DNA from: Bacillota bacterium
GTDB lineage: Bacteria > Bacillota_I > Bacilli_A > Izemoplasmatales > UBA1188
Direction: 5' to 3'
NCBI GenBank assembly: GCA_023410715.1
Contig: JAEYPN010000014.1
Location: 21,032-85,031, forward strand
DNA: 64,000 nucleotides
Shown here: positions 1 through 64,000 of the stretch, piece by piece
Layout: each line of letters opens with the position of its first letter
Numbering within the stretch: position 1 is the first letter of the stretch
Translations under genes and position numbers: made by a program
Notes under the pieces: model-generated
What the model was told of the DNA's origin: nothing
What the model saw: the letters and a program-made list of their open reading frames with translations, nothing else
The model's database searches: none

Positions 1-9156: not shown

Positions 9157-11022
9157 ATGAAAAAAATAGGAATACTTATCTTGAGTTTTTTTATAATTTG
9201 GGGATTGTGTGGATGTGATGCAATAACTAGTACTAATAAAACTACTACAAGCATGAAACCAACCACAATTAATAAACTTGCGATAGCCAATGAGGAATTA
9301 GAAAGAATTAAAGCCTTGATTCCTGAAGAGATTAATGGTGATTTAACACTTCCACTGGCTATTAGTTCAGACTTTATTGTTACATATAGTTCTGATGAAC
9401 TAGAATGTACGAATGGTATCCTTAAGTATCTCTCATACCTAGAGGATTATACGGTTAAAATAGAGATTAAAGTTGAATATAAAGGGGTCGAGACTACATC
9501 TTTTAAAACAATTAAAGCTTTAAAAGATGAAGCAGGATACTTTGCAGCTAAAGTTCAGAAGGTCGTAAGTGAAATAAAAGAGGCATTTATAGCTATATTG
9601 CCAAGTGAAGTAACAGGTAATTTTAGAATTGAAAAGTTGTCTTTTGAAGGGGTAACATATTCTTTAACAGTCAGTGATTTAGTAAAAGATGGAGATTTAT
9701 ATTTATACAATTTTCCACTTGTTGATCAAAATATAAAAGTTACAGTTAAAGCAACTTATGAAAAAACGGTTCTAGAAGATATTGTTTTTGATTTAACAGT
9801 AAAATCAGTTAGCAAATTAAAAAATATTCCGAAGATTTATATTGAAACGGAAAATCGTAAGCAAGTTACTTCTAAAGAAGACTATATTAAAGGTAGCTTC
9901 ACTTTAGCCGTTCAAAATGATGATTTAGAATTGGAAACTACAATGTCAAATCTGCCTTTAAGTATTAAAGGTAGAGGTAATTCAACCTGGGGTATGCCTA
10001 AGAAACCTTACCGGATTAAATTTGATTCTAAACAATCATTATTTGGCCAACCTAAAGCTAAAAGCTGGGTTTTACTAGCTAATTATATGGATCATACCTT
10101 AATTAGAAATTATTTAGCTTATACAACAGCTGCTAAACTTGATGGCTTAGATTTCACACCATGCGCTTTCTTTGTTGATTTATATTTAAATGGTGAATAT
10201 TTAGGTAATTATATGGTTACTGATCAGATTGAAGTATCTACTAATCGTGTAGCGATCGAAGAAGATAGTTCTGATGTAAATACAGGATATTTAATTGAAT
10301 TAGATCAAAGATTATATGAAGTTCCAGAAGGAGAAAAAGGTTGGGACTGGTTTGAATTAAATGATGAAGGTTCTAATTATGCTTATATGATTAAGTATCC
10401 AGAACCTGATAAAGAGTTTTTTTCGTTAGCTCAACACAACTTTATTAAAACTTATATGGGCGGTGTTTTAACGGCCGTTAAGACGAAAAACAATTACCAA
10501 GAATTGATTGATATTAACAGTTTTATTGATTATTTTATTATGTGTGAATTATTTAAAAATGTTGATAGTGGCTATAGTAGTGTTTATTATAATAAAACAA
10601 GGGATGGATTACTTAAAGCTGGTCCTGTTTGGGATTTTGACTTATCATCAACTAATCCAGGACATCTTGATTCATATAATCGTTCACCTGAAGGATGGTA
10701 TACATCTTTAAAAGAAAAAAATAGAATTTACTATTATTTAATGAAAGATAAGAGTTTCAAAACAGAACTTAGAAAAAGATGGTATGAAATAAATAATACA
10801 ATTATTAAGGATATGATGAATGAGATAGACTTAATTGTTGATGAAATTAAATTATCAAGAGTAGATAACTTTAACCGTTGGGATATATTAGGAAAAAATT
10901 TGGACTGGTATACATCGCCTGAAGTTTATAATGCCAATACATACGAAAAACAAATTGAATTACTAAGAACTTGGTTAGACAATAGAATAGCCTGGCTAAA
11001 TCAAGAGATGAGGACTCTTTAA
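9157..11022 (+). CDS. CotH kinase family lipoprotein
   Basis: Lipobox LCGC followed by a Thr/Ser-rich linker. CotH core motifs GRGNSTWGMPKKPYRIKF and PVWDFDLS. Confidence 0.85.
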   Translation: MKKIGILILSFFIIWGLCGCDAITSTNKTTTSMKPTTINKLAIANEELERIKALIPEEINGDLTLPLAISSDFIVTYSSDELECTNGILKYLSYLEDYTVKIEIKVEYKGVETTSFKTIKALKDEAGYFAAKVQKVVSEIKEAFIAILPSEVTGNFRIEKLSFEGVTYSLTVSDLVKDGDLYLYNFPLVDQNIKVTVKATYEKTVLEDIVFDLTVKSVSKLKNIPKIYIETENRKQVTSKEDYIKGSFTLAVQNDDLELETTMSNLPLSIKGRGNSTWGMPKKPYRIKFDSKQSLFGQPKAKSWVLLANYMDHTLIRNYLAYTTAAKLDGLDFTPCAFFVDLYLNGEYLGNYMVTDQIEVSTNRVAIEEDSSDVNTGYLIELDQRLYEVPEGEKGWDWFELNDEGSNYAYMIKYPEPDKEFFSLAQHNFIKTYMGGVLTAVKTKNNYQELIDINSFIDYFIMCELFKNVDSGYSSVYYNKTRDGLLKAGPVWDFDLSSTNPGHLDSYNRSPEGWYTSLKEKNRIYYYLMKDKSFKTELRKRWYEINNTIIKDMMNEIDLIVDEIKLSRVDNFNRWDILGKNLDWYTSPEVYNANTYEKQIELLRTWLDNRIAWLNQEMRTL

Positions 11023-11041
11023 ATACTAAATTTAACTAATG

Positions 11042-11075
11042 ACTGGATGTGATTTTTCACATTCAGTTTTTTCTT
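11042..11075 (+). terminator. Intrinsic terminator after cotH-like gene
   Basis: Stem ACTGGATGTGA / TCACATTCAGT with a TTTT loop, followed by a T-run. Confidence 0.65.
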
Positions 11076-11126
11076 TATTTTGGTAAAAATTTAAATATAA
11101 ATTTAAAGTGTTTAAAAAAAACTTGA

Positions 11127-11146
11127 ATATTGTTGAGAAACGATAT
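11127..11146. promoter_or_regulatory. Candidate operator: imperfect 20-bp palindrome containing the recurring TGTTGAGAA motif
   Basis: ATATTGTT-GAGA-AACGATAT (arms match 7 of 8). TGTTGAGAA recurs at 11204-11213 and 13497-13506. Confidence 0.35.
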
Positions 11147-11253
11147 AAAATATAAATAAATAATCTTAATAAAACGCTCAATATCAACAAAAATCTTCTA
11201 AATTGTTGAGAAATATATTAATGATATTTAAAAAGTTTAAAGGAGAAATAACT

Positions 11254-12297
11254 ATGTCAAAAGTGTCAATGACGCAGATTGCAGAAAAACTGGGTGTATC
11301 AAAATCATTAGTTTCTTTAGCTTTATCAAACAAATATGGTGTTAATGACCAAACAAGATTTAAAATCTATATTGAAGCTATAAAAATGGGTTTTGACTTT
11401 CAAACTATTAGGAGTCTAAATGAAAAAAATGAAAAATATATGATTTCAATCTATATTAAACAAATTGATTTAATCACGGAAAGATTTTGGCCGGAGATAT
11501 TATCAGGAATTGAAAAATCACTTTCTAGAATGAATTACCGGATGAAAACCCATGTTTGGGATAATAATGATAGTGAAGATGAACTGCTTGTAAGTGTTGC
11601 TCAAGGCGGATCTGATGGAGTCATCATTATTTCAGAACTTCCTAAAAATGTTTTAATTGGTTTAAAGAAAATGAATGTTCCAACTGTAATTGTTGATAGT
11701 AAAGAATACTACGATGGCCTTTTTGATAATGTCAGAGTTAACAATTACTTAGGGGGATATTTAGTTGCAGAATATTTAACTAAAATGGGACACAAAAAAT
11801 TAGGCTTTGTCGGTTCAATTTATCATTCAGTTTCTTTTAGAGAAAGATATCAAGGCTTTATGGATTATTTTCAAAATAATAGTATTATTGTTGATGTCAA
11901 GAAAGCTATTAGTAAAGCTAAAAACAGTCCAGAAAATGACTTTTTGTTTGTAACAGAAGATCTTTCTTTTATGCTAGAAGAAGATCATCCAACAGCAATC
12001 TTTTGTGCAAATGATGTGATTGCGGCAATGGTTTACGATAAGATTAATCAATTAGGTTATCGTATTCCTGAAGATATCTCTGTCATTGGTTTTGATAATG
12101 TTTATGTGACTAACGCTTATAAGCCACGCTTAACAAGTGTTAATATAAATAAAAAAGAAGTCGGTGAACAAGCCGTAAAGCTAATTTTAAACAGAATTAA
12201 CTTTCCTGAGAAAATTACACAATCAATTTTATTAGGCGTAGAAATTGATGAGAAAAAATCGGTATATGACTTAAATAAGACAGGTATAGATGAATGA
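11254..12297 (+). CDS. LacI family transcriptional regulator
   Basis: N-terminal HTH MTQIAEKLGVSKSLVSLALSNKYGV and a periplasmic-binding-protein-like sugar domain. The ATG at 11254 follows AAAGGAG. The ORF-track start at 11203 lies inside a putative operator. Confidence 0.9.
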   Translation: MSKVSMTQIAEKLGVSKSLVSLALSNKYGVNDQTRFKIYIEAIKMGFDFQTIRSLNEKNEKYMISIYIKQIDLITERFWPEILSGIEKSLSRMNYRMKTHVWDNNDSEDELLVSVAQGGSDGVIIISELPKNVLIGLKKMNVPTVIVDSKEYYDGLFDNVRVNNYLGGYLVAEYLTKMGHKKLGFVGSIYHSVSFRERYQGFMDYFQNNSIIVDVKKAISKAKNSPENDFLFVTEDLSFMLEEDHPTAIFCANDVIAAMVYDKINQLGYRIPEDISVIGFDNVYVTNAYKPRLTSVNINKKEVGEQAVKLILNRINFPEKITQSILLGVEIDEKKSVYDLNKTGIDE

Positions 12298-13277
12298 ACC
12301 AAATATTAGGAACACATATTATCGGCCCAAAGTACCATTTTTATGATGAAGATTCAGTTATTGAAGGAGCAAAAAGAATTTATGAAATGGGCTCAAAAAT
12401 TGTCAAAATCCGTTTTGAGAGCTTTGATAAGCTAAAACAAATTTCAGATATTGGTTTTGATGAGATATTTTTATGGTATGATAATCCAAAACCAAATGAG
12501 GAAATAGAAGATAATTATTATTATCAAAACATGTATAACCTAGTTAAATATATTTTGACAACATTTAAAAATACTAATAAATCATTTTTTATTGGACATT
12601 GGGAAGGTGATTGGTTAATCAATCATTACGTTCCAAAAGAAAATATTACTAAAGATGCTAAAGAAATTAATATAAAAAGAATGATTAACTGTTTAAATGT
12701 AAAAAGGAAGGCATTTGATAAAGCTAAAGAAGACTTTGGTTTAGAAAACGTCAATGTATATATATATGCTGAACTAAACCGGGTAATAGACTATATTGAT
12801 AAAGGATTGAATCGTTTTGTAAATAAGGTCTTACCATACATCGATATGGATTTTATTTCTTATTCCGCATATGATTTGCAAAACGAATCAAAAGAAAAGG
12901 TTCATGAGGTTTTAGATTTTATTGAAAGCAAAATGAAGCAAAGATCAGTTGAGGGATTTAATAAAAGAGTATTTATTGGTGAGTTTGGGATATGCGCTGA
13001 AACGGTAAAATATGATGAAGAAAAGCATAAATTAGTTAACTTAGAAATTATTGGGAAATTCTTATCTTGGGGTGTACCATTTATTATTTACTGGGAATTT
13101 TATAATAACGAGGTAAATGAAGACCTTTCACATAGGGGTTACTGGTTAATTGATAATCATAATAGAAAGTGGCCATTATATGATTTTTTTAAAAAGTATT
13201 ATCAAGTGTTAAACGAAAATTTTGAAAATAATTCTCAAGAAATTTTGTGTAATTTAATTAGTGATGAGGTGTTGTAA
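12294..13277 (+). CDS. Cytoplasmic protein, putative (beta/alpha)8 glycoside hydrolase (clan GH-A-like motifs), family unassigned
   Basis: ATGA overlap with the lacI-like stop. Motifs HWEGDW and IGEFG about 130 aa apart, plus YWEFYNNE. Clear paralogue of the N-terminal half of 18761-21241. Confidence 0.55.
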   Translation: MNQILGTHIIGPKYHFYDEDSVIEGAKRIYEMGSKIVKIRFESFDKLKQISDIGFDEIFLWYDNPKPNEEIEDNYYYQNMYNLVKYILTTFKNTNKSFFIGHWEGDWLINHYVPKENITKDAKEINIKRMINCLNVKRKAFDKAKEDFGLENVNVYIYAELNRVIDYIDKGLNRFVNKVLPYIDMDFISYSAYDLQNESKEKVHEVLDFIESKMKQRSVEGFNKRVFIGEFGICAETVKYDEEKHKLVNLEIIGKFLSWGVPFIIYWEFYNNEVNEDLSHRGYWLIDNHNRKWPLYDFFKKYYQVLNENFENNSQEILCNLISDEVL

Positions 13278-13291
13278 AAGCACCTCTTTTT
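13266..13291 (+). terminator. Intrinsic terminator ending the regulator unit
   Basis: Stem GAGGTG / CACCTC spanning the stop codon, followed by TTTTT. Confidence 0.6.
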
Positions 13292-13302
13292 CTTAATTCA
13301 AC

Positions 13303-13316
13303 CTAAAACGTTTTAG
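13303..13316. promoter_or_regulatory. Perfect 14-bp palindrome with central CG (LacI/CcpA-type operator candidate)
   Basis: CTAAAACGTTTTAG equals its own reverse complement. It lies between the regulator unit and the big operon. Confidence 0.45.
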
Positions 13317-13523
13317 TGCAAAAAAGCTAAAATATTTCGGTATCGTTTTTGTAAATTAATTTAGAAAAATGTGGAAATAATAGCCAAATGTAGCGAAGTA
13401 TGTTATAATACTATTTAATAGTAGAAGAAAACAGCTTAATTGTTTAATAATGGCAAATAAAGGTTAAAACTATAATGTTTAAAAAATTATAGTTAATGTT
13501 GAGAACAATATATTGCCACGATA

Positions 13524-13552
13524 TTGACTTCATATATGAAATTAAGTAAAAT
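13524..13552 (+). promoter_or_regulatory. Candidate promoter of the 13.6-39.8 kb operon
   Basis: TTGACT (13524-13529), 17-nt spacer, TAAAAT (13547-13552). A cre-like site TGTAAGCGTTTCAA follows directly at about 13559-13572. A second candidate with an extended -10 (TGTTATAAT) is at 13401-13409. Confidence 0.45.
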
Positions 13553-13603
13553 TTAATTGTAAGCGTTTCAAACATTTTTACAATTTAGGAGGAGAAAATT
13601 CTT

Positions 13604-16600
13604 ATGAAGAAAACGAACTTTTTTTTAATGCTTATGTTTATGCTAGTATCAGTTGTTTTAATCGGTTGTACAAAGACAACAACAAGTAAAACAACAACTA
13701 GTAAAAAAACAACAGTAAGCATTACTTCGAAAGCTCCAACAACAAAGGAGCCTACAACTAAGCCTAGTACAGCAACTGTCCCAACTACACAAATTAAGGG
13801 CAATGCAGTTTTCGAAGGCGTTAGTGACGTATCTATTTCTGTCGGAACAGAATTCAGTAAAACTACAGGTGTTACTGCAAAAGATTACGACGGAACAGAC
13901 TTAACTAGTGAAATCTCTACATCAGGTTTATTTAATGCAAATAGAGCCGGTTCTTATAAAATTACGTATAAAGTAACAGGTAAAAACGGTGTTGAGGTTA
14001 TAGCCACTAGAACAATCACGGTATCAGAAAATGCCTTTATCACAACAACCAAATCATCTATTACGCTTGTAATTGGTGCAGAATTCAACCCATTAGAAGG
14101 CGTTACTGCAACAGATGGTGATGTGGATGGAACAGATATTACTGATAAAGTAACTTACTCATATTCAGAAGGCTTTGTTTTAACTGAAGCAGGTGTTGGA
14201 GAAGTTATTTATAAAGTTGTTGGTAGCAATGGACAAGAAATAATGGTTTCAATTCCAATTACAATTGTTGCCCCAGAAAAAGCTAAAATCTTCTTCGGTA
14301 CAGTTGAAGCTCCAACAGATGGTTCAGGAACTATTACTCGTACATTTGATTTTAATCCATTAGCTGGCTTAAAAGCATTTGACTATGATGGCGAAGATTT
14401 ATCAAACCATGTTGTAGTTGAAGGCCAAGTTAATAACTTTGTAGTTGGTTCTTACACTTTAGTTTATAAAGTTACAGGTAAAAATAACGAAGAAGCTAGA
14501 CTTGAAAGAACAATTGAAGTTGTTGACAGATACATTGAAATAGCAGGGAACAGATATGCTGTTGATCAAGCAAATATTAATCCAGAAAAATTAATGACAA
14601 ATCAACAAGGTCCTTCATCAGGTGTTATCACAATTTTAACTGGTATGCCAGAAGGAACAACAGGATTTGCATCTGGTTCAACACAAACATATCCAGTAGT
14701 AATCGTTTGTGACGCACAAGGTAGAATTGTTTACGCACGTGACCCATTCATGGGCGAATTCCAAATAAAAGAAGTAGTAGATCCAGAAACTTTAGAAGTA
14801 AGTTATGTTGGTGAACCAATTAGAACATTTAAGATTGGTGCAACTCCAGAAGAAACTTTAGCAAATTTCAATAAAGACGTTTCAGCTGGTGGCGGAACTG
14901 GTTTCGGTCAAACAACAATCTTTAAAGACATTGCTAACTTTATTCCAGAAGGTGGATTTATAATCGTTTGTCCTTACAGCCAAAATGCTGATAGTAATTA
15001 TGGCGAAAACCATCCAGTAAGAAAATTCGGTCTTGACATGGGTCGTAGAATTGGCGCATTAGTAAGAATTGTTGGACTTGAAATTCCTGGATATACACAA
15101 AAAGACTTAAATGAATTAATCTTATTTGAAGGTGTTGAAGATGAATATTTATTAACAGGTACTGAATTTGATGCAATGGCTAATGTTAAAGCATTTAGAG
15201 GCGAAGACGAAGCTACAGTAGTTGCAGTTAAATCAACAGTGGATGTTACAACTCCTGGTAAATATTATGTTATCTATAAAGCAACAATAGGCAATGAATA
15301 TGTATATTATACAAGAAGAGTAGTTGTTGAAGATACTTTAACAGATGCAAGAATTGAAGGAACAGATCAAAAGATTTTCTTAAATAAAGTTACAGATTTA
15401 AGAAGCCTTGTAAAAGCATTTGAATTCACAAGAGAATTAATTAACTATAAATTAGAAATTGAAGATGGTGGATTCGATTTTACTAAAGAAGGCGAATACG
15501 TTGTTACATATAAAGTAACTGGCCAAAGCGGCGTTCAAGTTACTAAAACAATTATGTTAACTGTATCATCAGAACCAACAATCAATTTAAGAAATGAAGA
15601 AGTGACAATAGATCAAGGCCAAGCATTTGATGCAGCATTTGGTACATCAGCTATTGATTATAATGGTAATATTATAACAGTAACTGTTTCAGAATATGAT
15701 GTTAATCAAATTGGCGAACAAACAATTATTATTACTGCAGTTGGTGCATTAAAAACAGCAACTAAAGAAATTAAATTAACAGTTTTAGGCCCAAAACCAG
15801 TACTTGAATTTACTGATTCAGCAAATGTAGTTATCAATACTGAATTTGATGCTTTAAAATTTGTAGTTTTAAGCAAAGACCATAATGGTATAGAATTAAC
15901 ACCAACATGGGTTATTGAAAAACTTAATGGTGAAGTTTGGGAATTAGTTGAAAACATTGATACAACAGTTCTTGGCTCTTACCGTGTAACTTATAAATTA
16001 GTTGGTGAATATCAAGAAGTTGTATCAACTTTAAATGTTGAAGTTATAGATCCAAATCCAAGTATTGTTGGTGTTAAATCACAAGCAGTTATCAAAGGTA
16101 CAGAATTTACTGCATTAACAGGCGTAAAAGCATTTGATGCTTTTGGAGTTGAATTAGCAGCTGAAAAATTACTAGTTAAAATTAAATTAATTAGTGAAGT
16201 TGAAGGTGTTGAAACATTAACAGAAGTAAGTGCAATCGATGTAAATAATATTGGAACATACGTTGTAACATATACAGCAGTTGATGGTGAATATCAAGTA
16301 CAAAAGGTTGCAAGAATTAGCATTATTGAAGAACCAACTCATTCAATGTTCTATGTTGATGGTGTTGCAATGTTAGATCGCTATAATGTTTATGAAAATA
16401 TTACAAATGATGTATTAGAAGAAACAATGACTAATGCCGTAAATGCTTCACTTGAAAAATATGGCGAAGCTGGCGTTTCTACAACTATTCTTCAAGAATT
16501 AGGTTATTCAATTTTCGTTTATGATAATATGGAAGATGTTCCAACAACAATTAATTACATTGGTGGTGCATCAGCAGGTGTACAAATCTTCTCAATGATG

Positions 16601-17011
16601 TTTATCATCGATGCTCAAGGTAATGTACGTTTTGCAAGAAGTTACTCAAAACCAACTATTAATGGTAAAGCAAATAACTCTGTTGACCAAATTGAAAGAG
16701 GCGTTAAAGAAGAATTCTCAACACCTACAGTATACAATGCAAATACTTGTGAATTTGGTGCATTAATGAACAATATTATTGTTAATGGTACAAAAGTATT
16801 AACAAAAGCTGGTGCAGAACAAGGTATAGTAGCTTCTGCATGGACACTTCAAGAGGGCGAAAAATTAGTTGTTATTGGTGGTCACGGCGGAACAGCTGGT
16901 TGGGCTGCAAACTGGTTTAGAACATTAAGTACTGATCCACTTGCTCAAAGCGTGTTCTCATTAAATTCAAATGTTCAATATTTTGAAGTTGAAGCGAATT
17001 CTGCAGAATAA
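13604..17011 (+). CDS. Large surface lipoprotein with about 8 Ig-like (DUF5011-type by eye) repeats and two copies of an unassigned ~200-aa domain
   Basis: Lipobox LIGC, then a T/S/K-rich linker. Repeats of the form GV.A.D.DG.DLT......(G.Y.VTYKV.G.NG). AGGAGG RBS. Confidence 0.85.
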   Translation: MKKTNFFLMLMFMLVSVVLIGCTKTTTSKTTTSKKTTVSITSKAPTTKEPTTKPSTATVPTTQIKGNAVFEGVSDVSISVGTEFSKTTGVTAKDYDGTDLTSEISTSGLFNANRAGSYKITYKVTGKNGVEVIATRTITVSENAFITTTKSSITLVIGAEFNPLEGVTATDGDVDGTDITDKVTYSYSEGFVLTEAGVGEVIYKVVGSNGQEIMVSIPITIVAPEKAKIFFGTVEAPTDGSGTITRTFDFNPLAGLKAFDYDGEDLSNHVVVEGQVNNFVVGSYTLVYKVTGKNNEEARLERTIEVVDRYIEIAGNRYAVDQANINPEKLMTNQQGPSSGVITILTGMPEGTTGFASGSTQTYPVVIVCDAQGRIVYARDPFMGEFQIKEVVDPETLEVSYVGEPIRTFKIGATPEETLANFNKDVSAGGGTGFGQTTIFKDIANFIPEGGFIIVCPYSQNADSNYGENHPVRKFGLDMGRRIGALVRIVGLEIPGYTQKDLNELILFEGVEDEYLLTGTEFDAMANVKAFRGEDEATVVAVKSTVDVTTPGKYYVIYKATIGNEYVYYTRRVVVEDTLTDARIEGTDQKIFLNKVTDLRSLVKAFEFTRELINYKLEIEDGGFDFTKEGEYVVTYKVTGQSGVQVTKTIMLTVSSEPTINLRNEEVTIDQGQAFDAAFGTSAIDYNGNIITVTVSEYDVNQIGEQTIIITAVGALKTATKEIKLTVLGPKPVLEFTDSANVVINTEFDALKFVVLSKDHNGIELTPTWVIEKLNGEVWELVENIDTTVLGSYRVTYKLVGEYQEVVSTLNVEVIDPNPSIVGVKSQAVIKGTEFTALTGVKAFDAFGVELAAEKLLVKIKLISEVEGVETLTEVSAIDVNNIGTYVVTYTAVDGEYQVQKVARISIIEEPTHSMFYVDGVAMLDRYNVYENITNDVLEETMTNAVNASLEKYGEAGVSTTILQELGYSIFVYDNMEDVPTTINYIGGASAGVQIFSMMFIIDAQGNVRFARSYSKPTINGKANNSVDQIERGVKEEFSTPTVYNANTCEFGALMNNIIVNGTKVLTKAGAEQGIVASAWTLQEGEKLVVIGGHGGTAGWAANWFRTLSTDPLAQSVFSLNSNVQYFEVEANSAE

Positions 17012-17032
17012 TTAAAAAAGAGAGGATAAAAT

Positions 17033-18688
17033 ATGAAAAAAATATTTACGTTTCTATCGCTTATAGTTTTATCGGCATTGTTAGTTGCTTGCGGTACAAA
17101 AACAACAGCTTCTACTAGTAAAACTACAAAAAGCACTAATCCTGCAATAACAAGACCAAGTAGTTCAAAAGAAGGATCAATTACAACAGCTAAATCAACA
17201 ATTCAAAATACAACAAAGCCAATTAACACTACTCAACCATCAACTGATGTTGAGGAAGAATTTGTTTGTAACGTTGACCGTAGCGGTATTGATGAGAAAG
17301 ATTTAATTGAAATTGATTACTTTGCAACAGACGATGAATATGTCGAAGTAAGAATGGCATGTGCTTACATGCAAGAACATCCAAACGTAGTTATTGAAAA
17401 TCGTTATGATATTAAAGCTGACGCACAAGCAGCAGGTAAAGAATATACATCATACTTAGTAGAATTAGCTTCTACAACAGGATATATTCCTGATCTTATG
17501 CAATTATCAAATTTAATCAGTGCTGCTAAAGGTAAATTATTATATGACTATTCAAATGAATATAATAATGATCCAGATACTGAACATTTATTTGAATCTG
17601 CAAAAACTTTAGGTGTATATAATGGCAAACGTTTAGGTATGGCCAACGGTCAAGCTATTCGTGGTGTTATGTTAAATAAGACTTTACTAGAAAAATATAA
17701 TTTTAATTTAAGAAATTATGGATTTAACTCACGTACAGGAGAAATCTGGACTGTTGATGACATGATTAAATTAGCTCGTGATTTTACAACAGCAGCTCGT
17801 ACAGCAGAAGGTAATAAATATTATTATGGTGTTGATGGTGAATATAATCAACTAGGATTTGATTTATATTTCCCTTCAGTATACAGCGATAAATTAACTT
17901 ACTGGGGTGTTGATAAAACAACAGGCTTAATTGACTTTACAAGTGAAAATTCAAAATATATCGAAGTATATCAAAAAGAAATTGATTTACTAAAAGAAGG
18001 TACACGTCCAAATCTTACAGCTGCAGAAGCTGCTGAAGAATTCGGAGCTGCTGTTTCAGCTGAAACATTATTCTTCGAACTTGGTAGAACTTTAATGTAT
18101 CATTCATTTACATATAACTTTTTCATGCTTCAAGAAGTAGAAGATTATGAAATTCAATTTTTACCTCTACCTAGTATTAAAGAAGAGGGTGTAACTAACA
18201 AAACATTTGGTGAAACTGGACCTATGGGATTGTCAGCAAAACTTAAAGATGACCCTGTAAAAGCTGCAGTTGTTTATGATTTTGCTAAATATGTTACATG
18301 GGGTGAAGAAGGCTTCTTAAAAAGAATTGAAATTAACCTTGAACAAGGAACAATTCTTCCTAAATTCCCAGTTTCAGATTTTGAAACAGTATGGAATAGA
18401 ATTAGAGAAATATATACTGACTCTGAAAGTGCTTATTACATCGAAGGATTTGATGTAGTTATCGATAACTTATTAAATGGTTCAGTAGAACTTGGTTTAG
18501 TTAAATATCATCCAGGAATTGCTACATTTAAAGCAAAATTAACAAACTTAGCAGACTTAAATAAGAAAAAAGTTTTAGCTGGTGAATTAACTGTTGCAGA
18601 AATGGCAAAGATTTGGCAAGATTATGCTAATAATTTAATAATTGAAGAAAAAGCCCAATTAGATAACTATACTAGTGATCCAGAATAA
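17033..18688 (+). CDS. ABC transporter substrate-binding lipoprotein (carbohydrate type, large)
   Basis: Lipobox LVACG and a T/S-rich linker. 551 aa, with the size and composition of the large LplA/YtcQ-type sugar-binding proteins. Confidence 0.8.
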   Translation: MKKIFTFLSLIVLSALLVACGTKTTASTSKTTKSTNPAITRPSSSKEGSITTAKSTIQNTTKPINTTQPSTDVEEEFVCNVDRSGIDEKDLIEIDYFATDDEYVEVRMACAYMQEHPNVVIENRYDIKADAQAAGKEYTSYLVELASTTGYIPDLMQLSNLISAAKGKLLYDYSNEYNNDPDTEHLFESAKTLGVYNGKRLGMANGQAIRGVMLNKTLLEKYNFNLRNYGFNSRTGEIWTVDDMIKLARDFTTAARTAEGNKYYYGVDGEYNQLGFDLYFPSVYSDKLTYWGVDKTTGLIDFTSENSKYIEVYQKEIDLLKEGTRPNLTAAEAAEEFGAAVSAETLFFELGRTLMYHSFTYNFFMLQEVEDYEIQFLPLPSIKEEGVTNKTFGETGPMGLSAKLKDDPVKAAVVYDFAKYVTWGEEGFLKRIEINLEQGTILPKFPVSDFETVWNRIREIYTDSESAYYIEGFDVVIDNLLNGSVELGLVKYHPGIATFKAKLTNLADLNKKKVLAGELTVAEMAKIWQDYANNLIIEEKAQLDNYTSDPE

Positions 18689-18704
18689 AAAATAATTAAG
18701 AAAT

Positions 18705-18740
18705 AGAGTTACTATTTTAGTTAGCTAAGATGGTAACTCT
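18705..18740 (+). other. Intercistronic stem-loop after the binding-protein gene
   Basis: AGAGTTAC (18705-18712) pairs with GTAACTCT (18733-18740). No strong T-run follows. Confidence 0.4.
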
Positions 18741-18760
18741 TATCTTAGTGAGAGGTTAAA

Positions 18761-21241
18761 ATGAAGAAAATATTACTAATTTTTATGTTGATCTTATCAT
18801 TTTCATTAGTTGCTTGTAAGACGACTACTACAAATGTTAAAAGTACTAATAGCAGTTTAAATACAACATCTAGCATGACAAAAAAGAGTGAAACAACAAA
18901 AGAGAATACAACTCTTACCTCATCTTTGGAAGAAATCATTAGAAATAATGAGATATATGATGGAAGAGATTTATCTGAAATATTAGGTATAACTCATGTA
19001 AGTGGTAGGTATTATCTCACTAAAAAAGATTTTTTAAATGAAGGCGTTGATCAAATCGAAGCTTTAGGTGTTAAAACTGTTAAACTTTGGTTAAGTAGAA
19101 CACCTGGCGATTCTTACTTTTTTAATTCAAAATGGCCAACTGCTGGTAAAACAAACATTGCAATTGATAGTAAATATCCAGATAATTGGAACCTCTTAGA
19201 TGAGTATAAAGATAAAAACTTTTATTCTTTAATTGATATGCTCAAGATATCTTATTTTCAAGATGCTTTATCAAAAGATAGAAGTTTTACGACTTACGTA
19301 TTTGAAACAATGGAATTCATTACACCAAACTGGAAAAACGGCTTTACAACTGAAGAGGTTGAAGCTGTTAAAAAAGAATTGAGAGATTTTACAGTTTATT
19401 TAATGACCTCACAAAAAGGTACTGGTCGCACTTTCTTGCTTCAAAACTGGGAAGGCGATAATGCTTTAAATATGGATGAAATTACTGACTATAATGCAGG
19501 AACGACTGCGATTGAGGGCATGATTGCCTGGATGAACGCAAGACAAGATGGGATTAATGAAGGTAAAAATTATGTTTTATCAATGGACCCAGAAAACGAT
19601 GTTAAAGTATATGGCGTTCTTGAAATGAACCAAGTTAACGACTATAATTCAAGTGTTGAACAGTTTAAGTATCGGACAGTAGTTGATTATGTTGTTCCAT
19701 ACACACATATGGATTTATATTCTTTATCAACATGGGGAAGTAGACTTCCTGGTGAGGAAAAATCACTTTTAGGTAAACTTGACCATATTGCTGATAAAGC
19801 ACCAGATAGTGAAGCTTTTGGTGACAAAAATGTGATGCTTGGAGAGTTTGGTGCTTATCAATCGACTTATGAGAAGGCTTCAAACAATTATTCTCAGTAT
19901 TTAGGTGATTCAGCCGCAGGACAATATATGGCAAATCGTAAGCAAATTGAGTATGCCTTAGAGTGGGGTATTCAGTATGTGCTTTATTGGGAATTATATT
20001 GTAATGGCTATAAGAATAATATTGATTGTAGAAAAGCAGAACTTGGTTGTCATGTTATAGATGATTCAGGACAGCTGGTTGCTGACTATGAATCGCTTGA
20101 AGGTGTATGGTTGATTGATTCAAATGGAGACTATACCCCAACATATTATTACTTTAGAAATTTATTTAAAAAAGAATATATTTCCGATGAATTAAAGGAT
20201 GCATCAAACGTTTATGGATATTCTTCTGGTTTAACATTTGTTAAATCATATAGCTATACAACTTTAGATGATTCATTTGTTATTAATAAAGGAAGTAAAA
20301 CGGAATCATTAATCTATAAAGTTAATGGAAGAATCATGGAAGCCTCAGCAAAAGTATTTTACTCAAAAGAGATAAAAAATAGAATTAGATTTTATGTTTC
20401 TAAAAATAACGTGGATTATATAGAGGTTAAAACAAAATTTGTTGCATCACCTTATGATGAGTATGGTGTTTTATCAGGATATATAATGCTTGATGAGGAA
20501 ATTTTAGAGGATTATGTTTATCTAAAAATTGAAATCGATGGTAAAACAAGCGATGATTTCCAAGTAGGTGGAGTTGTAGCTAGTGGAGTTTCTTTTGAAT
20601 TTCAAGACGACATAAGTGGCTTTAAAACATTAGAATTAAATGGTTCTAAGACAATTACGCTTGATAAACAAGAATCTAAAATATTGAGTTACCGTTTTGA
20701 CCGAGTTAAAAACTTAACTTTAGGTTTATATGTTAAAACAAATGATATTTCTTCTTTTGATGTTAATAACTATTTAACTATTGCCTCAGTAAATGACACA
20801 AAAGTAGAAGAATTATTAATTAATATATCAAGTATAAAAATTAAAAATGATTTATATTACGTAACAGTAAAGATGACCGAGTTACCAGAAAAGTTTTCAG
20901 AATATATTGAAATTGAAGTAAATGAATCATGTTTTGAAAAGGTATATTTAGATTATTTAATCTTATCTAATGAATTTATTAGAAAGATTGAGCTTACTGG
21001 TATTTCTCAAAACGATTGTTTTGAAGAAGTAGAAATTGCCTTAAATTGGTATAAACCTAAATCAATTGATAAAAAATTTGGAATCGGTAGTACAATTACG
21101 AATTTTGATATTACTAAAAAAATTGATTTTTTATTAAATGATCCTTATGTTACATACTCATCTAAAGAAATTTCAAATGGAATTATGTATACTTGTGATT
21201 ATGGAACATATAAGAAAACGTTTAAATTTACATCAAAATAA
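18761..21241 (+). CDS. Surface lipoprotein: clan-GH-A-like catalytic-type domain plus ~350-aa C-terminal beta-rich region
   Basis: Lipobox LVAC and a T/S-rich linker. Motifs LQNWEGDN, MLGEFGAY and YWELYCNG are collinear with 12294-13277. Confidence 0.6.
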   Translation: MKKILLIFMLILSFSLVACKTTTTNVKSTNSSLNTTSSMTKKSETTKENTTLTSSLEEIIRNNEIYDGRDLSEILGITHVSGRYYLTKKDFLNEGVDQIEALGVKTVKLWLSRTPGDSYFFNSKWPTAGKTNIAIDSKYPDNWNLLDEYKDKNFYSLIDMLKISYFQDALSKDRSFTTYVFETMEFITPNWKNGFTTEEVEAVKKELRDFTVYLMTSQKGTGRTFLLQNWEGDNALNMDEITDYNAGTTAIEGMIAWMNARQDGINEGKNYVLSMDPENDVKVYGVLEMNQVNDYNSSVEQFKYRTVVDYVVPYTHMDLYSLSTWGSRLPGEEKSLLGKLDHIADKAPDSEAFGDKNVMLGEFGAYQSTYEKASNNYSQYLGDSAAGQYMANRKQIEYALEWGIQYVLYWELYCNGYKNNIDCRKAELGCHVIDDSGQLVADYESLEGVWLIDSNGDYTPTYYYFRNLFKKEYISDELKDASNVYGYSSGLTFVKSYSYTTLDDSFVINKGSKTESLIYKVNGRIMEASAKVFYSKEIKNRIRFYVSKNNVDYIEVKTKFVASPYDEYGVLSGYIMLDEEILEDYVYLKIEIDGKTSDDFQVGGVVASGVSFEFQDDISGFKTLELNGSKTITLDKQESKILSYRFDRVKNLTLGLYVKTNDISSFDVNNYLTIASVNDTKVEELLINISSIKIKNDLYYVTVKMTELPEKFSEYIEIEVNESCFEKVYLDYLILSNEFIRKIELTGISQNDCFEEVEIALNWYKPKSIDKKFGIGSTITNFDITKKIDFLLNDPYVTYSSKEISNGIMYTCDYGTYKKTFKFTSK

Positions 21242-21254
21242 AGAGGGTAAAATC

Positions 21255-22640
21255 ATGAAAAATTACGATGTAGTTATAGTTGGTGGAGGTATTTCTGGCG
21301 TTATGGCGGGAGTTCAAGCAGCGCTAGAAAACGCGAAAACCTTAATAATTGAAAGATTTAGTTCGCTTGGTGGAATGCTTACAAATGGTGGCGTAAATCC
21401 TATGATGACATTTCATGCTGGCGAAAAACAAGTTGTCCAAGGATTACCAGAAGAATTAATTAAAAGATTAGTTAAAAGAGGTAAATCAGTTGGTCATGTT
21501 TTTGACACTACTACTTATACCTACACAGTAACTCCTTTTGACCCTGAAGGAATGAAACAAGAATTAGAAATGATGGCTTTAGAAGCTGGTTGTGATATTT
21601 TATATAATACGATGCTTTTAAAGACGTTTGTTTCAGAAAAAAAACTAACAAAAATTCAAGTATTAAATAAAAGTGGTATCACAGACATTTATTCCAAAGT
21701 GTTTATTGACGCTACTGGAGATGCGGATTTATCTTATCAAGCTGGGGTTAAAACCCAGCTTGGTAGAGTTAGTGATAATAAAATGCAACCACTAACTATG
21801 AATATGCGAATGGCTAATGTTGATATTGATCAACTTAGAAACTATATAAAAACACATTTAGAACGTTTCCCTAAATATAATAATGATCCAAGTATAATTG
21901 ATAAAGCTTGTAAATTATCATTTAGCGGGTTTGAAAAAGAAATAAATCAAGCGATTGTAGATAAAAGGTTATCGTTCTTAAGAGAGTGCGTCTTGTTATT
22001 TGAAACAAATAATAAAAATGAAATTAATGTAAACATATCTAGAGTTAAAGATATTGATGCAACAAAGGAAGAAGAAATTACAAAAGCAATAATTGAAGGA
22101 AGAAAACAAGTAAGAGAAATAGAAGCTTTTTTAAAACAAGATATTCCTGGTTTCAAAGATAGTTATCTATTATCAAGTGGCCCAACAATTGGGGTAAGAA
22201 GCTCACGTCAAATAATTGGTGTTCATGTTTTAAATGAAAATGAACTACTAAAGCAGGATAGGTTTTATGATGTTATCTGCCATGGAGGCTATCCAATTGA
22301 CGTTCATCCTCCAGAGGGACATGATAAGTTTGTCGACTGGTCGAAAGTTAAAAGACATTTAAACTATGGGGAATATTATAGCGTTCCATATCGTTCAATA
22401 ATCAATAACGATGTAGAAAATATTATTACGGTTGGTAGATGCATATCCGCGACTTTTGAAGCTCAAGGGGCAATTCGCGTATCACCTATTAGCGCAGCGA
22501 TTGGTGAAGCTGGTGGTGCAGCCGCATCACTTATGGTTAAGTATAACCTAGAAAGAACAACTGATGTTAACTATAAAGAACTCCAAAAAGTATTAATCAA
22601 ATATAAAGCTTATTTAGAGGTGGAAGAAAATGACATATAA
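21255..22640 (+). CDS. FAD-dependent oxidoreductase (FAD_oxidored/GIDA-like fold), paralogue 1
   Basis: The ATG at 21255 follows AAGAGGG; the ORF-track extension back to 21138 overlaps the upstream gene. YDVVIVGGGISGVMAG dinucleotide motif. C-terminal GRCIS..QGAIRVSPISAAIGEAGGAAAS. Confidence 0.85.
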   Translation: MKNYDVVIVGGGISGVMAGVQAALENAKTLIIERFSSLGGMLTNGGVNPMMTFHAGEKQVVQGLPEELIKRLVKRGKSVGHVFDTTTYTYTVTPFDPEGMKQELEMMALEAGCDILYNTMLLKTFVSEKKLTKIQVLNKSGITDIYSKVFIDATGDADLSYQAGVKTQLGRVSDNKMQPLTMNMRMANVDIDQLRNYIKTHLERFPKYNNDPSIIDKACKLSFSGFEKEINQAIVDKRLSFLRECVLLFETNNKNEINVNISRVKDIDATKEEEITKAIIEGRKQVREIEAFLKQDIPGFKDSYLLSSGPTIGVRSSRQIIGVHVLNENELLKQDRFYDVICHGGYPIDVHPPEGHDKFVDWSKVKRHLNYGEYYSVPYRSIINNDVENIITVGRCISATFEAQGAIRVSPISAAIGEAGGAAASLMVKYNLERTTDVNYKELQKVLIKYKAYLEVEENDI

Positions 22641-23988
22641 TAAAAAGATTGAAGTAAACAAAAATTATGACGTAATTGTTGTCGGTGGGGGAACATCAGG
22701 TGTTATCGCAGCTATATCAGCAGCTAAAGAAGGTATGAAGGTTTTAATTCTTGAAGAATTATCATCTCTTGGTGGTACACAAACTAATGCGCTTGTAACT
22801 CCAATCATGGGTGCAAGAGTAAATGGTGCGACAGCTCATGGCAGTATTTCTTATGAAATCAATGAAATGTATCAAGAAATTGATGGACATTTATCAGATT
22901 CATCAACAAGCTTAACTTATTTTTTCCCAATGACAATGAAAATTGTCTATGCAAGAATCATTGAAAAATATGGAATTGATGTTTTGTACAATGCAAAATT
23001 TGTTGACGCAATAAAAAAAGATGATGAGATTGATTATTTAGTCGTAGCGTTAAAACTTGGATTACAAGGTTTTAAGGCACAAGCTTATATTGATACAACA
23101 GGTGATGCTTTAGTAGCTTTATCATTAGGTGCTGCAAACGTCATGGTTTATGAAGAAACCGGTCGTAATCAAGCTGTATCATTAAGATTTGAATTAAATA
23201 ATGTTGACTTAGATAAAACAGGAAAAATGATGGAAGAGTTAGGGCAACCATATAGACTTAAATATCCATTCTTAAGTTTAGGACGTCAATATATTGCGCC
23301 ACTTCTAGAAGAAGGCGTAAAAAATGGCGATTTATTACCTTTAGATTTATCTCATTTTCAAGCTTTCTCTATGCCTGGAAAAGTTAATACTTTATGTTTT
23401 AACTGTCCTGAATTAGGTGTGTTAGATAATGTTTTTGATGATTTTGAAATGTCAAAAAAAGTTAATTATGGTTATGAAGCAGTTTTAAGAATGGCAACAT
23501 TTGTTCGTAAATATTTTAAAGGTTGCGAAGATGCGACTGTGTCTAATATTGCTTCAATGGTTGGGGTTAGACAAAGTGTAGCGTTAGATGCATTATATAC
23601 ATTGACCATTGAAGAAGTATTTGCCTATAAAAAGTTTAATGATGGTATAGCATTTTCAAACTATCCAGTAGATATTCATGGCGCTAAAGAAATGAAACTA
23701 GAATATGATTTAAGTCTTCCTATTTCAGAAAGATATTATGAGATTCCTTTTAGAACTTTAATTCCTAAGACTATTAATAACTTAATTGTTGCTGGTCGTT
23801 CAAGTGGATTTGATTTTGGAGCTCAATCATCAGCTCGTGTTCAACACACTTGTCGTGCAATGGGAGAAGCAGCAGGAATCGGGGCATCATTAATGGTTAA
23901 AAACAATCTTAACAATAAAGAAATTAATGGTGAAGAGGTTAGAAAAATTATTTTAACAAGAGGAGGCGATTTTCCTGAAAACGCATAG
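22630..23988 (+). CDS. FAD-dependent oxidoreductase, paralogue 2
   Basis: YDVIVVGGGTSGVIAA; C-terminal GRSSG..SSARVQHTCRAMGEAAGIGAS. 11-nt overlap with paralogue 1. Confidence 0.85.
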   Translation: MTYNKKIEVNKNYDVIVVGGGTSGVIAAISAAKEGMKVLILEELSSLGGTQTNALVTPIMGARVNGATAHGSISYEINEMYQEIDGHLSDSSTSLTYFFPMTMKIVYARIIEKYGIDVLYNAKFVDAIKKDDEIDYLVVALKLGLQGFKAQAYIDTTGDALVALSLGAANVMVYEETGRNQAVSLRFELNNVDLDKTGKMMEELGQPYRLKYPFLSLGRQYIAPLLEEGVKNGDLLPLDLSHFQAFSMPGKVNTLCFNCPELGVLDNVFDDFEMSKKVNYGYEAVLRMATFVRKYFKGCEDATVSNIASMVGVRQSVALDALYTLTIEEVFAYKKFNDGIAFSNYPVDIHGAKEMKLEYDLSLPISERYYEIPFRTLIPKTINNLIVAGRSSGFDFGAQSSARVQHTCRAMGEAAGIGASLMVKNNLNNKEINGEEVRKIILTRGGDFPENA

Positions 23989-25309
23989 TATCAACCGCGA
24001 GGTTAATTTAAACGAAGAGTATGAAGTAATTGTAGTCGGCGGTGGACCATCAGGGGTCGCTGCATCCATATCTTGTGCAAGACAAGGAAAAAAAGTTTTG
24101 CTTATTGAAGCATCAGGCTCTTTAGGTGGAATGGCCACAATTGGCCTAGTTCCTGCTTGGTGTCCTTTTTCTGACAAAGAAAAAATTATTTATAAAAGTA
24201 TTGCTGAAGAAATTTTTAACTTGGCTAAAGAAGGAGTTCCTTTCGTTGATCCAAAACGTCTTGACTGGGTACCAATTAATAAGGAACAGTTTAAACTTGT
24301 TTGTGATAAATTAGTCATGAATAGTAACGTTGATGTATTATTTAATACATTTGTTACTGGTGTTGACTTAACTGATGAAAGAAATATTGATTGCTTATAC
24401 ACTGCATCAAAAAAAGGTCTAGAAGCATATAAAGCTAAAGTATACGTTGATGCTTCCGCTGATGCTGACTTAGTATATTTTGCTGGTGGTTCTTTCTTGA
24501 AAAATGAAGGAAATCAATCAGCTACTCATTGTTTTATCTTAAGTAATATTGACATAGAAGCATATAAAGCTTATGGCATAATGCATAATGACAATAAAAA
24601 TTGTTTTATTCATGATATTGTTAAAGATCCTAAGTATCCCAACATTGATTCAAGTCATTTCTGCAACAACATCATTGGTCCTGGTACACTTGGGTTTAAT
24701 GCTGGACATATTCTAGAGGTTAATCCGCTAGACCCTAAATCTATTTCTAAAGCCTTAATGGAAGGACGTATTAAAGCGCATGAGTATTCAATGGCTTTAA
24801 AAGAATACTATCCTCAAGCTTTTAAAGATAATTATTTAGTCGAGACCGCTCCAGCACTTGGTATTAGAGATTCAAGAAGAATCGAAGGAGATTATGTTCT
24901 AACAGTTGAGGATTATGAAGCTAGAAGAACATTTGAAGATGAAATAGGTCGTAATTCATATTATATCGACATTCATAGAACCGTTAAGGAAATGGAACTT
25001 GAAAAAGAAGGCTTAATTCCTAAACCATATGAAGAGGTTCATCGATATGGTAAAGGCGAATCACACGGTATTCCTTATCGTTCACTTGTACCAAAAAGTC
25101 TAGATAACGTTGTTGTATGTGGTAGATCAATTTCTACCGATCGCGCTGTTCAAGGTTCTGTAAGAGTTATGCCAACATGCTTTGTAACCGGAGAAGCTGC
25201 TGGATTAGCTGCCGCAGTAGCGCTTGAAAATGAAAGTATTAATATGCATAAAATTGATGTAGAAAAACTAAGAAAAATCTTGATAGAACGTGGAGCGTAT
25301 ATCAAGTAG
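23975..25309 (+). CDS. FAD-dependent oxidoreductase, paralogue 3 (probable non-canonical CTG start)
   Basis: The ORF track starts at TTG 24098, which removes the YEVIVVGGGPSGVAAS dinucleotide motif encoded at 24020-24067 in the same frame. The frame is open from 23957 and contains no ATG, GTG or TTG. CTG at 23975 lies 8 nt after AGGAGG (23961-23966). Confidence 0.7.
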   Translation: MKTHSINREVNLNEEYEVIVVGGGPSGVAASISCARQGKKVLLIEASGSLGGMATIGLVPAWCPFSDKEKIIYKSIAEEIFNLAKEGVPFVDPKRLDWVPINKEQFKLVCDKLVMNSNVDVLFNTFVTGVDLTDERNIDCLYTASKKGLEAYKAKVYVDASADADLVYFAGGSFLKNEGNQSATHCFILSNIDIEAYKAYGIMHNDNKNCFIHDIVKDPKYPNIDSSHFCNNIIGPGTLGFNAGHILEVNPLDPKSISKALMEGRIKAHEYSMALKEYYPQAFKDNYLVETAPALGIRDSRRIEGDYVLTVEDYEARRTFEDEIGRNSYYIDIHRTVKEMELEKEGLIPKPYEEVHRYGKGESHGIPYRSLVPKSLDNVVVCGRSISTDRAVQGSVRVMPTCFVTGEAAGLAAAVALENESINMHKIDVEKLRKILIERGAYIK

Positions 25310-25318
25310 GAGGTAAAT

Positions 25319-28318
25319 ATGAAATCCTTTATTCACAAACATAAAAAGATTACATCCTGGTTATGTGTTGTGCTTGCGTTGACTTTATTTTTTATCGTTA
25401 GAGGTCTTGTGGCCAAAGAAAAAGTTGATGAGTTATCATATCATACGCCATATTACAAAAACGATAATATTTTGGAACCAAGTTATAGTGAATATTTGCG
25501 AAGCTTAACGTCAAAAGCTTCTGGAACAACAAATAAAACAGTTAATTATAAAGACTTTGTGTTTAATAATAATCTAGAAGTTATTGACGATGAAGCAGTT
25601 AAAATAAATAACAAAGAACAACTTAAGGTAAAGTTTTCTAATTATCAGGCAGGAATGTATAATCTATCTATAAATTTCATGTATGATGGTAATGATATTT
25701 TACCTATCAAACTTGCAATTTTAGTTAATGGCGAATATCTATATTATGAATTAAGATCAGTTAATCTACCAATTAAATGGCAGGTTAAGGATTCATATAA
25801 AAAGATAGGTGCTATTCAAAATGAATTTAATTTTTCAAGTGACCGTTATGGGAATGACCTACAACCAAACACCGAAATTATTAGTGAATTTAAGGATACT
25901 TATGTTTATGATAGTAGCTATTACCATATTAATCCTTTAATGTTTTATTTAGATGGTGAAGAAATTGAATTTACTATTAAATCACTATCAGATAACATTA
26001 TTATAAAAGATATTAGTATTCTAAAGCCTATTGAAACTATTTCTTATTCAGAGTATAAAGAAAACCAAAGCAATGTTGAATTAGCTAAAAATACTATTAC
26101 TCTTGAATCAGAATATTATTCATATAAGAGTGATCCATCAACAAAGCTTTCAAGTGATACTAATGCTAATTCAACTCCATATAAAACAAGTAAAAAATTC
26201 CTAAATTCCATTGATTCAGCAACCTTCAATTCACCAGGACAAAGCATTTCTTGGGAATTTAATGTGCCAGAATCAGGTTATTATTATTTAACATTTAAGT
26301 ACATTCAAAATACAAATTTAGATATGCCAGCATTTAGAGAAATATTAGTGGATGATGAGTTATTGTTTAAAGAACTTCAGGATTATTCTTTTCAATACAC
26401 AAGCAATTGGAAAAATGAAACCATTAATATTGATGGCGAAAATGTAGCTTTTTATTTTTCTAAAGGAACCCACAGCATTAGTTTAAGAGTTAGTATAGAA
26501 AAATATAGGGAAGTTATTGAGTCTTTACAAAGTGTAATTAGGGATATTAATGATTTAGCTTTAGATATAAAAAAATATACCGCAGGTACTTCAACTGATG
26601 CGGACAGAGATTATTCAATGCTTGATGTAATTCCTGATTTAGTGGAACAATTAACGAAAATGAGGAATACCATTGATAATGCTTATCGTTATGCTAATTC
26701 ATTAAATGATAGCGAGTATGTATCAACAGATTTAAATAGCTTAAAGTTATCAATTGAAACACTAGATGAATTTATTGAAGATCCTAACACAATTGCTACA
26801 GAATTAAGCAAGTTTTCTGAAGGATCATCTTCTATATCACAATACTTAAGCACTCAAATTTTAGACCTTACAACATCACCACTAGGGTTAGAAAAAATTT
26901 ATTTAAATAATGATAGTAAATTACCAAAAGCCAAAGCTAGTGGTTTTAGAACATTCTTTGAAGAAATTAAGAAATTTTTCTTGTCATTTAAAAACAATGA
27001 ATATAACGATCTAGAAAATGATAGTGAAGCAATTAACGTTTGGGTTAACCGTCCAAGAGTTTATGTTGAGTTAATGCAACAAATGATTGATGAAGGTTTT
27101 ACTAAAGAAACAGGAATTAAAGTAAAACTATCATTAATGCCAAGTACAAATAAACTTGTTCTAGCAAACGCAGCCGGTCGTCAACCAGATCTGGCGATGG
27201 GTGTGGGATCATCAACGACATTTGAATTTGCGTTAAGAGAAGCTGCCGTCGATTTTAGACAGTTTGAAGGTTATGAAGAGATTGTTAAAAACTTTTCAAA
27301 AGGTGTAATGATTCCATACGTTTATAATGATGGCGTTTATGGCTTGCCAGAAGTTCAAAGCTTTTATTTAACATTTTATCGCACCGATATTTTAAATAAA
27401 TTATCACTTGGTGATAGTATTCCAAATACGTGGGATGATGTTAAAGCTATTTTACCGGAGTTACAAAATTATGGTATGAACTATTATATACCACTAGCAT
27501 CAGATACAGCATATAAGAGTTTTTCCTTTACTTTACCTTTCTATTATCAAAATAGAGCAGGCCTTTACTCAGCTGATGGTACAAAGACCGTTATTGATTC
27601 TGAAGAAGGTATTAAGGCAATGAAACTTATGACGGAGTTATTTACAACTTACGCCTTACAAGCACAAGTATCAAGCTTTTACAATCATTTCCGTTATGGA
27701 ACAATTCCAATTGGTATTTCAAGTAACGATACTTATGTTAAGTTATTAATTGCTGCTCCAGAAATCAAAAATAACTGGTCAATTGCTTTATATCCTGGCG
27801 TTCAAGATGAAACAACAGGTGAAATTTTACGCTATGCCCCTGTATCATCTTCAGGTGTAATGATGTTTAAAACTGATCGTGATCAAAATAAAGTATTTGA
27901 ATTTGTTAAATGGTGGTTTAAAACCGAAGTTCAAGAACAATTTGCGTTTGATCTTCAAACTATGTATGGTAAGGAATTTATTTGGTTTACCTCAAATAGA
28001 GAAGCTTTCAAAACTTTATCTATTCCGGAAGAACATAAAGATATTATTTTAAATCAATGGGACTGGGCAGCTGAAGCTCCTAGTGTTCCTGGCTCATATA
28101 TGTTAGAAAGAGAAATCTCAAACTCATGGAACAAAATTGCGTTAAACAACCAAAATATTCGGGATACGCTAGAAACTGCTGTTATAACAGTTAATCGCGA
28201 GTTAGAGCGAAAATTAGAAGAATTTAAATATATTAAAGATGGAATAAAAGTTAAGGACTATATAATTCCAACAGCTGATAATATTGATTATTGGCTGAAG
28301 GAAAGAAAGGGTGATTAA
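25319..28318 (+). CDS. Membrane-anchored 999-aa protein: two CBM-like beta-sandwich modules, a helical linker and a C-terminal ABC sugar-binding (family 1 SBP) domain
   Basis: N-terminal TM anchor [14 protein letters not shown] with no lipobox. The two modules contain [13 protein letters not shown] and [12 protein letters not shown]. The SBP-like part starts at about [31 protein letters not shown]. Confidence 0.75.
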
Positions 28319-29273
28319 TGTGGAAGATGTAAAACAAACTAATTTTTTCTATAATCTAAAAGAAAAATTGACTAAATCAAAAACATTAAAAGGTGCTTCT
28401 CCTCTTTCAATAATCGCCTTTTTAGGACCATACTATGTTTTATTCTTTATTTTTATTGTTTTAAGTGTTGGGGCTGCCATTTATTTATCATTTACTTATT
28501 TTAATACAATTCAAGTTCCATCATTTGTTGGATTTAAAAACTATGTTAACATCCTAACTAAGGATGCAATATTTATGCAAAATGTTTTACCAAACACGCT
28601 TAAATTTGCTATCTGTGTAGGACCTGGTGGATATTTACTAGGATTCTTCTTAGCATGGAGTTTGGCACAAGTAACTCATAAAATTAGAACCGTTATGGCA
28701 ATTGTTATTTATTCACCATCAATGGTTTCAGGTGTTACAATGGCAGTTATTTGGAAAGTATTTTTTAGTGGTGATGTGACTGGTTATTTAAATAATTTTT
28801 TAATTAATCTAGGGTTGATTGAAAACCCGGTTCAGTGGTTACAGTCAACAAAATATTTAATGCTCATTATGATTATCGTATCTTTATGGGGATCGATGGG
28901 CGTTGGATTCTTAGCGATGTTATCAGGTATTTTGAATATTAATCAGGAAATCTTTGAAGCTGCGTATATTGATGGAATCAAGAACAAAGCTCAAGAAATT
29001 TTCTATGTAACTATTCCTTCAATGAAACCACAGATGTTATTTGGGGCCGTTATGGCGATTGTAAGTACGTTTAAATCCGGGGCCATTGGAGTGCAACTAT
29101 CAGGCTCTAACCCAACGCCACAATATGCTGGACAATTAATTATCAATCATATTGATGATTATGGCTTTATTAGATATGAAATGGGTTATGCCGCTGCCTT
29201 ATCAGTTGTTTTACTTTTAATAATCTTAGTATTTTCTAAAGTAGCAACAAAGTATTTAACAGAAAGGGATTAG
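28311..29273 (+). CDS. Carbohydrate ABC transporter permease (CUT1, MalF/LplB-like)
   Basis: Six TM segments. EAA loop [25 protein letters not shown]. The start is GTG 28311 or GTG 28320. Confidence 0.9.
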
Positions 29274-30152
29274 GTGAGATATATGGCTAATTTTAAAGGT
29301 ACAAAAATAAATCCATCACACTTCTCACTTTCACAAGTCAAATTTTTACTTTATTTAATACCTATTTGTCTTTTTATGGCTTTACCAATTATTTATATTT
29401 TAAATAACGCCTTTAAACCAGCAGATGAACTATTTGCTTATCCGCCAAAGTTTTTTGTTATTAAACCAACACTTAGGAACTTTACTAACCTATTTCGACA
29501 ATCATCTTCATCAGGTGTGCCTTTTACTAGATATTTATTTAATACAATAGTTACTACAATATTAGGTGTGACACTTACTCTTATTATGACAGCGATGACA
29601 GGATTTGGTTTATCAAAACTAAACTTTAGAGGAAAAAAGGCCTTATTTAAAATAAATCAAATGGCATTAATGTTTGTACCAATTGCCGTAACAATTCCTC
29701 GTTTTATTATAATTACGAAAATTGGTTTTTACAATAGCTTTTGGGCGCAGATAATTCCTGCACTTGCAATGCCGGTTGGTTTATTCTTAATTAAACAAAA
29801 TGTCGATCAAGTTCCAAATGAACTTATAGAAGCAGCTAAAATGGATGGAGCAACTGATTTTCAAGTTTTCTTTAAAATTGTTATTCCTATTATTAAACCA
29901 GCTTTAGCAACTGTCGCAATTCTTGCTTTCCAAGAATTCTGGAATAGTGAAACAGCGTCAAACTTATATATTGATAGTGAATCGAAAAAAACTTTAGCAT
30001 TCTTCTTATCAACAATTTCTGCCGGAAGTACTGTGGCAGGGAAAGGAATGGAAGCGGCCGCAACATTTATTATGTTTGTTCCTAACTTAATTATTTTTGT
30101 TTTGATTCAAAATAAGGTTATGGATACAATGGCTCATTCTGGTATTAAGTAA
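29274..30152 (+). CDS. Carbohydrate ABC transporter permease (CUT1, MalG/LplC-like)
   Basis: EAA loop EAAKMDGATDFQVFFKIVIPIIKP. The start is GTG 29274 or ATG 29283. Confidence 0.9.
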   Translation: MRYMANFKGTKINPSHFSLSQVKFLLYLIPICLFMALPIIYILNNAFKPADELFAYPPKFFVIKPTLRNFTNLFRQSSSSGVPFTRYLFNTIVTTILGVTLTLIMTAMTGFGLSKLNFRGKKALFKINQMALMFVPIAVTIPRFIIITKIGFYNSFWAQIIPALAMPVGLFLIKQNVDQVPNELIEAAKMDGATDFQVFFKIVIPIIKPALATVAILAFQEFWNSETASNLYIDSESKKTLAFFLSTISAGSTVAGKGMEAAATFIMFVPNLIIFVLIQNKVMDTMAHSGIK

Positions 30153-30153
30153 A

Positions 30154-32184
30154 ATGAAAAAGTTTAAAAGAATATTAATTGTCTTACTAGCAGGACTCAT
30201 TCTTGGATTTAATTTAACTGTAAAGGCTGAAAGTGGGGTACCATATACTACTTATACTGAAGATTCAAGGGGAAGATTAATTCCAACTCAGGATGCGTAT
30301 ATTGCTTTAAGTGTTTATAATGACTTCTTAGGAGAGAAGTTATCTGAACCAAGTGATATTTTCTTAGATAAAAATGATACTTTATATATTGCGGATGCCG
30401 GAAATAAACGAATCCTAATTATTGAAAAAGGCATCACGAATGTAAGAAGCATCAGATATGAAAAATTTATTAAGCCAACTGGTGTTTATGTTACGGATAA
30501 CTTTGATATCTACGTTGCTGATCCTAATGCCAAAGCTGTTTTCATGTTTGATAAGGATGGAAATTTTAAACAAAAATATGAAAAGCCAACAAGCATTTTA
30601 TTTGGAACAGAAACATCATATAGTCCTCAGAAGGTTGTTGTAGATAAAAGAGGTAACTTATATATTGTAAGTAATGGTAACTATAACGGTTTAATCCAAA
30701 TTAATAAATATGGGGAATTTCTAGGATATTTTGGTGCTAATAATTCACAAATTACTATGCGTCAAAAGTTAATTAAATCAATTTTCCCTAAAGAAATTGT
30801 TAGTCAATATTTTAAAGTAATTCCTTTAACACCTTATAATGTCTCAATTGATGACGATGGTTTAATTTATACAATTACTCGTGGTACAGAAAATAACGCT
30901 ATTAGAAAGTTAAATATTGGTGGCACTAATAAAATATCAAAATTAATGCGAACATCACTTACTTTTAGTGATATTACGGTTGGACCAATTGGTAATATGT
31001 ATACAATTGACGATAACGGTATGATTTATGAATATGATACTGATGGCAATTTGCTTTTTAACTTCGGTGGAAAAGATAACATCGGTATTTATAAAGGTTT
31101 ATTAAATACTGCATCAGGAATCGTTGTCGATAAAAATTATTATATTTATGTTATTGACTCAAAAAATAATGAACTTCATGTATTTATGCCAACGGAATTT
31201 TCAACATTAGTTCATGAAGCATTAGATTTATATCAACAAGGTTTATATGTTGAATCGAAAGGACCATGGGAAAAAGTCTTAGAATACAACTATATGTTTG
31301 ATCTTGCTCATAAAGGTATTGGCCAAGCTTACTTTAAAGAAGGTAATATGGAAGAAGCGATGGAACGTTTTAAAATGATTGGCGATATGAAGGGTTATTC
31401 TAATGCGTACTGGGAAGTAAGAAATGAATGGCTAGTTAATAATTTAACAACAATCTTTATTATTATTGGCGTTTTAGTTTTAATTGGATTTATTTATTCA
31501 AAATTATTTAAAAAGAAAGTTCAAAATAAGATAAAACCATTAAAAGATAAAATCTATAATAGGCCGCTTGTTAGTGAAATAACATTTGCTTTAAAAATTA
31601 GAAAAAAACCAACTGATGTAATGCAAGATATTCAAAGAAATCGAGGAATTTCTTTGAAAACCGCAATGATTTTATATGTTTTAGCATTTATCATGATGAT
31701 CTTAAAAATCTATTTTACTGGACCTTCATTTTCTAATGCTGAAACACAGTTCATCTCGTTATTCCAGGAAATGTTTAATACAGCAGCTCCAATTGCGTTA
31801 TTTATTATCGCTAACTATATGATCGCAACAATAACTGATGGCCAAGGTAAGTTTATGCAAGTTGTAAAGGCCTCAGCTTGTTGCTTAATCCCTTATATCA
31901 TTCTAACGCCAATTGGTACGATTTTAAGTAATTTCTTAACACAAAATGAAGCTTTCATTTATCAATTAATTAACACAATAACCATTGCATGGGTATTTCT
32001 TCTAATCTTCATTATGGTTAAAGATTTACATAACTATTCGTTCTGGGGAACAATTGGTAATATATTACTGACACTATTTGCTTTTGCTGTATTTGCTGTA
32101 GCAATTTTACTATTAAATAATGTTTTAGGTAGAATTATCGACTTTGTTGGACAAATCATTAAGGAGGTGTTTGCTCGTGGCTAA
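30154..32184 (+). CDS. Fusion protein: signal peptide, six-bladed NHL-type beta-propeller, TPR-like segment, TM helix and a C-terminal Yip1-like polytopic membrane domain
   Basis: Six repeats of the type D..G.(L/I)Y(I/V).D..N..I..(F/I)...G.. (for example LYIADAGNKRILII, IYVADPNAKAVFMFDKDGNF, LYIVSNGNYNGLIQINKYGEF). TPR-like segment GIGQAYFKEGNMEEAMERF. About 6 hydrophobic helices in the last 250 aa. Confidence 0.7.
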   Translation: MKKFKRILIVLLAGLILGFNLTVKAESGVPYTTYTEDSRGRLIPTQDAYIALSVYNDFLGEKLSEPSDIFLDKNDTLYIADAGNKRILIIEKGITNVRSIRYEKFIKPTGVYVTDNFDIYVADPNAKAVFMFDKDGNFKQKYEKPTSILFGTETSYSPQKVVVDKRGNLYIVSNGNYNGLIQINKYGEFLGYFGANNSQITMRQKLIKSIFPKEIVSQYFKVIPLTPYNVSIDDDGLIYTITRGTENNAIRKLNIGGTNKISKLMRTSLTFSDITVGPIGNMYTIDDNGMIYEYDTDGNLLFNFGGKDNIGIYKGLLNTASGIVVDKNYYIYVIDSKNNELHVFMPTEFSTLVHEALDLYQQGLYVESKGPWEKVLEYNYMFDLAHKGIGQAYFKEGNMEEAMERFKMIGDMKGYSNAYWEVRNEWLVNNLTTIFIIIGVLVLIGFIYSKLFKKKVQNKIKPLKDKIYNRPLVSEITFALKIRKKPTDVMQDIQRNRGISLKTAMILYVLAFIMMILKIYFTGPSFSNAETQFISLFQEMFNTAAPIALFIIANYMIATITDGQGKFMQVVKASACCLIPYIILTPIGTILSNFLTQNEAFIYQLINTITIAWVFLLIFIMVKDLHNYSFWGTIGNILLTLFAFAVFAVAILLLNNVLGRIIDFVGQIIKEVFARG

Positions 32185-34552
32185 AAGTATAATAAAAAAA
32201 TTAGTAATTGTTATATTGCTTGTTTTAATTCCTATGGTTGCGGTTAAAGCAACAACTCTAAAAGAAATTAAAGATAGTATTTATAATGTTAAGCCATCAA
32301 TTTTTGGCAATGAGATTTATAATTCTAACCGTTATACTCAAGTTGATGATTTAAGTATAAGAGATGATAGTAAAAATATTGAAATATCATCTACTGGGGT
32401 AGAAACAATTTTTTATAACGAGATTTATAAAGATGACAAGTTAATTTCTAAAAATGATAAATTAGAAATGTACTTTGATTCAAAAACCCAAATCTTTAAA
32501 ATAAAGAATATTGAGACTGGTTATATTTGGTCAAGTGCCTTCTATGAGACATCGCCAGATAACTCAGAAGCAGTTAATGCGCGTTTAACTTCGATTGCCT
32601 TAATTGAGTTTTATTCATATAATGAAGAAACAAAAAAATTAAGTAATAATTTAACAGAACATAATACGAATTACTACACTAATAAAATTGGTGTTGGTAG
32701 AAAATACATGGCTTCAGTTGAGTCATATCCAGATAATGCAAATGCTAAAGTTACACTTTTTATTGATTTCCTAATTGCTAAAATTCGCTTTGCGATGGAT
32801 GTAACTTTAAAAGAAGATGGATTACATGTTTATATTCCTAATAACCAAATAGAAGAGTATGGAAATAGCAAGTTAGCTTCTATTACAGTTTTCCCAACAT
32901 TTGGAGCAACGTGCGAGGATTTAGTTCCAGGATATTTCATTTTACCAGATGGAACTGGTGCTTTATACCGCTTTAAGGATAACGGTGACGAGCTTCAACC
33001 AATGTATAACGCAAAGTATTATGGTGGGAATATTGGACTAAAAAATGGTCAAACAAACAATTTTTCACAATATACTTTACCTTTCTATGGAAATGTTCAT
33101 GGAATTAATCAAGATGGATATTTTTGCCATATTATTGAAGGCGACAAAAATGCCAATTTAATCTTTAATCCATCAGGAGCATCAAATATTTCTTACAACT
33201 ATATAACTAATAAGTTTATCTTTAGAGAGTCATATATTTACCCAACCAGTTTATCGGAATCAGAATCTGGTGGTGGTATTAATGTGATTGAAGATAAAAA
33301 AAGTACGGATAATATTCATTTTGTTTATCAGTTTGTAGGTGGAAATGATGCTTCATATGTTGGAATTGCTAATAAATATCGTGAATATTTAATTAATAAT
33401 AACATCTTAGAGGAAAAAGAAACTAACTATGGCATGAGTTTTGAATTCTTACTTTCTGAATCAGAGTCTGGTCTATTTGGTAATAGAACATTCGCAGTTA
33501 CAAAAGTTAAAGAAGTAAAAGAAATTATCCAAGATTATATTACTAGTGGTGGAAAAATTAATAATATTGTTTTAAAAGGATGGGCCAAAGGTGGATTAAG
33601 TGGAATGACACCTTATAAGATTAGATATGAGTCCAAAGTAGGTACAAAAAATGACTTTAATGAATTAGAAGAGTATTGTACGGAAAATAACATTCAAGTC
33701 ATCTATTATAATGATTACTTAAAAACATATTCTTCAAGTAAAAGAAGTAATGAATCAAGCGATTTTGCAAGAGGCTATCATAAGTTAAAATTAAAAACAA
33801 CAATTGATAGTTATATGTATAAAGATGAATATTATTTATATCCATTTAAATCACTTGAATTTGCTAAAGAGGATGCTAAAGAATATAGTAAATTGTCTAT
33901 TGATAGTTTAGCTCTTGATTCTATTGGCTATATGTTATTCTCATATAATGATGATAATGTCTTAAATAGTAGAAGTAAAACTGCTTCATTATTTAATGAA
34001 ACATTAATTGTCTTAAATGAAAAAAATATTAAAACTTCGGTTTATCAACCAAATTACTATTTGTTAAATCAAACTGATAATTATTTAGATTATCCAATTT
34101 ATAATCTTCAGATTACCATTTTTGATGATACTATTCCATTCTTAAGTATTGTCTTACATGATACAATGGATCTTTATTCACCATTAACTAATCTTTCAAC
34201 TAACCAAGAAGAACTAGCATTATTATATCTTGATTTTGGCATCAATCCATCTTATATTCTAACTAATGATTCGACTTATAAATTAAAGTTTACTAATTCA
34301 TGGAATTTATATTCAACAATTTATAAGAACTGGAAAGATAACATTTTAAGGATGAACCAAAAAGTTAAAGGTGGTTTTGAGGAAATAAGTGGTGCTCATA
34401 TTACATCAAGACTTGTTAGACAAAAAGGTGTTGTTGAATCAGATTATAGTAATGGGGTAAAAATTATTTTTAACTATACTACCGAAGCAATTAATTATAA
34501 TGGTACGCTTATTAATCCTGTTGATTACTTATTAATTGGTGGTGATAAATAA
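32177..34552 (+). CDS. Anchored or secreted ~790-aa protein of unknown function (possibly DUF5696-type; unverified)
   Basis: GTG at 32177 lies 9 nt after AAGGAGG; the ORF-track TTG 32144 is less likely. N-terminal hydrophobic anchor LVIVILLVLIPMVAV. I recognise no catalytic motif with certainty. Confidence 0.5.
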   Translation: MAKSIIKKLVIVILLVLIPMVAVKATTLKEIKDSIYNVKPSIFGNEIYNSNRYTQVDDLSIRDDSKNIEISSTGVETIFYNEIYKDDKLISKNDKLEMYFDSKTQIFKIKNIETGYIWSSAFYETSPDNSEAVNARLTSIALIEFYSYNEETKKLSNNLTEHNTNYYTNKIGVGRKYMASVESYPDNANAKVTLFIDFLIAKIRFAMDVTLKEDGLHVYIPNNQIEEYGNSKLASITVFPTFGATCEDLVPGYFILPDGTGALYRFKDNGDELQPMYNAKYYGGNIGLKNGQTNNFSQYTLPFYGNVHGINQDGYFCHIIEGDKNANLIFNPSGASNISYNYITNKFIFRESYIYPTSLSESESGGGINVIEDKKSTDNIHFVYQFVGGNDASYVGIANKYREYLINNNILEEKETNYGMSFEFLLSESESGLFGNRTFAVTKVKEVKEIIQDYITSGGKINNIVLKGWAKGGLSGMTPYKIRYESKVGTKNDFNELEEYCTENNIQVIYYNDYLKTYSSSKRSNESSDFARGYHKLKLKTTIDSYMYKDEYYLYPFKSLEFAKEDAKEYSKLSIDSLALDSIGYMLFSYNDDNVLNSRSKTASLFNETLIVLNEKNIKTSVYQPNYYLLNQTDNYLDYPIYNLQITIFDDTIPFLSIVLHDTMDLYSPLTNLSTNQEELALLYLDFGINPSYILTNDSTYKLKFTNSWNLYSTIYKNWKDNILRMNQKVKGGFEEISGAHITSRLVRQKGVVESDYSNGVKIIFNYTTEAINYNGTLINPVDYLLIGGDK

Positions 34553-35469
34553 TGAAACTATCACAAAAAAAGCGTGAATGGCTATTTGGCTATTTATTTA
34601 CAGGAATATGGATTATTGGGTTTATTATTTTCACTTTAATACCTATCTGTCAATCATTTTTCTATAGTTTAACTGATGCCAAAGTAACAAGATTTGGTAT
34701 AGAAAATAAGAGTATTATTGGTTTCATGACTTATCGAAAAGCCATCATATCTGATGTATCTTTTGTTGAATCAATGATTACATATTTTAAGAGTATGTTA
34801 ATTACTTTAGTAGCTGTAATAGTTTTTTCTGTTATTATAGCTGTTATCTTAAATAAAAAATTCTTCTTGCGAGGTTTCTGGCGTACTGTGTACTTTTTGC
34901 CAGTAATAATTTCAAGTGGACCAGTTTTAAAAAGATTAACGAATGAAGGGGCCACTAGCATCCTTATGAGTGGTGAGTCAACAGGTTTAATTGGCTCCTT
35001 ACAAAGCAGTCTACCTGAGTTTTTTACCACAATTATTAATACTGTATTTGGGCGAATTGTGGTCATTTTATGGTTTACAGGTGTGCCTGTTTTAATCTTC
35101 TTAGCCGGACTTCAAAAAATTAACGTTAACATTTTTGAAGCAGCTAAGGTTGATGGAGCATCTAAATGGGAAATGTTTTGGAAAATTACTCTACCTTCAT
35201 TAAAACCATTAATTAACATTAACGTAATTTATACAGTTGTATCTTTATCAACCTTCTCTAATAATGCTGTACTAGGCTATATTAATAGTAAAAATATTAA
35301 TGATAAGTATGGATATTGTAATACACTAACATGGATTTATTTCCTTGTGACAATCATTGTCCTTGCTATAATTCTTTTAATCTTAAATATTGGTGGACTT
35401 AAAAGACGAAAAATTAAAGAAGTTAAGATGTATCGTGATGTACCTAAGACAGTTGAGGTGACAGAATGA
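34552..35469 (+). CDS. Carbohydrate ABC transporter permease (second pair, MalF-like)
   Basis: EAA loop EAAKVDGASKWEMFWKITLPSLKP. TAATG overlap with the upstream gene. Confidence 0.9.
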   Translation: MKLSQKKREWLFGYLFTGIWIIGFIIFTLIPICQSFFYSLTDAKVTRFGIENKSIIGFMTYRKAIISDVSFVESMITYFKSMLITLVAVIVFSVIIAVILNKKFFLRGFWRTVYFLPVIISSGPVLKRLTNEGATSILMSGESTGLIGSLQSSLPEFFTTIINTVFGRIVVILWFTGVPVLIFLAGLQKINVNIFEAAKVDGASKWEMFWKITLPSLKPLININVIYTVVSLSTFSNNAVLGYINSKNINDKYGYCNTLTWIYFLVTIIVLAIILLILNIGGLKRRKIKEVKMYRDVPKTVEVTE

Positions 35470-36428
35470 AAATAAAAGAACTTAAAGAAAAAGCAGAATA
35501 TAAAAATTTCATGGTGAAAGTTAAAACATTTTTATTTGGTAACGGGGTTAAAGAAGGAAAAATCTTTAACATCTTACTTTATGTCATAGTTTTAGCTTTA
35601 GGATTTATTTTCTTATACCCAATCATTTATATGATTTCGATGAGTTTAATGGATTTAGATGATTTACTAGATTCACAGATTAGTTGGATTCCAAGTCACC
35701 TATATTTAGATAATTACCGTTTAGCTATCAAAGCTTTAGGTTTGCCAAAAGCTTTATGGGATTCTCTAAAGGTTGTGTTGATTCCAGCTGTATTATCAAC
35801 AGTTTCATCATGTCTTATTGGCTATGGATTCTCAAGATTTAAGTTTCCAGGTAAAAATGTTTTATTTGTTATTTTGATCTTAGTTTATATTGTACCATCG
35901 CAAATAACGATTTTACCGCAGTTTGCTTGGTTTAAAAAACTAGGATTACTTGGGACACTTTGGACTTTTATTTTACCGGCGACGTTTGGGCAGGGATTAT
36001 TCTCCACAATTTACATTTTGATTTTTTATAGCTTCTTTAATATGATACCTAAGGCACTTGATGAAGCAGCATTTATTGATGGAGCAAGTGAAATCAAAGT
36101 ATTTTATGAAGTTGGTTTAAAATTATCACTTCAACCTTTTATTATTTGTATTGCATTCAGCTTTGTATGGTACTGGAATGATTTATATCATGCCTCATAT
36201 TTCTTAGCTCAATCTGATTCGAAAACAAGAACATTAATTCAGATGTTAAATATCTTTGAAAATTCATATTTACAATTAGAAGAAGTATCAGAAATGCAGA
36301 TTAAAGCTAATGAACCAGTTACTTTAGCTGGTACATTAATTTCAATCTTTCCTCTTCTTGTTGTATATTTCTTCTTACAAAAATACTTTGTTGAAAGTGT
36401 TGATTCAACAGGAATCACAGGAGAATAA
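35466..36428 (+). CDS. Carbohydrate ABC transporter permease (second pair, MalG-like)
   Basis: EAA loop EAAFIDGASEIKVFYEVGLKLS. ATGA overlap with the upstream gene. Confidence 0.9.
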   Translation: MKIKELKEKAEYKNFMVKVKTFLFGNGVKEGKIFNILLYVIVLALGFIFLYPIIYMISMSLMDLDDLLDSQISWIPSHLYLDNYRLAIKALGLPKALWDSLKVVLIPAVLSTVSSCLIGYGFSRFKFPGKNVLFVILILVYIVPSQITILPQFAWFKKLGLLGTLWTFILPATFGQGLFSTIYILIFYSFFNMIPKALDEAAFIDGASEIKVFYEVGLKLSLQPFIICIAFSFVWYWNDLYHASYFLAQSDSKTRTLIQMLNIFENSYLQLEEVSEMQIKANEPVTLAGTLISIFPLLVVYFFLQKYFVESVDSTGITGE

Positions 36429-36430
36429 AA

Positions 36431-38194
36431 ATGAAAAAGAGATTACTAGCTTTAATATTATTATTAATGTGTTTTGGATGTAGTAAAGTAACAACAAAAA
36501 AAAGTGGAACTTTAGCAAATACTACTTCTAAAACATCTACTATCACAACTAGCATTAAAACAGAAGTGGTTTCCAAAACTAAGACAACAACTAGTAAAAC
36601 AACTAATGCATCAAATTCAACTAAAGATGAAATTAAAAATATTAAAGAAGAATTTGATTTAACTGGTGTTAATTATAAAACACCAACTAAAAAGTTTACC
36701 TTACATAGTTTAATAGCAAATCATGCTGTATTCCAAGCAGAAAAGCCAATTGAAATATTTGGTAAAGCAGAAGAAGGAACAATTATCTTAGTTAAGTTAA
36801 CTAAAGATAGTGATAAAAGTGTTAGTTATAAAGGATTTACAGTAGTAAACTCTTCTAATGAGTGGAGTATCTCACTAGAAGCTCTAGAAGCTTCCTTCGA
36901 TTCTTATACTTTAACTATTTCTGATACTGTTAATGAATCATATATTACAGATTGTTTGATTGGTGAAGTATGGGTTGCATCAGGTCAATCAAACATGGGC
37001 ATCAGAGTTAAAGAAATGGATGAAGGATCAGAAGTTATGAAAAATGCTCAAGAATCATACATACGCATTTTTTATCAAAAAGACGCAGGAAATGCAGATC
37101 TTTATCCAATTGATCCTGCCTATGATGTAAAAGAAGGCGTATGGAAAGTTGCAGATAATGGCTCAAATATCGCGACATGTAGTGCGGTTGCTTACACTTT
37201 TGCCTATGAACTATTTTATCAGTTCTTTGCAGCTAATAAAGAAGTTCCAGTTGCGATTATCAACACGCAAAAAGGCGGTTCAAGTATTCATTCTTGGTTA
37301 CCTCGTGAATCGGTACTTAAAACTGATCCAATTAAAAACTTTGTTTTAACAAAAGGTTATAGTCTTGATCAGACTGAATGGAATACTTTTGGTAGTAAGA
37401 ATTATAATCAAGTTTCTGCTTTATATAATCAAAGAGTCGCACCTTTAATGAAAACAAACATCAAAGGAGTCATTTGGTATCAAGGTGAAAATGATCCACT
37501 TTATGATCCAACTATTTATACTGTAAGAGAATTAATGGATTCTTGGAGTAAAGGCTTCAATAAAAATGATGAATTATTATATTTTGCTTTAATCCAGCTT
37601 CATCCATATGATGGAACAGACTATAGACTTGGTCCATCAACAAAGAATTACACATCTTTAGGTTATGCGAATCACAGGAAAGCCCAGTTTGAGATTGCAT
37701 TAGATGAGAAATATAAAGATCATGTTCAACTAGTGCCAATTTATGATGTGGACTTACATTGGGATGTTCCAAAAACTCAGTTTTCATCACAATCTGTGAT
37801 CCATCCGGTTGTTAAAAAACCAGTTGGTGAAAGAACAGCTAAAATAATGTATAGCTTTTGTTATGCTAAAAATAATCGCTATTTAGCCCCTATTTATGAA
37901 TCTCATACATATGATGATAATTCAATTACAATTACTTTAAAAAATACTGGTAAAGGTTTATGTACTTTTAAGGATTCAGATAAAGGCGTTACAACAGTTG
38001 AGGTTATTTTAACTTCAGGAAAAAGAGTAAATGCCAATTGTGTTATTTTAAATCCTACTCAAATTATTATTACAGGAATTGATACAAGTACCATCCAGGC
38101 GTTTTCTTATAGTAATTTTTCAAGAAATGAAGAAAGTAATTTAGCAAGTAGTGAAAAAATACCGGTTATTCCCTTTGTAGTAGATTTAAAATAA
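36431..38194 (+). CDS. Surface lipoprotein, SASA/DUF303-type carbohydrate O-acetylesterase (sialate O-acetylesterase-like)
   Basis: Lipobox CFGCS and a T/S/K-rich linker. N-terminal beta-sandwich, then GEVWVASGQSNMG (SGNH-type nucleophile block) and WYQGENDP. Confidence 0.8.
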   Translation: MKKRLLALILLLMCFGCSKVTTKKSGTLANTTSKTSTITTSIKTEVVSKTKTTTSKTTNASNSTKDEIKNIKEEFDLTGVNYKTPTKKFTLHSLIANHAVFQAEKPIEIFGKAEEGTIILVKLTKDSDKSVSYKGFTVVNSSNEWSISLEALEASFDSYTLTISDTVNESYITDCLIGEVWVASGQSNMGIRVKEMDEGSEVMKNAQESYIRIFYQKDAGNADLYPIDPAYDVKEGVWKVADNGSNIATCSAVAYTFAYELFYQFFAANKEVPVAIINTQKGGSSIHSWLPRESVLKTDPIKNFVLTKGYSLDQTEWNTFGSKNYNQVSALYNQRVAPLMKTNIKGVIWYQGENDPLYDPTIYTVRELMDSWSKGFNKNDELLYFALIQLHPYDGTDYRLGPSTKNYTSLGYANHRKAQFEIALDEKYKDHVQLVPIYDVDLHWDVPKTQFSSQSVIHPVVKKPVGERTAKIMYSFCYAKNNRYLAPIYESHTYDDNSITITLKNTGKGLCTFKDSDKGVTTVEVILTSGKRVNANCVILNPTQIIITGIDTSTIQAFSYSNFSRNEESNLASSEKIPVIPFVVDLK

Positions 38195-38213
38195 AAAACT
38201 TAGGAGGGGGAAA

Positions 38214-39767
38214 ATGTTAAATAATTTTAATATAGAAGGAATTAAGTTTATAAAACCAAATAAAAAATTTATATTACATAGTTTAATATCTGATCATGTA
38301 GTCTTTCAATCAGATAAAGAAATTGAAATATTTGGTTTAGCCCAAGAAGGCACAATTATTTTAGTTAAACTTACCTCTGATAGTGATGAAAATATAAGTT
38401 ATGAAGGTTACACTTTAGTTGATGAAACACACGAATGGATGATTAAACTTCCAGCACTCACTTCATCATTTAATACCTATACCTTAACTGTTTCTGATAC
38501 AGTTAATACGGAAGTTGTTAAGGATATATTAATTGGTGAAGTGTGGGTTCTTGCTGGTCAATCAAACATGGGAATTAGAGTAAAGGAAATGGATGAGGGA
38601 TTAGTTACAATGGCATTAGCCAATGAAAAATTTATTCGCATCTTTTACCAAGATGAATCTTTAAATGCTGAGGAATATCCATATTTAAAAGACTATGATG
38701 TTAAAGGTGGAATATGGAAAAAAGCTGATAGTGGCGAAAATATTGCAACTTGTAGCGCTGTTGGTTACACTTTTGCTTATGAATTATTTAATAGGCTTAA
38801 TAGTGAATCTAATCATGTTCCTTTAGCAATTATCAATACCCAAAAGGGCGGAAGTAGTATTCATGCCTGGTTAGATAGGGATATAGTACTTAAAAATGAG
38901 CACATTAAAAATTTTGTATTAAGTAAAAATTATTCACTTGATGATGATAAATGGAATACTTTTGACAAAAAAAATTATAATCAGGTTTCAGCTCTATTTA
39001 ATAGAAGAGTGGCACCTTTGATGAAAAAAAGTATTAAGGGTATTATCTTTTATCAAGGTGAAAATGATCCATACTATGATCCAATGATTTATTCACTTAG
39101 AGAATTAATTGATAGTTATAGTAGAGGATTTAATAAGAATGATGACTTGCTTTATTTTGGATTAATAGAGCTCCATCCATATGATGGGGTAGATTATATA
39201 CTTGGACCATCAGAAAAAAAATATAACGTTTTGGGCTTCGCTCAACATAGGCAAGCACAAATAAACGTGGCCTTAGATAAGAAATATCAAGAACACGTGA
39301 CGATTATTCCTATTTATGACATAAGTCTTAAATGGAATGTAGAAAAGTCACAATTTGCCTATACATCTCTTTTACATCCAGTGTGTAAAAAGCCGGTAGG
39401 AAAAAGAACTGGTCAAATTATTTATAGCTTCTGTTATGCTAAAGATGATAGATATTTAGCCCCTATTTATGATACACATGAATATGATCAAAATTCTATT
39501 ACAATTACCTTAAAAAATGTTGGTGATGGCCTTTTAACTTTTAAAAATTCTAGTGAAGGTATCACAACTGTTGAAGTAATCTTAAATAACAAAGAAAGAG
39601 TTAGTGTTAAAGCGGAAATCATTAGCAAAAATCAGATTAGAATAACAAATGTAAATACCGCTAATGTATTAAAATTTGCATACAGTAACTTTTCAAGAAA
39701 TGAAGAAAGTAACTTAGCAAATAGTGAAAAAATTCCTGCTTTACCATTTGTAATTAGTTTAAGGTAA
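38214..39767 (+). CDS. Cytoplasmic SASA/DUF303-type carbohydrate O-acetylesterase (tandem paralogue without signal peptide)
   Basis: Collinear with 36431-38194 from the FxLHSLIxxHxVFQ segment onward. GEVWVLAGQSNMG and FYQGENDP. No signal sequence. Confidence 0.8.
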   Translation: MLNNFNIEGIKFIKPNKKFILHSLISDHVVFQSDKEIEIFGLAQEGTIILVKLTSDSDENISYEGYTLVDETHEWMIKLPALTSSFNTYTLTVSDTVNTEVVKDILIGEVWVLAGQSNMGIRVKEMDEGLVTMALANEKFIRIFYQDESLNAEEYPYLKDYDVKGGIWKKADSGENIATCSAVGYTFAYELFNRLNSESNHVPLAIINTQKGGSSIHAWLDRDIVLKNEHIKNFVLSKNYSLDDDKWNTFDKKNYNQVSALFNRRVAPLMKKSIKGIIFYQGENDPYYDPMIYSLRELIDSYSRGFNKNDDLLYFGLIELHPYDGVDYILGPSEKKYNVLGFAQHRQAQINVALDKKYQEHVTIIPIYDISLKWNVEKSQFAYTSLLHPVCKKPVGKRTGQIIYSFCYAKDDRYLAPIYDTHEYDQNSITITLKNVGDGLLTFKNSSEGITTVEVILNNKERVSVKAEIISKNQIRITNVNTANVLKFAYSNFSRNEESNLANSEKIPALPFVISLR

Positions 39768-39803
39768 AGATTACAGATTATCATTACTAAAAAGGACAAT
39801 AAC

Positions 39804-39830
39804 GACCAATTTATAGATTGGTCTTATTTA
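39804..39830 (+). terminator. Intrinsic terminator ending the long operon
   Basis: Stem GACCAAT / ATTGGTC, 6-nt loop, then TTATTT. Confidence 0.55.
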
Positions 39831-39893
39831 ATAAAGAAAATTTTTGTGAATTTGCAGATAGTATATTTACTGTAATGAAGAAACGAGGAAAGA

Positions 39894-41189
39894 ATGTATA
39901 CATATATTAAAGAACTTATAACCAATAACGTTTATGATGTCATCGTTATTGGTGGTGGACCTTCAGGTGTTGCTGCCGCTGCTGCAGCAGGAAGAGAAGG
40001 TAGTAAAACATTATTAATTGAGTCAACATCAACTTTAGGGGGGATGGGAACCATTGGTCTTGTATCAATATGGTGTCATTTTTCTGATAAAGAAAAAATT
40101 ATTTATCGTTCATTAGCTGAAAAAGTTTTAAGAGAATCAAAAAAGAATGTTATAAATGTTTCAGAAGATAGGATTGATGGTGTACCAATTGATTCAGAAG
40201 CATTAAAAAGAGTATATGATAACTTATTGAAAGAATATAATGTTGATATTCTATTTAATACAACACTTTGTGATTGCATAAAAGAAAACGATGAAATAAA
40301 AGGAATAATTATCAATAACAAACAAGGTTTACAGGTTTATAATGCCAAGATCTTTATTGATACAACTGGGGATGCCGATTTAGTAGCAATGGCAGGACTA
40401 GAAACTAATAAAGATGAAAAATTAATCCAACCATCAACGTTATGTTTTGTTATTTCTAATGTTAATATTTCTGAATATTATAAATTTGGTAATCTTCATG
40501 GTTCTAACCCTAACAGTATTATCCATAAAATTATTGCGGATAAAAAATATCCATTAATTGATGGTCATGTATGTGCTGGTCTTGTTGGCCCCAACACTTT
40601 AAGCTTTAATGCAGGTCATGTTCCTAATGTGGATGTGACTAATCCAATTGAATATTCAAAAGGAATGATTAAAGGTAGAGAAACTGCTCGTCAATATCAT
40701 GAAGCTTTAAAAGAATATTTACCAGAAGCATTTAAAGATTCGTTTTTGGTGGAAACAGCTCCATCACTAGGAATTAGAGAATCAAGAAGAATTATCGGTG
40801 ATTATATTTTAAATCTCGATGATTATGCCGAAAGAAGAATATTTAATGATGAAATTGGCCGTTCATCATATCCAATTGATGTACATGGCAATGCCAATGC
40901 GGCAAAACCTAGTGGTAAATATGCTCATTATGGCGTTGGGGAATCATTTGGTATACCTTATAGAACTTTAACACCAAAGGGCTTAAAAAATGTTCTAGTG
41001 GCTGGTAAAGCGATATCTGCTGATAGAATGGCTCAAGGATCAATACGAGTAATGGGCGTATGCTTAGTAACGGGTGAAGCTGCTGGTACCGCATCTTCAT
41101 TTGCATTAAACAATAATAATGATGTTCATAGTATTGACACTAATAAACTTAGAGATAAACTAAGAAGCTATGGTGCATATTTTAAATAA
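39894..41189 (+). CDS. FAD-dependent oxidoreductase, paralogue 4 (closest to paralogue 3)
   Basis: YDVIVIGGGPSGVAAA. The run LGGMGTIGLVSIWCHFSDKEKIIYRS is almost identical to paralogue 3. C-terminal GKAIS..QGSIRVMGVCLVTGEAAG. Confidence 0.85.
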   Translation: MYTYIKELITNNVYDVIVIGGGPSGVAAAAAAGREGSKTLLIESTSTLGGMGTIGLVSIWCHFSDKEKIIYRSLAEKVLRESKKNVINVSEDRIDGVPIDSEALKRVYDNLLKEYNVDILFNTTLCDCIKENDEIKGIIINNKQGLQVYNAKIFIDTTGDADLVAMAGLETNKDEKLIQPSTLCFVISNVNISEYYKFGNLHGSNPNSIIHKIIADKKYPLIDGHVCAGLVGPNTLSFNAGHVPNVDVTNPIEYSKGMIKGRETARQYHEALKEYLPEAFKDSFLVETAPSLGIRESRRIIGDYILNLDDYAERRIFNDEIGRSSYPIDVHGNANAAKPSGKYAHYGVGESFGIPYRTLTPKGLKNVLVAGKAISADRMAQGSIRVMGVCLVTGEAAGTASSFALNNNNDVHSIDTNKLRDKLRSYGAYFK

Positions 41190-41284
41190 AGATTAAAGTC
41201 TAATTATTTTACTTAGTTTTTTAAAATATAATGACATATTAAGACAAATAGTCTATAATATGAATCAAATATGGGGTGAAGTTA

Positions 41285-42190
41285 ATGAGATATTTAATTT
41301 TTGGTGGAGCAAATATTGATATTAATGCTAAAGTTTTAAATAAAATAAATTTACGTGATTCCAATGTTGGCAAAATGAACTTTTCTTATGGCGGGGTTGG
41401 GAGAAATATTACTGAAAATTTAAGTAGACTTGTTAATGATGTTTATTTTATCAGTGTCTTTAGTAATGATGCAATTAGTAAAACAATGTATAATCAGCTT
41501 TTAGATTTAGGTGTTAACTTAAATTATTCGATCTTCGTTGATGATTCTCCTTCATGTTACTTAAATTTGATGGATGATAATAATGATTTATACTTAGGAA
41601 TATCTTCGATGGAAAGCATTAATAAAATGGATTTAAAAATGATTAAAGATATTCCAATAAATGAAGATGACATTATTATTTTCGAAGCAAACCTAAAAGA
41701 AGAAATTATTGATTATCTATGTAGTTTAAATAACTATAAGGTTGTGGATACAATTTCTTGTACGAAAGCTTTAAAAATTAAGAATTATTTAAAAAATATA
41801 TCACTATTAAAAACTAATGTTCTTGAAGCACAAGCAATTTTAGGAGAATATGAACCGTTTTTTATGGCTAATTTATTCTATAATTTTGGCATAAAAGAAG
41901 TTTTAATAAGCAATGGAAAAGATGGGCTTGTATACCGTGGTAAGGAAGGCTTATTTTATATAAGACATAAAATTGTAACACCTAAAAGTTCAAATGGAGC
42001 AGGGGATGCCTTGCTTTCTGGTTATGTTTCTGCCATTCAAAAAGGCTTTGATGAAAAAATAAAAGTGGGAATTGCTTCAAGCTTAATAACTCTTGATAGT
42101 GATTTTGCCTGTTCAAATGAATTATCAATGAGCAAGATTAAAGAAGTATTAGATGACGATATAAATCTTCTAATTCAAAAAATAAATTAG
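41285..42190 (+). CDS. PfkB-family carbohydrate/nucleoside kinase
   Basis: FGGANIDI near the N-terminus, GGVGRNI, and C-terminal NGAGDALLSG (PfkB signature 2). The ORF opens at GTG 41276; the ATG at 41285 has the better RBS spacing. Confidence 0.8.
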   Translation: MRYLIFGGANIDINAKVLNKINLRDSNVGKMNFSYGGVGRNITENLSRLVNDVYFISVFSNDAISKTMYNQLLDLGVNLNYSIFVDDSPSCYLNLMDDNNDLYLGISSMESINKMDLKMIKDIPINEDDIIIFEANLKEEIIDYLCSLNNYKVVDTISCTKALKIKNYLKNISLLKTNVLEAQAILGEYEPFFMANLFYNFGIKEVLISNGKDGLVYRGKEGLFYIRHKIVTPKSSNGAGDALLSGYVSAIQKGFDEKIKVGIASSLITLDSDFACSNELSMSKIKEVLDDDINLLIQKIN

Positions 42191-42192
42191 TT

Positions 42193-42675
42193 ATTGTTTT
42201 TATAAATTATAAAGGATTTCTTGCTAAGTATGATGATGGTAAAAAAACGTTCTTTAACAGAGTAAAAACAGCTAGTAACTTTGGTAGATAAATATCTTTA
42301 CAATATGTTCATGCCAATATAAGATATATTGTTGAAGCAATGGCTAACTTAGGTAATGGGAAACGTGTATATCAAGGCTTACAAGTGATTAACCCAAATA
42401 AAATCAAAGACTTTGTTAAAAAAGATTTAGGTTTTAATATCATTAATGATAGTTTAGTTTTATCATCACTTTTAAATAAAGAAAATAATAAAGTAATTTA
42501 TGCTTATAAAGAAAAGTAATTACATATAATTTATTATCCAAACCACAAAGAATTTAAGGTAATTTTAAATAACCAAGAGTTATTAGAAACAACTTCAAAT
42601 ATTTATGGTAAAAAAGCTTTAGTAAAAGATAATTTACTTTTAAGCAAAAATATTATTGAGATTTACTTAAATTAA
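42193..42675 (+). pseudogene. Decayed 3' remnant of a gene (single frame interrupted by two in-frame TAA codons)
   Basis: One frame reads through about 160 codons with protein-like composition (..HANIRYIVEAMANLGNGKRVYQGLQVINPNK.. and ..YYPNHKEFKVILNNQELLETTSNIYGKKALV..). It is broken by TAA at 42289-42291 and 42517-42519. There is no start codon or N-terminal part. Confidence 0.5.
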
Positions 42676-42715
42676 GAATATAATTATATTAAAAAATAAG
42701 GTGTAGGAGAAAACT

Positions 42716-42979
42716 ATGAGTAAAAGAAAAAGTAATGAAAATTTAGTTGGTTTATTGTCATTTGTTGCCCTGTTAATTTCAGGTGTATGTTTTATCTTAC
42801 ATGGTCTAGATATTGGTAATGGGTTGTTATCAATCATTGGCGATGTATGTTTAGTAATAGTTGTGCTTTATTCAGCTTGGAGTTTTGCTAGGGGTCTAAA
42901 AAAAGCATGGCGAATTACTTATTTTATTTTAGCAATTTTAGTAATTGTGGGATTAGTATTTGGTGGATTCAGTTTATAA
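42716..42979 (+). CDS. Small membrane protein (3 predicted TM helices), unknown function
   Basis: 87 aa, AGGAG RBS, hydrophobic segments. Confidence 0.6.
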   Translation: MSKRKSNENLVGLLSFVALLISGVCFILHGLDIGNGLLSIIGDVCLVIVVLYSAWSFARGLKKAWRITYFILAILVIVGLVFGGFSL

Positions 42980-42993
42980 AAAAAACAGTAAAT

Positions 42994-43725
42994 CTACTTT
43001 GTCTTTGTAACTTTCAAAATTAGATTTCCGCTTTTTGATTTTCCTAAAACACTAATTAATTTTATACGGCCTTTTTTCCTAACAGAGATTAGGTCGTTTT
43101 CTTTTGCAATTTTTGAGCCATCTTTGATTAATTCATGATTTAACTTAACAAACTCACTATTTATAAACTCTTTAACCAAATCACGTGACATAAAATAAGT
43201 TTTAGCAATGATTAGATCAATCCGCATAGAATTGATGAAAATGTTAATTTCCTCAGCGTTATCTTTAATTTCTTCAATTTCCTCTATTTCAACAAGTGAA
43301 ATTGGTTTAAAATTTATTTCTTTAAAGTTATCTATAATAAACTCTTTTAAGCTGTTACAAACTAGGAAGTAGGCATTATCACTAATGATAATATCGCCAA
43401 TCATCTCCCTTTTAATTCCTAAAGACATAAGCGTTCCTAAAACATTTCTATGGGTAACTTCTAAAAATTTAGGATTATAGTTGATTTTAAAAATTGCTAT
43501 TTCAAAATCAGGTGTTTCATCTGTTAAAGATAAATAAGCTCTTTTATATTCTGCATTTGGATATCCACCTGAAAATGTTAAATTAATATTTTCATGAACT
43601 ACTGCTTTTTCAAACAGATCTTGTTCCTCACTTGTTAAAAAGTTGGTTAGATAAAAACCTCTTTTATTTGTTTGTGACAAAATATCTTTAATTCTTTTTA
43701 ATAAATTTTCATCCATGAATATCAC
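42994..43725 (-). CDS. ylmH: YlmH-like RNA-binding protein with S4 domain
   Basis: N-terminal FLTSEEQ motif and a C-terminal S4-like segment. The start is either GTG 43725 or ATG 43716. Confidence 0.65.
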   Translation of the reverse strand: MIFMDENLLKRIKDILSQTNKRGFYLTNFLTSEEQDLFEKAVVHENINLTFSGGYPNAEYKRAYLSLTDETPDFEIAIFKINYNPKFLEVTHRNVLGTLMSLGIKREMIGDIIISDNAYFLVCNSLKEFIIDNFKEINFKPISLVEIEEIEEIKDNAEEINIFINSMRIDLIIAKTYFMSRDLVKEFINSEFVKLNHELIKDGSKIAKENDLISVRKKGRIKLISVLGKSKSGNLILKVTKTK

Positions 43726-43820
43726 CAGAATAATTATATAGAATAATCAAAAAATAATCTAGGTTAAACTTTACAAAACAATAAAAAAAATATACAATGT
43801 TAATGAATTGAGGTTATTAT

Positions 43821-44396
43821 ATGAGAATTGTTTTTTTAGGTTCGTCCGTTTTTGCCCAAAACCGTGATCAAAACGATCCGAAATCATTGGGAAACGGTTT
43901 TATAAAATTACTAGATGACTATGGAAAAGAGCATAATCTAAATCTAGAAATTTACAACTTAGGGGTTAATGGAGAGATAGTTAAAGAGCATCTAGAAAGA
44001 ATTGAGGAAGTAACAAGTTTAAAACCAGATTTACTGTTTTACTCGATTTCAACAAATGATGCGACAAGGGAACTATATGAGGATAAATTAATTGATGATA
44101 AGGGCTTACTTGATGATTTTGAAAAAATAATTAATAAAGCAATCAGTAATAATATAAAAGTTTGTGTAATTGAACCATTTATTATTGCAAAAAAGAATTA
44201 TGATATTGTTTTTTTACCAAAAATTGATTTAACAAGAGAATATGCGAAAAAGCACCATATTGATTATTTGGAAACCAATGGCTTTTTAAATAAGTTGGGG
44301 ACAGATTATGCCATTGATGGTATTCATCCATCAGCAGTTGGTAATAAGTTATTATTTTCCATGATTAAAAATTACTTGGAGAGCGTGATGAAATGA
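43821..44396 (+). CDS. SGNH/GDSL-family hydrolase
   Basis: FLGSS near the N-terminus, STNDA block, and DGIHPS catalytic His block. Confidence 0.75.
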   Translation: MRIVFLGSSVFAQNRDQNDPKSLGNGFIKLLDDYGKEHNLNLEIYNLGVNGEIVKEHLERIEEVTSLKPDLLFYSISTNDATRELYEDKLIDDKGLLDDFEKIINKAISNNIKVCVIEPFIIAKKNYDIVFLPKIDLTREYAKKHHIDYLETNGFLNKLGTDYAIDGIHPSAVGNKLLFSMIKNYLESVMK

Positions 44397-45589
44397 TTGA
44401 TGTACTAATTCTTGGCGCTGGAGCTAGTGGCCTTGCTTCTTCTATTTTAATAAAAAGAAATAATCCACATCTAGATGTGGTTATTTTAGAAAAAATGAAA
44501 GAAGTAGGAAAAAAGGTTAAGGCAACAGGAAATGGTCGTTGTAATATTGGTAATTTAAATTTAGATAAATTTCTTTACAACAATCCGGAATTTATGGAAA
44601 AAGTCTTAGAACAAGTAACAATTGAAAAATATAAAGAATTTTTTATGAGCCTTGGCATCGTTTTAAAAGAAGACGAAGAAGGAAGACTTTATCCATACTG
44701 TGAATCAGCAAAACAGGTAGTTGACATTTTATATAACGAAGCAAGAAGACTTAAAGTAAAAGTAATGACGGGGACTCAAGTTTTAAATATTAAAACAAAT
44801 GGAAACTTTAAAGTTATAACAAATAATAAAGAATTTGAAGCAAAAAATTTAATTATCGCAACTGGTGGAGCTACTTATAAAGTGTTTGGAACAGATGGTG
44901 CGATGTTTGATATTTTAAAAAATTTAAAAATAACAGTAAGAAAAAGCTTGCCAGGTCTTGTACCTTTAAAAATTAAAGAAGAGCTTGAAGGGGTAAGAAA
45001 AGAAGCACAAGTTAAGTTATATAGTAGCAACAAACTTGTTTATTTAGAAGTTGGCGAAGTTCAATTTAGAAAAAATATTATCTCTGGTATTGTTATCTTT
45101 AATATTTCATCAGTTATAACTAGAAATCGCTATAAAGACGTCGTTCTTGAATTAGATTTAATGATGGAATATAGCGAATGTGAACTTTACATGCTTTTAA
45201 AAAACATTAAAGAATTACGACAAAATGATTTTATTGATATTGCACTAAGTGGCTTATTTAATATAGTACTTTTAAAATTCATTTTAGATAAAGCGGGTAT
45301 TACATACGAACATAAAGTTATGTCTTTATTAACTGATGAAGAAATTAAGAGTTTAACAAAAACGATTAAATGTCTAGTCTTTGAACCACTTGGTACATCA
45401 ACTCTTGATGATGGACAAGTTACTATTGGTGGCGTTGAAATAAAAGAAATAAGTGATAATTTTGAATCAAAGAAAATTAAGAATTTATATGTTTTAGGTG
45501 AAGCACTAGATATTGATGGTTTATGTGGTGGGTATAACTTATACTTTGCTTTTGCAAGTGCGATAATTAATGCTAATAATTTTAAATAA
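44393..45589 (+). CDS. HI0933/BaiN-family flavoprotein (NAD(P)/FAD-dependent oxidoreductase)
   Basis: VLILGAGASGLAS dinucleotide motif and the family-typical KATGNGRCNIGN. ATGA overlap with the upstream gene. Confidence 0.85.
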   Translation: MIDVLILGAGASGLASSILIKRNNPHLDVVILEKMKEVGKKVKATGNGRCNIGNLNLDKFLYNNPEFMEKVLEQVTIEKYKEFFMSLGIVLKEDEEGRLYPYCESAKQVVDILYNEARRLKVKVMTGTQVLNIKTNGNFKVITNNKEFEAKNLIIATGGATYKVFGTDGAMFDILKNLKITVRKSLPGLVPLKIKEELEGVRKEAQVKLYSSNKLVYLEVGEVQFRKNIISGIVIFNISSVITRNRYKDVVLELDLMMEYSECELYMLLKNIKELRQNDFIDIALSGLFNIVLLKFILDKAGITYEHKVMSLLTDEEIKSLTKTIKCLVFEPLGTSTLDDGQVTIGGVEIKEISDNFESKKIKNLYVLGEALDIDGLCGGYNLYFAFASAIINANNFK

Positions 45590-45647
45590 GAATTTATTTT
45601 GTATAATTATTGATAAATAATAAAATAAGGTTATAATATTAAGTGAA

Positions 45648-45728
45648 ATATGTGGGGAGCCAATTGGCTGAGAGGTTATAAAAATAACGACCCAAGAACC
45701 TGAACTAGGTAATGCTAGCGGAGGAACA
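45648..45728 (+). promoter_or_regulatory. TPP (THI-box) riboswitch
   Basis: GGGGAGCC..GGCTGAGAGG..GACCCAAGAACCTGAACTAGGTAATGCTAGCGGAGGAA matches the conserved CUGAGA, ACCUGA and GGUAAUGC..GCG elements of the TPP aptamer. It lies directly upstream of a thiT-like gene. Confidence 0.85.
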
Positions 45729-45747
45729 TATCATGATATGTTTTTTT
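45726..45747 (+). terminator. Putative riboswitch expression-platform terminator
   Basis: Short AT-rich stem ACATAT / ATATGT, CATG loop, 6-7 T run immediately after the aptamer. Confidence 0.45.
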
Positions 45748-45792
45748 GACATTTACCTAACTTCTGGTGAATGTTTTTTTTTGGAGGACAAC

Positions 45793-46386
45793 ATGAAAAA
45801 AACTGAAGTTTTAGTAGAAATTTCAATATTTGCAGCATTAGGTTGGATTTTAGATTTTATTCAAGGTTTGTATTCAGATTTTATTCCCTTTTTAGCTAAT
45901 GGTGGTTCAATTGGTATTGCCATGATTGCGGTGATTATCATCTCTTTAAGAAGAGGAACTAAGGCTGGTTTAGCTACAGGACTTATCTTAGGTATTTTAG
46001 ACGCTATTGATGGTAATATGTGGATTTCTCCACTTGTTAATACTTGGTATGGTGCACTACTTCAAATATGCTTTGACTATATCTTTGCTTGGATGGTTGT
46101 CGGATTAGCTGGATTGTTTAGAAATAAAGTATTAAATAATCGAGGAAAAAAGAGAGTTTTATATATTGTTCTTGCTTGTTTAATTGGCGCTTTTGGTAAA
46201 TATATGTTTCATTTCTTATCAGGTGTATTCTTTTGGGAGGTTCCAGAGAATATCAAGATGGTTAAGTTTATATATTCCATGTTATATAATTTACTTTATA
46301 TTGGGCCTAGTTTTATTTTATGTAGTTTAGTTTTATCAATTATCGATCATAAACAAGAAACAATTATTAGTGGGGTAGGAAGATGA
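45793..46386 (+). CDS. thiT: Thiamine transporter, ECF-type S component ThiT
   Basis: The ATG at 45793 follows GGAGGA; the ORF-track start at 45712 would run through the riboswitch. About 6 TM helices. Controlled by the TPP riboswitch. Confidence 0.8.
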   Translation: MKKTEVLVEISIFAALGWILDFIQGLYSDFIPFLANGGSIGIAMIAVIIISLRRGTKAGLATGLILGILDAIDGNMWISPLVNTWYGALLQICFDYIFAWMVVGLAGLFRNKVLNNRGKKRVLYIVLACLIGAFGKYMFHFLSGVFFWEVPENIKMVKFIYSMLYNLLYIGPSFILCSLVLSIIDHKQETIISGVGR

Positions 46387-46562
46387 AAAAATTTGTCATT
46401 ATACTAGTCGGTTCAATCAATTTAATTTATAGTATTTTCAAGCTTATTTCAGAAGCCACAAGAGACGAATGGGGAATATATTACAATAAAGATTATGTGG
46501 TCTGGATTATCAGTAGTCTCCTTGTTTTAAGTATTGGCTTATTAACAAAGAATAATGAGTAA
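46383..46562 (+). CDS. Small (59 aa) two-TM membrane protein, translationally coupled to thiT
   Basis: Not in the ORF track (below its size cut-off). ATGA overlap with the thiT stop. MKKFVIILVGSINLIYSIF...VVWIISSLLVLSIGLL. Confidence 0.4.
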   Translation: MKKFVIILVGSINLIYSIFKLISEATRDEWGIYYNKDYVVWIISSLLVLSIGLLTKNNE

Positions 46563-47007
46563 ATCGAATGTGTTAAAAAAGGTTTTCTAAAGTAAATAAA
46601 GAAAAAATAGAATAATTAAATAAGCTTTATTAGAAGTTAGCATAATACCTATATTAATGATGTTTTGAGTCCAATTTCTTTTGTAATATCTAATTATTGT
46701 AGTTATAAATATATCCTTTAATTTTATTTATAATACTAGCTTACTTTTTTATGAAAAATTAATCTTTTATTGTTTCTTAGAATAATTCTATTGATCAATT
46801 AGCATACCATTTGTAAATCGTGATACTAATTGATTTATTCATAATTGGTCAATATTTTTAAGGTACGTTAAAATTATTAATTACTAGGAAATATAGAATC
46901 TCGAAGGACTTTTTTAGATTGTTAAATAAAATGTGTCAAAGACAAGTTTATGGCTATGGCACATTTCTTTATTTTATGTTATAATATAAAAAGTTTTGGT
47001 GAAAATT

Positions 47008-48189
47008 ATGAAGAAAAAACAGATTATATTAGCAATTTTATATTTTATATTTGGAATAAGCATAAATTTAGCTCATCCAGTAACTCCAGCATATGTCGAA
47101 TCATTAGAACTACCAAAGTTTATTTTTGGATTTCTATATTCAGCAATGTCACTTGGCGTTGTGATTGGAGCTTTACTTTTTGGTAATTTATCTGATAAAT
47201 TTGGCCGAAAGATTTTTATCATTTTAGGAATGATTGGTTATGCCTTTGGTCAGTTTTGTTTTGGATATTTAAGTATGTATCCTTACTTATTTATTTTTTA
47301 TAGGTTTATTTCCGGATTTTTTATATCTTTTCCGCAGGCTTTATTTATTGCGGAAGCTGCTTCTGTAACAAATAATAGCGGACGAGTAAAATATTTTGGC
47401 TTACTTGCAGCAATTTCTGTGTTATCAGGATCTTTTGGTTATAAAATTGGGGGATTTTTAAATGTAAATGGCATGAGCTTTAAAGGAATATTTAATATTC
47501 AAATTATGGTAAGCTTAGGTTTAGCATTACTTGTCTTATTCTTTTTAAAAAGTAACGCAAAAAATGAAAACAGTAGTAAAAACACAATGATAGCGGGCTT
47601 TAAATACATCTTTAAAGCTAATAAACGTCTTTTATTTCTTCTAATACTTCTAGCAATTATCACAATTGCCCAAACTAATGTGACAAAATATCTTGATGTC
47701 TTAATTACTGATTTATATAATCCCGATGTCTTAGGTAATTTCGTTTTAGCTACATCAATTATAGGGGTTGCAGCTAATGTTTTTATTTTACCTATAATTA
47801 ATCGTAAAGCCAAAGAAAAAGAAACAAAGTATTTATTTATGTTACAGTTAATATCAGGAATAGCAATTTTTATGACCTTTACTATTTTTAGAAGTAAGAT
47901 TTTAATTATGTTGTATTCAGTATTTATGATATATATGATCGTTAAGACCTTGACAACGCCACTTGAAACTGATTTAATATCTCAAGAATCAAAGGAAGAA
48001 AACTATGGTATGATTTTAGGCGCAAGGCAATCTTTCTTAGCGATTGGTCAGGTTATTGGTCCGCTTTTTGGGGGTTTCTTATATGGGGTTAATCCTTATC
48101 TAGTTTTTTACTTTAGTGCATTTTTGTTTTTAATTGTTAGTATTTTCCTTTTAGTATACAATAAGATATATGGAGGCATAATGAAATGA
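47008..48189 (+). CDS. MFS transporter
   Basis: About 12 TM segments, and GNLSDKFGRK (the MFS loop 2-3 motif). The ATG at 47008 lies downstream of the extended -10 TGTTATAAT at 46976-46984. Confidence 0.85.
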   Translation: MKKKQIILAILYFIFGISINLAHPVTPAYVESLELPKFIFGFLYSAMSLGVVIGALLFGNLSDKFGRKIFIILGMIGYAFGQFCFGYLSMYPYLFIFYRFISGFFISFPQALFIAEAASVTNNSGRVKYFGLLAAISVLSGSFGYKIGGFLNVNGMSFKGIFNIQIMVSLGLALLVLFFLKSNAKNENSSKNTMIAGFKYIFKANKRLLFLLILLAIITIAQTNVTKYLDVLITDLYNPDVLGNFVLATSIIGVAANVFILPIINRKAKEKETKYLFMLQLISGIAIFMTFTIFRSKILIMLYSVFMIYMIVKTLTTPLETDLISQESKEENYGMILGARQSFLAIGQVIGPLFGGFLYGVNPYLVFYFSAFLFLIVSIFLLVYNKIYGGIMK

Positions 48190-49463
48190 TTTTCTTAGCA
48201 ACACAATTACCAAGAGAGGTTTTATTCTCTCACATCCTAATTTTAGCTTTCTTATTAATCCTTGGTTTAATCATTGGAAGAATATGTGAAAGATTTAATG
48301 TTCCTAGCATTACTGGATATATCTTATCAGGAATAATTGTCGGCACAATTTTGATATGCTTAGGTAAAGAGCAAATATTCTATGATTTAAAATTTATTTC
48401 AAGCATTGGTTTAGGAATTTTAGCTTATGAAATTGGGACAAGACTTCACATGAAAAAGGTTAAACCAATTCTTTTTGAAGTATCTCTTATTACGATTCTC
48501 CAAGTGATATTTGTGGTTGGGTTTGTTTTCATAGGTCTATTCTTAGCAAAAGCCAAATTAGAAGTAGCTTTAATATTAGGCGCTATCGCGCTTGCGACAT
48601 CACCTGCAACGATGATTGCTATCTCAAGAAAATTTAGGGCTAAAGGTCATTTAACTGATGCCTTAATGCCCCATATTGGTTTTGATGATATTGTAGGAGT
48701 TATAATTTTCTCGATTGCGATATCTTATGCTTCACAAATTTCAAGTGGCGCTACTTATGGCGTCGAAAGTATCCTTGTTAGACCATTACTTGAAATTGTT
48801 TGTTCTATTTTAGCGGGAGCATTACTTGGATTCTTACTTGGACTATTTATTCGTATTGCTAATAAAAAATCAAGAAGTAAAAATGAACTATATTTAGAGG
48901 AAACAATTTTTAGTATTATTTTAATTGTGGCTCTAACTTACGCTGATATTGAAATATTTGGGATTGAATTTGAATTGTCCGCAATCTTAACGCCAATGTT
49001 TATGGGAATATTTTATACGAATATGGTTCCTAAAGATTTACGAAAAGAAATTGATTCAGCTATTGATGGATTTACTCCGCCATTTATCTTAGCATTTTTT
49101 GGTTTAATTGGCGTAGAATTAATTGTAGCGTTCCAAGAGGGAGTTGCTAATCTAAAAGCTGTTTTATTATATTCAGCGATTTATATTGTCCTAAGAGTAG
49201 TAGGTAAAACTTTAGGCGCAATGGTCGGAGGGAAAATCTGCCATGCACCTAAAACAATTTGTAATTATTTAGGCGTTTGTTTATTATCTCAGGCTACTGT
49301 TTCTTTAGGTATGGCTCAGGTAGTATTAAATAGTTTTGACAAGGAAATTGGTCAAACAGTTTTAATTGTTGTCCTTATTTCTGCAGCTGTTTTTGAGTTG
49401 TTTGGGCCAAATATGACACAGTATTTTTTGAAAAAAGCCTGTGAAATAGAAATTCCTTCTTAA
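48186..49463 (+). CDS. Cation:proton antiporter (Na+/H+ exchanger family)
   Basis: 425 aa, polytopic, with composition and length typical of the CPA family. ATGA overlap with the MFS gene. Confidence 0.7.
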   Translation: MIFLATQLPREVLFSHILILAFLLILGLIIGRICERFNVPSITGYILSGIIVGTILICLGKEQIFYDLKFISSIGLGILAYEIGTRLHMKKVKPILFEVSLITILQVIFVVGFVFIGLFLAKAKLEVALILGAIALATSPATMIAISRKFRAKGHLTDALMPHIGFDDIVGVIIFSIAISYASQISSGATYGVESILVRPLLEIVCSILAGALLGFLLGLFIRIANKKSRSKNELYLEETIFSIILIVALTYADIEIFGIEFELSAILTPMFMGIFYTNMVPKDLRKEIDSAIDGFTPPFILAFFGLIGVELIVAFQEGVANLKAVLLYSAIYIVLRVVGKTLGAMVGGKICHAPKTICNYLGVCLLSQATVSLGMAQVVLNSFDKEIGQTVLIVVLISAAVFELFGPNMTQYFLKKACEIEIPS

Positions 49464-49548
49464 TATATTGATGATAAATAAAAATTGTAAAAAAGTCTTT
49501 TATATGATGTGAATATAGTATATAATCTATGAAAAGGAGAGAAAAAAT

Positions 49549-51126
49549 ATGAATTATATTGATATTGCCATTTTAGGAATTTTTGTCTTGTTTTTTGTCA
49601 GTGGGTTCCTTTTTAGAAAATGCGTTAAAACGTTATATCTTTTAATGTTAACTCTTGCTTATATACCTTTAAGTTTTGTTTTATCAGGAATTGTTTTAAA
49701 CGCTTTAGAAAGCGTTGATTTAACAAAAGCAGGGTTACCATTTGCAAGCATTGATGGCTTGATTCCATATATTAGAACCTTGAATCCAACAATAACTGAT
49801 ATGTTTAATGCTTCGCCTGCTTTAACAAGTATTGTAGAAAACTGGTCAGATATTCTAACTAAGTTTATTGGTGCCTATGTAATATTTATTATTTTAGTTA
49901 TTACAACCTTTATTTTTGGTTCAATTGTTTGGTTGGTTATTGGTTTAATCATTCCTAAAAAAATTAAGGAAAAGAAGGTTCGCCTTGTTACTGCGGTTTT
50001 AAACGGTATTAGGGGTGTAGTTATTATTGCGGTATTACTTGTTCCTTTCTACAACTTACGTAATGCAGCAAGCGAATTAGAAAATTTAAACATTATACCA
50101 GAGGAAGATATTGAGATTGTTAAAACATATAATGAACAAACTAATGGTTCAAAATTCTTTGCTTTTGTCGAAAAAAATATTGGTAAGACTATTAATAATA
50201 ATTTAACTTATAAAGAAAATAATAAAGAATATGATATTAATGAAGAAATTTTAGATATGGTTGATATTATTAATGTTGGTTTTGAATCAATGGATTCTTT
50301 TAAAGACTTGGATTTTGACACGAATAACATTAATCCTAAGACTTACGTTGATACATTTGAAAAACTTGACGGTATTTTAACAAAAATTGATTTAACAATT
50401 AGTAATTTAAGAGAGAATTCACAAGTTTCTAATGCAATTTCTGAGCTTGTGCCATTCATTCTTGATGAATACCTAATTAAAGAAATTGATGTATTTAGTT
50501 CTGTTAACTTAGATAATTTAGAATTTACTTCATTTAAAGAAGACGTCGTTCCTCTACTTCTTAAAGGTTTATTAAATAGTTTATCTAGCGATTATCCGTT
50601 CTTAGCTAATATTGAATTTAAAAAGTCTAATGGTTCAGATATGACTTACGCAGAAATTAAAAATGAAATTTTAACTTTAATGAGTATGACAACAGTATTT
50701 AATAGTTTAAGTGGTTTAGCTGATGGTTCACTAAATTTAGAAGATATTGATACTGAAGCGCTTATTGATGCACTAAAATCAGGACAAAATTCTGAACTTG
50801 TAAATACATTAATTACTGATGTTGGTAAAGAATTAAGTGAAGAATTTGATGTTAATATTGATTTAACTGATGTTGATTTTGCATCTGAAGCAGAAATTTT
50901 AGGAAGCTTCATTGATATGGCTAAAGACCCTGAAAGTGTAGAACTAGAAGATATTGCAAACACACTTGTTACTTCATCTGTCGCATTAGAATTAGCAAAA
51001 ACAGCTGACATTCAAGTGGATGTTGAACAAGCAAAGTTTGATGAAATCAAAGCTGAACTTGAAAGTAATGTAAATGCATCACAAGAAAATATAGCTGCAG
51101 TTTTAGCTTTATTTAATGTAAAATAA
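49549..51126 (+). CDS. Membrane protein with CvpA-like N-terminus and a long acidic C-terminal region
   Basis: MNYIDIAILGIFVLFFVSGF resembles the start of CvpA-family proteins. 4-5 TM segments, then about 330 aa rich in D, E and N. Confidence 0.5.
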   Translation: MNYIDIAILGIFVLFFVSGFLFRKCVKTLYLLMLTLAYIPLSFVLSGIVLNALESVDLTKAGLPFASIDGLIPYIRTLNPTITDMFNASPALTSIVENWSDILTKFIGAYVIFIILVITTFIFGSIVWLVIGLIIPKKIKEKKVRLVTAVLNGIRGVVIIAVLLVPFYNLRNAASELENLNIIPEEDIEIVKTYNEQTNGSKFFAFVEKNIGKTINNNLTYKENNKEYDINEEILDMVDIINVGFESMDSFKDLDFDTNNINPKTYVDTFEKLDGILTKIDLTISNLRENSQVSNAISELVPFILDEYLIKEIDVFSSVNLDNLEFTSFKEDVVPLLLKGLLNSLSSDYPFLANIEFKKSNGSDMTYAEIKNEILTLMSMTTVFNSLSGLADGSLNLEDIDTEALIDALKSGQNSELVNTLITDVGKELSEEFDVNIDLTDVDFASEAEILGSFIDMAKDPESVELEDIANTLVTSSVALELAKTADIQVDVEQAKFDEIKAELESNVNASQENIAAVLALFNVK

Positions 51127-51129
51127 CAA

Positions 51130-51153
51130 AAAAGCCCATGGTTTTGGGCTTTT
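51130..51153. terminator. Bidirectional intrinsic terminator between convergent genes
   Basis: AAAAGCCCA-TGGTTT-TGGGCTTTT, flanked by an A-run and a T-run. Overlaps the yidD stop codon. Confidence 0.75.
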
Positions 51154-51394
51154 ATTTTGGTTTTTTCACTTTATATTTAGGAATTGGATCATACCCACCA
51201 TTAGATAGGGGATTACATCTTAAAATTCGCCAAAAAGTCAAAATTGATGCGATGAAAAAATTATATTCTTTATAACAATCAAGAGCATAATTAGAACATG
51301 ATGGTACATATTTACAACGCTTTTTATGATTTCTCGTTGATTCTTGATATTTTTTAATTAGTTTGATTGCAAGTTTATTCACTATAATCACCAT
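51152..51394 (-). CDS. yidD: Membrane protein insertion efficiency factor YidD
   Basis: [30 protein letters not shown] is the hallmark YidD sequence. Confidence 0.9.
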
Positions 51395-51427
51395 TAATAT
51401 TTTATCACACTATGGGTAAAATAACTA

Positions 51428-51952
51428 ATGGTGATTTTTATGTGGTTAATTTTTATTTTAATTATAATATTAATGATTCTTTTTTTACCATTTAGATTTA
51501 GAGTTGTTAACTTAAAAGATGAAACAGATGTGGAACTCACAGTTTTATCAATCATTAAAATTCATTATGATTATGAAATTTTTATTTCGAAATTTTATAA
51601 AAATAAAGATAATGAAGTAAGTCTTGATGTAATTTATAATAATATTTCGAAATTTTTAAAGTCAAGACGCTTAATTAGAAAGCTAGCAAGAGAAATTGTA
51701 ATTAAAAAAGTTATAATATCGAGTAATATTAATGTCCCAGATTCCAATTTTTCCCCTTATGTTTATATTTCTAATTGGTATGCATTAGATCGAATTAGAC
51801 ACACTTTAGTCAGCTATTTTAAAAGAATTGACAATGAATATTATGGAGTAGTTGAAAGTTATAATTCATTAAATCTTGATGTTGATTTTGATGTTTTAAT
51901 TAGTTTTAATCTTTTTTCCCTTTTTTCTGGTTTAATAAAAAAAATATCATAA
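51428..51952 (+). CDS. Membrane-anchored protein, YtfI/DUF2953-like
   Basis: N-terminal TM helix. Placed immediately upstream of a GerW/YtfJ gene, as in Bacillus ytfI-ytfJ. Confidence 0.5.
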   Translation: MVIFMWLIFILIIILMILFLPFRFRVVNLKDETDVELTVLSIIKIHYDYEIFISKFYKNKDNEVSLDVIYNNISKFLKSRRLIRKLAREIVIKKVIISSNINVPDSNFSPYVYISNWYALDRIRHTLVSYFKRIDNEYYGVVESYNSLNLDVDFDVLISFNLFSLFSGLIKKIS

Positions 51953-51977
51953 CTTTTAAAAAAAGGGCAAAATATTA

Positions 51978-52379
51978 ATGGTGAAAAATATGGAAAATCA
52001 AATTAAAGAATTAATGCAGGATTCTCTTACCAGCATCAAAGAAATGATTGATGGTAACAAAATAATGAGTAATCCAATTACCGTTGATGGTAAAATTATT
52101 ATCACAGTTTCAAAGATAAAAGTCGGCTTTGCGAGTGGTGGAACTGAACAAAAGGTTTCATCTAAATCTCAAGAAATGAAAGTACCTTTTGGTGGTGGAG
52201 CTGGAGGTAGTTTATCAATTACTCCAGTCGCTTTTTTAATTGTCGATGGAAAAGTTGAATTACATCACTTAGATGATAAAACCCACATATTAGAGAAATT
52301 AATTGATGAAGTGAGCGACTTAAAAGGCCTTTTTGGTAAAAAGGAATATGATGAAGAAATTGTTAAGGTAATTAAGTAA
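51978..52379 (+). CDS. GerW/YtfJ family sporulation-associated protein
   Basis: ITVSKIKVGFASGGTE...PFGGGAGGSLSITPVAFLIV is characteristic of the YtfJ/GerW family. Confidence 0.8.
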   Translation: MVKNMENQIKELMQDSLTSIKEMIDGNKIMSNPITVDGKIIITVSKIKVGFASGGTEQKVSSKSQEMKVPFGGGAGGSLSITPVAFLIVDGKVELHHLDDKTHILEKLIDEVSDLKGLFGKKEYDEEIVKVIK

Positions 52380-52446
52380 TTTTTTTAAAAAACAAAAGTA
52401 ATCATAAATCTGGGTAATGTTATAATATTCATGGAGGATTTAACAC

Positions 52447-53043
52447 ATGAAAAAAATACTATTACTAGGTGATTCAATTAGAATGGGATATGATGATTTT
52501 GTTAAAGAAATGGCTGCTGGTAAATACGAAGTTTATTATTTTGAATCTGACAATGGAAGGTTTGCCTCATATACTTTATGGCAGGCTAATCAATTACTAA
52601 GAATATATGGTCCTTTTGATTATATCCACTTTAACAATGGTTATTGGGATATGAACCGAGAAGCGCCAATGAACACTCCCTTATCACCAATTCCAGAATA
52701 TTTATCATTCTTAAAAAGAATTATTGATCTTGGTCGTGAAAATGGTGCAGAAGTAATATTTGCGACAACTGTGCCAATATATGAAGATGGAGCCTCTTTA
52801 GACAATACAGGAACATACGCCTCTATTAACTATAAAAATTCTTGGGTTAAAGAATATAATGAAGCAGCTTTAGCTTTAATGAAAGAAGAAAATGTTCCAG
52901 TTAACGATTTATATACCTTAATGCTTAAAGGTGAAAGATATTATAAATGTCAGGATTCTTTACATCTAACTTTAGAGGGCTATAAAGTTTGTGCAAAAGC
53001 AGTTATTGATACAATTGATAATTTAGAGAAAAATAAAAAATAA
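52447..53043 (+). CDS. SGNH/GDSL-family hydrolase
   Basis: LLLGDSIRMGY block I, FNNGYWD block III, and DSLHLT catalytic block. GGAGGA RBS. Confidence 0.75.
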   Translation: MKKILLLGDSIRMGYDDFVKEMAAGKYEVYYFESDNGRFASYTLWQANQLLRIYGPFDYIHFNNGYWDMNREAPMNTPLSPIPEYLSFLKRIIDLGRENGAEVIFATTVPIYEDGASLDNTGTYASINYKNSWVKEYNEAALALMKEENVPVNDLYTLMLKGERYYKCQDSLHLTLEGYKVCAKAVIDTIDNLEKNKK

Positions 53044-53044
53044 G

Positions 53045-53067
53045 ACTACTTGCAAAAGTAGTTTTTT
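53045..53067 (+). terminator. Intrinsic terminator
   Basis: Stem ACTACTT / AAGTAGT, GCAA loop, TTTTT. Confidence 0.7.
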
Positions 53068-53205
53068 AATGAAAATTTGTTTATGTAAAATAACTATTGC
53101 GTTTACTTATTCCTTTAACATATGTAAAATATTTGAATATTGTAATCTAAATTTTTTGACTAGTAAAGACAAATTATGATATAATCTTTAGAGGTGATTA
53201 ATATT

Positions 53206-54129
53206 ATGAACAAAAATAATATTGAAATGTTTTATGACGTCCTAGATGAATCAGCAATGCTCCTTTATGAAAAATTAAAAATGACTTATCTTGATGGAAT
53301 ACTAGATACAGCAAATAATATACTTGCTCATGATGTAGATTATTTTAATTTAAGTGAAGAAGATAATAAAAGCTTAATGGGAAAAATCGAAAAAATAAAA
53401 GACATTAGTTTTACTAATGAAGAAATTAGAAAAGCATTTCAGTTAGCCTTATTAAAAGCTTTTAAACATCAAAAGATTTTATCAAGTGAAATGACTCCAG
53501 ATACAATTGGATTACTCATTTCTTATTTAATAAATAAGTTTGGTTATAAAGGCAAAATAAAATTACTTGATCCACTTGTGGGTACAGGAAATCTTTTATA
53601 TACCGTAGCTAATAATATTGAAGTCGATTCAACTGTTTATGGTATTGATAATAACGAAACATTAATTAAAGTTGCAAATGTATTAAGAGAAATACTTAAT
53701 ATTGATGGTGAATTATATTTTGATGACACAAGACACTTTAATTTAGAAAAAATTGATATTATGGTTTCAGACGTTCCTTATCTTGACGATGTTAAGTATG
53801 ATGTACTGATATCTCATATAAATGACTTAAAAGATTTAGGCTATGCGTTACTAGTTATAGATAACGATTATTTTATGGGCGATAATGCCCTAAAATTAAA
53901 AGAGAAAATCTTTAATAAAATAAGTGTTTTAGGTTTAATAAAATTACCTGATTCGATCTTTAAAGAAAAGGGCAAAAGCATTTTCATCTTAAGAAAGAAT
54001 GAATCACAGATAAAACTATATGAAAAAGTTTTAATCTGTGACTTGCCAAGCTTTACGGATGTTAATGAATTTAATAAAGTAATAAATCAAATCGATTACT
54101 GGTTTTTAGAAAATCAAAAGGAGTATTAA
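53206..54129 (+). CDS. Class I SAM-dependent methyltransferase, YtxK-like (N6-adenine MTase fold)
   Basis: SAM motif LDPLVGTGNLL and a degenerate (D/N)PPY-like motif SDVPY. Sits directly upstream of ackA. The ATG at 53206 follows AGAGGTGA. Confidence 0.7.
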   Translation: MNKNNIEMFYDVLDESAMLLYEKLKMTYLDGILDTANNILAHDVDYFNLSEEDNKSLMGKIEKIKDISFTNEEIRKAFQLALLKAFKHQKILSSEMTPDTIGLLISYLINKFGYKGKIKLLDPLVGTGNLLYTVANNIEVDSTVYGIDNNETLIKVANVLREILNIDGELYFDDTRHFNLEKIDIMVSDVPYLDDVKYDVLISHINDLKDLGYALLVIDNDYFMGDNALKLKEKIFNKISVLGLIKLPDSIFKEKGKSIFILRKNESQIKLYEKVLICDLPSFTDVNEFNKVINQIDYWFLENQKEY

Positions 54130-54131
54130 TT

Positions 54132-55322
54132 ATGAAAATTATGGCAGTAAATTCCGGCTCATCAAGCTTAAAATTTCAATTACTTGAAATGCCAGAAGAA
54201 AAAGTTATTAGCAGTGGGATAGTTGAAAGAATTGGTATTGCAAATTCTGTATTTACTTTAAAATATAATGGTGAAAAGTTTGTTTATACCCAAGACATTA
54301 AAGACCATTCTGTAGCAGTAGATTTACTTTTTAGTAAACTAATTGAATTAAACATTTTAAAAAGCTTTGATGAAATCAAAGGCGTAGGACATCGTGTAGT
54401 TCAAGGTGGAACTTATCCCGATTCTGCGTTAATTGACGAAAAAGTTATTCAAGATATTGATGACTTAGCTGAACTTGGTCCTCTTCATAATCCTGCTCAT
54501 TTAATTGGTATTAGGGCATTTATGAAGTTATTACCAGGTGTACCAAATGTTGCAGTATTTGACACATCATTCCATCAAACAATGGCTCCTGAAGCTTATC
54601 TTTATGGTACGCCATATGAATGGTATACTGAATATAAAGTAAGAAAATATGGAGCACATGGTACATCACATCGTTATGTTTCAAACCGCTGTGCAGAAAT
54701 ACTTGGTAAAGATATTAAAGATACAAAGATTATTGTGGCTCACATCGGCAATGGCGCTAGCTTATGTGCTGTAGACTCTGGTAAAAGCGTTGATACTTCA
54801 ATGGGTATAACTCCACTTGGAGGAATTCCAATGGGTACAAGAACAGGTGATATGGACCCAGCTGTTTTAAGCTTTATGGGTCAAAAACTAAACTTGAATA
54901 CCGCTCAGCTTGTAGAAATCTGCAATAAAAAATCTGGTTATTTAGGTATTAGTGGTGTTTCATCTGATTCACGTGACTTAGATAAAGGTATTAAAGAAGG
55001 AAATAAACGTTGTCAATTAGCTGTTGATGTTCAAGCAAAAAGAATAGTTGACTTCATTGCAAGTTACTATGTATATATGGGCGGAGCTGATGCGATTGTC
55101 TTTACTGCTGGTATTGGTGAAAATGCACCTTTTACAAGAAAGAATATTATTGATCGTTTAGGTGTTCTTGGTATTAAACTTGATGAAGAAGCCAATATTG
55201 ATTGTTACGGCGTTGAAAGATTAATTTCTACTCCAGATTCAAAAATTAAAGTTTTTGTAATCCCAACAAATGAAGAAATTATGATTGCCCGTGATGTAAT
55301 GCGATTAGGTAATTTAAAATAA
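54132..55322 (+). CDS. ackA: Acetate kinase
   Basis: MKIMAVNSGSSSLKFQL N-terminus, GHRVVQGG, VAHIGNGASL, FTAGIGEN. Full length at 396 aa. Confidence 0.95.
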   Translation: MKIMAVNSGSSSLKFQLLEMPEEKVISSGIVERIGIANSVFTLKYNGEKFVYTQDIKDHSVAVDLLFSKLIELNILKSFDEIKGVGHRVVQGGTYPDSALIDEKVIQDIDDLAELGPLHNPAHLIGIRAFMKLLPGVPNVAVFDTSFHQTMAPEAYLYGTPYEWYTEYKVRKYGAHGTSHRYVSNRCAEILGKDIKDTKIIVAHIGNGASLCAVDSGKSVDTSMGITPLGGIPMGTRTGDMDPAVLSFMGQKLNLNTAQLVEICNKKSGYLGISGVSSDSRDLDKGIKEGNKRCQLAVDVQAKRIVDFIASYYVYMGGADAIVFTAGIGENAPFTRKNIIDRLGVLGIKLDEEANIDCYGVERLISTPDSKIKVFVIPTNEEIMIARDVMRLGNLK

Positions 55323-55374
55323 AAGAAAAATAAAAAACATAAAGTAATATCTTTAATGAATAGGAGGAATATTC

Positions 55375-56634
55375 ATGAAAAAGATGCTAGTTATTTTATG
55401 TTTTTTTATTTTATTTAGTTATAGTAATACGGCCTATGGCTTAAGCAATATTTACTATGAAGCTAATACAGAAGATCAAGATACTTTAACTTTAACTAAT
55501 ATAAGCCAAAATGGTTTAAAACTTCATGTAGTAAAAGATGGGGAAAATCCGTTTAAAGTAACGTTTGGGAATGACTATGAATATTATTATCCCAAAGAAT
55601 TTTTTGAGACTGATGATGCCTTTATTGTGTATGGTGAATATTTAGTTAATAGAAACTATAATGGTTTTATCTTAAAATTAAGTAAAACAGGTGAAGTCTT
55701 AAATAGTTTAAAATATGAAGATAATTTGCTTGAAAATGTTATTTGGGGGATAGCTACACCTGATGGTTATATCTTTTATATAGAACAAACAAAAGATATT
55801 AACGACTATTATTACTTTACTAAAGGGACAGTTTTAAAAACTGACCAAGACTTAAACATTATTAAGAAAATTGATTATAACCTAGAAATAAAATGTTTTA
55901 ATTATGTGAATAATCAATATATATTTTCAAAAAACTATTTAGCTACAGCTAATATTGTATTAAATAATGATTTAGAAGCTGAAAGTCTAAATATAAAAGA
56001 TGAATATATTAATGATTCCTTTAGTTTTGATTTTATAGGGGATGCGACACTAAATGGAGAAAAATATTTGCCTAATGAGATAATTAATGTTCCTGGTAAA
56101 TATGAATTACATATAAAAAATGGAAAATTTGAGTTTAATAAAACAATTTATTTAGAACCAAAAGTTTATGGAATTAATGATGGATTAGAAACAAAAACTG
56201 GTGTTAGGATTTACTCTAATGCTCAAGCTATGAAATTAAACGGTGAAGACTTTTTAGGCTACATAGAAATATCTACACCAAATGATTACGAGCTTGAACT
56301 AATATGTGCCAACGGTTATAAAAAGCTTTATAACTTTTCGATTTTGCCAACTGTAAAAAATCTTTCATCTAATAAAATTTACTATAATGAACATACATTA
56401 GAATTTACAGGTACGGGATATTTAAATGATAAAATAATTGAATCAGGGACAAAAATAACAGAAGCTGGTGATTATAATTTTAAATTGTATAAAGGTGAAT
56501 ATTTGGTTGAGGATATTGATTTTTCCCTAGCCAAAACCAAAACTGATAATAAATTTAAATCAATAGCTTTAGATTTAGTTCTTGGAGTAATGACTATATC
56601 TGGCGCAATTCTAGTTTTTAAAAAATATAAATAA
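55375..56634 (+). CDS. Secreted protein with C-terminal TM anchor, unknown function
   Basis: Signal peptide MKKMLVILCFFILFSYSNTAYG, a beta-rich body, and the terminal helix LVLGVMTISGAILVF followed by KKYK. Confidence 0.6.
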   Translation: MKKMLVILCFFILFSYSNTAYGLSNIYYEANTEDQDTLTLTNISQNGLKLHVVKDGENPFKVTFGNDYEYYYPKEFFETDDAFIVYGEYLVNRNYNGFILKLSKTGEVLNSLKYEDNLLENVIWGIATPDGYIFYIEQTKDINDYYYFTKGTVLKTDQDLNIIKKIDYNLEIKCFNYVNNQYIFSKNYLATANIVLNNDLEAESLNIKDEYINDSFSFDFIGDATLNGEKYLPNEIINVPGKYELHIKNGKFEFNKTIYLEPKVYGINDGLETKTGVRIYSNAQAMKLNGEDFLGYIEISTPNDYELELICANGYKKLYNFSILPTVKNLSSNKIYYNEHTLEFTGTGYLNDKIIESGTKITEAGDYNFKLYKGEYLVEDIDFSLAKTKTDNKFKSIALDLVLGVMTISGAILVFKKYK

Positions 56635-56639
56635 AATTT

Positions 56640-56670
56640 AAGATCCTAGTAATAGGGTCTTTATTTTTAA
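56640..56670 (+). terminator. Intrinsic terminator
   Basis: Stem AAGATCCT / AGGGTCTT (one G-U pair), then TATTTTT. Confidence 0.5.
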
Positions 56671-56726
56671 TATAAAATACCATAAACTATAGATAAGTAT
56701 GTTATAATTAATTAGAGGTGGTATTC

Positions 56727-59700
56727 ATGAGTATAGCGATAGAAACTGCATATTGTTTTAATGGTAGCTTAATAAATATTGATGAGCTTATGACTAAAGC
56801 TAAAGAATACCAATATGACGTTTTAGGCATTTGTGATAATGTCTTGTCTAGTTCTTTAAAATTTTATAGTGCTGCAATAAAAAATCATATTAAACCCGTT
56901 ATTGGTTTAAAATTAAAAATGAAGTCTCTAATAGGTAAAAACTACTCAATGATATGTTTATATCCAAAAAATTATGACGCATACATTGAGCTTATGAAAA
57001 TCTCTAGTAAGTCCATAATTGAAAAACACATTTTTTCACTTGAGGAATTAAAAACTCTAAAAAATATGATTTTTGTTATTCCGTCTTTTGATAATGATTT
57101 ATATGATTTAGCTTGTGAAAAAGATTATCAAAAGCTTGAGGCTGTTTATAAAAATTTTAAAGAATTAAATGAATTATATTTAGGAATTGATAATGCTGAA
57201 TATCGAAGCGAAATATTTGTAACGCCTGCTTTTATTAAACTAGGTAAAGCAATTATTTTTAATTCCATAAAATATTTTAATAAAGAAGATGAAGAAACAA
57301 AAAACATTTTAGCGCATATTTTATCAGGCGAAGCGTATAGTGAAGAAAGCATCTTAAATAGTGATGCAACATATGAATTAAAAAGTAAAGATGAATTTTA
57401 CTCGTTATATGAAGATTATAAAAATGAACTTGAAAATACAAAAGAGTTCATTAATAGTATTAATTTAGAGTTTCCTTTAAATGAAAAACATTTACCGAAA
57501 TATATAAATGATAAAGGTGTGACAAACGAGGAATTCTTAAGTATCTTAGCCCATAAAGGTTTAGCTAAGCGAATTAAAAATAAAAAAGTGAATAAAAAAG
57601 AATATGAAACACGTCTTGATTATGAACTTTCCGTTATTCACAAAATGGGTTATGATGATTACTTTTTAATTGTTTGGGACTTTGTGCTTTATTCTAAGAA
57701 AAATGGCATATTGGTTGGGCCAGGTAGAGGATCATCAGCTGGATCACTTGTTAGTTATTCACTTGGAATTGTTGATATTGACCCACTTGAATATAACTTA
57801 CTTTTTGAAAGATTCTTAAATCCGGAAAGAATTACTTTACCAGATATTGACTTAGATTTTCCTGATAATAAACGTGATGATGTTATTAAATATGTACACT
57901 CTAAATATGGTGAATATAATGTTGTAAATATTGCGGCATTTGGCACATTTCAGGCTAAGAGTGCTTTAAGAGATGTCGCAAGGATATTAAAAGTTACTGA
58001 TGATATATTAGATGATTTATTAAAAAGAATTGTCTTTGACAATAGTTTAAAAAGCTTACTTAATGAACACAAAAATATTTATGAAACATTCTCAAGTGAT
58101 GAAAAAATTAAGAAGTTACTTGATGTAGCGATTGCGATTGAAGGACTTCCTCGTCATATTTCAACGCACGCAGCGGGTATTATTATATCGCCCTCTGACA
58201 TTAGAAATTTTTCTGCACTACAACCAGGTATAAATGGCTTATATCAATCCCAATATGAAGCAGAGGACTTAGAAAAAATTGGCCTTTTAAAAATTGACTT
58301 CCTTGGCATTAGAAATTTAACAATTATTGATAATATCATTAATCTAGTGAAGAAAAATGGCGAACAAGACTTTAATATTTATAACATTCCTCTAGATGAT
58401 AAAAAAACCTTTGAAATGTTACAAACAAAAAGCACCTTAGGAATATTTCAATTAGAATCACCAGGAATGCAAAGACTAATTAAACAAATGAAGATTGATA
58501 AATTCTCAGATATATCGATGTGTTTAGCTTTATACCGTCCAGGACCAATGGAAAGTATTCCAACATATTTAAGAAGAAGGTTTGGAATTGAAGTTGTAAG
58601 ATATCCTCATCCAATCTTAGAAGAAATACTTAAAGAAACAAATGGGATTTTAGTTTATCAGGAACAAATCATTTTAATATGTGCAAAATTTGCCAAAATG
58701 AGTTTAGGCGAAGCTGATGTCTTAAGACGTGCTGTATCTAAGAAAAACTATGAAATGCTTCTAAGTGAAAAAGATCATTTCATTAATAAAAGCGTAGAAA
58801 ACGGCCAGAAGAGGGAACTAGCTGAACAAATCTTTAATGATATTGTTAAGTTTGCAAACTATGGTTTTAATAAGAGCCATAGTGTATCATACTCACTTGT
58901 TAGTTACTGGCTTGCCTATTTAAAGGCCAACTATCCCGCAATATTTATGGCAATGTTGCTTGTATCAACTGAAAATCCAATTAAGTATTTAAGTGAATGT
59001 TTTAATTTAAATGTTAAGGTCTTATTACCAGATATTAATAAAAGTGATAGAACGTATACAGTTAATAAAAATGAAATAATCTTACCATTTACAGCAATAA
59101 AAAATATTGGTAAATCTGTAAGTGATGTAATTATTAGTAACCGAGAAGAAGGCTATAAGAGTTTTAATGATTTTATTAGAAGAAATTATGATAAAATCGG
59201 TAAAGCGAGCATTGAAAACTTAATTTATGCTGGTGTGTTTGATTCCTTTAATATTAATCGTAAGACCTTGATTTTAGGCTTAGATGAAGCAATTAACAAT
59301 GCAGAATTTGCTTCAATTCATGATTATGATAAGTTTGAATTTGTAAAAGAAGATGAATATTCTTTTGATGAACTTTATAAAAAGGAATATAACCTTTATG
59401 GGTTTAATTTAAAATACCACCCACTAGATAAATATATTACTTCCGATTCTATAACTACTTCAAAGATTGATGACTCATACGTAAATAAAAAAATTACAAT
59501 CATCGCTCATGTCAAGTCAATGCGGTCAATGACTACAAAAAAAGAAACAAAAATGCTTCTTTTAACGTTAGATGATAAACTAGCATCTTTAGATGCGGTA
59601 TGCTTTGATGCGTATTATAATAATGTCAAAGCCGTAGTTAATTTAAATGGCTGTTATCTATTTAAGGGTATAATAAATAAAAGACAGGAAATTTTGAATT

Positions 59701-59729
59701 TCATTATTCAAGAGGCTCACGAGATTTAA
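56727..59729 (+). CDS. dnaE: DNA polymerase III alpha subunit (DnaE type)
   Basis: PHP domain at the N-terminus, GPGRGSSAGSLV, PDIDLDF, and the FNKSHS motif. The ATG at 56727 follows AGAGG. Confidence 0.95.
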   Translation: MSIAIETAYCFNGSLINIDELMTKAKEYQYDVLGICDNVLSSSLKFYSAAIKNHIKPVIGLKLKMKSLIGKNYSMICLYPKNYDAYIELMKISSKSIIEKHIFSLEELKTLKNMIFVIPSFDNDLYDLACEKDYQKLEAVYKNFKELNELYLGIDNAEYRSEIFVTPAFIKLGKAIIFNSIKYFNKEDEETKNILAHILSGEAYSEESILNSDATYELKSKDEFYSLYEDYKNELENTKEFINSINLEFPLNEKHLPKYINDKGVTNEEFLSILAHKGLAKRIKNKKVNKKEYETRLDYELSVIHKMGYDDYFLIVWDFVLYSKKNGILVGPGRGSSAGSLVSYSLGIVDIDPLEYNLLFERFLNPERITLPDIDLDFPDNKRDDVIKYVHSKYGEYNVVNIAAFGTFQAKSALRDVARILKVTDDILDDLLKRIVFDNSLKSLLNEHKNIYETFSSDEKIKKLLDVAIAIEGLPRHISTHAAGIIISPSDIRNFSALQPGINGLYQSQYEAEDLEKIGLLKIDFLGIRNLTIIDNIINLVKKNGEQDFNIYNIPLDDKKTFEMLQTKSTLGIFQLESPGMQRLIKQMKIDKFSDISMCLALYRPGPMESIPTYLRRRFGIEVVRYPHPILEEILKETNGILVYQEQIILICAKFAKMSLGEADVLRRAVSKKNYEMLLSEKDHFINKSVENGQKRELAEQIFNDIVKFANYGFNKSHSVSYSLVSYWLAYLKANYPAIFMAMLLVSTENPIKYLSECFNLNVKVLLPDINKSDRTYTVNKNEIILPFTAIKNIGKSVSDVIISNREEGYKSFNDFIRRNYDKIGKASIENLIYAGVFDSFNINRKTLILGLDEAINNAEFASIHDYDKFEFVKEDEYSFDELYKKEYNLYGFNLKYHPLDKYITSDSITTSKIDDSYVNKKITIIAHVKSMRSMTTKKETKMLLLTLDDKLASLDAVCFDAYYNNVKAVVNLNGCYLFKGIINKRQEILNFIIQEAHEI

Positions 59730-61128
59730 GACACTTTTGGGCTTCAAGATAGTCACTATGAGGGACTAGTCCCTCTTTTTTTTGCTCAAATTCTTCCATT
59801 CCCTTACCTGTAATGAGTAAAGTATCTCCAACTTCTAGATTATCAATCGCATATTTTATAGCGTCTTTTCTATCAAAGATAATACAGTAATTGGTTGTTT
59901 CAATCTCACTTGTTAAATCATGAATTATGTTTTCTAAAGGTTCATCTTTAGGATCTTCAGAAGTGAAAATGACAAAATCACTATGTTTAGTCGCAACTTT
60001 ACCCATTAAAGGTCTTTTAGTTGCGTCTTTATTGCCTGCTGCGCCTAAAACGATAACTAGTTTCTTTTTAGTGATTAAACGTACATTTGTTAGAAGTTGA
60101 TATAAGGCATTTGGTGTATGAGCAAAATCCACAATAACCATATAAGGGAATTTGGTCACAAAATTTAATCTTCCTTTAACAATTGGTAAATTATTAAGCT
60201 TTGTCCTAATTAATTCAAATGAAACATTAAAATACAAAGCTAAGATAATAGCTGGTAAAACATTATAGACATTATATAAGCCAAAAAGATTTATTGAGAT
60301 GTCTCTATAGATTTTTCTTCGCAATTTTAAATCAAAAGTTGTATAATCTTCTTCAATTCTAACATTTAAAGCTCTAAAATCAGCTTCTTCATTAATCCCA
60401 TATGTAAGAAATGGTAAAGAAACTAAGGTTAAAAGCTTTTTACCATATTCATCATCAATATTAACAATCATTAACCCATCAGATGAAATATTTTTAAAGA
60501 GTTTGACCTTCTCCATAAAATAATTTTCCATGGTTAGATGCGAATTTAAATGTTCATGACTTAAATTAGTGAATATTCCAACATCAAAAATAACATCGTC
60601 TATGCGCCTATTTAATATACCTTCAGATGAAGCCTCCATAACAGCTATTTCAACATTACTTTTTACCATCTTATCTAATTCACGGAATAAAAGGTAAGAA
60701 ATAGGTGTTGTGTTATTTGTTTTATAATAATAACCAAAATAATTGATCCCATTTGTACCAATATTTGCAACTTTATATTTAGAAGATAATAAATACTGGC
60801 TAATAGTTGCGCAAGTTGTTTTGCCATCGGTACCGGTAATTCCAACAAGTTTAATTTTATTTTGGGGAAAATCATAAAATCTGTTTAATGAATTTTGTAA
60901 TACCTGGTGAATATCTTTAACTAGAATTTGGTTACGAACACCATCAATTAATTCTTCTGTTACAATAGCGACAGCGCCTGAATTTAAGGCTTCAAGAGCG
61001 TATTCTAAGTCATGTTCAGTATTTTTTAACAAAAAAAACAAGGTATTTTCCTTTATGTCTTTACTGTTTGATGAGATATAAGATATTTCTAAATTCAGGT
61101 CGACATTTAATAAATTTTTAATATGCAT
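59704..61128 (-). CDS. murE: UDP-N-acetylmuramoyl-L-alanyl-D-glutamate--diamino acid ligase (MurE)
   Basis: GITGTDGKTT P-loop and Mur ligase middle and C-terminal blocks (GAAGNKDATKRPLMG). GGAGG RBS. Confidence 0.9.
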   Translation of the reverse strand: MHIKNLLNVDLNLEISYISSNSKDIKENTLFFLLKNTEHDLEYALEALNSGAVAIVTEELIDGVRNQILVKDIHQVLQNSLNRFYDFPQNKIKLVGITGTDGKTTCATISQYLLSSKYKVANIGTNGINYFGYYYKTNNTTPISYLLFRELDKMVKSNVEIAVMEASSEGILNRRIDDVIFDVGIFTNLSHEHLNSHLTMENYFMEKVKLFKNISSDGLMIVNIDDEYGKKLLTLVSLPFLTYGINEEADFRALNVRIEEDYTTFDLKLRRKIYRDISINLFGLYNVYNVLPAIILALYFNVSFELIRTKLNNLPIVKGRLNFVTKFPYMVIVDFAHTPNALYQLLTNVRLITKKKLVIVLGAAGNKDATKRPLMGKVATKHSDFVIFTSEDPKDEPLENIIHDLTSEIETTNYCIIFDRKDAIKYAIDNLEVGDTLLITGKGMEEFEQKKEGLVPHSDYLEAQKCLKSREPLE

Positions 61129-61164
61129 AAAAAAACCTCCAAAGTTAGTTTTTGGTGGTTTTTT

Positions 61165-62778
61165 TTACTTATTCATAAAATATAAATAATTTTTGTTGTT
61201 TTTATATATAACAATAATATATTGATCAAAATATTCATAAACATGACCATTTCTGTATAATGTCTCTAAAGAAAAGTCTTGGTTTATCATAGAAAAAGTG
61301 CGCAATAAATCGTTTTTATTACTATTATTTTTCCACCAAATTTTAGGCTTATACTTATTGATTTTTAAGTAATCTAATCTTAAGTGATTTTCTACATTAT
61401 AAAGTAATTCAGAATGTTCTTCTTTAATAAATGTTTGAACGTTTATAAACAAATCAATTAAATGGTAGCTAATTGTTTTTTGATATTTCGATAGTGATAA
61501 AAACATGTCATATGGATTAATGTTATCTACTATATAACTAATAGTTTCATTCATATAACCTTTATTCCAAAATATTTCAAGCATTCTGCTAACTAACCTT
61601 ATTTCATCCAATTCATCTTTTGTTATAAACATATTAGATACTATTTCATAAGGTGGTAGTTCATCATAGATATAGTCATATTTATTTTTTTCATTTCTAA
61701 TTTTTGTGCCTCTAAGCATTTTTAAAAATCCTAATTGTAGTTCTTTACATTTTAGATTAAAGACCTGATTAAAAGTATCTTTAAATGACTCTTTTGTATC
61801 ATATGGAAGTCCAGCAATTAAATCTAAGTGTAAATCAATGATATCTGCATCCTTAATCAGTTTAATATTTTCAAGTAAAGTCTGATTATTTTGAATACGA
61901 TCAATTGCTAAATTTGCGGTCTTATTTAAAGACTGAATTCCAACTTCAAAGCGAAATAAATGACGTGGCGAATTTTCATTTAAATAAATAATTAATTCCT
62001 TAGGAAAAACATCTAAAGTAATTTCAAACTGAAAAGAATTGTTTTCTTTATAATTATCTATTATAAAATCAAAAATTTCTTTAGCTCTTTTTTTATCGGC
62101 ATTAAATGTTCTGTCTAAGAACTTAAATGTCTTTACTCCTTGATTAATTAAATAAAGAATCGCCTTTTTTACTTCCTCAAGCGGAAAAAATCTCACATAT
62201 TTTTCAAGAGATGACAAACAATAACTACACTTATATGGACAGCCTCGTGATGATTCAATATAAGCAATTTTATTTTGTATACTATCTTTATCTTCAATAA
62301 AATAGTATGGAAGATTTAATTTTTTTAAATCGGGTAAAGCGCAGAAATTGGTGATTATTTTATTATCCTTTCTAAATGACAGGGATGGAACATTTTCTAA
62401 AGGTTTATTATTTATTAAAGAATCAAGTAATAAATCAAATGAGAGTTCTCCTTCACCACTAATTAAAAAATCAATTGGCCAGTTAAAGAAGAAGTCAATA
62501 TCATAACTTACTTCTGGTCCACCAAGTAATATTTTAGCCTTTGTATCTTTTTTTAAATCATAGACTAATTTTTCTATAGTTCTTACGTTCCAAATGTAAG
62601 TACTAAAACCAATTAAATCAGCGTCACTTTGTTTAATCTCATTTAGCATTTTTTCATAATCATCTTTTATTGTAAAATCTTTTAGTTCTACAGGATATGT
62701 TGTATTGGCCTTTAGCAACCTAATGGCATTATTCTGATGAATATATTTAGCGTTAATCGCAACTAGCATTACTTTCAT
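61165..62778 (-). CDS. B12-binding-domain radical SAM protein (DUF4080-type C-terminus)
   Basis: N-terminal Rossmann-like B12-binding region. SSRGCPYKCSYC CxxxCxxC cluster motif. The ATG at 62778 follows GGTGGTGA; the ORF-track start is 62793. Confidence 0.85.
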   Translation of the reverse strand: MKVMLVAINAKYIHQNNAIRLLKANTTYPVELKDFTIKDDYEKMLNEIKQSDADLIGFSTYIWNVRTIEKLVYDLKKDTKAKILLGGPEVSYDIDFFFNWPIDFLISGEGELSFDLLLDSLINNKPLENVPSLSFRKDNKIITNFCALPDLKKLNLPYYFIEDKDSIQNKIAYIESSRGCPYKCSYCLSSLEKYVRFFPLEEVKKAILYLINQGVKTFKFLDRTFNADKKRAKEIFDFIIDNYKENNSFQFEITLDVFPKELIIYLNENSPRHLFRFEVGIQSLNKTANLAIDRIQNNQTLLENIKLIKDADIIDLHLDLIAGLPYDTKESFKDTFNQVFNLKCKELQLGFLKMLRGTKIRNEKNKYDYIYDELPPYEIVSNMFITKDELDEIRLVSRMLEIFWNKGYMNETISYIVDNINPYDMFLSLSKYQKTISYHLIDLFINVQTFIKEEHSELLYNVENHLRLDYLKINKYKPKIWWKNNSNKNDLLRTFSMINQDFSLETLYRNGHVYEYFDQYIIVIYKNNKNYLYFMNK

Positions 62779-62869
62779 TAAAATCACCACCATCTATTTT
62801 AACACATTTATGCTATAAACAGGGTAAAATATGTTAAAATATAGTGAAGATGTATAGGGGTGATTTAAA

Positions 62870-63595
62870 GTGACAATGTGGAATCCTTGGCGAGGTTGTA
62901 AAAGAATTAGTGAAGGCTGTAAGTACTGTTACATTCATAAAGGTGATGCAAAAAGAAATGTTAATACTAGTGACATTATAATGACCAAGGATTTCTATAA
63001 ACCAATTTTAAGATTGAAAAATGGCGAATATAAAATGAAATCTGGTTTAGTATATTTATGTTTTTCAAGTGATTTTTTACTTGAAGAAGCAGACACTTGG
63101 CGTATGGAAGCATTTCAAATGATTAAAGAAAGAAGTGATTTAACATTTTTATTTTTAACAAAAAGGATTGATCGCTTTTTAGATGTTATACCTTCTGATT
63201 GGAAAGATGGTTATGATAACTTAATTGTATCTGTATCAGTTGAAAACCAAAAAAACGCTGATTATCGGTTAAATATTTTTAAAGACTTACCCATTAAGCA
63301 TAAATATATTGCGGCCCAGCCATTAATTGAAAAAATAGATATTGAAAAATATTTGGATAATATTGAACTAGTTGTAGTAGGTGGAGAAAGCGATAAAGAC
63401 GCAAGACCTTTAGACTATGATTGGGTTTTAGATTTAAGAAGACAGTGTATAAACAAAAATGTGAATTTTAATTTTCGTCAATGTGGAACTAACTTTATAA
63501 AAGATGGTAAAGGATATAAACTTAGAACGTTTGAACTTACAAAACAAGCAAGGTTAGCAGATATTGATTATAAGAAGGAGGAAAAAAATGTTTAA
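62870..63595 (+). CDS. DUF5131 (phage Gp37/Gp68-like) family protein
   Basis: N-terminal [18 protein letters not shown] three-Cys motif typical of the family. GTG start 6 nt after AGGGGTGA. Confidence 0.75.
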
Positions 63596-64000
63596 ATTAC
63601 ATTCTAGCTATGTGCCAACTGGTGATCAACCAGATGCAATTAACAGTCTAGTTGATGGGATAGAAAAAGGATATAAACATCAAGTGTTACTTGGGGCAAC
63701 AGGTACTGGTAAAACATATACAATGGCTAACGTTATTGCAAGAGTCAATAAACCAACACTTGTTTTAGCCCATAATAAAACCTTAGCTGGTCAACTTTAT
63801 GCGGAATTTAAAGAATTATTTCCAGAAAATCATGTTGAATATTTTATTTCTTATTATGATTATTATCAACCAGAAGCTTATGTTGTTAAAAGCGATACTT
63901 ACATTGAAAAAGAAGCAACCATCAATGATGAAATTGATGAGATGCGCCATTTAGCAACTGTCTCTTTACTTGAACATAGAGACACAATTATTGTCGCTTC
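63588..64000 (+). CDS. uvrB: Excinuclease ABC subunit B (5' part; runs off the window)
   Basis: [45 protein letters not shown] is the canonical UvrB N-terminus. 8-nt overlap with the upstream gene. Confidence 0.95.

Follow-up and report, generated by a model that had tools for sequence, protein, structure and literature searches.

The operon described here raises the question of why a sugar-uptake locus should encode four related FAD-dependent oxidoreductases, and what these enzymes might do there. The window analysed is a stretch of 64,000 nt from a Bacillota bacterium (Izemoplasmatales; contig JAEYPN010000014.1, positions 21,032–85,031 of the forward strand), and all coordinates below are those of the window. 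The four ORFs, first pointed out in a reading made from the sequence without database searches (the sequence-only reading), are real at the positions assigned to them:

21255–22640, forward strand: P1, clade-A PF12831 protein of 461 aa with ATG start, cytoplasmic; Pfam match over residues 5–447
22630–23988, forward strand: P2, clade-B PF12831 protein of 452 aa, overlapping P1 by 11 nt
23960–23966, forward strand: Shine-Dalgarno-like GAGGAGG for P3, read from the sequence, 8 nt before CTG 23975
23975–25309, forward strand: P3, clade-C PF12831 protein, 444 aa if CTG 23975 is the start
39894–41189, forward strand: P4, second clade-C PF12831 protein, 431 aa, upstream of the PfkB kinase

Family membership and conserved residues

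Based on Pfam searches, all four proteins belong end to end to the family FAD_oxidored (PF12831), as had been predicted. The matches are full-length (profile positions 1–414/416 or more covered) and reach 358, 280, 333 and 352 bits for P1 to P4 (E-values 1.2e-106, 6.1e-83, 4.5e-99 and 8e-105), compared to a Pfam gathering score of 27 bits. The lengths of 461, 452, 444 and 431 aa agree with the anticipated 430–460 aa. The proteins are cytoplasmic, also as anticipated: a signal peptide is absent from all four, while neighbouring proteins carry lipoprotein signals or are membrane proteins. Three other families were considered and rejected. The geranylgeranyl reductase model TIGR02032 scored 26.6–40.8 bits, over the N-terminal part only, against a cut-off of 158.8. 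The alignment to fumarate reductase/FAD_binding_2 (PF00890) is confined to the first 35–40 residues or so, and no GMC oxidoreductase family, to which glycoside 3-oxidases belong, is among the Pfam matches of P1–P4.

The N-terminal motif (V/I)VGGGxSGV was found in all four paralogues, as was the GEA(A/G)G part of the C-terminal block. The preceding part of this block, G(R/K)xIS....QG(A/S)(I/V)RV, is present as described in P1, P3 and P4, but P2 reads GRSSGFDFGAQSSARV. An alignment showed GGGxSG, E33 and GEAxG in P1–P4 and across all three clades; E33 is the acidic residue ending beta-2 of the dinucleotide fold, and GEAxG is the C-terminal GD-type motif. About 17 further polar residues are conserved in a 109-sequence alignment, with an identity of 85% or more inside each clade and the same residue in all three (K101, N138, K139, D152, D156, Q178, N260, R315, R318, D339, Y346, D349, H351, R380, N389, R395, Q404 and R408). 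P1–P4 keep this set with the exception of one or two substitutions per copy (N138L and R318V in P2, at otherwise family-invariant positions), which speaks for active enzymes sharing a single mechanism. From these residues P1–P4 are predicted to be catalytically intact enzymes that bind FAD.

Clades and copy number

Judged from sequence comparison, P1–P4 fall in three ancient clades: A with P1, B with P2, and C with P3 and P4. P1 and P2 had been taken as one subtype, but their identity of only 27% does not exceed that of P1/P4 (32%) or P2/P3 (31%), and they belong to separate deep clades with their own orthologue sets elsewhere. The grouping of P3 with P4 was correct: they are 50% identical within the same clade, and the long shared runs such as LGGM(A/G)TIGLV..WC.FSDKEKIIY(K/R)S are real. 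P1, P2 and P3 each have many homologues in their own clade, indicating that the clades are conserved orthologous groups and not the outcome of drift after duplication. Orthologues of P1 are found in Clostridia, Paenibacillus, Spirochaetes and Kiritimatiellales (50–66% identity). Clade B is the rarer clade (637 matches), with a best foreign identity of 59% for P2, followed by 50% and then about 38–44%.

A fourfold amplification, as suggested by the sequence-only reading, is not in line with identities of 24–36% between three deep clades. P3 and P4 are 63% and 59% identical to foreign orthologues, compared to 50% to each other; the orthologue of P4 (P0239) heads the same transporter cassette in locus L092. 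Taken together, these values point to an assembly of old lineages and not to fresh duplication. Four copies per locus are also unusual, since other loci usually contain one and occasionally two. A tblastn search of 80 genome loci (10 kb on each side) yielded no second copy beside P1-type genes. Second copies were found among the few other loci fetched, in L007, L004 and the L096–L098 lineage, the one in L004 being divergent, 519 aa long and detected by Pfam only.

Gene starts and integrity of P3

A longer start of P1 at 21138, proposed by the ORF lister, overlaps the upstream gene; the start at 21255 is backed by homologues and by the gene call. The noted 11-nt overlap of P1 and P2 (22630–22640) is real. 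Between the in-frame stop at 23954–56 and the GxGxxG motif of P3, no ATG, GTG or TTG start was found, and P3 most likely starts at CTG 23975. The proposed 14-nt overlap with P2 stands with this start, although a canonical start codon is absent, and suggests that the two genes are probably translationally coupled. The public gene call begins at TTG 24098 and gives a truncated protein of 403 aa (P0121) that has lost the FAD-binding motif. Homologues of 439–450 aa cover 98–100% of the 444-aa protein, and the orthologue in L091, which has an ATG at the equivalent position, likewise lies in front of this large binding protein.

The lack of ATG, GTG and TTG upstream of the FAD motif and the truncated automated call would also fit a decaying P3 that lost its start and was silenced, its function being supplied by P4 as the second clade-C copy; in L092 the place of P3 is taken by a P4-like gene. 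We consider such decay highly improbable. The frame is open over its 444 codons, with N138S as the one change at a family-invariant residue, the strong GAGGAGG lies at ideal spacing before CTG 23975, and the overlap with the stop of P2 favours coupled re-initiation. In addition, an identity of 63% to an intact orthologue gives no sign of relaxed constraint.

Operon and genomic neighbourhoods

The other features of the operon are:

11203–12297, forward strand: LacI-family regulator (Pfam Peripla_BP_3/LacI), syntenic in L006
12294–13277, forward strand: clan GH-A-like TIM-barrel protein, cytoplasmic, 327 aa (AF2 and Foldseek)
13604–21241, forward strand: three surface lipoproteins of 1135, 551 and 826 aa (lipoprotein signal peptides, Thr/Ser-rich linkers)
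25319–30152, forward strand: first ABC importer, 999-aa solute-binding protein and two permeases (SBP_bac_1, BPD_transp_1)
30154–34552, forward strand: NHL-repeat/Yip1 membrane protein and DUF5696 protein (Pfam; DUF5696 E-value 4.7e-139)
34552–36428, forward strand: second ABC permease pair (Pfam BPD_transp_1)
36431–39767, forward strand: two SASA-type carbohydrate esterase-like proteins (Pfam PF03629)
41276–42190, forward strand: PfkB/ribokinase-family sugar kinase (Pfam PfkB E-value 1e-23; NCBIfam matches below cut-offs only)

The operon is tightly coupled, with flavoprotein genes that overlap or abut and have their own ribosome-binding sites. The 1135-aa and 826-aa surface lipoproteins are syntenic in L006, and only the former contains Bact_surface_Ig-like (Pfam). 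The SASA-type pair consists of a 587-aa lipoprotein with a signal peptide, followed by a cytoplasmic protein of 517 aa. At the Pfam level the locus contains no classical glycoside hydrolases, as had been stated; the 327-aa protein, however, models as clan GH-A-like. This protein has no match to a Pfam or NCBIfam family, nor any other family match at the sequence level. Its AF2 model (pLDDT 93.5) is a (beta/alpha)8 barrel, for which Foldseek returned GH157, GH39 PslG, GH2, GH164 and GH5 proteins with TM values of 0.5–0.63. Clan GH-A combines such a barrel with conserved glutamates ending strands 4 and 7. In the 327-aa protein E160 and E230 are invariant and E104 is near-invariant; in the model E160 ends strand 154–161, E230 ends strand 226–231 and E104 follows strand 97–101. 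Pfam recognised neither a polysaccharide lyase nor a xylose-isomerase-like lyase or hydratase partner in the window locus.

Synteny with other organisms is conserved. The cassette order (clade-C gene, binding protein of about 1000 aa, two permeases, NHL/Yip1, DUF5696, permeases) is repeated in L092 and in part in L091, i.e. in at least two other organisms, and the first importer is orthologous in both, directly after the clade-C flavoprotein. In L097, a clade-C and clade-B pair lies within a minimal two-component/ABC cluster, where the candidate enzymes among ten ORFs scanned are this pair and one unannotated 530-aa protein.

The expectation that the family is widespread beside carbohydrate genes was borne out. 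Neighbours of PF12831 members elsewhere include sugar ABC importers, GH130, GDSL esterases, heparinase II/III-like lyases, a sulfatase, a PIG-L deacetylase, Gfo/Idh/MocA proteins and ROK kinases with RpiR regulators; GH94 is also among the co-occurring genes. Full-length PF12831 proteins of about 430–460 aa, like P1–P4, are encoded in carbohydrate loci of Clostridia, Paenibacillus, Spirochaetes, Kiritimatiellales and further groups. Examples are Clostridium thermosuccinogenes (L007) and Paenibacillus sp. UNCCL117 (L004), whose cytoplasmic proteins have the invariant residues of P1–P4 and are encoded next to sugar ABC importers. The window differs in that three clades in tandem and a fourth gene occur in the same operon, and in its partner enzymes, which are SASA esterases, DUF5696 and the GH-A-like protein instead of GH130, a lyase or a sulfatase. 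Of 31 genome loci, 13 have the P1 orthologue next to a DctM-like transporter and a hydantoinase-A-like ATPase instead of glycan genes, indicating that clade A may act on a small molecule other than an oligosaccharide.

None of the loci whose genes were listed encodes an electron-transfer partner (Etf, ferredoxin or cytochrome). Many PF12831 hosts are presumably anaerobes, judged from their taxonomic names. Together, these two points make a simple oxidase or dehydrogenase awkward.

Structural comparison

The family had been called largely uncharacterised in biochemical terms; this appears to be so, and to hold structurally as well. Literature searches yielded no functional study of PF12831/FAD_oxidored and no member with a demonstrated substrate. 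No solved PF12831 structure was found either, as sequence and profile searches of the PDB matched the N-terminal nucleotide-binding part only. P1, the one protein modelled, gave an AF2 model (pLDDT 89.7, pTM 0.91) with a two-domain flavoprotein fold consisting of an FAD domain and a substrate domain. Foldseek assigned a probability of 1.0 to many matches, with TM values of only about 0.45 to generic two-domain flavoproteins.

The best remote match of the family is to archaeal and bacterial geranylgeranyl reductases (e.g. Thermoplasma Ta0516, PDB 3oz2), which have in common with PF12831 the FAD-binding domain, the GD-type C-terminal motif and the two-domain fold. They align over the N-terminal 190 residues or so only (TM about 0.46–0.52), and differ in the substrate domain and the conserved Arg/His/Asp/Tyr set. 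Genomic contexts differ as well, namely sugar uptake for PF12831 and lipid synthesis for geranylgeranyl reductases. Since the latter reduce C=C bonds, this similarity counts against an oxidation reading.

Proposed function

Based on context and conserved residues, we see about an even chance that P1–P4 are cytoplasmic sugar-acting flavoenzymes with three specificities. As the searches found neither a demonstrated substrate nor a solved structure in PF12831, the chemistry is drawn by analogy only. The enzymes would act on oligosaccharides or modified sugars imported by the two ABC importers of the operon, each clade on a different sugar or linkage with a shared catalytic core. The likeliest chemistry would be flavin-mediated dehydrogenation of a sugar C–H adjoining a hydroxyl, giving a keto-sugar that is ready to lose a substituent or a glycosidic bond by elimination or hydrolysis. 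The flavoenzymes would be assisted by the GH-A-like protein and by the SASA-type esterase of the cytoplasm, and the sugar set free would be phosphorylated by the PfkB kinase. Substrate, redox direction and order of steps are what we infer here, and a central place of flavin-dependent sugar chemistry in the pathway, as the sequence-only reading proposed, is a reasonable inference from context. The locus thereby offers a compact test bed for PF12831 action on sugars.

The enzymes might instead be flavin-dependent reductases that use a diffusible reductant and saturate C=C bonds, e.g. of unsaturated sugars made by lyases or elimination, or reduce a keto-sugar. This is unlikely in our view, even though geranylgeranyl reductases are the closest remote relatives by HMM and fold (3oz2 with an E-value of 2e-11 over residues 3–194, the top Foldseek match, and TIGR02032 as best NCBIfam match of P1). 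PF12831 is common in presumed anaerobic lineages with no oxidase-type partner encoded, and heparinase II/III-like lyases adjoin family members in several loci. Yet the likeness is limited to the FAD-binding half (40.8 bits against 158.8 for TIGR02032; TM about 0.46), generic two-domain flavoproteins of many activities score nearly as well, and no polysaccharide lyase was recognised in the window locus. Quite unlikely is a redox-neutral cleavage of glycosides or substituents that would partly replace cytoplasmic glycoside hydrolases, in which FAD oxidises, elimination and water addition follow, and the reduced flavin restores the sugar. The operon offers few glycoside hydrolases for the cytoplasm (just the GH-A-like 327-aa protein, despite two importers), electron-transfer partner genes are absent from the loci inspected, the family occurs in presumed strict anaerobes, and the minimal L097 cluster has little enzymatic besides two family members and one unannotated protein. 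The NAD-dependent redox glycosidases GH4 and GH109, which combine transient oxidation and elimination to a net redox-neutral reaction, are a precedent for the logic. With PF12831 they share at most a mechanistic analogy, as cofactor and fold differ and there is no sequence relationship, and we know of no FAD-based precedent. Ordinary hydrolysis could come from the GH-A-like enzyme, from DUF5696 and from three surface proteins that are unannotated, and family members co-occur also with normal GH130, GH94 and lyases. It would be a long shot to regard PF12831 as a large class of cytoplasmic flavoenzymes active on carbohydrates that has been overlooked, and whose members cleave or unmask sugars through a flavin oxidation that is transient and redox-neutral overall. 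In this operon, three specificities would then take apart an esterified oligosaccharide after its import, conventional glycoside hydrolases contributing little.

An obligate heteromer of P2 and P3 (clades B and C) appears very unlikely; the sequence-only reading had raised heteromers for its subtypes. The 14-nt overlap of their frames would suit it, as would the adjacent clade C–clade B pair in L096–L098 and the pairing of a clade-C gene with a further divergent PF12831 gene in L007. The L096–L098 loci form one lineage (88–98% nucleotide identity), however, so that the recurrence of the pair counts as a single independent case. Each clade also occurs alone: a single clade-C gene was seen in L008, L091 and L093, as well as in L092 up to the end of the contig, L089, L090 and L095 have clade B by itself, and tblastn found no second copy beside P1 types in the 80 genome loci.

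For the preferred reading of P1–P4 as sugar-acting flavoenzymes, GMC-family glycoside 3-dehydrogenases/oxidases, which start oxidative glycoside cleavage (e.g. the C-glycoside 3-oxidase CarA), follow the same logic of flavin oxidation of a sugar hydroxyl enabling elimination, but represent a different flavoprotein family. XutN, a predicted FAD-dependent oxidoreductase adjoining an ABC importer in xanthan loci of Microbacterium/Paenarthrobacter, was proposed by its authors to help assimilate unusual sugars (bioRxiv 10.64898/2026.04.20.719765; PMC12772297). Compared by description only, XutN resembles P1–P4 in being an uncharacterised flavoprotein that accompanies an ABC importer for sugars, and differs from them in host phylum and glycan locus.

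Gene content of the locus

The genes of P1–P4, four flavoproteins of the family PF12831 (FAD_oxidored), are located on a metagenomic contig of 128 kb (ENA ERZ27268891) from an uncultured bacterium, probably of the Bacillota, and in a window with a G + C content of about 29%. All four proteins match the family from end to end:

21255–22640, + strand, P1, PF12831 end to end (E 1.2e-106)
22630–23988, + strand, P2, PF12831 end to end (E 6.1e-83)
23975–25309, + strand, P3, PF12831 end to end (E 4.5e-99)
39894–41189, + strand, P4, PF12831 end to end (E 8e-105)

Each protein features the N-terminal dinucleotide motif VxVGGGxSGV and the C-terminal motif GEA(A/G)G, and none has a signal peptide. Lipoprotein signals and Thr/Ser-rich linkers were found on neighbouring proteins of 1135, 551, 826 and 587 aa. 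Based on the end-to-end matches, the motifs and the missing signal peptides, the basic observation of the sequence-only reading, four open reading frames at these positions that encode FAD_oxidored proteins, stands; the genes are real and intact. The longer C-terminal block that it ascribed to all four is common to them in its GEA(A/G)G part, while P2 deviates in the remainder (GRSSG...QSSARV).

All genes between 13604 and 42190 are encoded on the + strand, and adjacent genes overlap slightly or are separated by very short gaps. The operon has the following content besides P1–P3:

+ strand, three surface lipoproteins, first in the operon, before P1
+ strand, 999-aa binding protein and two permeases, after P1, P2 and P3
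+ strand, NHL/Yip1 membrane protein and DUF5696 protein, after the first permeases
+ strand, two more permeases and two SASA-type (PF03629) esterase-like proteins, after DUF5696
+ strand, P4 and PfkB kinase, end of the operon

Genes for a LacI regulator and a protein of 327 aa precede the operon. Genes for Etf, ferredoxin or cytochromes were found neither in the operon nor in the other loci for which genes were listed. PDB searches with the DUF5696 protein and the 826-aa lipoprotein yielded no match. In the 999-aa solute-binding protein, about 560 N-terminal residues (25319–27000) form an extension without family match, and this long form is kept in the metagenomic loci L091 and L092. A perfect-looking hairpin, GACCAATTTATAGATTGGTC, follows the second SASA gene at 39804–39823, ahead of P4, and could set P4 and the PfkB gene apart as a unit of their own. 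Promoter and terminator scans gave nothing above chance, and terminator-like sites are no commoner in the region than expected by chance.

Start of P3

Sequence inspection revealed no ATG, GTG or TTG codon between the in-frame stop at 23954–56 and the GxGxxG motif of P3. The CTG at 23975, the start proposed in the sequence-only reading, is located 8 nt downstream of GAGGAGG (23960–66), whereas ATT at 23969 is too near to this site and ATC at 23990 too distant. Homologues of 439–450 aa cover 98–100% of the 444-aa version, and the orthologue in L091 (63% identity to P3) has an ATG start three codons downstream of the position equivalent to the CTG. Judged from the sequence, CTG 23975 is the likely start. 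A P2–P3 fusion or a frameshift as the reason for the missing start was ruled out: P3 homologues begin at the CTG position, and a fusion is excluded because the end of P2 coincides with that of its homologues. The public gene call for P3 (P0121, 403 aa) starts at TTG 24098 and thus does not include the FAD-binding motif; the CTG-started version corrects this truncation.

Phylogenetic relationships and conserved residues

Pairwise identities are 50% for P3/P4, 27% for P1/P2, 32% for P1/P4 and 31% for P2/P3. P1 and P2 had been taken as one subtype, which is wrong: their identity is lower than that of P1/P4 or P2/P3. P1, P2 and P3 each retrieve their own homologues, and cross-comparison gave identities of 24–36% between the clades A (P1), B (P2) and C (P3 and P4). 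Instead of the fourfold amplification suggested before, the locus thus holds three old clades. A recent duplication behind P3 and P4 was also ruled out, since each is closer to a protein from elsewhere (P3 to P0122, 63%; P4 to P0239, 59%) than P3 is to P4.

Homologues of P1 with 50–66% identity occur in Clostridia, Paenibacillus, Epulopiscium, Geosporobacter, Spirochaetes and Kiritimatiellales. For P3, identities of 50–63% were observed among more than 5000 matches at E ≤ 1e-20. P2 belongs to a rarer group (637 matches), with identities of 59%, 50% and then about 38–44%. Whether the P1–P2–P3 triple recurs was addressed by looking for close P2 relatives in metagenomes: a first scan found none, and a profile scan retrieved only relatives of 38–43% over most of the protein and one short fragment of 46%.

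In an alignment of 109 sequences, the three clades have invariant glycine motifs in common and share polar residues whose conservation reaches 85% or more within every clade: K101, N138, K139, D152, D156, Q178, N260, R315, R318, D339, Y346, D349, H351, R380, N389, R395, Q404 and R408. The copies in the window keep these residues except for N138L and R318V in P2, N138S in P3 and R395K in P4. We infer one catalytic mechanism with three specificities and four presumably active enzymes.

Structural comparison and literature

In the PDB, both single sequences and a profile of 19 sequences gave matches restricted to the Rossmann-type nucleotide-binding N-terminus, with geranylgeranyl reductase 3oz2 as best match (E 2e-11, residues 3–194). 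The AF2 model of P1 is confident (pLDDT 89.7); with it, Foldseek retrieved generic two-domain flavoproteins at a TM of only about 0.45, including geranylgeranyl reductase, aromatic hydroxylases, FixC and sarcosine oxidase. NCBIfam gave a family-level assignment for none of the four proteins. In the literature, no functional study of PF12831 was found, only references to 'FAD-dependent oxidoreductases' of xanthan loci that are uncharacterised, and neither a solved structure nor an assigned reaction was found in PDB, NCBIfam or literature. On these grounds, the family looks uncharacterised within the limits of the libraries used.

A GH-A-like protein in the locus

The 327-aa cytoplasmic protein (12294–13277) has no Pfam or NCBIfam match. 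Many of its 957 representative homologues are parts of large multidomain proteins, which reach 2097 aa. The motifs GHWEGDW, HYxEVN and FIGExG are conserved; E160 and E230 are invariant and E104 nearly so. The AF2 model (pLDDT 93.5) is a clan GH-A-like TIM barrel, for which Foldseek found the clan GH-A enzymes GH157, GH39 PslG, GH2, GH164 and GH5 at a TM of 0.5–0.63. Motifs, predicted fold and structural matches therefore point to at least one probable glycosidase in the locus, contrary to the earlier statement that classical glycoside hydrolases are absent. The protein probably represents an undescribed glycoside hydrolase family, and other unannotated proteins of the locus could be further glycosidases.

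Genomic context of related flavoproteins

The cassette at 23975–36428, with two permeases after DUF5696, has a full counterpart in L092 (146–11462), headed by a P4-like gene: clade C gene, binding protein of about 1000 aa, two permeases, NHL/Yip1, DUF5696 and permeases. In L091 (437–3131), a clade C gene precedes the same large binding protein as in the window. At least two further metagenomic organisms share the clade C cassette. L006, with the nearest relative of P1 (66%), keeps the order LacI, 321-aa protein, Ig-like lipoprotein, 817-aa lipoprotein and P1, without P2 and P3.

Family members elsewhere are accompanied by GH130 and GDSL esterases (Paenibacillus), by a heparinase II/III-like lyase and GH130 (Clostridium thermosuccinogenes), or by a sulfatase and GH130 (another PF12831 locus). 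Clade B genes occur with a PIG-L deacetylase together with a Gfo/Idh/MocA or an enolase-family enzyme. Adjacent clade C–clade B pairs were observed in L096 (180–2880), L097 (8526–11317; inside a minimal two-component/ABC sugar cluster) and L098 (1500–3860), which form one lineage with 88–98% nucleotide identity. Within 10 kb of the P1-type genes on which 80 genome loci were centred, tblastn detected no second copy; among the few other fetched loci, second copies are present in L007 (C. thermosuccinogenes), L004 (Paenibacillus sp. UNCCL117, by Pfam only) and L096–L098.

A P1 orthologue lies beside a DctM-like transporter (about 431 aa) in 13 of 31 genome loci, which also encode a hydantoinase-A/oxoprolinase-like protein (about 715 aa) and often a ROK kinase and an RpiR regulator (loci with such neighbours: L002, L011, L017, L019–L023, L030, L033, L049, L052). 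This set looks like a distinct conserved module, and the substrate of clade A may be a small imported sugar derivative, not an oligosaccharide.

Proposed function

We see about an even chance that P1–P4 are cytoplasmic sugar-acting flavoenzymes that process the cargo of the two importers, and hold the flavin chemistry proposed for them with less confidence. The two ABC importers would bring in the substrate, a flavin-mediated oxidation would make the sugar susceptible to elimination or hydrolysis, and a later step would fall to the PfkB kinase. The affinity to geranylgeranyl reductase and the apparently anaerobic hosts suggest reductases as an alternative, while redox-neutral, flavin-assisted cleavage enzymes appear improbable. 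An obligate heteromer of P2 and P3 is weakened because every clade is commonly found alone. Likewise, the idea that P3 is a decaying gene is weakened by its intact frame, the conserved residues it keeps and its strong ribosome-binding site.

PF12831 yields thousands of matches per query in Bacillota, Spirochaetes, Verrucomicrobia/Kiritimatiellales, Armatimonadetes and Deinococci, and is routine in sugar-utilisation loci. P1–P4 add new members to this family, which is known but has not been studied, and their arrangement is unusually rich; nothing yet shows an unusual chemistry. Three clades lie side by side with importers, esterases and a kinase in one operon, and expression of this single locus could therefore assign function to three orthologous groups, making it a good experimental entry to a large uncharacterised enzyme family. 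If the proteins are ordinary sugar dehydrogenases, better annotation would be gained, but no new biology. New annotation leads are the GH-A-like family without Pfam model and the cassette of clade C flavoprotein, large binding protein, Yip1 and DUF5696.

Flanking genes

Just outside the operon (43821–45589), the genes for a GDSL esterase and an HI0933-like flavoprotein share 4 nt and form a separate pair. Upstream of the locus, the gene of a sigma-70-family factor precedes that of a bacterial serpin of 485 aa (534–2514), and a CotH-kinase-domain protein of 621 aa is encoded at 9157–11022. Mur ligase and DnaE genes are also present.

Follow-up and report, generated by a model that had tools for sequence, protein, structure and literature searches.

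The 64,000-nt stretch of DNA analyzed here (the window) carries, between positions 25319 and 34552 and entirely on the plus strand, the five genes delimited by the original prediction. ORF prediction recovered each of them exactly, the last as an 802-aa ORF beginning at TTG 32144 and overlapping the preceding gene by 41 nt (Table 1). Because an AAGGAGG ribosome-binding site precedes an alternative start at GTG 32177, and the resulting 791-aa protein has the length of a database copy (P0001), we set the start of this gene there, which gives an overlap of 8 nt. With this start, the predicted contiguity of the five genes, with gaps or overlaps of 10 nt or less, holds: the first gene, encoding a giant solute-binding protein (SBP), is preceded by a gap of 9 nt and overlaps that of permease 1a by 8 nt, permeases 1a and 1b adjoin with zero gap, 1 nt separates permease 1b from the NHL/Yip1 gene, and the DUF5696 gene overlaps that of permease 2a by 1 nt. 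Pfam searches also bore out the families named at the outset (SBP_bac_1/8, BPD_transp_1 twice, Yip1, and DUF5696), as well as the placement of the genes between an upstream flavoenzyme block and a downstream second permease pair.

Table 1. Cassette genes and their surroundings in the window
Feature	Coordinates	Strand	Basis
LacI-family regulator (context, not core)	11203..12297	+	Pfam LacI, Peripla_BP_3
Small lipoprotein SBP, 551 aa (displaced eighth cassette member)	17033..18688	+	Lipobox, phmmer
Locus-specific insert between small and giant SBP	18761..25309	+	Pfam, lipobox
Giant membrane-tethered SBP, 999 aa	25319..28318	+	Pfam SBP_bac_1/8, AF2, Foldseek, hydropathy
Permease 1a (MalF/UgpA/GlcT type), putative importer 1, 320 aa	28311..29273	+	BPD_transp_1, E 9e-14
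Permease 1b (MalG/UgpE/GlcU type), putative importer 1, 292 aa	29274..30152	+	BPD_transp_1, E 3e-15
NHL beta-propeller/TPR/Yip1 membrane protein, 676 aa	30154..32184	+	Pfam, hydropathy
DUF5696 protein, GH129-like, 791 aa (802 aa from TTG 32144)	32177..34552	+	PF18952, E 4.7e-139
Permease 2a, putative importer 2 (cassette member beyond the five predicted genes)	34552..35469	+	BPD_transp_1, 26.2 bits
Permease 2b, putative importer 2 (cassette member beyond the five predicted genes)	35466..36428	+	BPD_transp_1, E 1e-15
Locus-specific downstream genes	36431..42190	+	Pfam, hydropathy

The proposed co-occurrence of a large SBP, two permeases, a Yip1 protein, and a DUF5696 protein was confirmed by a search of gene neighborhoods and is strict across Bacillota. 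Hundreds of Gram-positive species have these genes in a shared order. Of at least 578 relatives, we inspected the 80 best, together with 7 further contexts, and the recurrence is far above chance expectation. Among the 80 loci fetched, all 73 complete ones share an identical gene order, which runs on into the second permease pair (34552-36428); the other 7 are interrupted by contig ends, leaving zero exceptions. The complete loci span Bacillaceae, Paenibacillaceae, Izemoplasmatales, Haloplasmatales, Acholeplasmatales, Thermoanaerobacter, and Mahella. Permease 2a lies immediately 3′ of DUF5696 in all loci of sufficient extent, and the position of permease 2b is constant across all complete loci. 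The conserved unit is one of seven to eight genes and does not end at 34552 as a five-gene module, since the second permease pair and a second, small SBP also belong to it; its usual order is small lipoprotein SBP, tethered SBP of about 1,000 aa, permease pair 1, NHL/TPR/Yip1 protein, DUF5696 protein, and permease pair 2. The 7 further contexts, reached via distant DUF5696 or NHL/Yip1 homologs, retain the cassette, with local rearrangement in one. It persists around DUF5696 homologs of 20% to 30% identity and around independently found NHL/Yip1 homologs in Turicibacter, a Caldicellulosiruptoraceae genome, and a metagenome contig, where one pair 1 permease is relocated. Three genomes carry two cassettes each, with clearly unlike flanks for one such pair (L003 and L033).

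The giant SBP matches SBP_bac_1/8 at residues 585 to 876 only. It begins with a hydrophobic helix (residues 14 to 32 by hydropathy), followed by beta-sandwiches at approximately residues 70 to 235 and 255 to 391, a helical stalk or bundle (residues 394 to 560), and an oligosaccharide-type SBP domain (residues 570 to 990). In Foldseek, its AF2 model (pLDDT 85.3, pTM 0.80) matches oligosaccharide SBPs best, among them MalE and the beta-1,2-glucooligosaccharide binding protein 5ysb (TMt 0.83). Because CBM_35 (10), Golvesin_C (8), and GH115_C (6) matches occur among 26 homologs, the N-terminal sandwiches look CBM-like, and specifically CBM35-like. The small SBP carries a signal peptide and lipobox (Cys20) and has no Pfam match of its own; by phmmer, it matches 54 of 66 ORFs that form one cluster and occupy, in 63 loci, the position immediately before the giant SBP gene, and members of this cluster match SBP_bac_1 with E values of 1e-25 to 1e-31. 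Its gene lies downstream of pair 2 in two loci (L085 and L087) and at a distant site, beside a BigIg gene, in L001, L003, and this window. As the giant SBP gene directly precedes pair 1 in every case and the small SBP gene moves, we infer that the giant SBP and pair 1 constitute importer 1 and that the small SBP, the probable partner of pair 2, constitutes importer 2 with it.

Among NCBIfam models, permease 1a is nearest to GlcT and UgpA; its EAA motif lies at residue 216, and no other cassette component is as conserved (mean pairwise identity, 0.70). Permease 1b is nearest to GlcU, UgpE, and MalG (EAA motif at residue 186; identity, 0.66). Permease 2a, whose BPD_transp_1 score is slightly below the 26.4-bit cutoff, is nearest to the GlcT/UgpA type (EAA motif at residue 196; identity, 0.53), and permease 2b, which contains the sequence EAAFIDG, is nearest to GlcU and MalG (identity, 0.55). 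Importer 1 retains identities of 0.59 to 0.70 despite changing flanks and is much more conserved than importer 2 with its small SBP, also between paralogous cassettes within one genome.

The 676-aa membrane protein matches Pfam NHL (E 9e-14) and Yip1 (E 3e-11; 44 bits, cutoff 28.6) and, weakly, TPR_1. Its extracellular side comprises a signal peptide, a propeller (approximately residues 26 to 350), and TPR-like helices (approximately residues 350 to 430), and its membrane side comprises a transmembrane (TM) helix (residues 434 to 452), a basic cytoplasmic loop, and a five-TM Yip1 domain (residues 499 to 654), as judged by hydropathy. In total, 452 homologous clusters were matched, and the 120 listed are nearly all about 660 to 700 aa long, nearly all with precomputed Yip1 and NHL matches. 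In the PDB, the ectodomain matches a consensus TPR as well as Pizza, PknD-sensor, and TRIM NHL propellers. Among solved structures, the extracellular NHL sensor domain of PknD is the closest natural relative of the propeller in sequence, alongside Pizza proteins and the NHL domains of TRIM proteins; the cassette protein differs in having no kinase domain, its propeller being followed by TPR helices and the Yip1 membrane domain.

The DUF5696 protein is extracellular, either N-terminally anchored or secreted, and a hydrophobic N terminus is found in 146 of 161 family members. Its AF2 model (pLDDT 84.9, pTM 0.86) folds into a beta-sandwich, a (beta/alpha)8-like barrel, and a C-terminal beta-sandwich. 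Foldseek places GH129 structures first (8rzk/5opq, E 4e-31, TMt 0.72; NagBb, E 9e-27), followed by GH101, GH36, and GH31. Searching with the single sequence retrieved no glycosidase, of GH129 or another family; the family profile retrieved NagBb from PDB sequences by hmmsearch (E 0.001), and HHalign related it to GH129 with 98.5% probability (E 1.9e-14). The protein shares its three-domain architecture and fold, as well as a GWaxxG motif after barrel strand 2, with the alpha-N-acetylgalactosaminidase NagBb (5wzn) and the GH129-like 3,6-anhydro-D-galactosidase DagB/ZGAL_3152 (5opq, 8rzk). Its polar residues D269, R610, N683, and N777 are invariant, and D662 is always acidic. It differs from them in its low identity (about 13%), in the lack of acidic counterparts to NagBb D435 and E478 in the alignment, in forming its own Pfam family (5,830 clusters at 50% identity), and in lying, in the contexts sampled, always inside an ABC importer cassette. 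What had been described as an 802-aa protein without assignment is therefore not simply unknown, being a remote homolog of GH129 glycosidases; it is nevertheless not a GH129 member, and we found no cassette-independent copy in the contexts sampled, so that its proposed tie to the importer genes stands.

The genes around the cassette vary. In the window, the insert upstream of the giant SBP encodes an 826-aa lipoprotein with a lipobox and TIM-barrel-like motifs, which has no assigned family, and three PF12831 FAD-dependent oxidoreductases; a paralog lies at 12294-13277. Downstream, two SASA-type carbohydrate esterases, of which the first carries a signal peptide, are encoded together with a fourth FAD_oxidored protein and a PfkB sugar kinase; a terminator-like hairpin (39804-39823) follows the second esterase gene. 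FAD_oxidored genes beside the cassette are common to L001 and L003; most other loci have glycoside hydrolases instead. Flanking enzymes across the 80 loci include GH144-like (42), GH35/GlmA-like (41), GH3 (20), SOGP/GH94 (17), and GH16 (13) proteins, and other contexts have GH20 with NagB, GH51 with ara genes, GH30, or GH2 with GH43. The implied glycans vary accordingly by locus (beta-1,2-glucan, beta-1,3-glucan, arabinan, and HexNAc). The endo-enzymes of the flanks carry lipoprotein signals, and the exo-enzymes and phosphorylases are cytoplasmic. In this window, the SASA esterases and FAD oxidoreductases make an acetylated glycan, or one decorated in another way, the probable substrate.

Among known systems, the cassette most directly recalls the CUT1 type I ABC sugar importers of Bacillota, such as MalEFG-type importers and the beta-1,2-glucooligosaccharide system of 5ysb. 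They share the SBP_bac_1/8 fold, with oligosaccharide SBPs as the nearest structures, heterodimeric BPD_transp_1 permease pairs with EAA motifs, of which the cassette has two, and an operon without an ATPase gene; no importer ATPase gene lies within the window. Operons of this kind are common in Bacillota, and the known CUT1 importers named above are energized by a shared MsmX-type ATPase. The GH144-like, SOGP, and GH3 genes of the known beta-1,2-glucan system also occur in many related loci. However, the cassette joins two importers in one fixed unit, its SBP of about 1,000 aa has an anchor, two sandwiches that look CBM35-like, and a helical stalk, and the Yip1/NHL and GH129-like proteins are always inserted between its permease pairs. 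It also resembles the polysaccharide utilization loci (PULs) of Bacteroidota, with their SusC/SusD "utilisome," and those of Gram-positive bacteria. Like them, it pairs an unchanging transport and binding core with a regulator and with glycan-degrading enzymes that are exchanged between loci, can be present as several paralogs in one genome, and involves surface-tethered glycan-binding modules and surface enzymes. In contrast to Sus, the cassette has no SusC, SusD, or outer membrane, its transport components are ABC importers, and the Yip1/NHL and DUF5696 proteins are core components without a Sus counterpart.

A precedent for a Yip1 protein acting with a transporter is YknW of Bacillus, a Yip1-family protein that modulates assembly of the YknXYZ ABC transporter (PMC4887032). 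Both systems encode a Yip1-domain polytopic protein together with an ABC transporter, and by analogy the cassette protein may act on its importers. YknYZ is, however, a MacB-type exporter with a membrane-fusion protein (MFP), whereas the cassette encodes type I importers with SBPs and carries its Yip1 domain on the same polypeptide as a large NHL propeller and TPR region outside the cell; it is accompanied by no MFP or MacB-type genes.

Since the flanking enzymes differ between loci, the cassette looks like a generic core. Starting from the gene content, synteny, extracellular or membrane locations, folds, and variable enzyme flanks that we observed directly, we give an even chance to the reading that the eight-gene, strictly syntenic cassette, with the five genes at its center, is the uptake core of Gram-positive glycan-utilization loci. 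In this scenario, locus-specific endo-enzymes, secreted or lipoproteins, would cleave the polymer extracellularly, and the tethered CBM-SBP would capture the fragments at the membrane surface, where the GH129-like protein would trim or hold them. Two CUT1-type importers, powered by an ATPase encoded elsewhere, would then import the products, importer 1 through the giant SBP and the highly conserved pair 1 and importer 2 through the variable small SBP and pair 2, and cytoplasmic exo-enzymes, phosphorylases, and kinases would complete the breakdown. On the model of YknW, the NHL/TPR/Yip1 protein would use its ectodomain and membrane domain as a scaffold that holds the parts together. The roles of the Yip1 and DUF5696 proteins are putative, as is the physical complex for processing or hand-off, which synteny alone suggests. 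The original idea of accessory components fits this arrangement, as both unusual proteins are extracellular or membrane located and their genes are embedded among importer genes. Substrate-specific uptake does not account for how well importer 1 is conserved while the flanks change, an alpha-glycosidase-like fold is an odd constant partner where loci mostly target beta-glucans, and the window has no importer ATPase gene; these points count against our scenario, as does the poorly supported conservation of the GH129 nucleophile discussed below.

Alternatively, the genes may encode co-regulated but independent parts, namely, two ordinary CUT1 importers, a secreted glycosidase (DUF5696), and an unrelated membrane protein, whose genes lie in one operon on account of a common pathway and which neither form a complex nor hand over substrates. 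We consider this possible but rather unlikely. Every component is of a known, free-standing kind, operons combining transporters and glycosidases are common in Bacillota, and in one locus (L081) the propeller and Yip1 domain are encoded by separate adjacent genes. Nevertheless, the order is invariant, with the two unusual genes always between the permease pairs while the surroundings change, and coding ends overlap. Moreover, the NHL/Yip1 and DUF5696 genes were never apart in any sampled context, and the unusual conservation of pair 1 suggests extra constraints.

A different reading concerns catalysis. The GH129 nucleophile is NagBb D435, equivalent to ZGAL_3152 D486 (PMC5698469). In our profile alignment, D435 falls on a hydrophobic DUF5696 column (M597; posterior, 0.4 to 0.6), and the GH129 acid/base likewise lacks an acidic counterpart. 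At nearby D592, no more than 58 of 79 homologs have an acidic residue, the other 21, which otherwise keep the cassette, having Gly, Asn, Ser, or Gln. DUF5696 therefore may not be a hydrolase: its catalytic activity is putative, and the GH129 nucleophile is not demonstrably conserved. In that case, the protein could be a pseudoglycosidase, a noncatalytic GH129-like shell for glycan binding or docking that, together with the NHL/TPR/Yip1 protein, acts as an importer assembly or gating factor, with importer 1 recognizing a ligand or handle that does not change and importer 2 conferring substrate specificity. The greater conservation of importer 1 would agree with this division, and an invariant set of polar and aromatic residues persists despite differing flanking enzymes. 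Furthermore, PknD- and TRIM-type NHL propellers serve as binding modules rather than enzymes. We nonetheless judge the pseudoglycosidase reading unlikely: the protein of this window has D592, D524, D540, and D662 and could be active, catalytic residues shift within the superfamily (ZGAL_3152 keeps one of the two of NagBb), and the alignment posteriors are modest. Finally, a sensory or regulatory device, in which the propeller detects an extracellular glycan and Yip1 signals to the importers or a regulator, is very improbable, because, despite the relationship to the PknD sensor domain and a LacI gene flanking the cassette in 41 of 80 loci, Pfam and NCBIfam found no kinase, HTH, GGDEF, or other output domain in the NHL/Yip1 protein, LacI regulators sense cytoplasmic sugars unaided, and DUF5696 and the duplicated importer would be left unexplained.

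In conclusion, our literature search found no mention of the eight-gene cassette, and its combination of two sugar importers, a giant SBP, a propeller/Yip1 protein, and a glycosidase-like protein is previously undescribed.

Our data place the five genes of the original prediction (a giant solute-binding protein, SBP; permeases 1a and 1b; an NHL/Yip1 protein; and a DUF5696 protein) within a larger cassette that recurs in identical order across the Bacillota. All five were found as ORFs on the plus strand with exactly the predicted extent, their Pfam matches agree with the families that had been named for them, and they are flanked, as had been described, by three PF12831 FAD oxidoreductases upstream and a second permease pair downstream. 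The tight packing also held, with neighboring genes that adjoin directly or share a few bases, given GTG 32177 as the start of the DUF5696 gene: the longest ORF, of 802 aa, overlaps the preceding gene by 41 nt, an overlap that disappears with this start, which is preceded by AAGGAGG and gives 791 aa, the length of the database copy. The end of the unit at 34552 had been set too early, as the cassette runs on through permease pair 2 to 36428.

Features of the sugar locus and its surroundings, in window positions
Feature	Positions	Remarks
Bacterial serpin	1057-2514	upstream of the sugar locus; E 6.5e-54
Two exporter-type ABC ATPase fusions	3113-6815	
CotH kinase-like protein	9157-11022	upstream of the sugar locus; E 1.4e-43
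LacI regulator	11203-12297	
327-aa cytoplasmic protein	12294-13277	paralogue of the 826-aa lipoprotein
1135-aa lipoprotein	13604-17011	three Bact_surface_Ig-like repeats; large remainder without assignment
Small SBP (lipoprotein)	17033-18688	
826-aa lipoprotein	18761-21241	
First PF12831 FAD oxidoreductase	21138-22640	ORF overlaps the upstream 826-aa gene by 104 nt
First to third PF12831 FAD oxidoreductases	21138-25309	
Third PF12831 FAD oxidoreductase	23975-25309	listed start TTG 24098
Five genes of the original prediction	25319-34552	plus strand
Giant SBP	25319-28318	999 aa
DUF5696 residues 61-68	about 32324-32347	
Permease pair 2	34552-36428	
Two tandem paralogous SASA-type proteins	36431-39767	sialate O-acetylesterase-like
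Fourth PF12831 FAD oxidoreductase	39894-41189	
ORF, 525 aa	49549-51126	no Pfam match
ORF, 419 aa	55375-56634	no Pfam match

DUF5696 homologues were aligned (7-sequence alignment) and one genome per species was scanned; the best 80 of at least 578 related loci were fetched, and the window proteins were used as phmmer queries against every ORF in them. The suspected recurrence in other Bacillota was borne out by this neighborhood survey. The order giant SBP, permease 1a, permease 1b, NHL/Yip1, DUF5696, permease 2a, permease 2b was identical, without exception, in all 73 complete loci among these best 80, the remaining 7 being cut by contig ends. Immediately upstream of the giant SBP, 63 loci carry an ORF of 450 to 520 aa belonging to a single cluster that is present in 65 of the 80 loci, whose members match SBP_bac_1 and include the small SBP of the window; in the window and its two closest loci (L001 and L003), this gene is displaced from the cassette. 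The same order in all complete loci, together with the small-SBP cluster, therefore defines the conserved unit as seven genes plus a mobile eighth. Carriers among the 80 loci comprise Bacillaceae-type genomes (34), Izemoplasmatales, Haloplasmatales, Acholeplasmatales or "Mycoplasmatota" (24), Paenibacillaceae (11), the clostridial genera Thermoanaerobacter and Mahella (3), and unclassified Bacillota or Bacilli metagenome-assembled genomes (MAGs) (8).

As an independent check, seven extra contexts (L081 to L087) were read from precomputed gene calls and Pfam labels. The same cassette surrounds distant DUF5696 proteins of 20 to 30% identity (L081 to L084), in a family that comprises 5830 clusters at 50% identity (E up to 1e-3). 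It also surrounds NHL/Yip1 homologs chosen without regard to DUF5696, from Turicibacter (L085), Caldicellulosiruptoraceae (L086), and L087. The small SBP is positioned after permease pair 2 in L085 and L087, and one pair 1 permease is relocated in L087. In L081, the DUF5696 protein has 1050 aa, and a propeller protein (672 aa, no Pfam match) and a Yip1 protein (238 aa) are separate neighboring genes (7256 to 9990 of that locus). Promoter and terminator scans were overall at chance level, and transcription unit boundaries are based solely on three terminator-like hairpins in intergenic gaps.

The genes that surround the cassette point to glycan use. Flank families among the 80 loci are GH144-like (PF10091; 42 loci), GH35/GlmA-like (41), GH3 (20), SOGP/GH94 (17), GH16 (13), and Gfo/Idh/MocA (11). 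L083 represents a textbook β-1,2-glucan set, composed of LacI, the cassette, and GH144-like, SOGP, and GH3 enzymes, and the other distant contexts are flanked by GH16 and GH3 (L084), GH20, GH3, NagB, and an acetyltransferase (L081), araA/B/D and GH51 (L085), two GH30 genes and GH16 (L086), or GH2 and GH43 (L087). Among the flank enzymes, exo-enzymes and phosphorylases are cytoplasmic, as seen for SOGP, GH3, and GH20, and lipoprotein signals are found on endo-enzymes, as on the GH144-like and GH16 enzymes of L083 and L084. Import of whole polymers for cytoplasmic endo-enzymes was accordingly rejected, as this is an ordinary layout of cutting outside and finishing inside.

A Gram-positive polysaccharide utilization locus (PUL) is defined by the co-location of a transporter and a regulator with one or more enzymes that degrade glycans. 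All of these are found in the window, which holds the LacI regulator, two importers, SASA esterases, the GH129-like DUF5696 protein, and a PfkB kinase; the enzymes of related loci are GH144-like, GH16, GH3, GH94, GH30, GH43, and GH51. The cassette loci share the logic of PULs, with a constant transport core and interchangeable enzymes. They differ from the Sus-like PULs of Bacteroidota, in which susC and susD genes are adjacent, in that no ORF of the window's locus matches the Pfam families of SusC (TonB-dependent transporter) or SusD.

The remaining genes of the window, which belongs to a genome of about 29% GC, include several unusual features. PF12831 FAD oxidoreductases and the large Ig-repeat lipoprotein, which adjoins the cassette in all three, are common to the window, L001, and L003; the oxidoreductases are shared by some but not all of the closest related loci, and four paralogs lie in one sugar operon here. 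Beyond this common set, the window carries the two SASA esterases, the PfkB kinase, and the 826-aa and 327-aa paralogs. For the first of them, ATG 21255 is the likelier start because AAAGAGGG precedes it and the Pfam match begins there, at residue 44. As listed from its TTG start, the third lacks the Rossmann motif; its frame is open upstream, encoding EYEVIVVGGGPSGVAA, and CTG 23975, 8 nt after GAGGAGG, is a plausible noncanonical start that would give a 14-nt overlap with the preceding gene. The 826-aa and 327-aa proteins, two TIM-barrel-like paralogs (BLASTP E 2e-18), have no Pfam, NCBIfam, or PDB sequence match, and their NWEGD, GEFG, and YWE(L/F)Y motifs suggest an unclassified clan A-like TIM-barrel glycosidase family. 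The first SASA protein has a signal or lipoprotein N terminus and a Ser/Thr-rich linker, and the second is cytoplasmic.

Both transporters of the cassette have the makeup of CUT1 importers. The 320-aa and 292-aa permeases of pair 1 match BPD_transp_1, each pair combines a MalF/UgpA/GlcT-type with a MalG/UgpE/GlcU-type subunit and has EAA coupling motifs, and pair 1 and permease 2b exceed the Pfam cutoff, with permease 2a just below it (26.2 versus 26.4 bits). Their nearest NCBIfam matches are GlcT/GlcU, UgpA/UgpE, and MalG, all under the equivalog cutoffs. Extracellular SBPs of the SBP_bac_1/8 type are provided by the giant SBP, from its score and structure, and by the small SBP, from its homologs. 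An exporter or biosynthesis role was rejected, since the permeases resemble those of type I importers and are accompanied by SBPs, and the flanks are catabolic and hold no glycosyltransferases. No importer-type ABC_tran gene was detected among the window ORFs scanned (those of at least 150 aa, four excepted), in which the two exporter-type fusions are the sole ABC ATPases. Bacillota importers are usually energized by a shared MsmX-type ATPase encoded elsewhere, and we assume that such an ATPase elsewhere in the genome serves the cassette importers.

The giant SBP matches SBP_bac_1/8 only at residues 585 to 876 (E 4e-18). In its AF2 model (pLDDT 85), an N-terminal helix is followed by two β-sandwiches, a 160-residue helical region, and the C-terminal SBP domain, whose closest solved structures are oligosaccharide binders: Tlet_1705, a cycloisomalto-oligosaccharide binding protein, the β-1,2-glucooligosaccharide binding protein 5ysb, and MalE. 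CBM_35 matches fall in the sandwich region of 10 of 26 homologs.

Conservation within the cassette is unexpectedly asymmetric. Mean pairwise identity across 60 loci and the window is highest for permeases 1a (0.70) and 1b (0.66) and the SBP domain of the giant protein (0.59), followed by permeases 2b (0.55) and 2a (0.53), the TPR region (0.51), NHL propeller (0.46), and Yip1 domain (0.42) of the NHL/Yip1 protein, the CBM and stalk region of the giant SBP (0.39), DUF5696 (0.38), and the small SBP (0.37). The same ranking is repeated between paralogous cassettes within one genome. Three genomes hold two cassettes each (L003/L033 of Candidatus Izemoplasma sp. B36, CP168077; L014/L073; L020/L076), and between copies permease pair 1 is 60 to 66% identical, with other components down to 31 to 49%. 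In one of these three pairs, L003/L033, the flanks are clearly unlike, being of the FAD type in L003 but of the GH16/GH5 type in L033. Gene order agrees with this asymmetry, as the giant SBP is always joined to pair 1 and the small SBP wanders or follows pair 2. We infer two importers, of which importer 1 is nearly constant and importer 2 is variable and probably sets specificity. The constraint on importer 1 could reflect a constant ligand or many protein contacts.

DUF5696 is the first of two cassette proteins foreign to the usual importer. It matches PF18952 over profile positions 14 to 612 of 612 (E 4.7e-139; 465 bits against a cutoff of 25.6), and its hydrophobic N terminus, also found in 146 of 161 relatives, indicates that it is extracellular. 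The AF2 model (pLDDT 84.9, pTM 0.86) shows a β-sandwich, a (β/α)8-like barrel, and a C-terminal β-sandwich, which is the GH129 architecture, and Foldseek ranks GH129 structures first (8rzk/5opq, E 4e-31; NagBb, E 9e-27; top entries 8rzk, 5opq, and 5wzp), followed by GH101, GH36, and GH31. While phmmer with the single protein found no GH129 in the PDB, hmmsearch with the family profile against PDB sequences retrieved the same two GH129 proteins (E about 0.001), and HHalign against the NagBb family, with genes recovered from gut metagenomes, gave 98.5% probability (E 1.9e-14, 568 columns, 13% identity). Based on the Foldseek and profile matches, DUF5696 is thus a remote, superfamily-level homolog of GH129 and not a member of that family, as the relation is seen only by profile methods and falls short of the family-level sequence similarity of CAZy GH129. 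Residues 61 to 68, after the N-terminal anchor and bordering a part of the model with low confidence, form a semiconserved S-N/S-x-F/Y-T-Q-P-E/D motif (Ser 81%, Phe/Tyr 94%, Thr 91%, and Glu/Asp 90% in 79 homologs), possibly a docking motif.

Whether DUF5696 retains catalysis is finely balanced. The first assignment of D592 as the GH129 nucleophile, by strand topology and spacing, was not borne out by the alignments: it pairs with the upstream Asp, NagBb D430; the nucleophile lands opposite residue 596 or 597 (HMMER against ZgGH129; HHalign against the NagBb family alignment); and 21 of 79 homologs lack an acidic residue there, having Gly, Asn, Ser, Gln, Ile, or Ala where the other 58 have Asp or Glu. 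The NagBb nucleophile, D435, is aligned to M597 in a hydrophobic column (posterior 0.41 to 0.58), and the region of NagBb E478, presumably the acid/base and confirmed as Glu in the sequence, is poorly aligned (posterior 0.07 to 0.10). Among the 79 homologs, D269 is invariant, position 662 (Asp in the window) is acidic in all and position 540 (likewise Asp) in 96%, and R610, N683, N777, and several Tyr residues vary little or not at all; the window's own protein carries every candidate acid. Glu592 co-occurs with Asn524 and with Izemoplasmatales GH16/GH5 loci, and we draw no conclusion on residue 592 and flank type because taxonomy and flank type are confounded. In GH129 itself, NagBb Asp435 corresponds to ZGAL_3152 Asp486, and beyond that Asp the catalytic residues are not conserved even between these two proteins (PMC5698469). 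A divergent glycosidase and a binding-only pseudoglycosidase are, judging from the alignments, roughly equally likely.

The second such protein, of 676 aa, has Pfam matches to NHL (E 9e-14), weakly to TPR, and to Yip1 (PF04893; E 3e-11, 44 bits against a gathering threshold of 28.6, residues 485 to 650). Its layout comprises a signal peptide, an extracellular propeller, TPR helices, one transmembrane helix (434 to 452 by hydropathy), a basic cytoplasmic loop, and a Yip1 core of five hydrophobic helices (499 to 654). Multiple NHL repeats are present, and the closest solved relatives, matched at residues 38 to 172 and 261 to 322 of an ectodomain query starting at protein residue 26, are the six-bladed Pizza, PknD, and TRIM propellers, which are binding or sensor propellers and not enzymes. 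A Yip1 protein, YknW, modulates the assembly of the YknXYZ ABC transporter (PMC4887032). Unlike the cassette, that exporter combines a MacB-type permease/ATPase with a membrane fusion protein, and neither domain occurs in the ORFs between 9 and 42 kb of the window.

Our preferred explanation, which we hold at about even chances, gives the cassette the role of an uptake core in Gram-positive glycan loci. The CBM-bearing giant SBP would catch glycan fragments, the GH129-like DUF5696 would trim or hold them, the two CUT1 importers would bring in the products, and the NHL/TPR/Yip1 protein might act as a scaffold, by analogy with YknW. It is less probable that the parts are independent and co-regulated, a reading against which the invariant gene order speaks. 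Somewhat less probable again is a role of DUF5696 and Yip1 as noncatalytic assembly or gating factors, with importer 1 serving a constant ligand; the near-constant importer 1 and the variable position 592 sit with it, and the preserved acids of the window protein do not obviously do so. A sensor device, suggested by the propeller's relatives, seems highly improbable.

A bolder reading, which we regard as unlikely, has all eight proteins assembling into a single membrane supercomplex that would be the Gram-positive equivalent of the Bacteroidota utilisome. Both ABC importers would be tied by the NHL/TPR/Yip1 protein to the CBM-bearing tethered receptor and the GH129-derived, perhaps noncatalytic, protein; a constant ligand or handle would be the target of the nearly invariant importer 1, and substrate specificity would come from the variable small SBP and importer 2. 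Such an engine could be reused for β-1,2-glucan, β-1,3-glucan, arabinan, HexNAc glycans, and the substrate of this locus.

The building blocks are all of known kinds: the CUT1 importer, the GH129 superfamily, Yip1, the NHL propeller, and CBM35-like modules. Their fixed combination unites two importers and a 1000-aa tethered CBM-SBP with Yip1/NHL and GH129-like proteins encoded between the permease pairs; in the literature outside subscription-only papers, we found no description of this cassette, including by way of DUF5696/PF18952, Yip1, or β-1,2-glucan clusters. The usual scheme of Gram-positive glycan uptake has a single SBP with two permeases and a shared ATPase, and to our knowledge it includes no conserved surface machinery akin to SusC/SusD. 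Here the core would be fixed and recurrent and would contain two parts that still lack an explanation, the Yip1/NHL membrane protein and the GH129-like protein; the cassette is spread over hundreds of species (at least 578 relatives, one genome per species), ranging from soil bacilli and wall-less marine Izemoplasmatales to thermophilic Clostridia and a Turicibacter MAG. Cultivable carriers exist (Fictibacillus, Paenibacillus, or Neobacillus with a GH144-SOGP-GH3 flank) in which flank genes already indicate the substrate, β-1,2-glucan. If our model is true, it would provide a functional context for bacterial Yip1 proteins and for a large DUF, DUF5696 would be a candidate for a new glycoside hydrolase family or for a pseudoenzyme descended from one, and the cassette would serve as a marker for annotating glycan utilization loci in Bacillota genomes.
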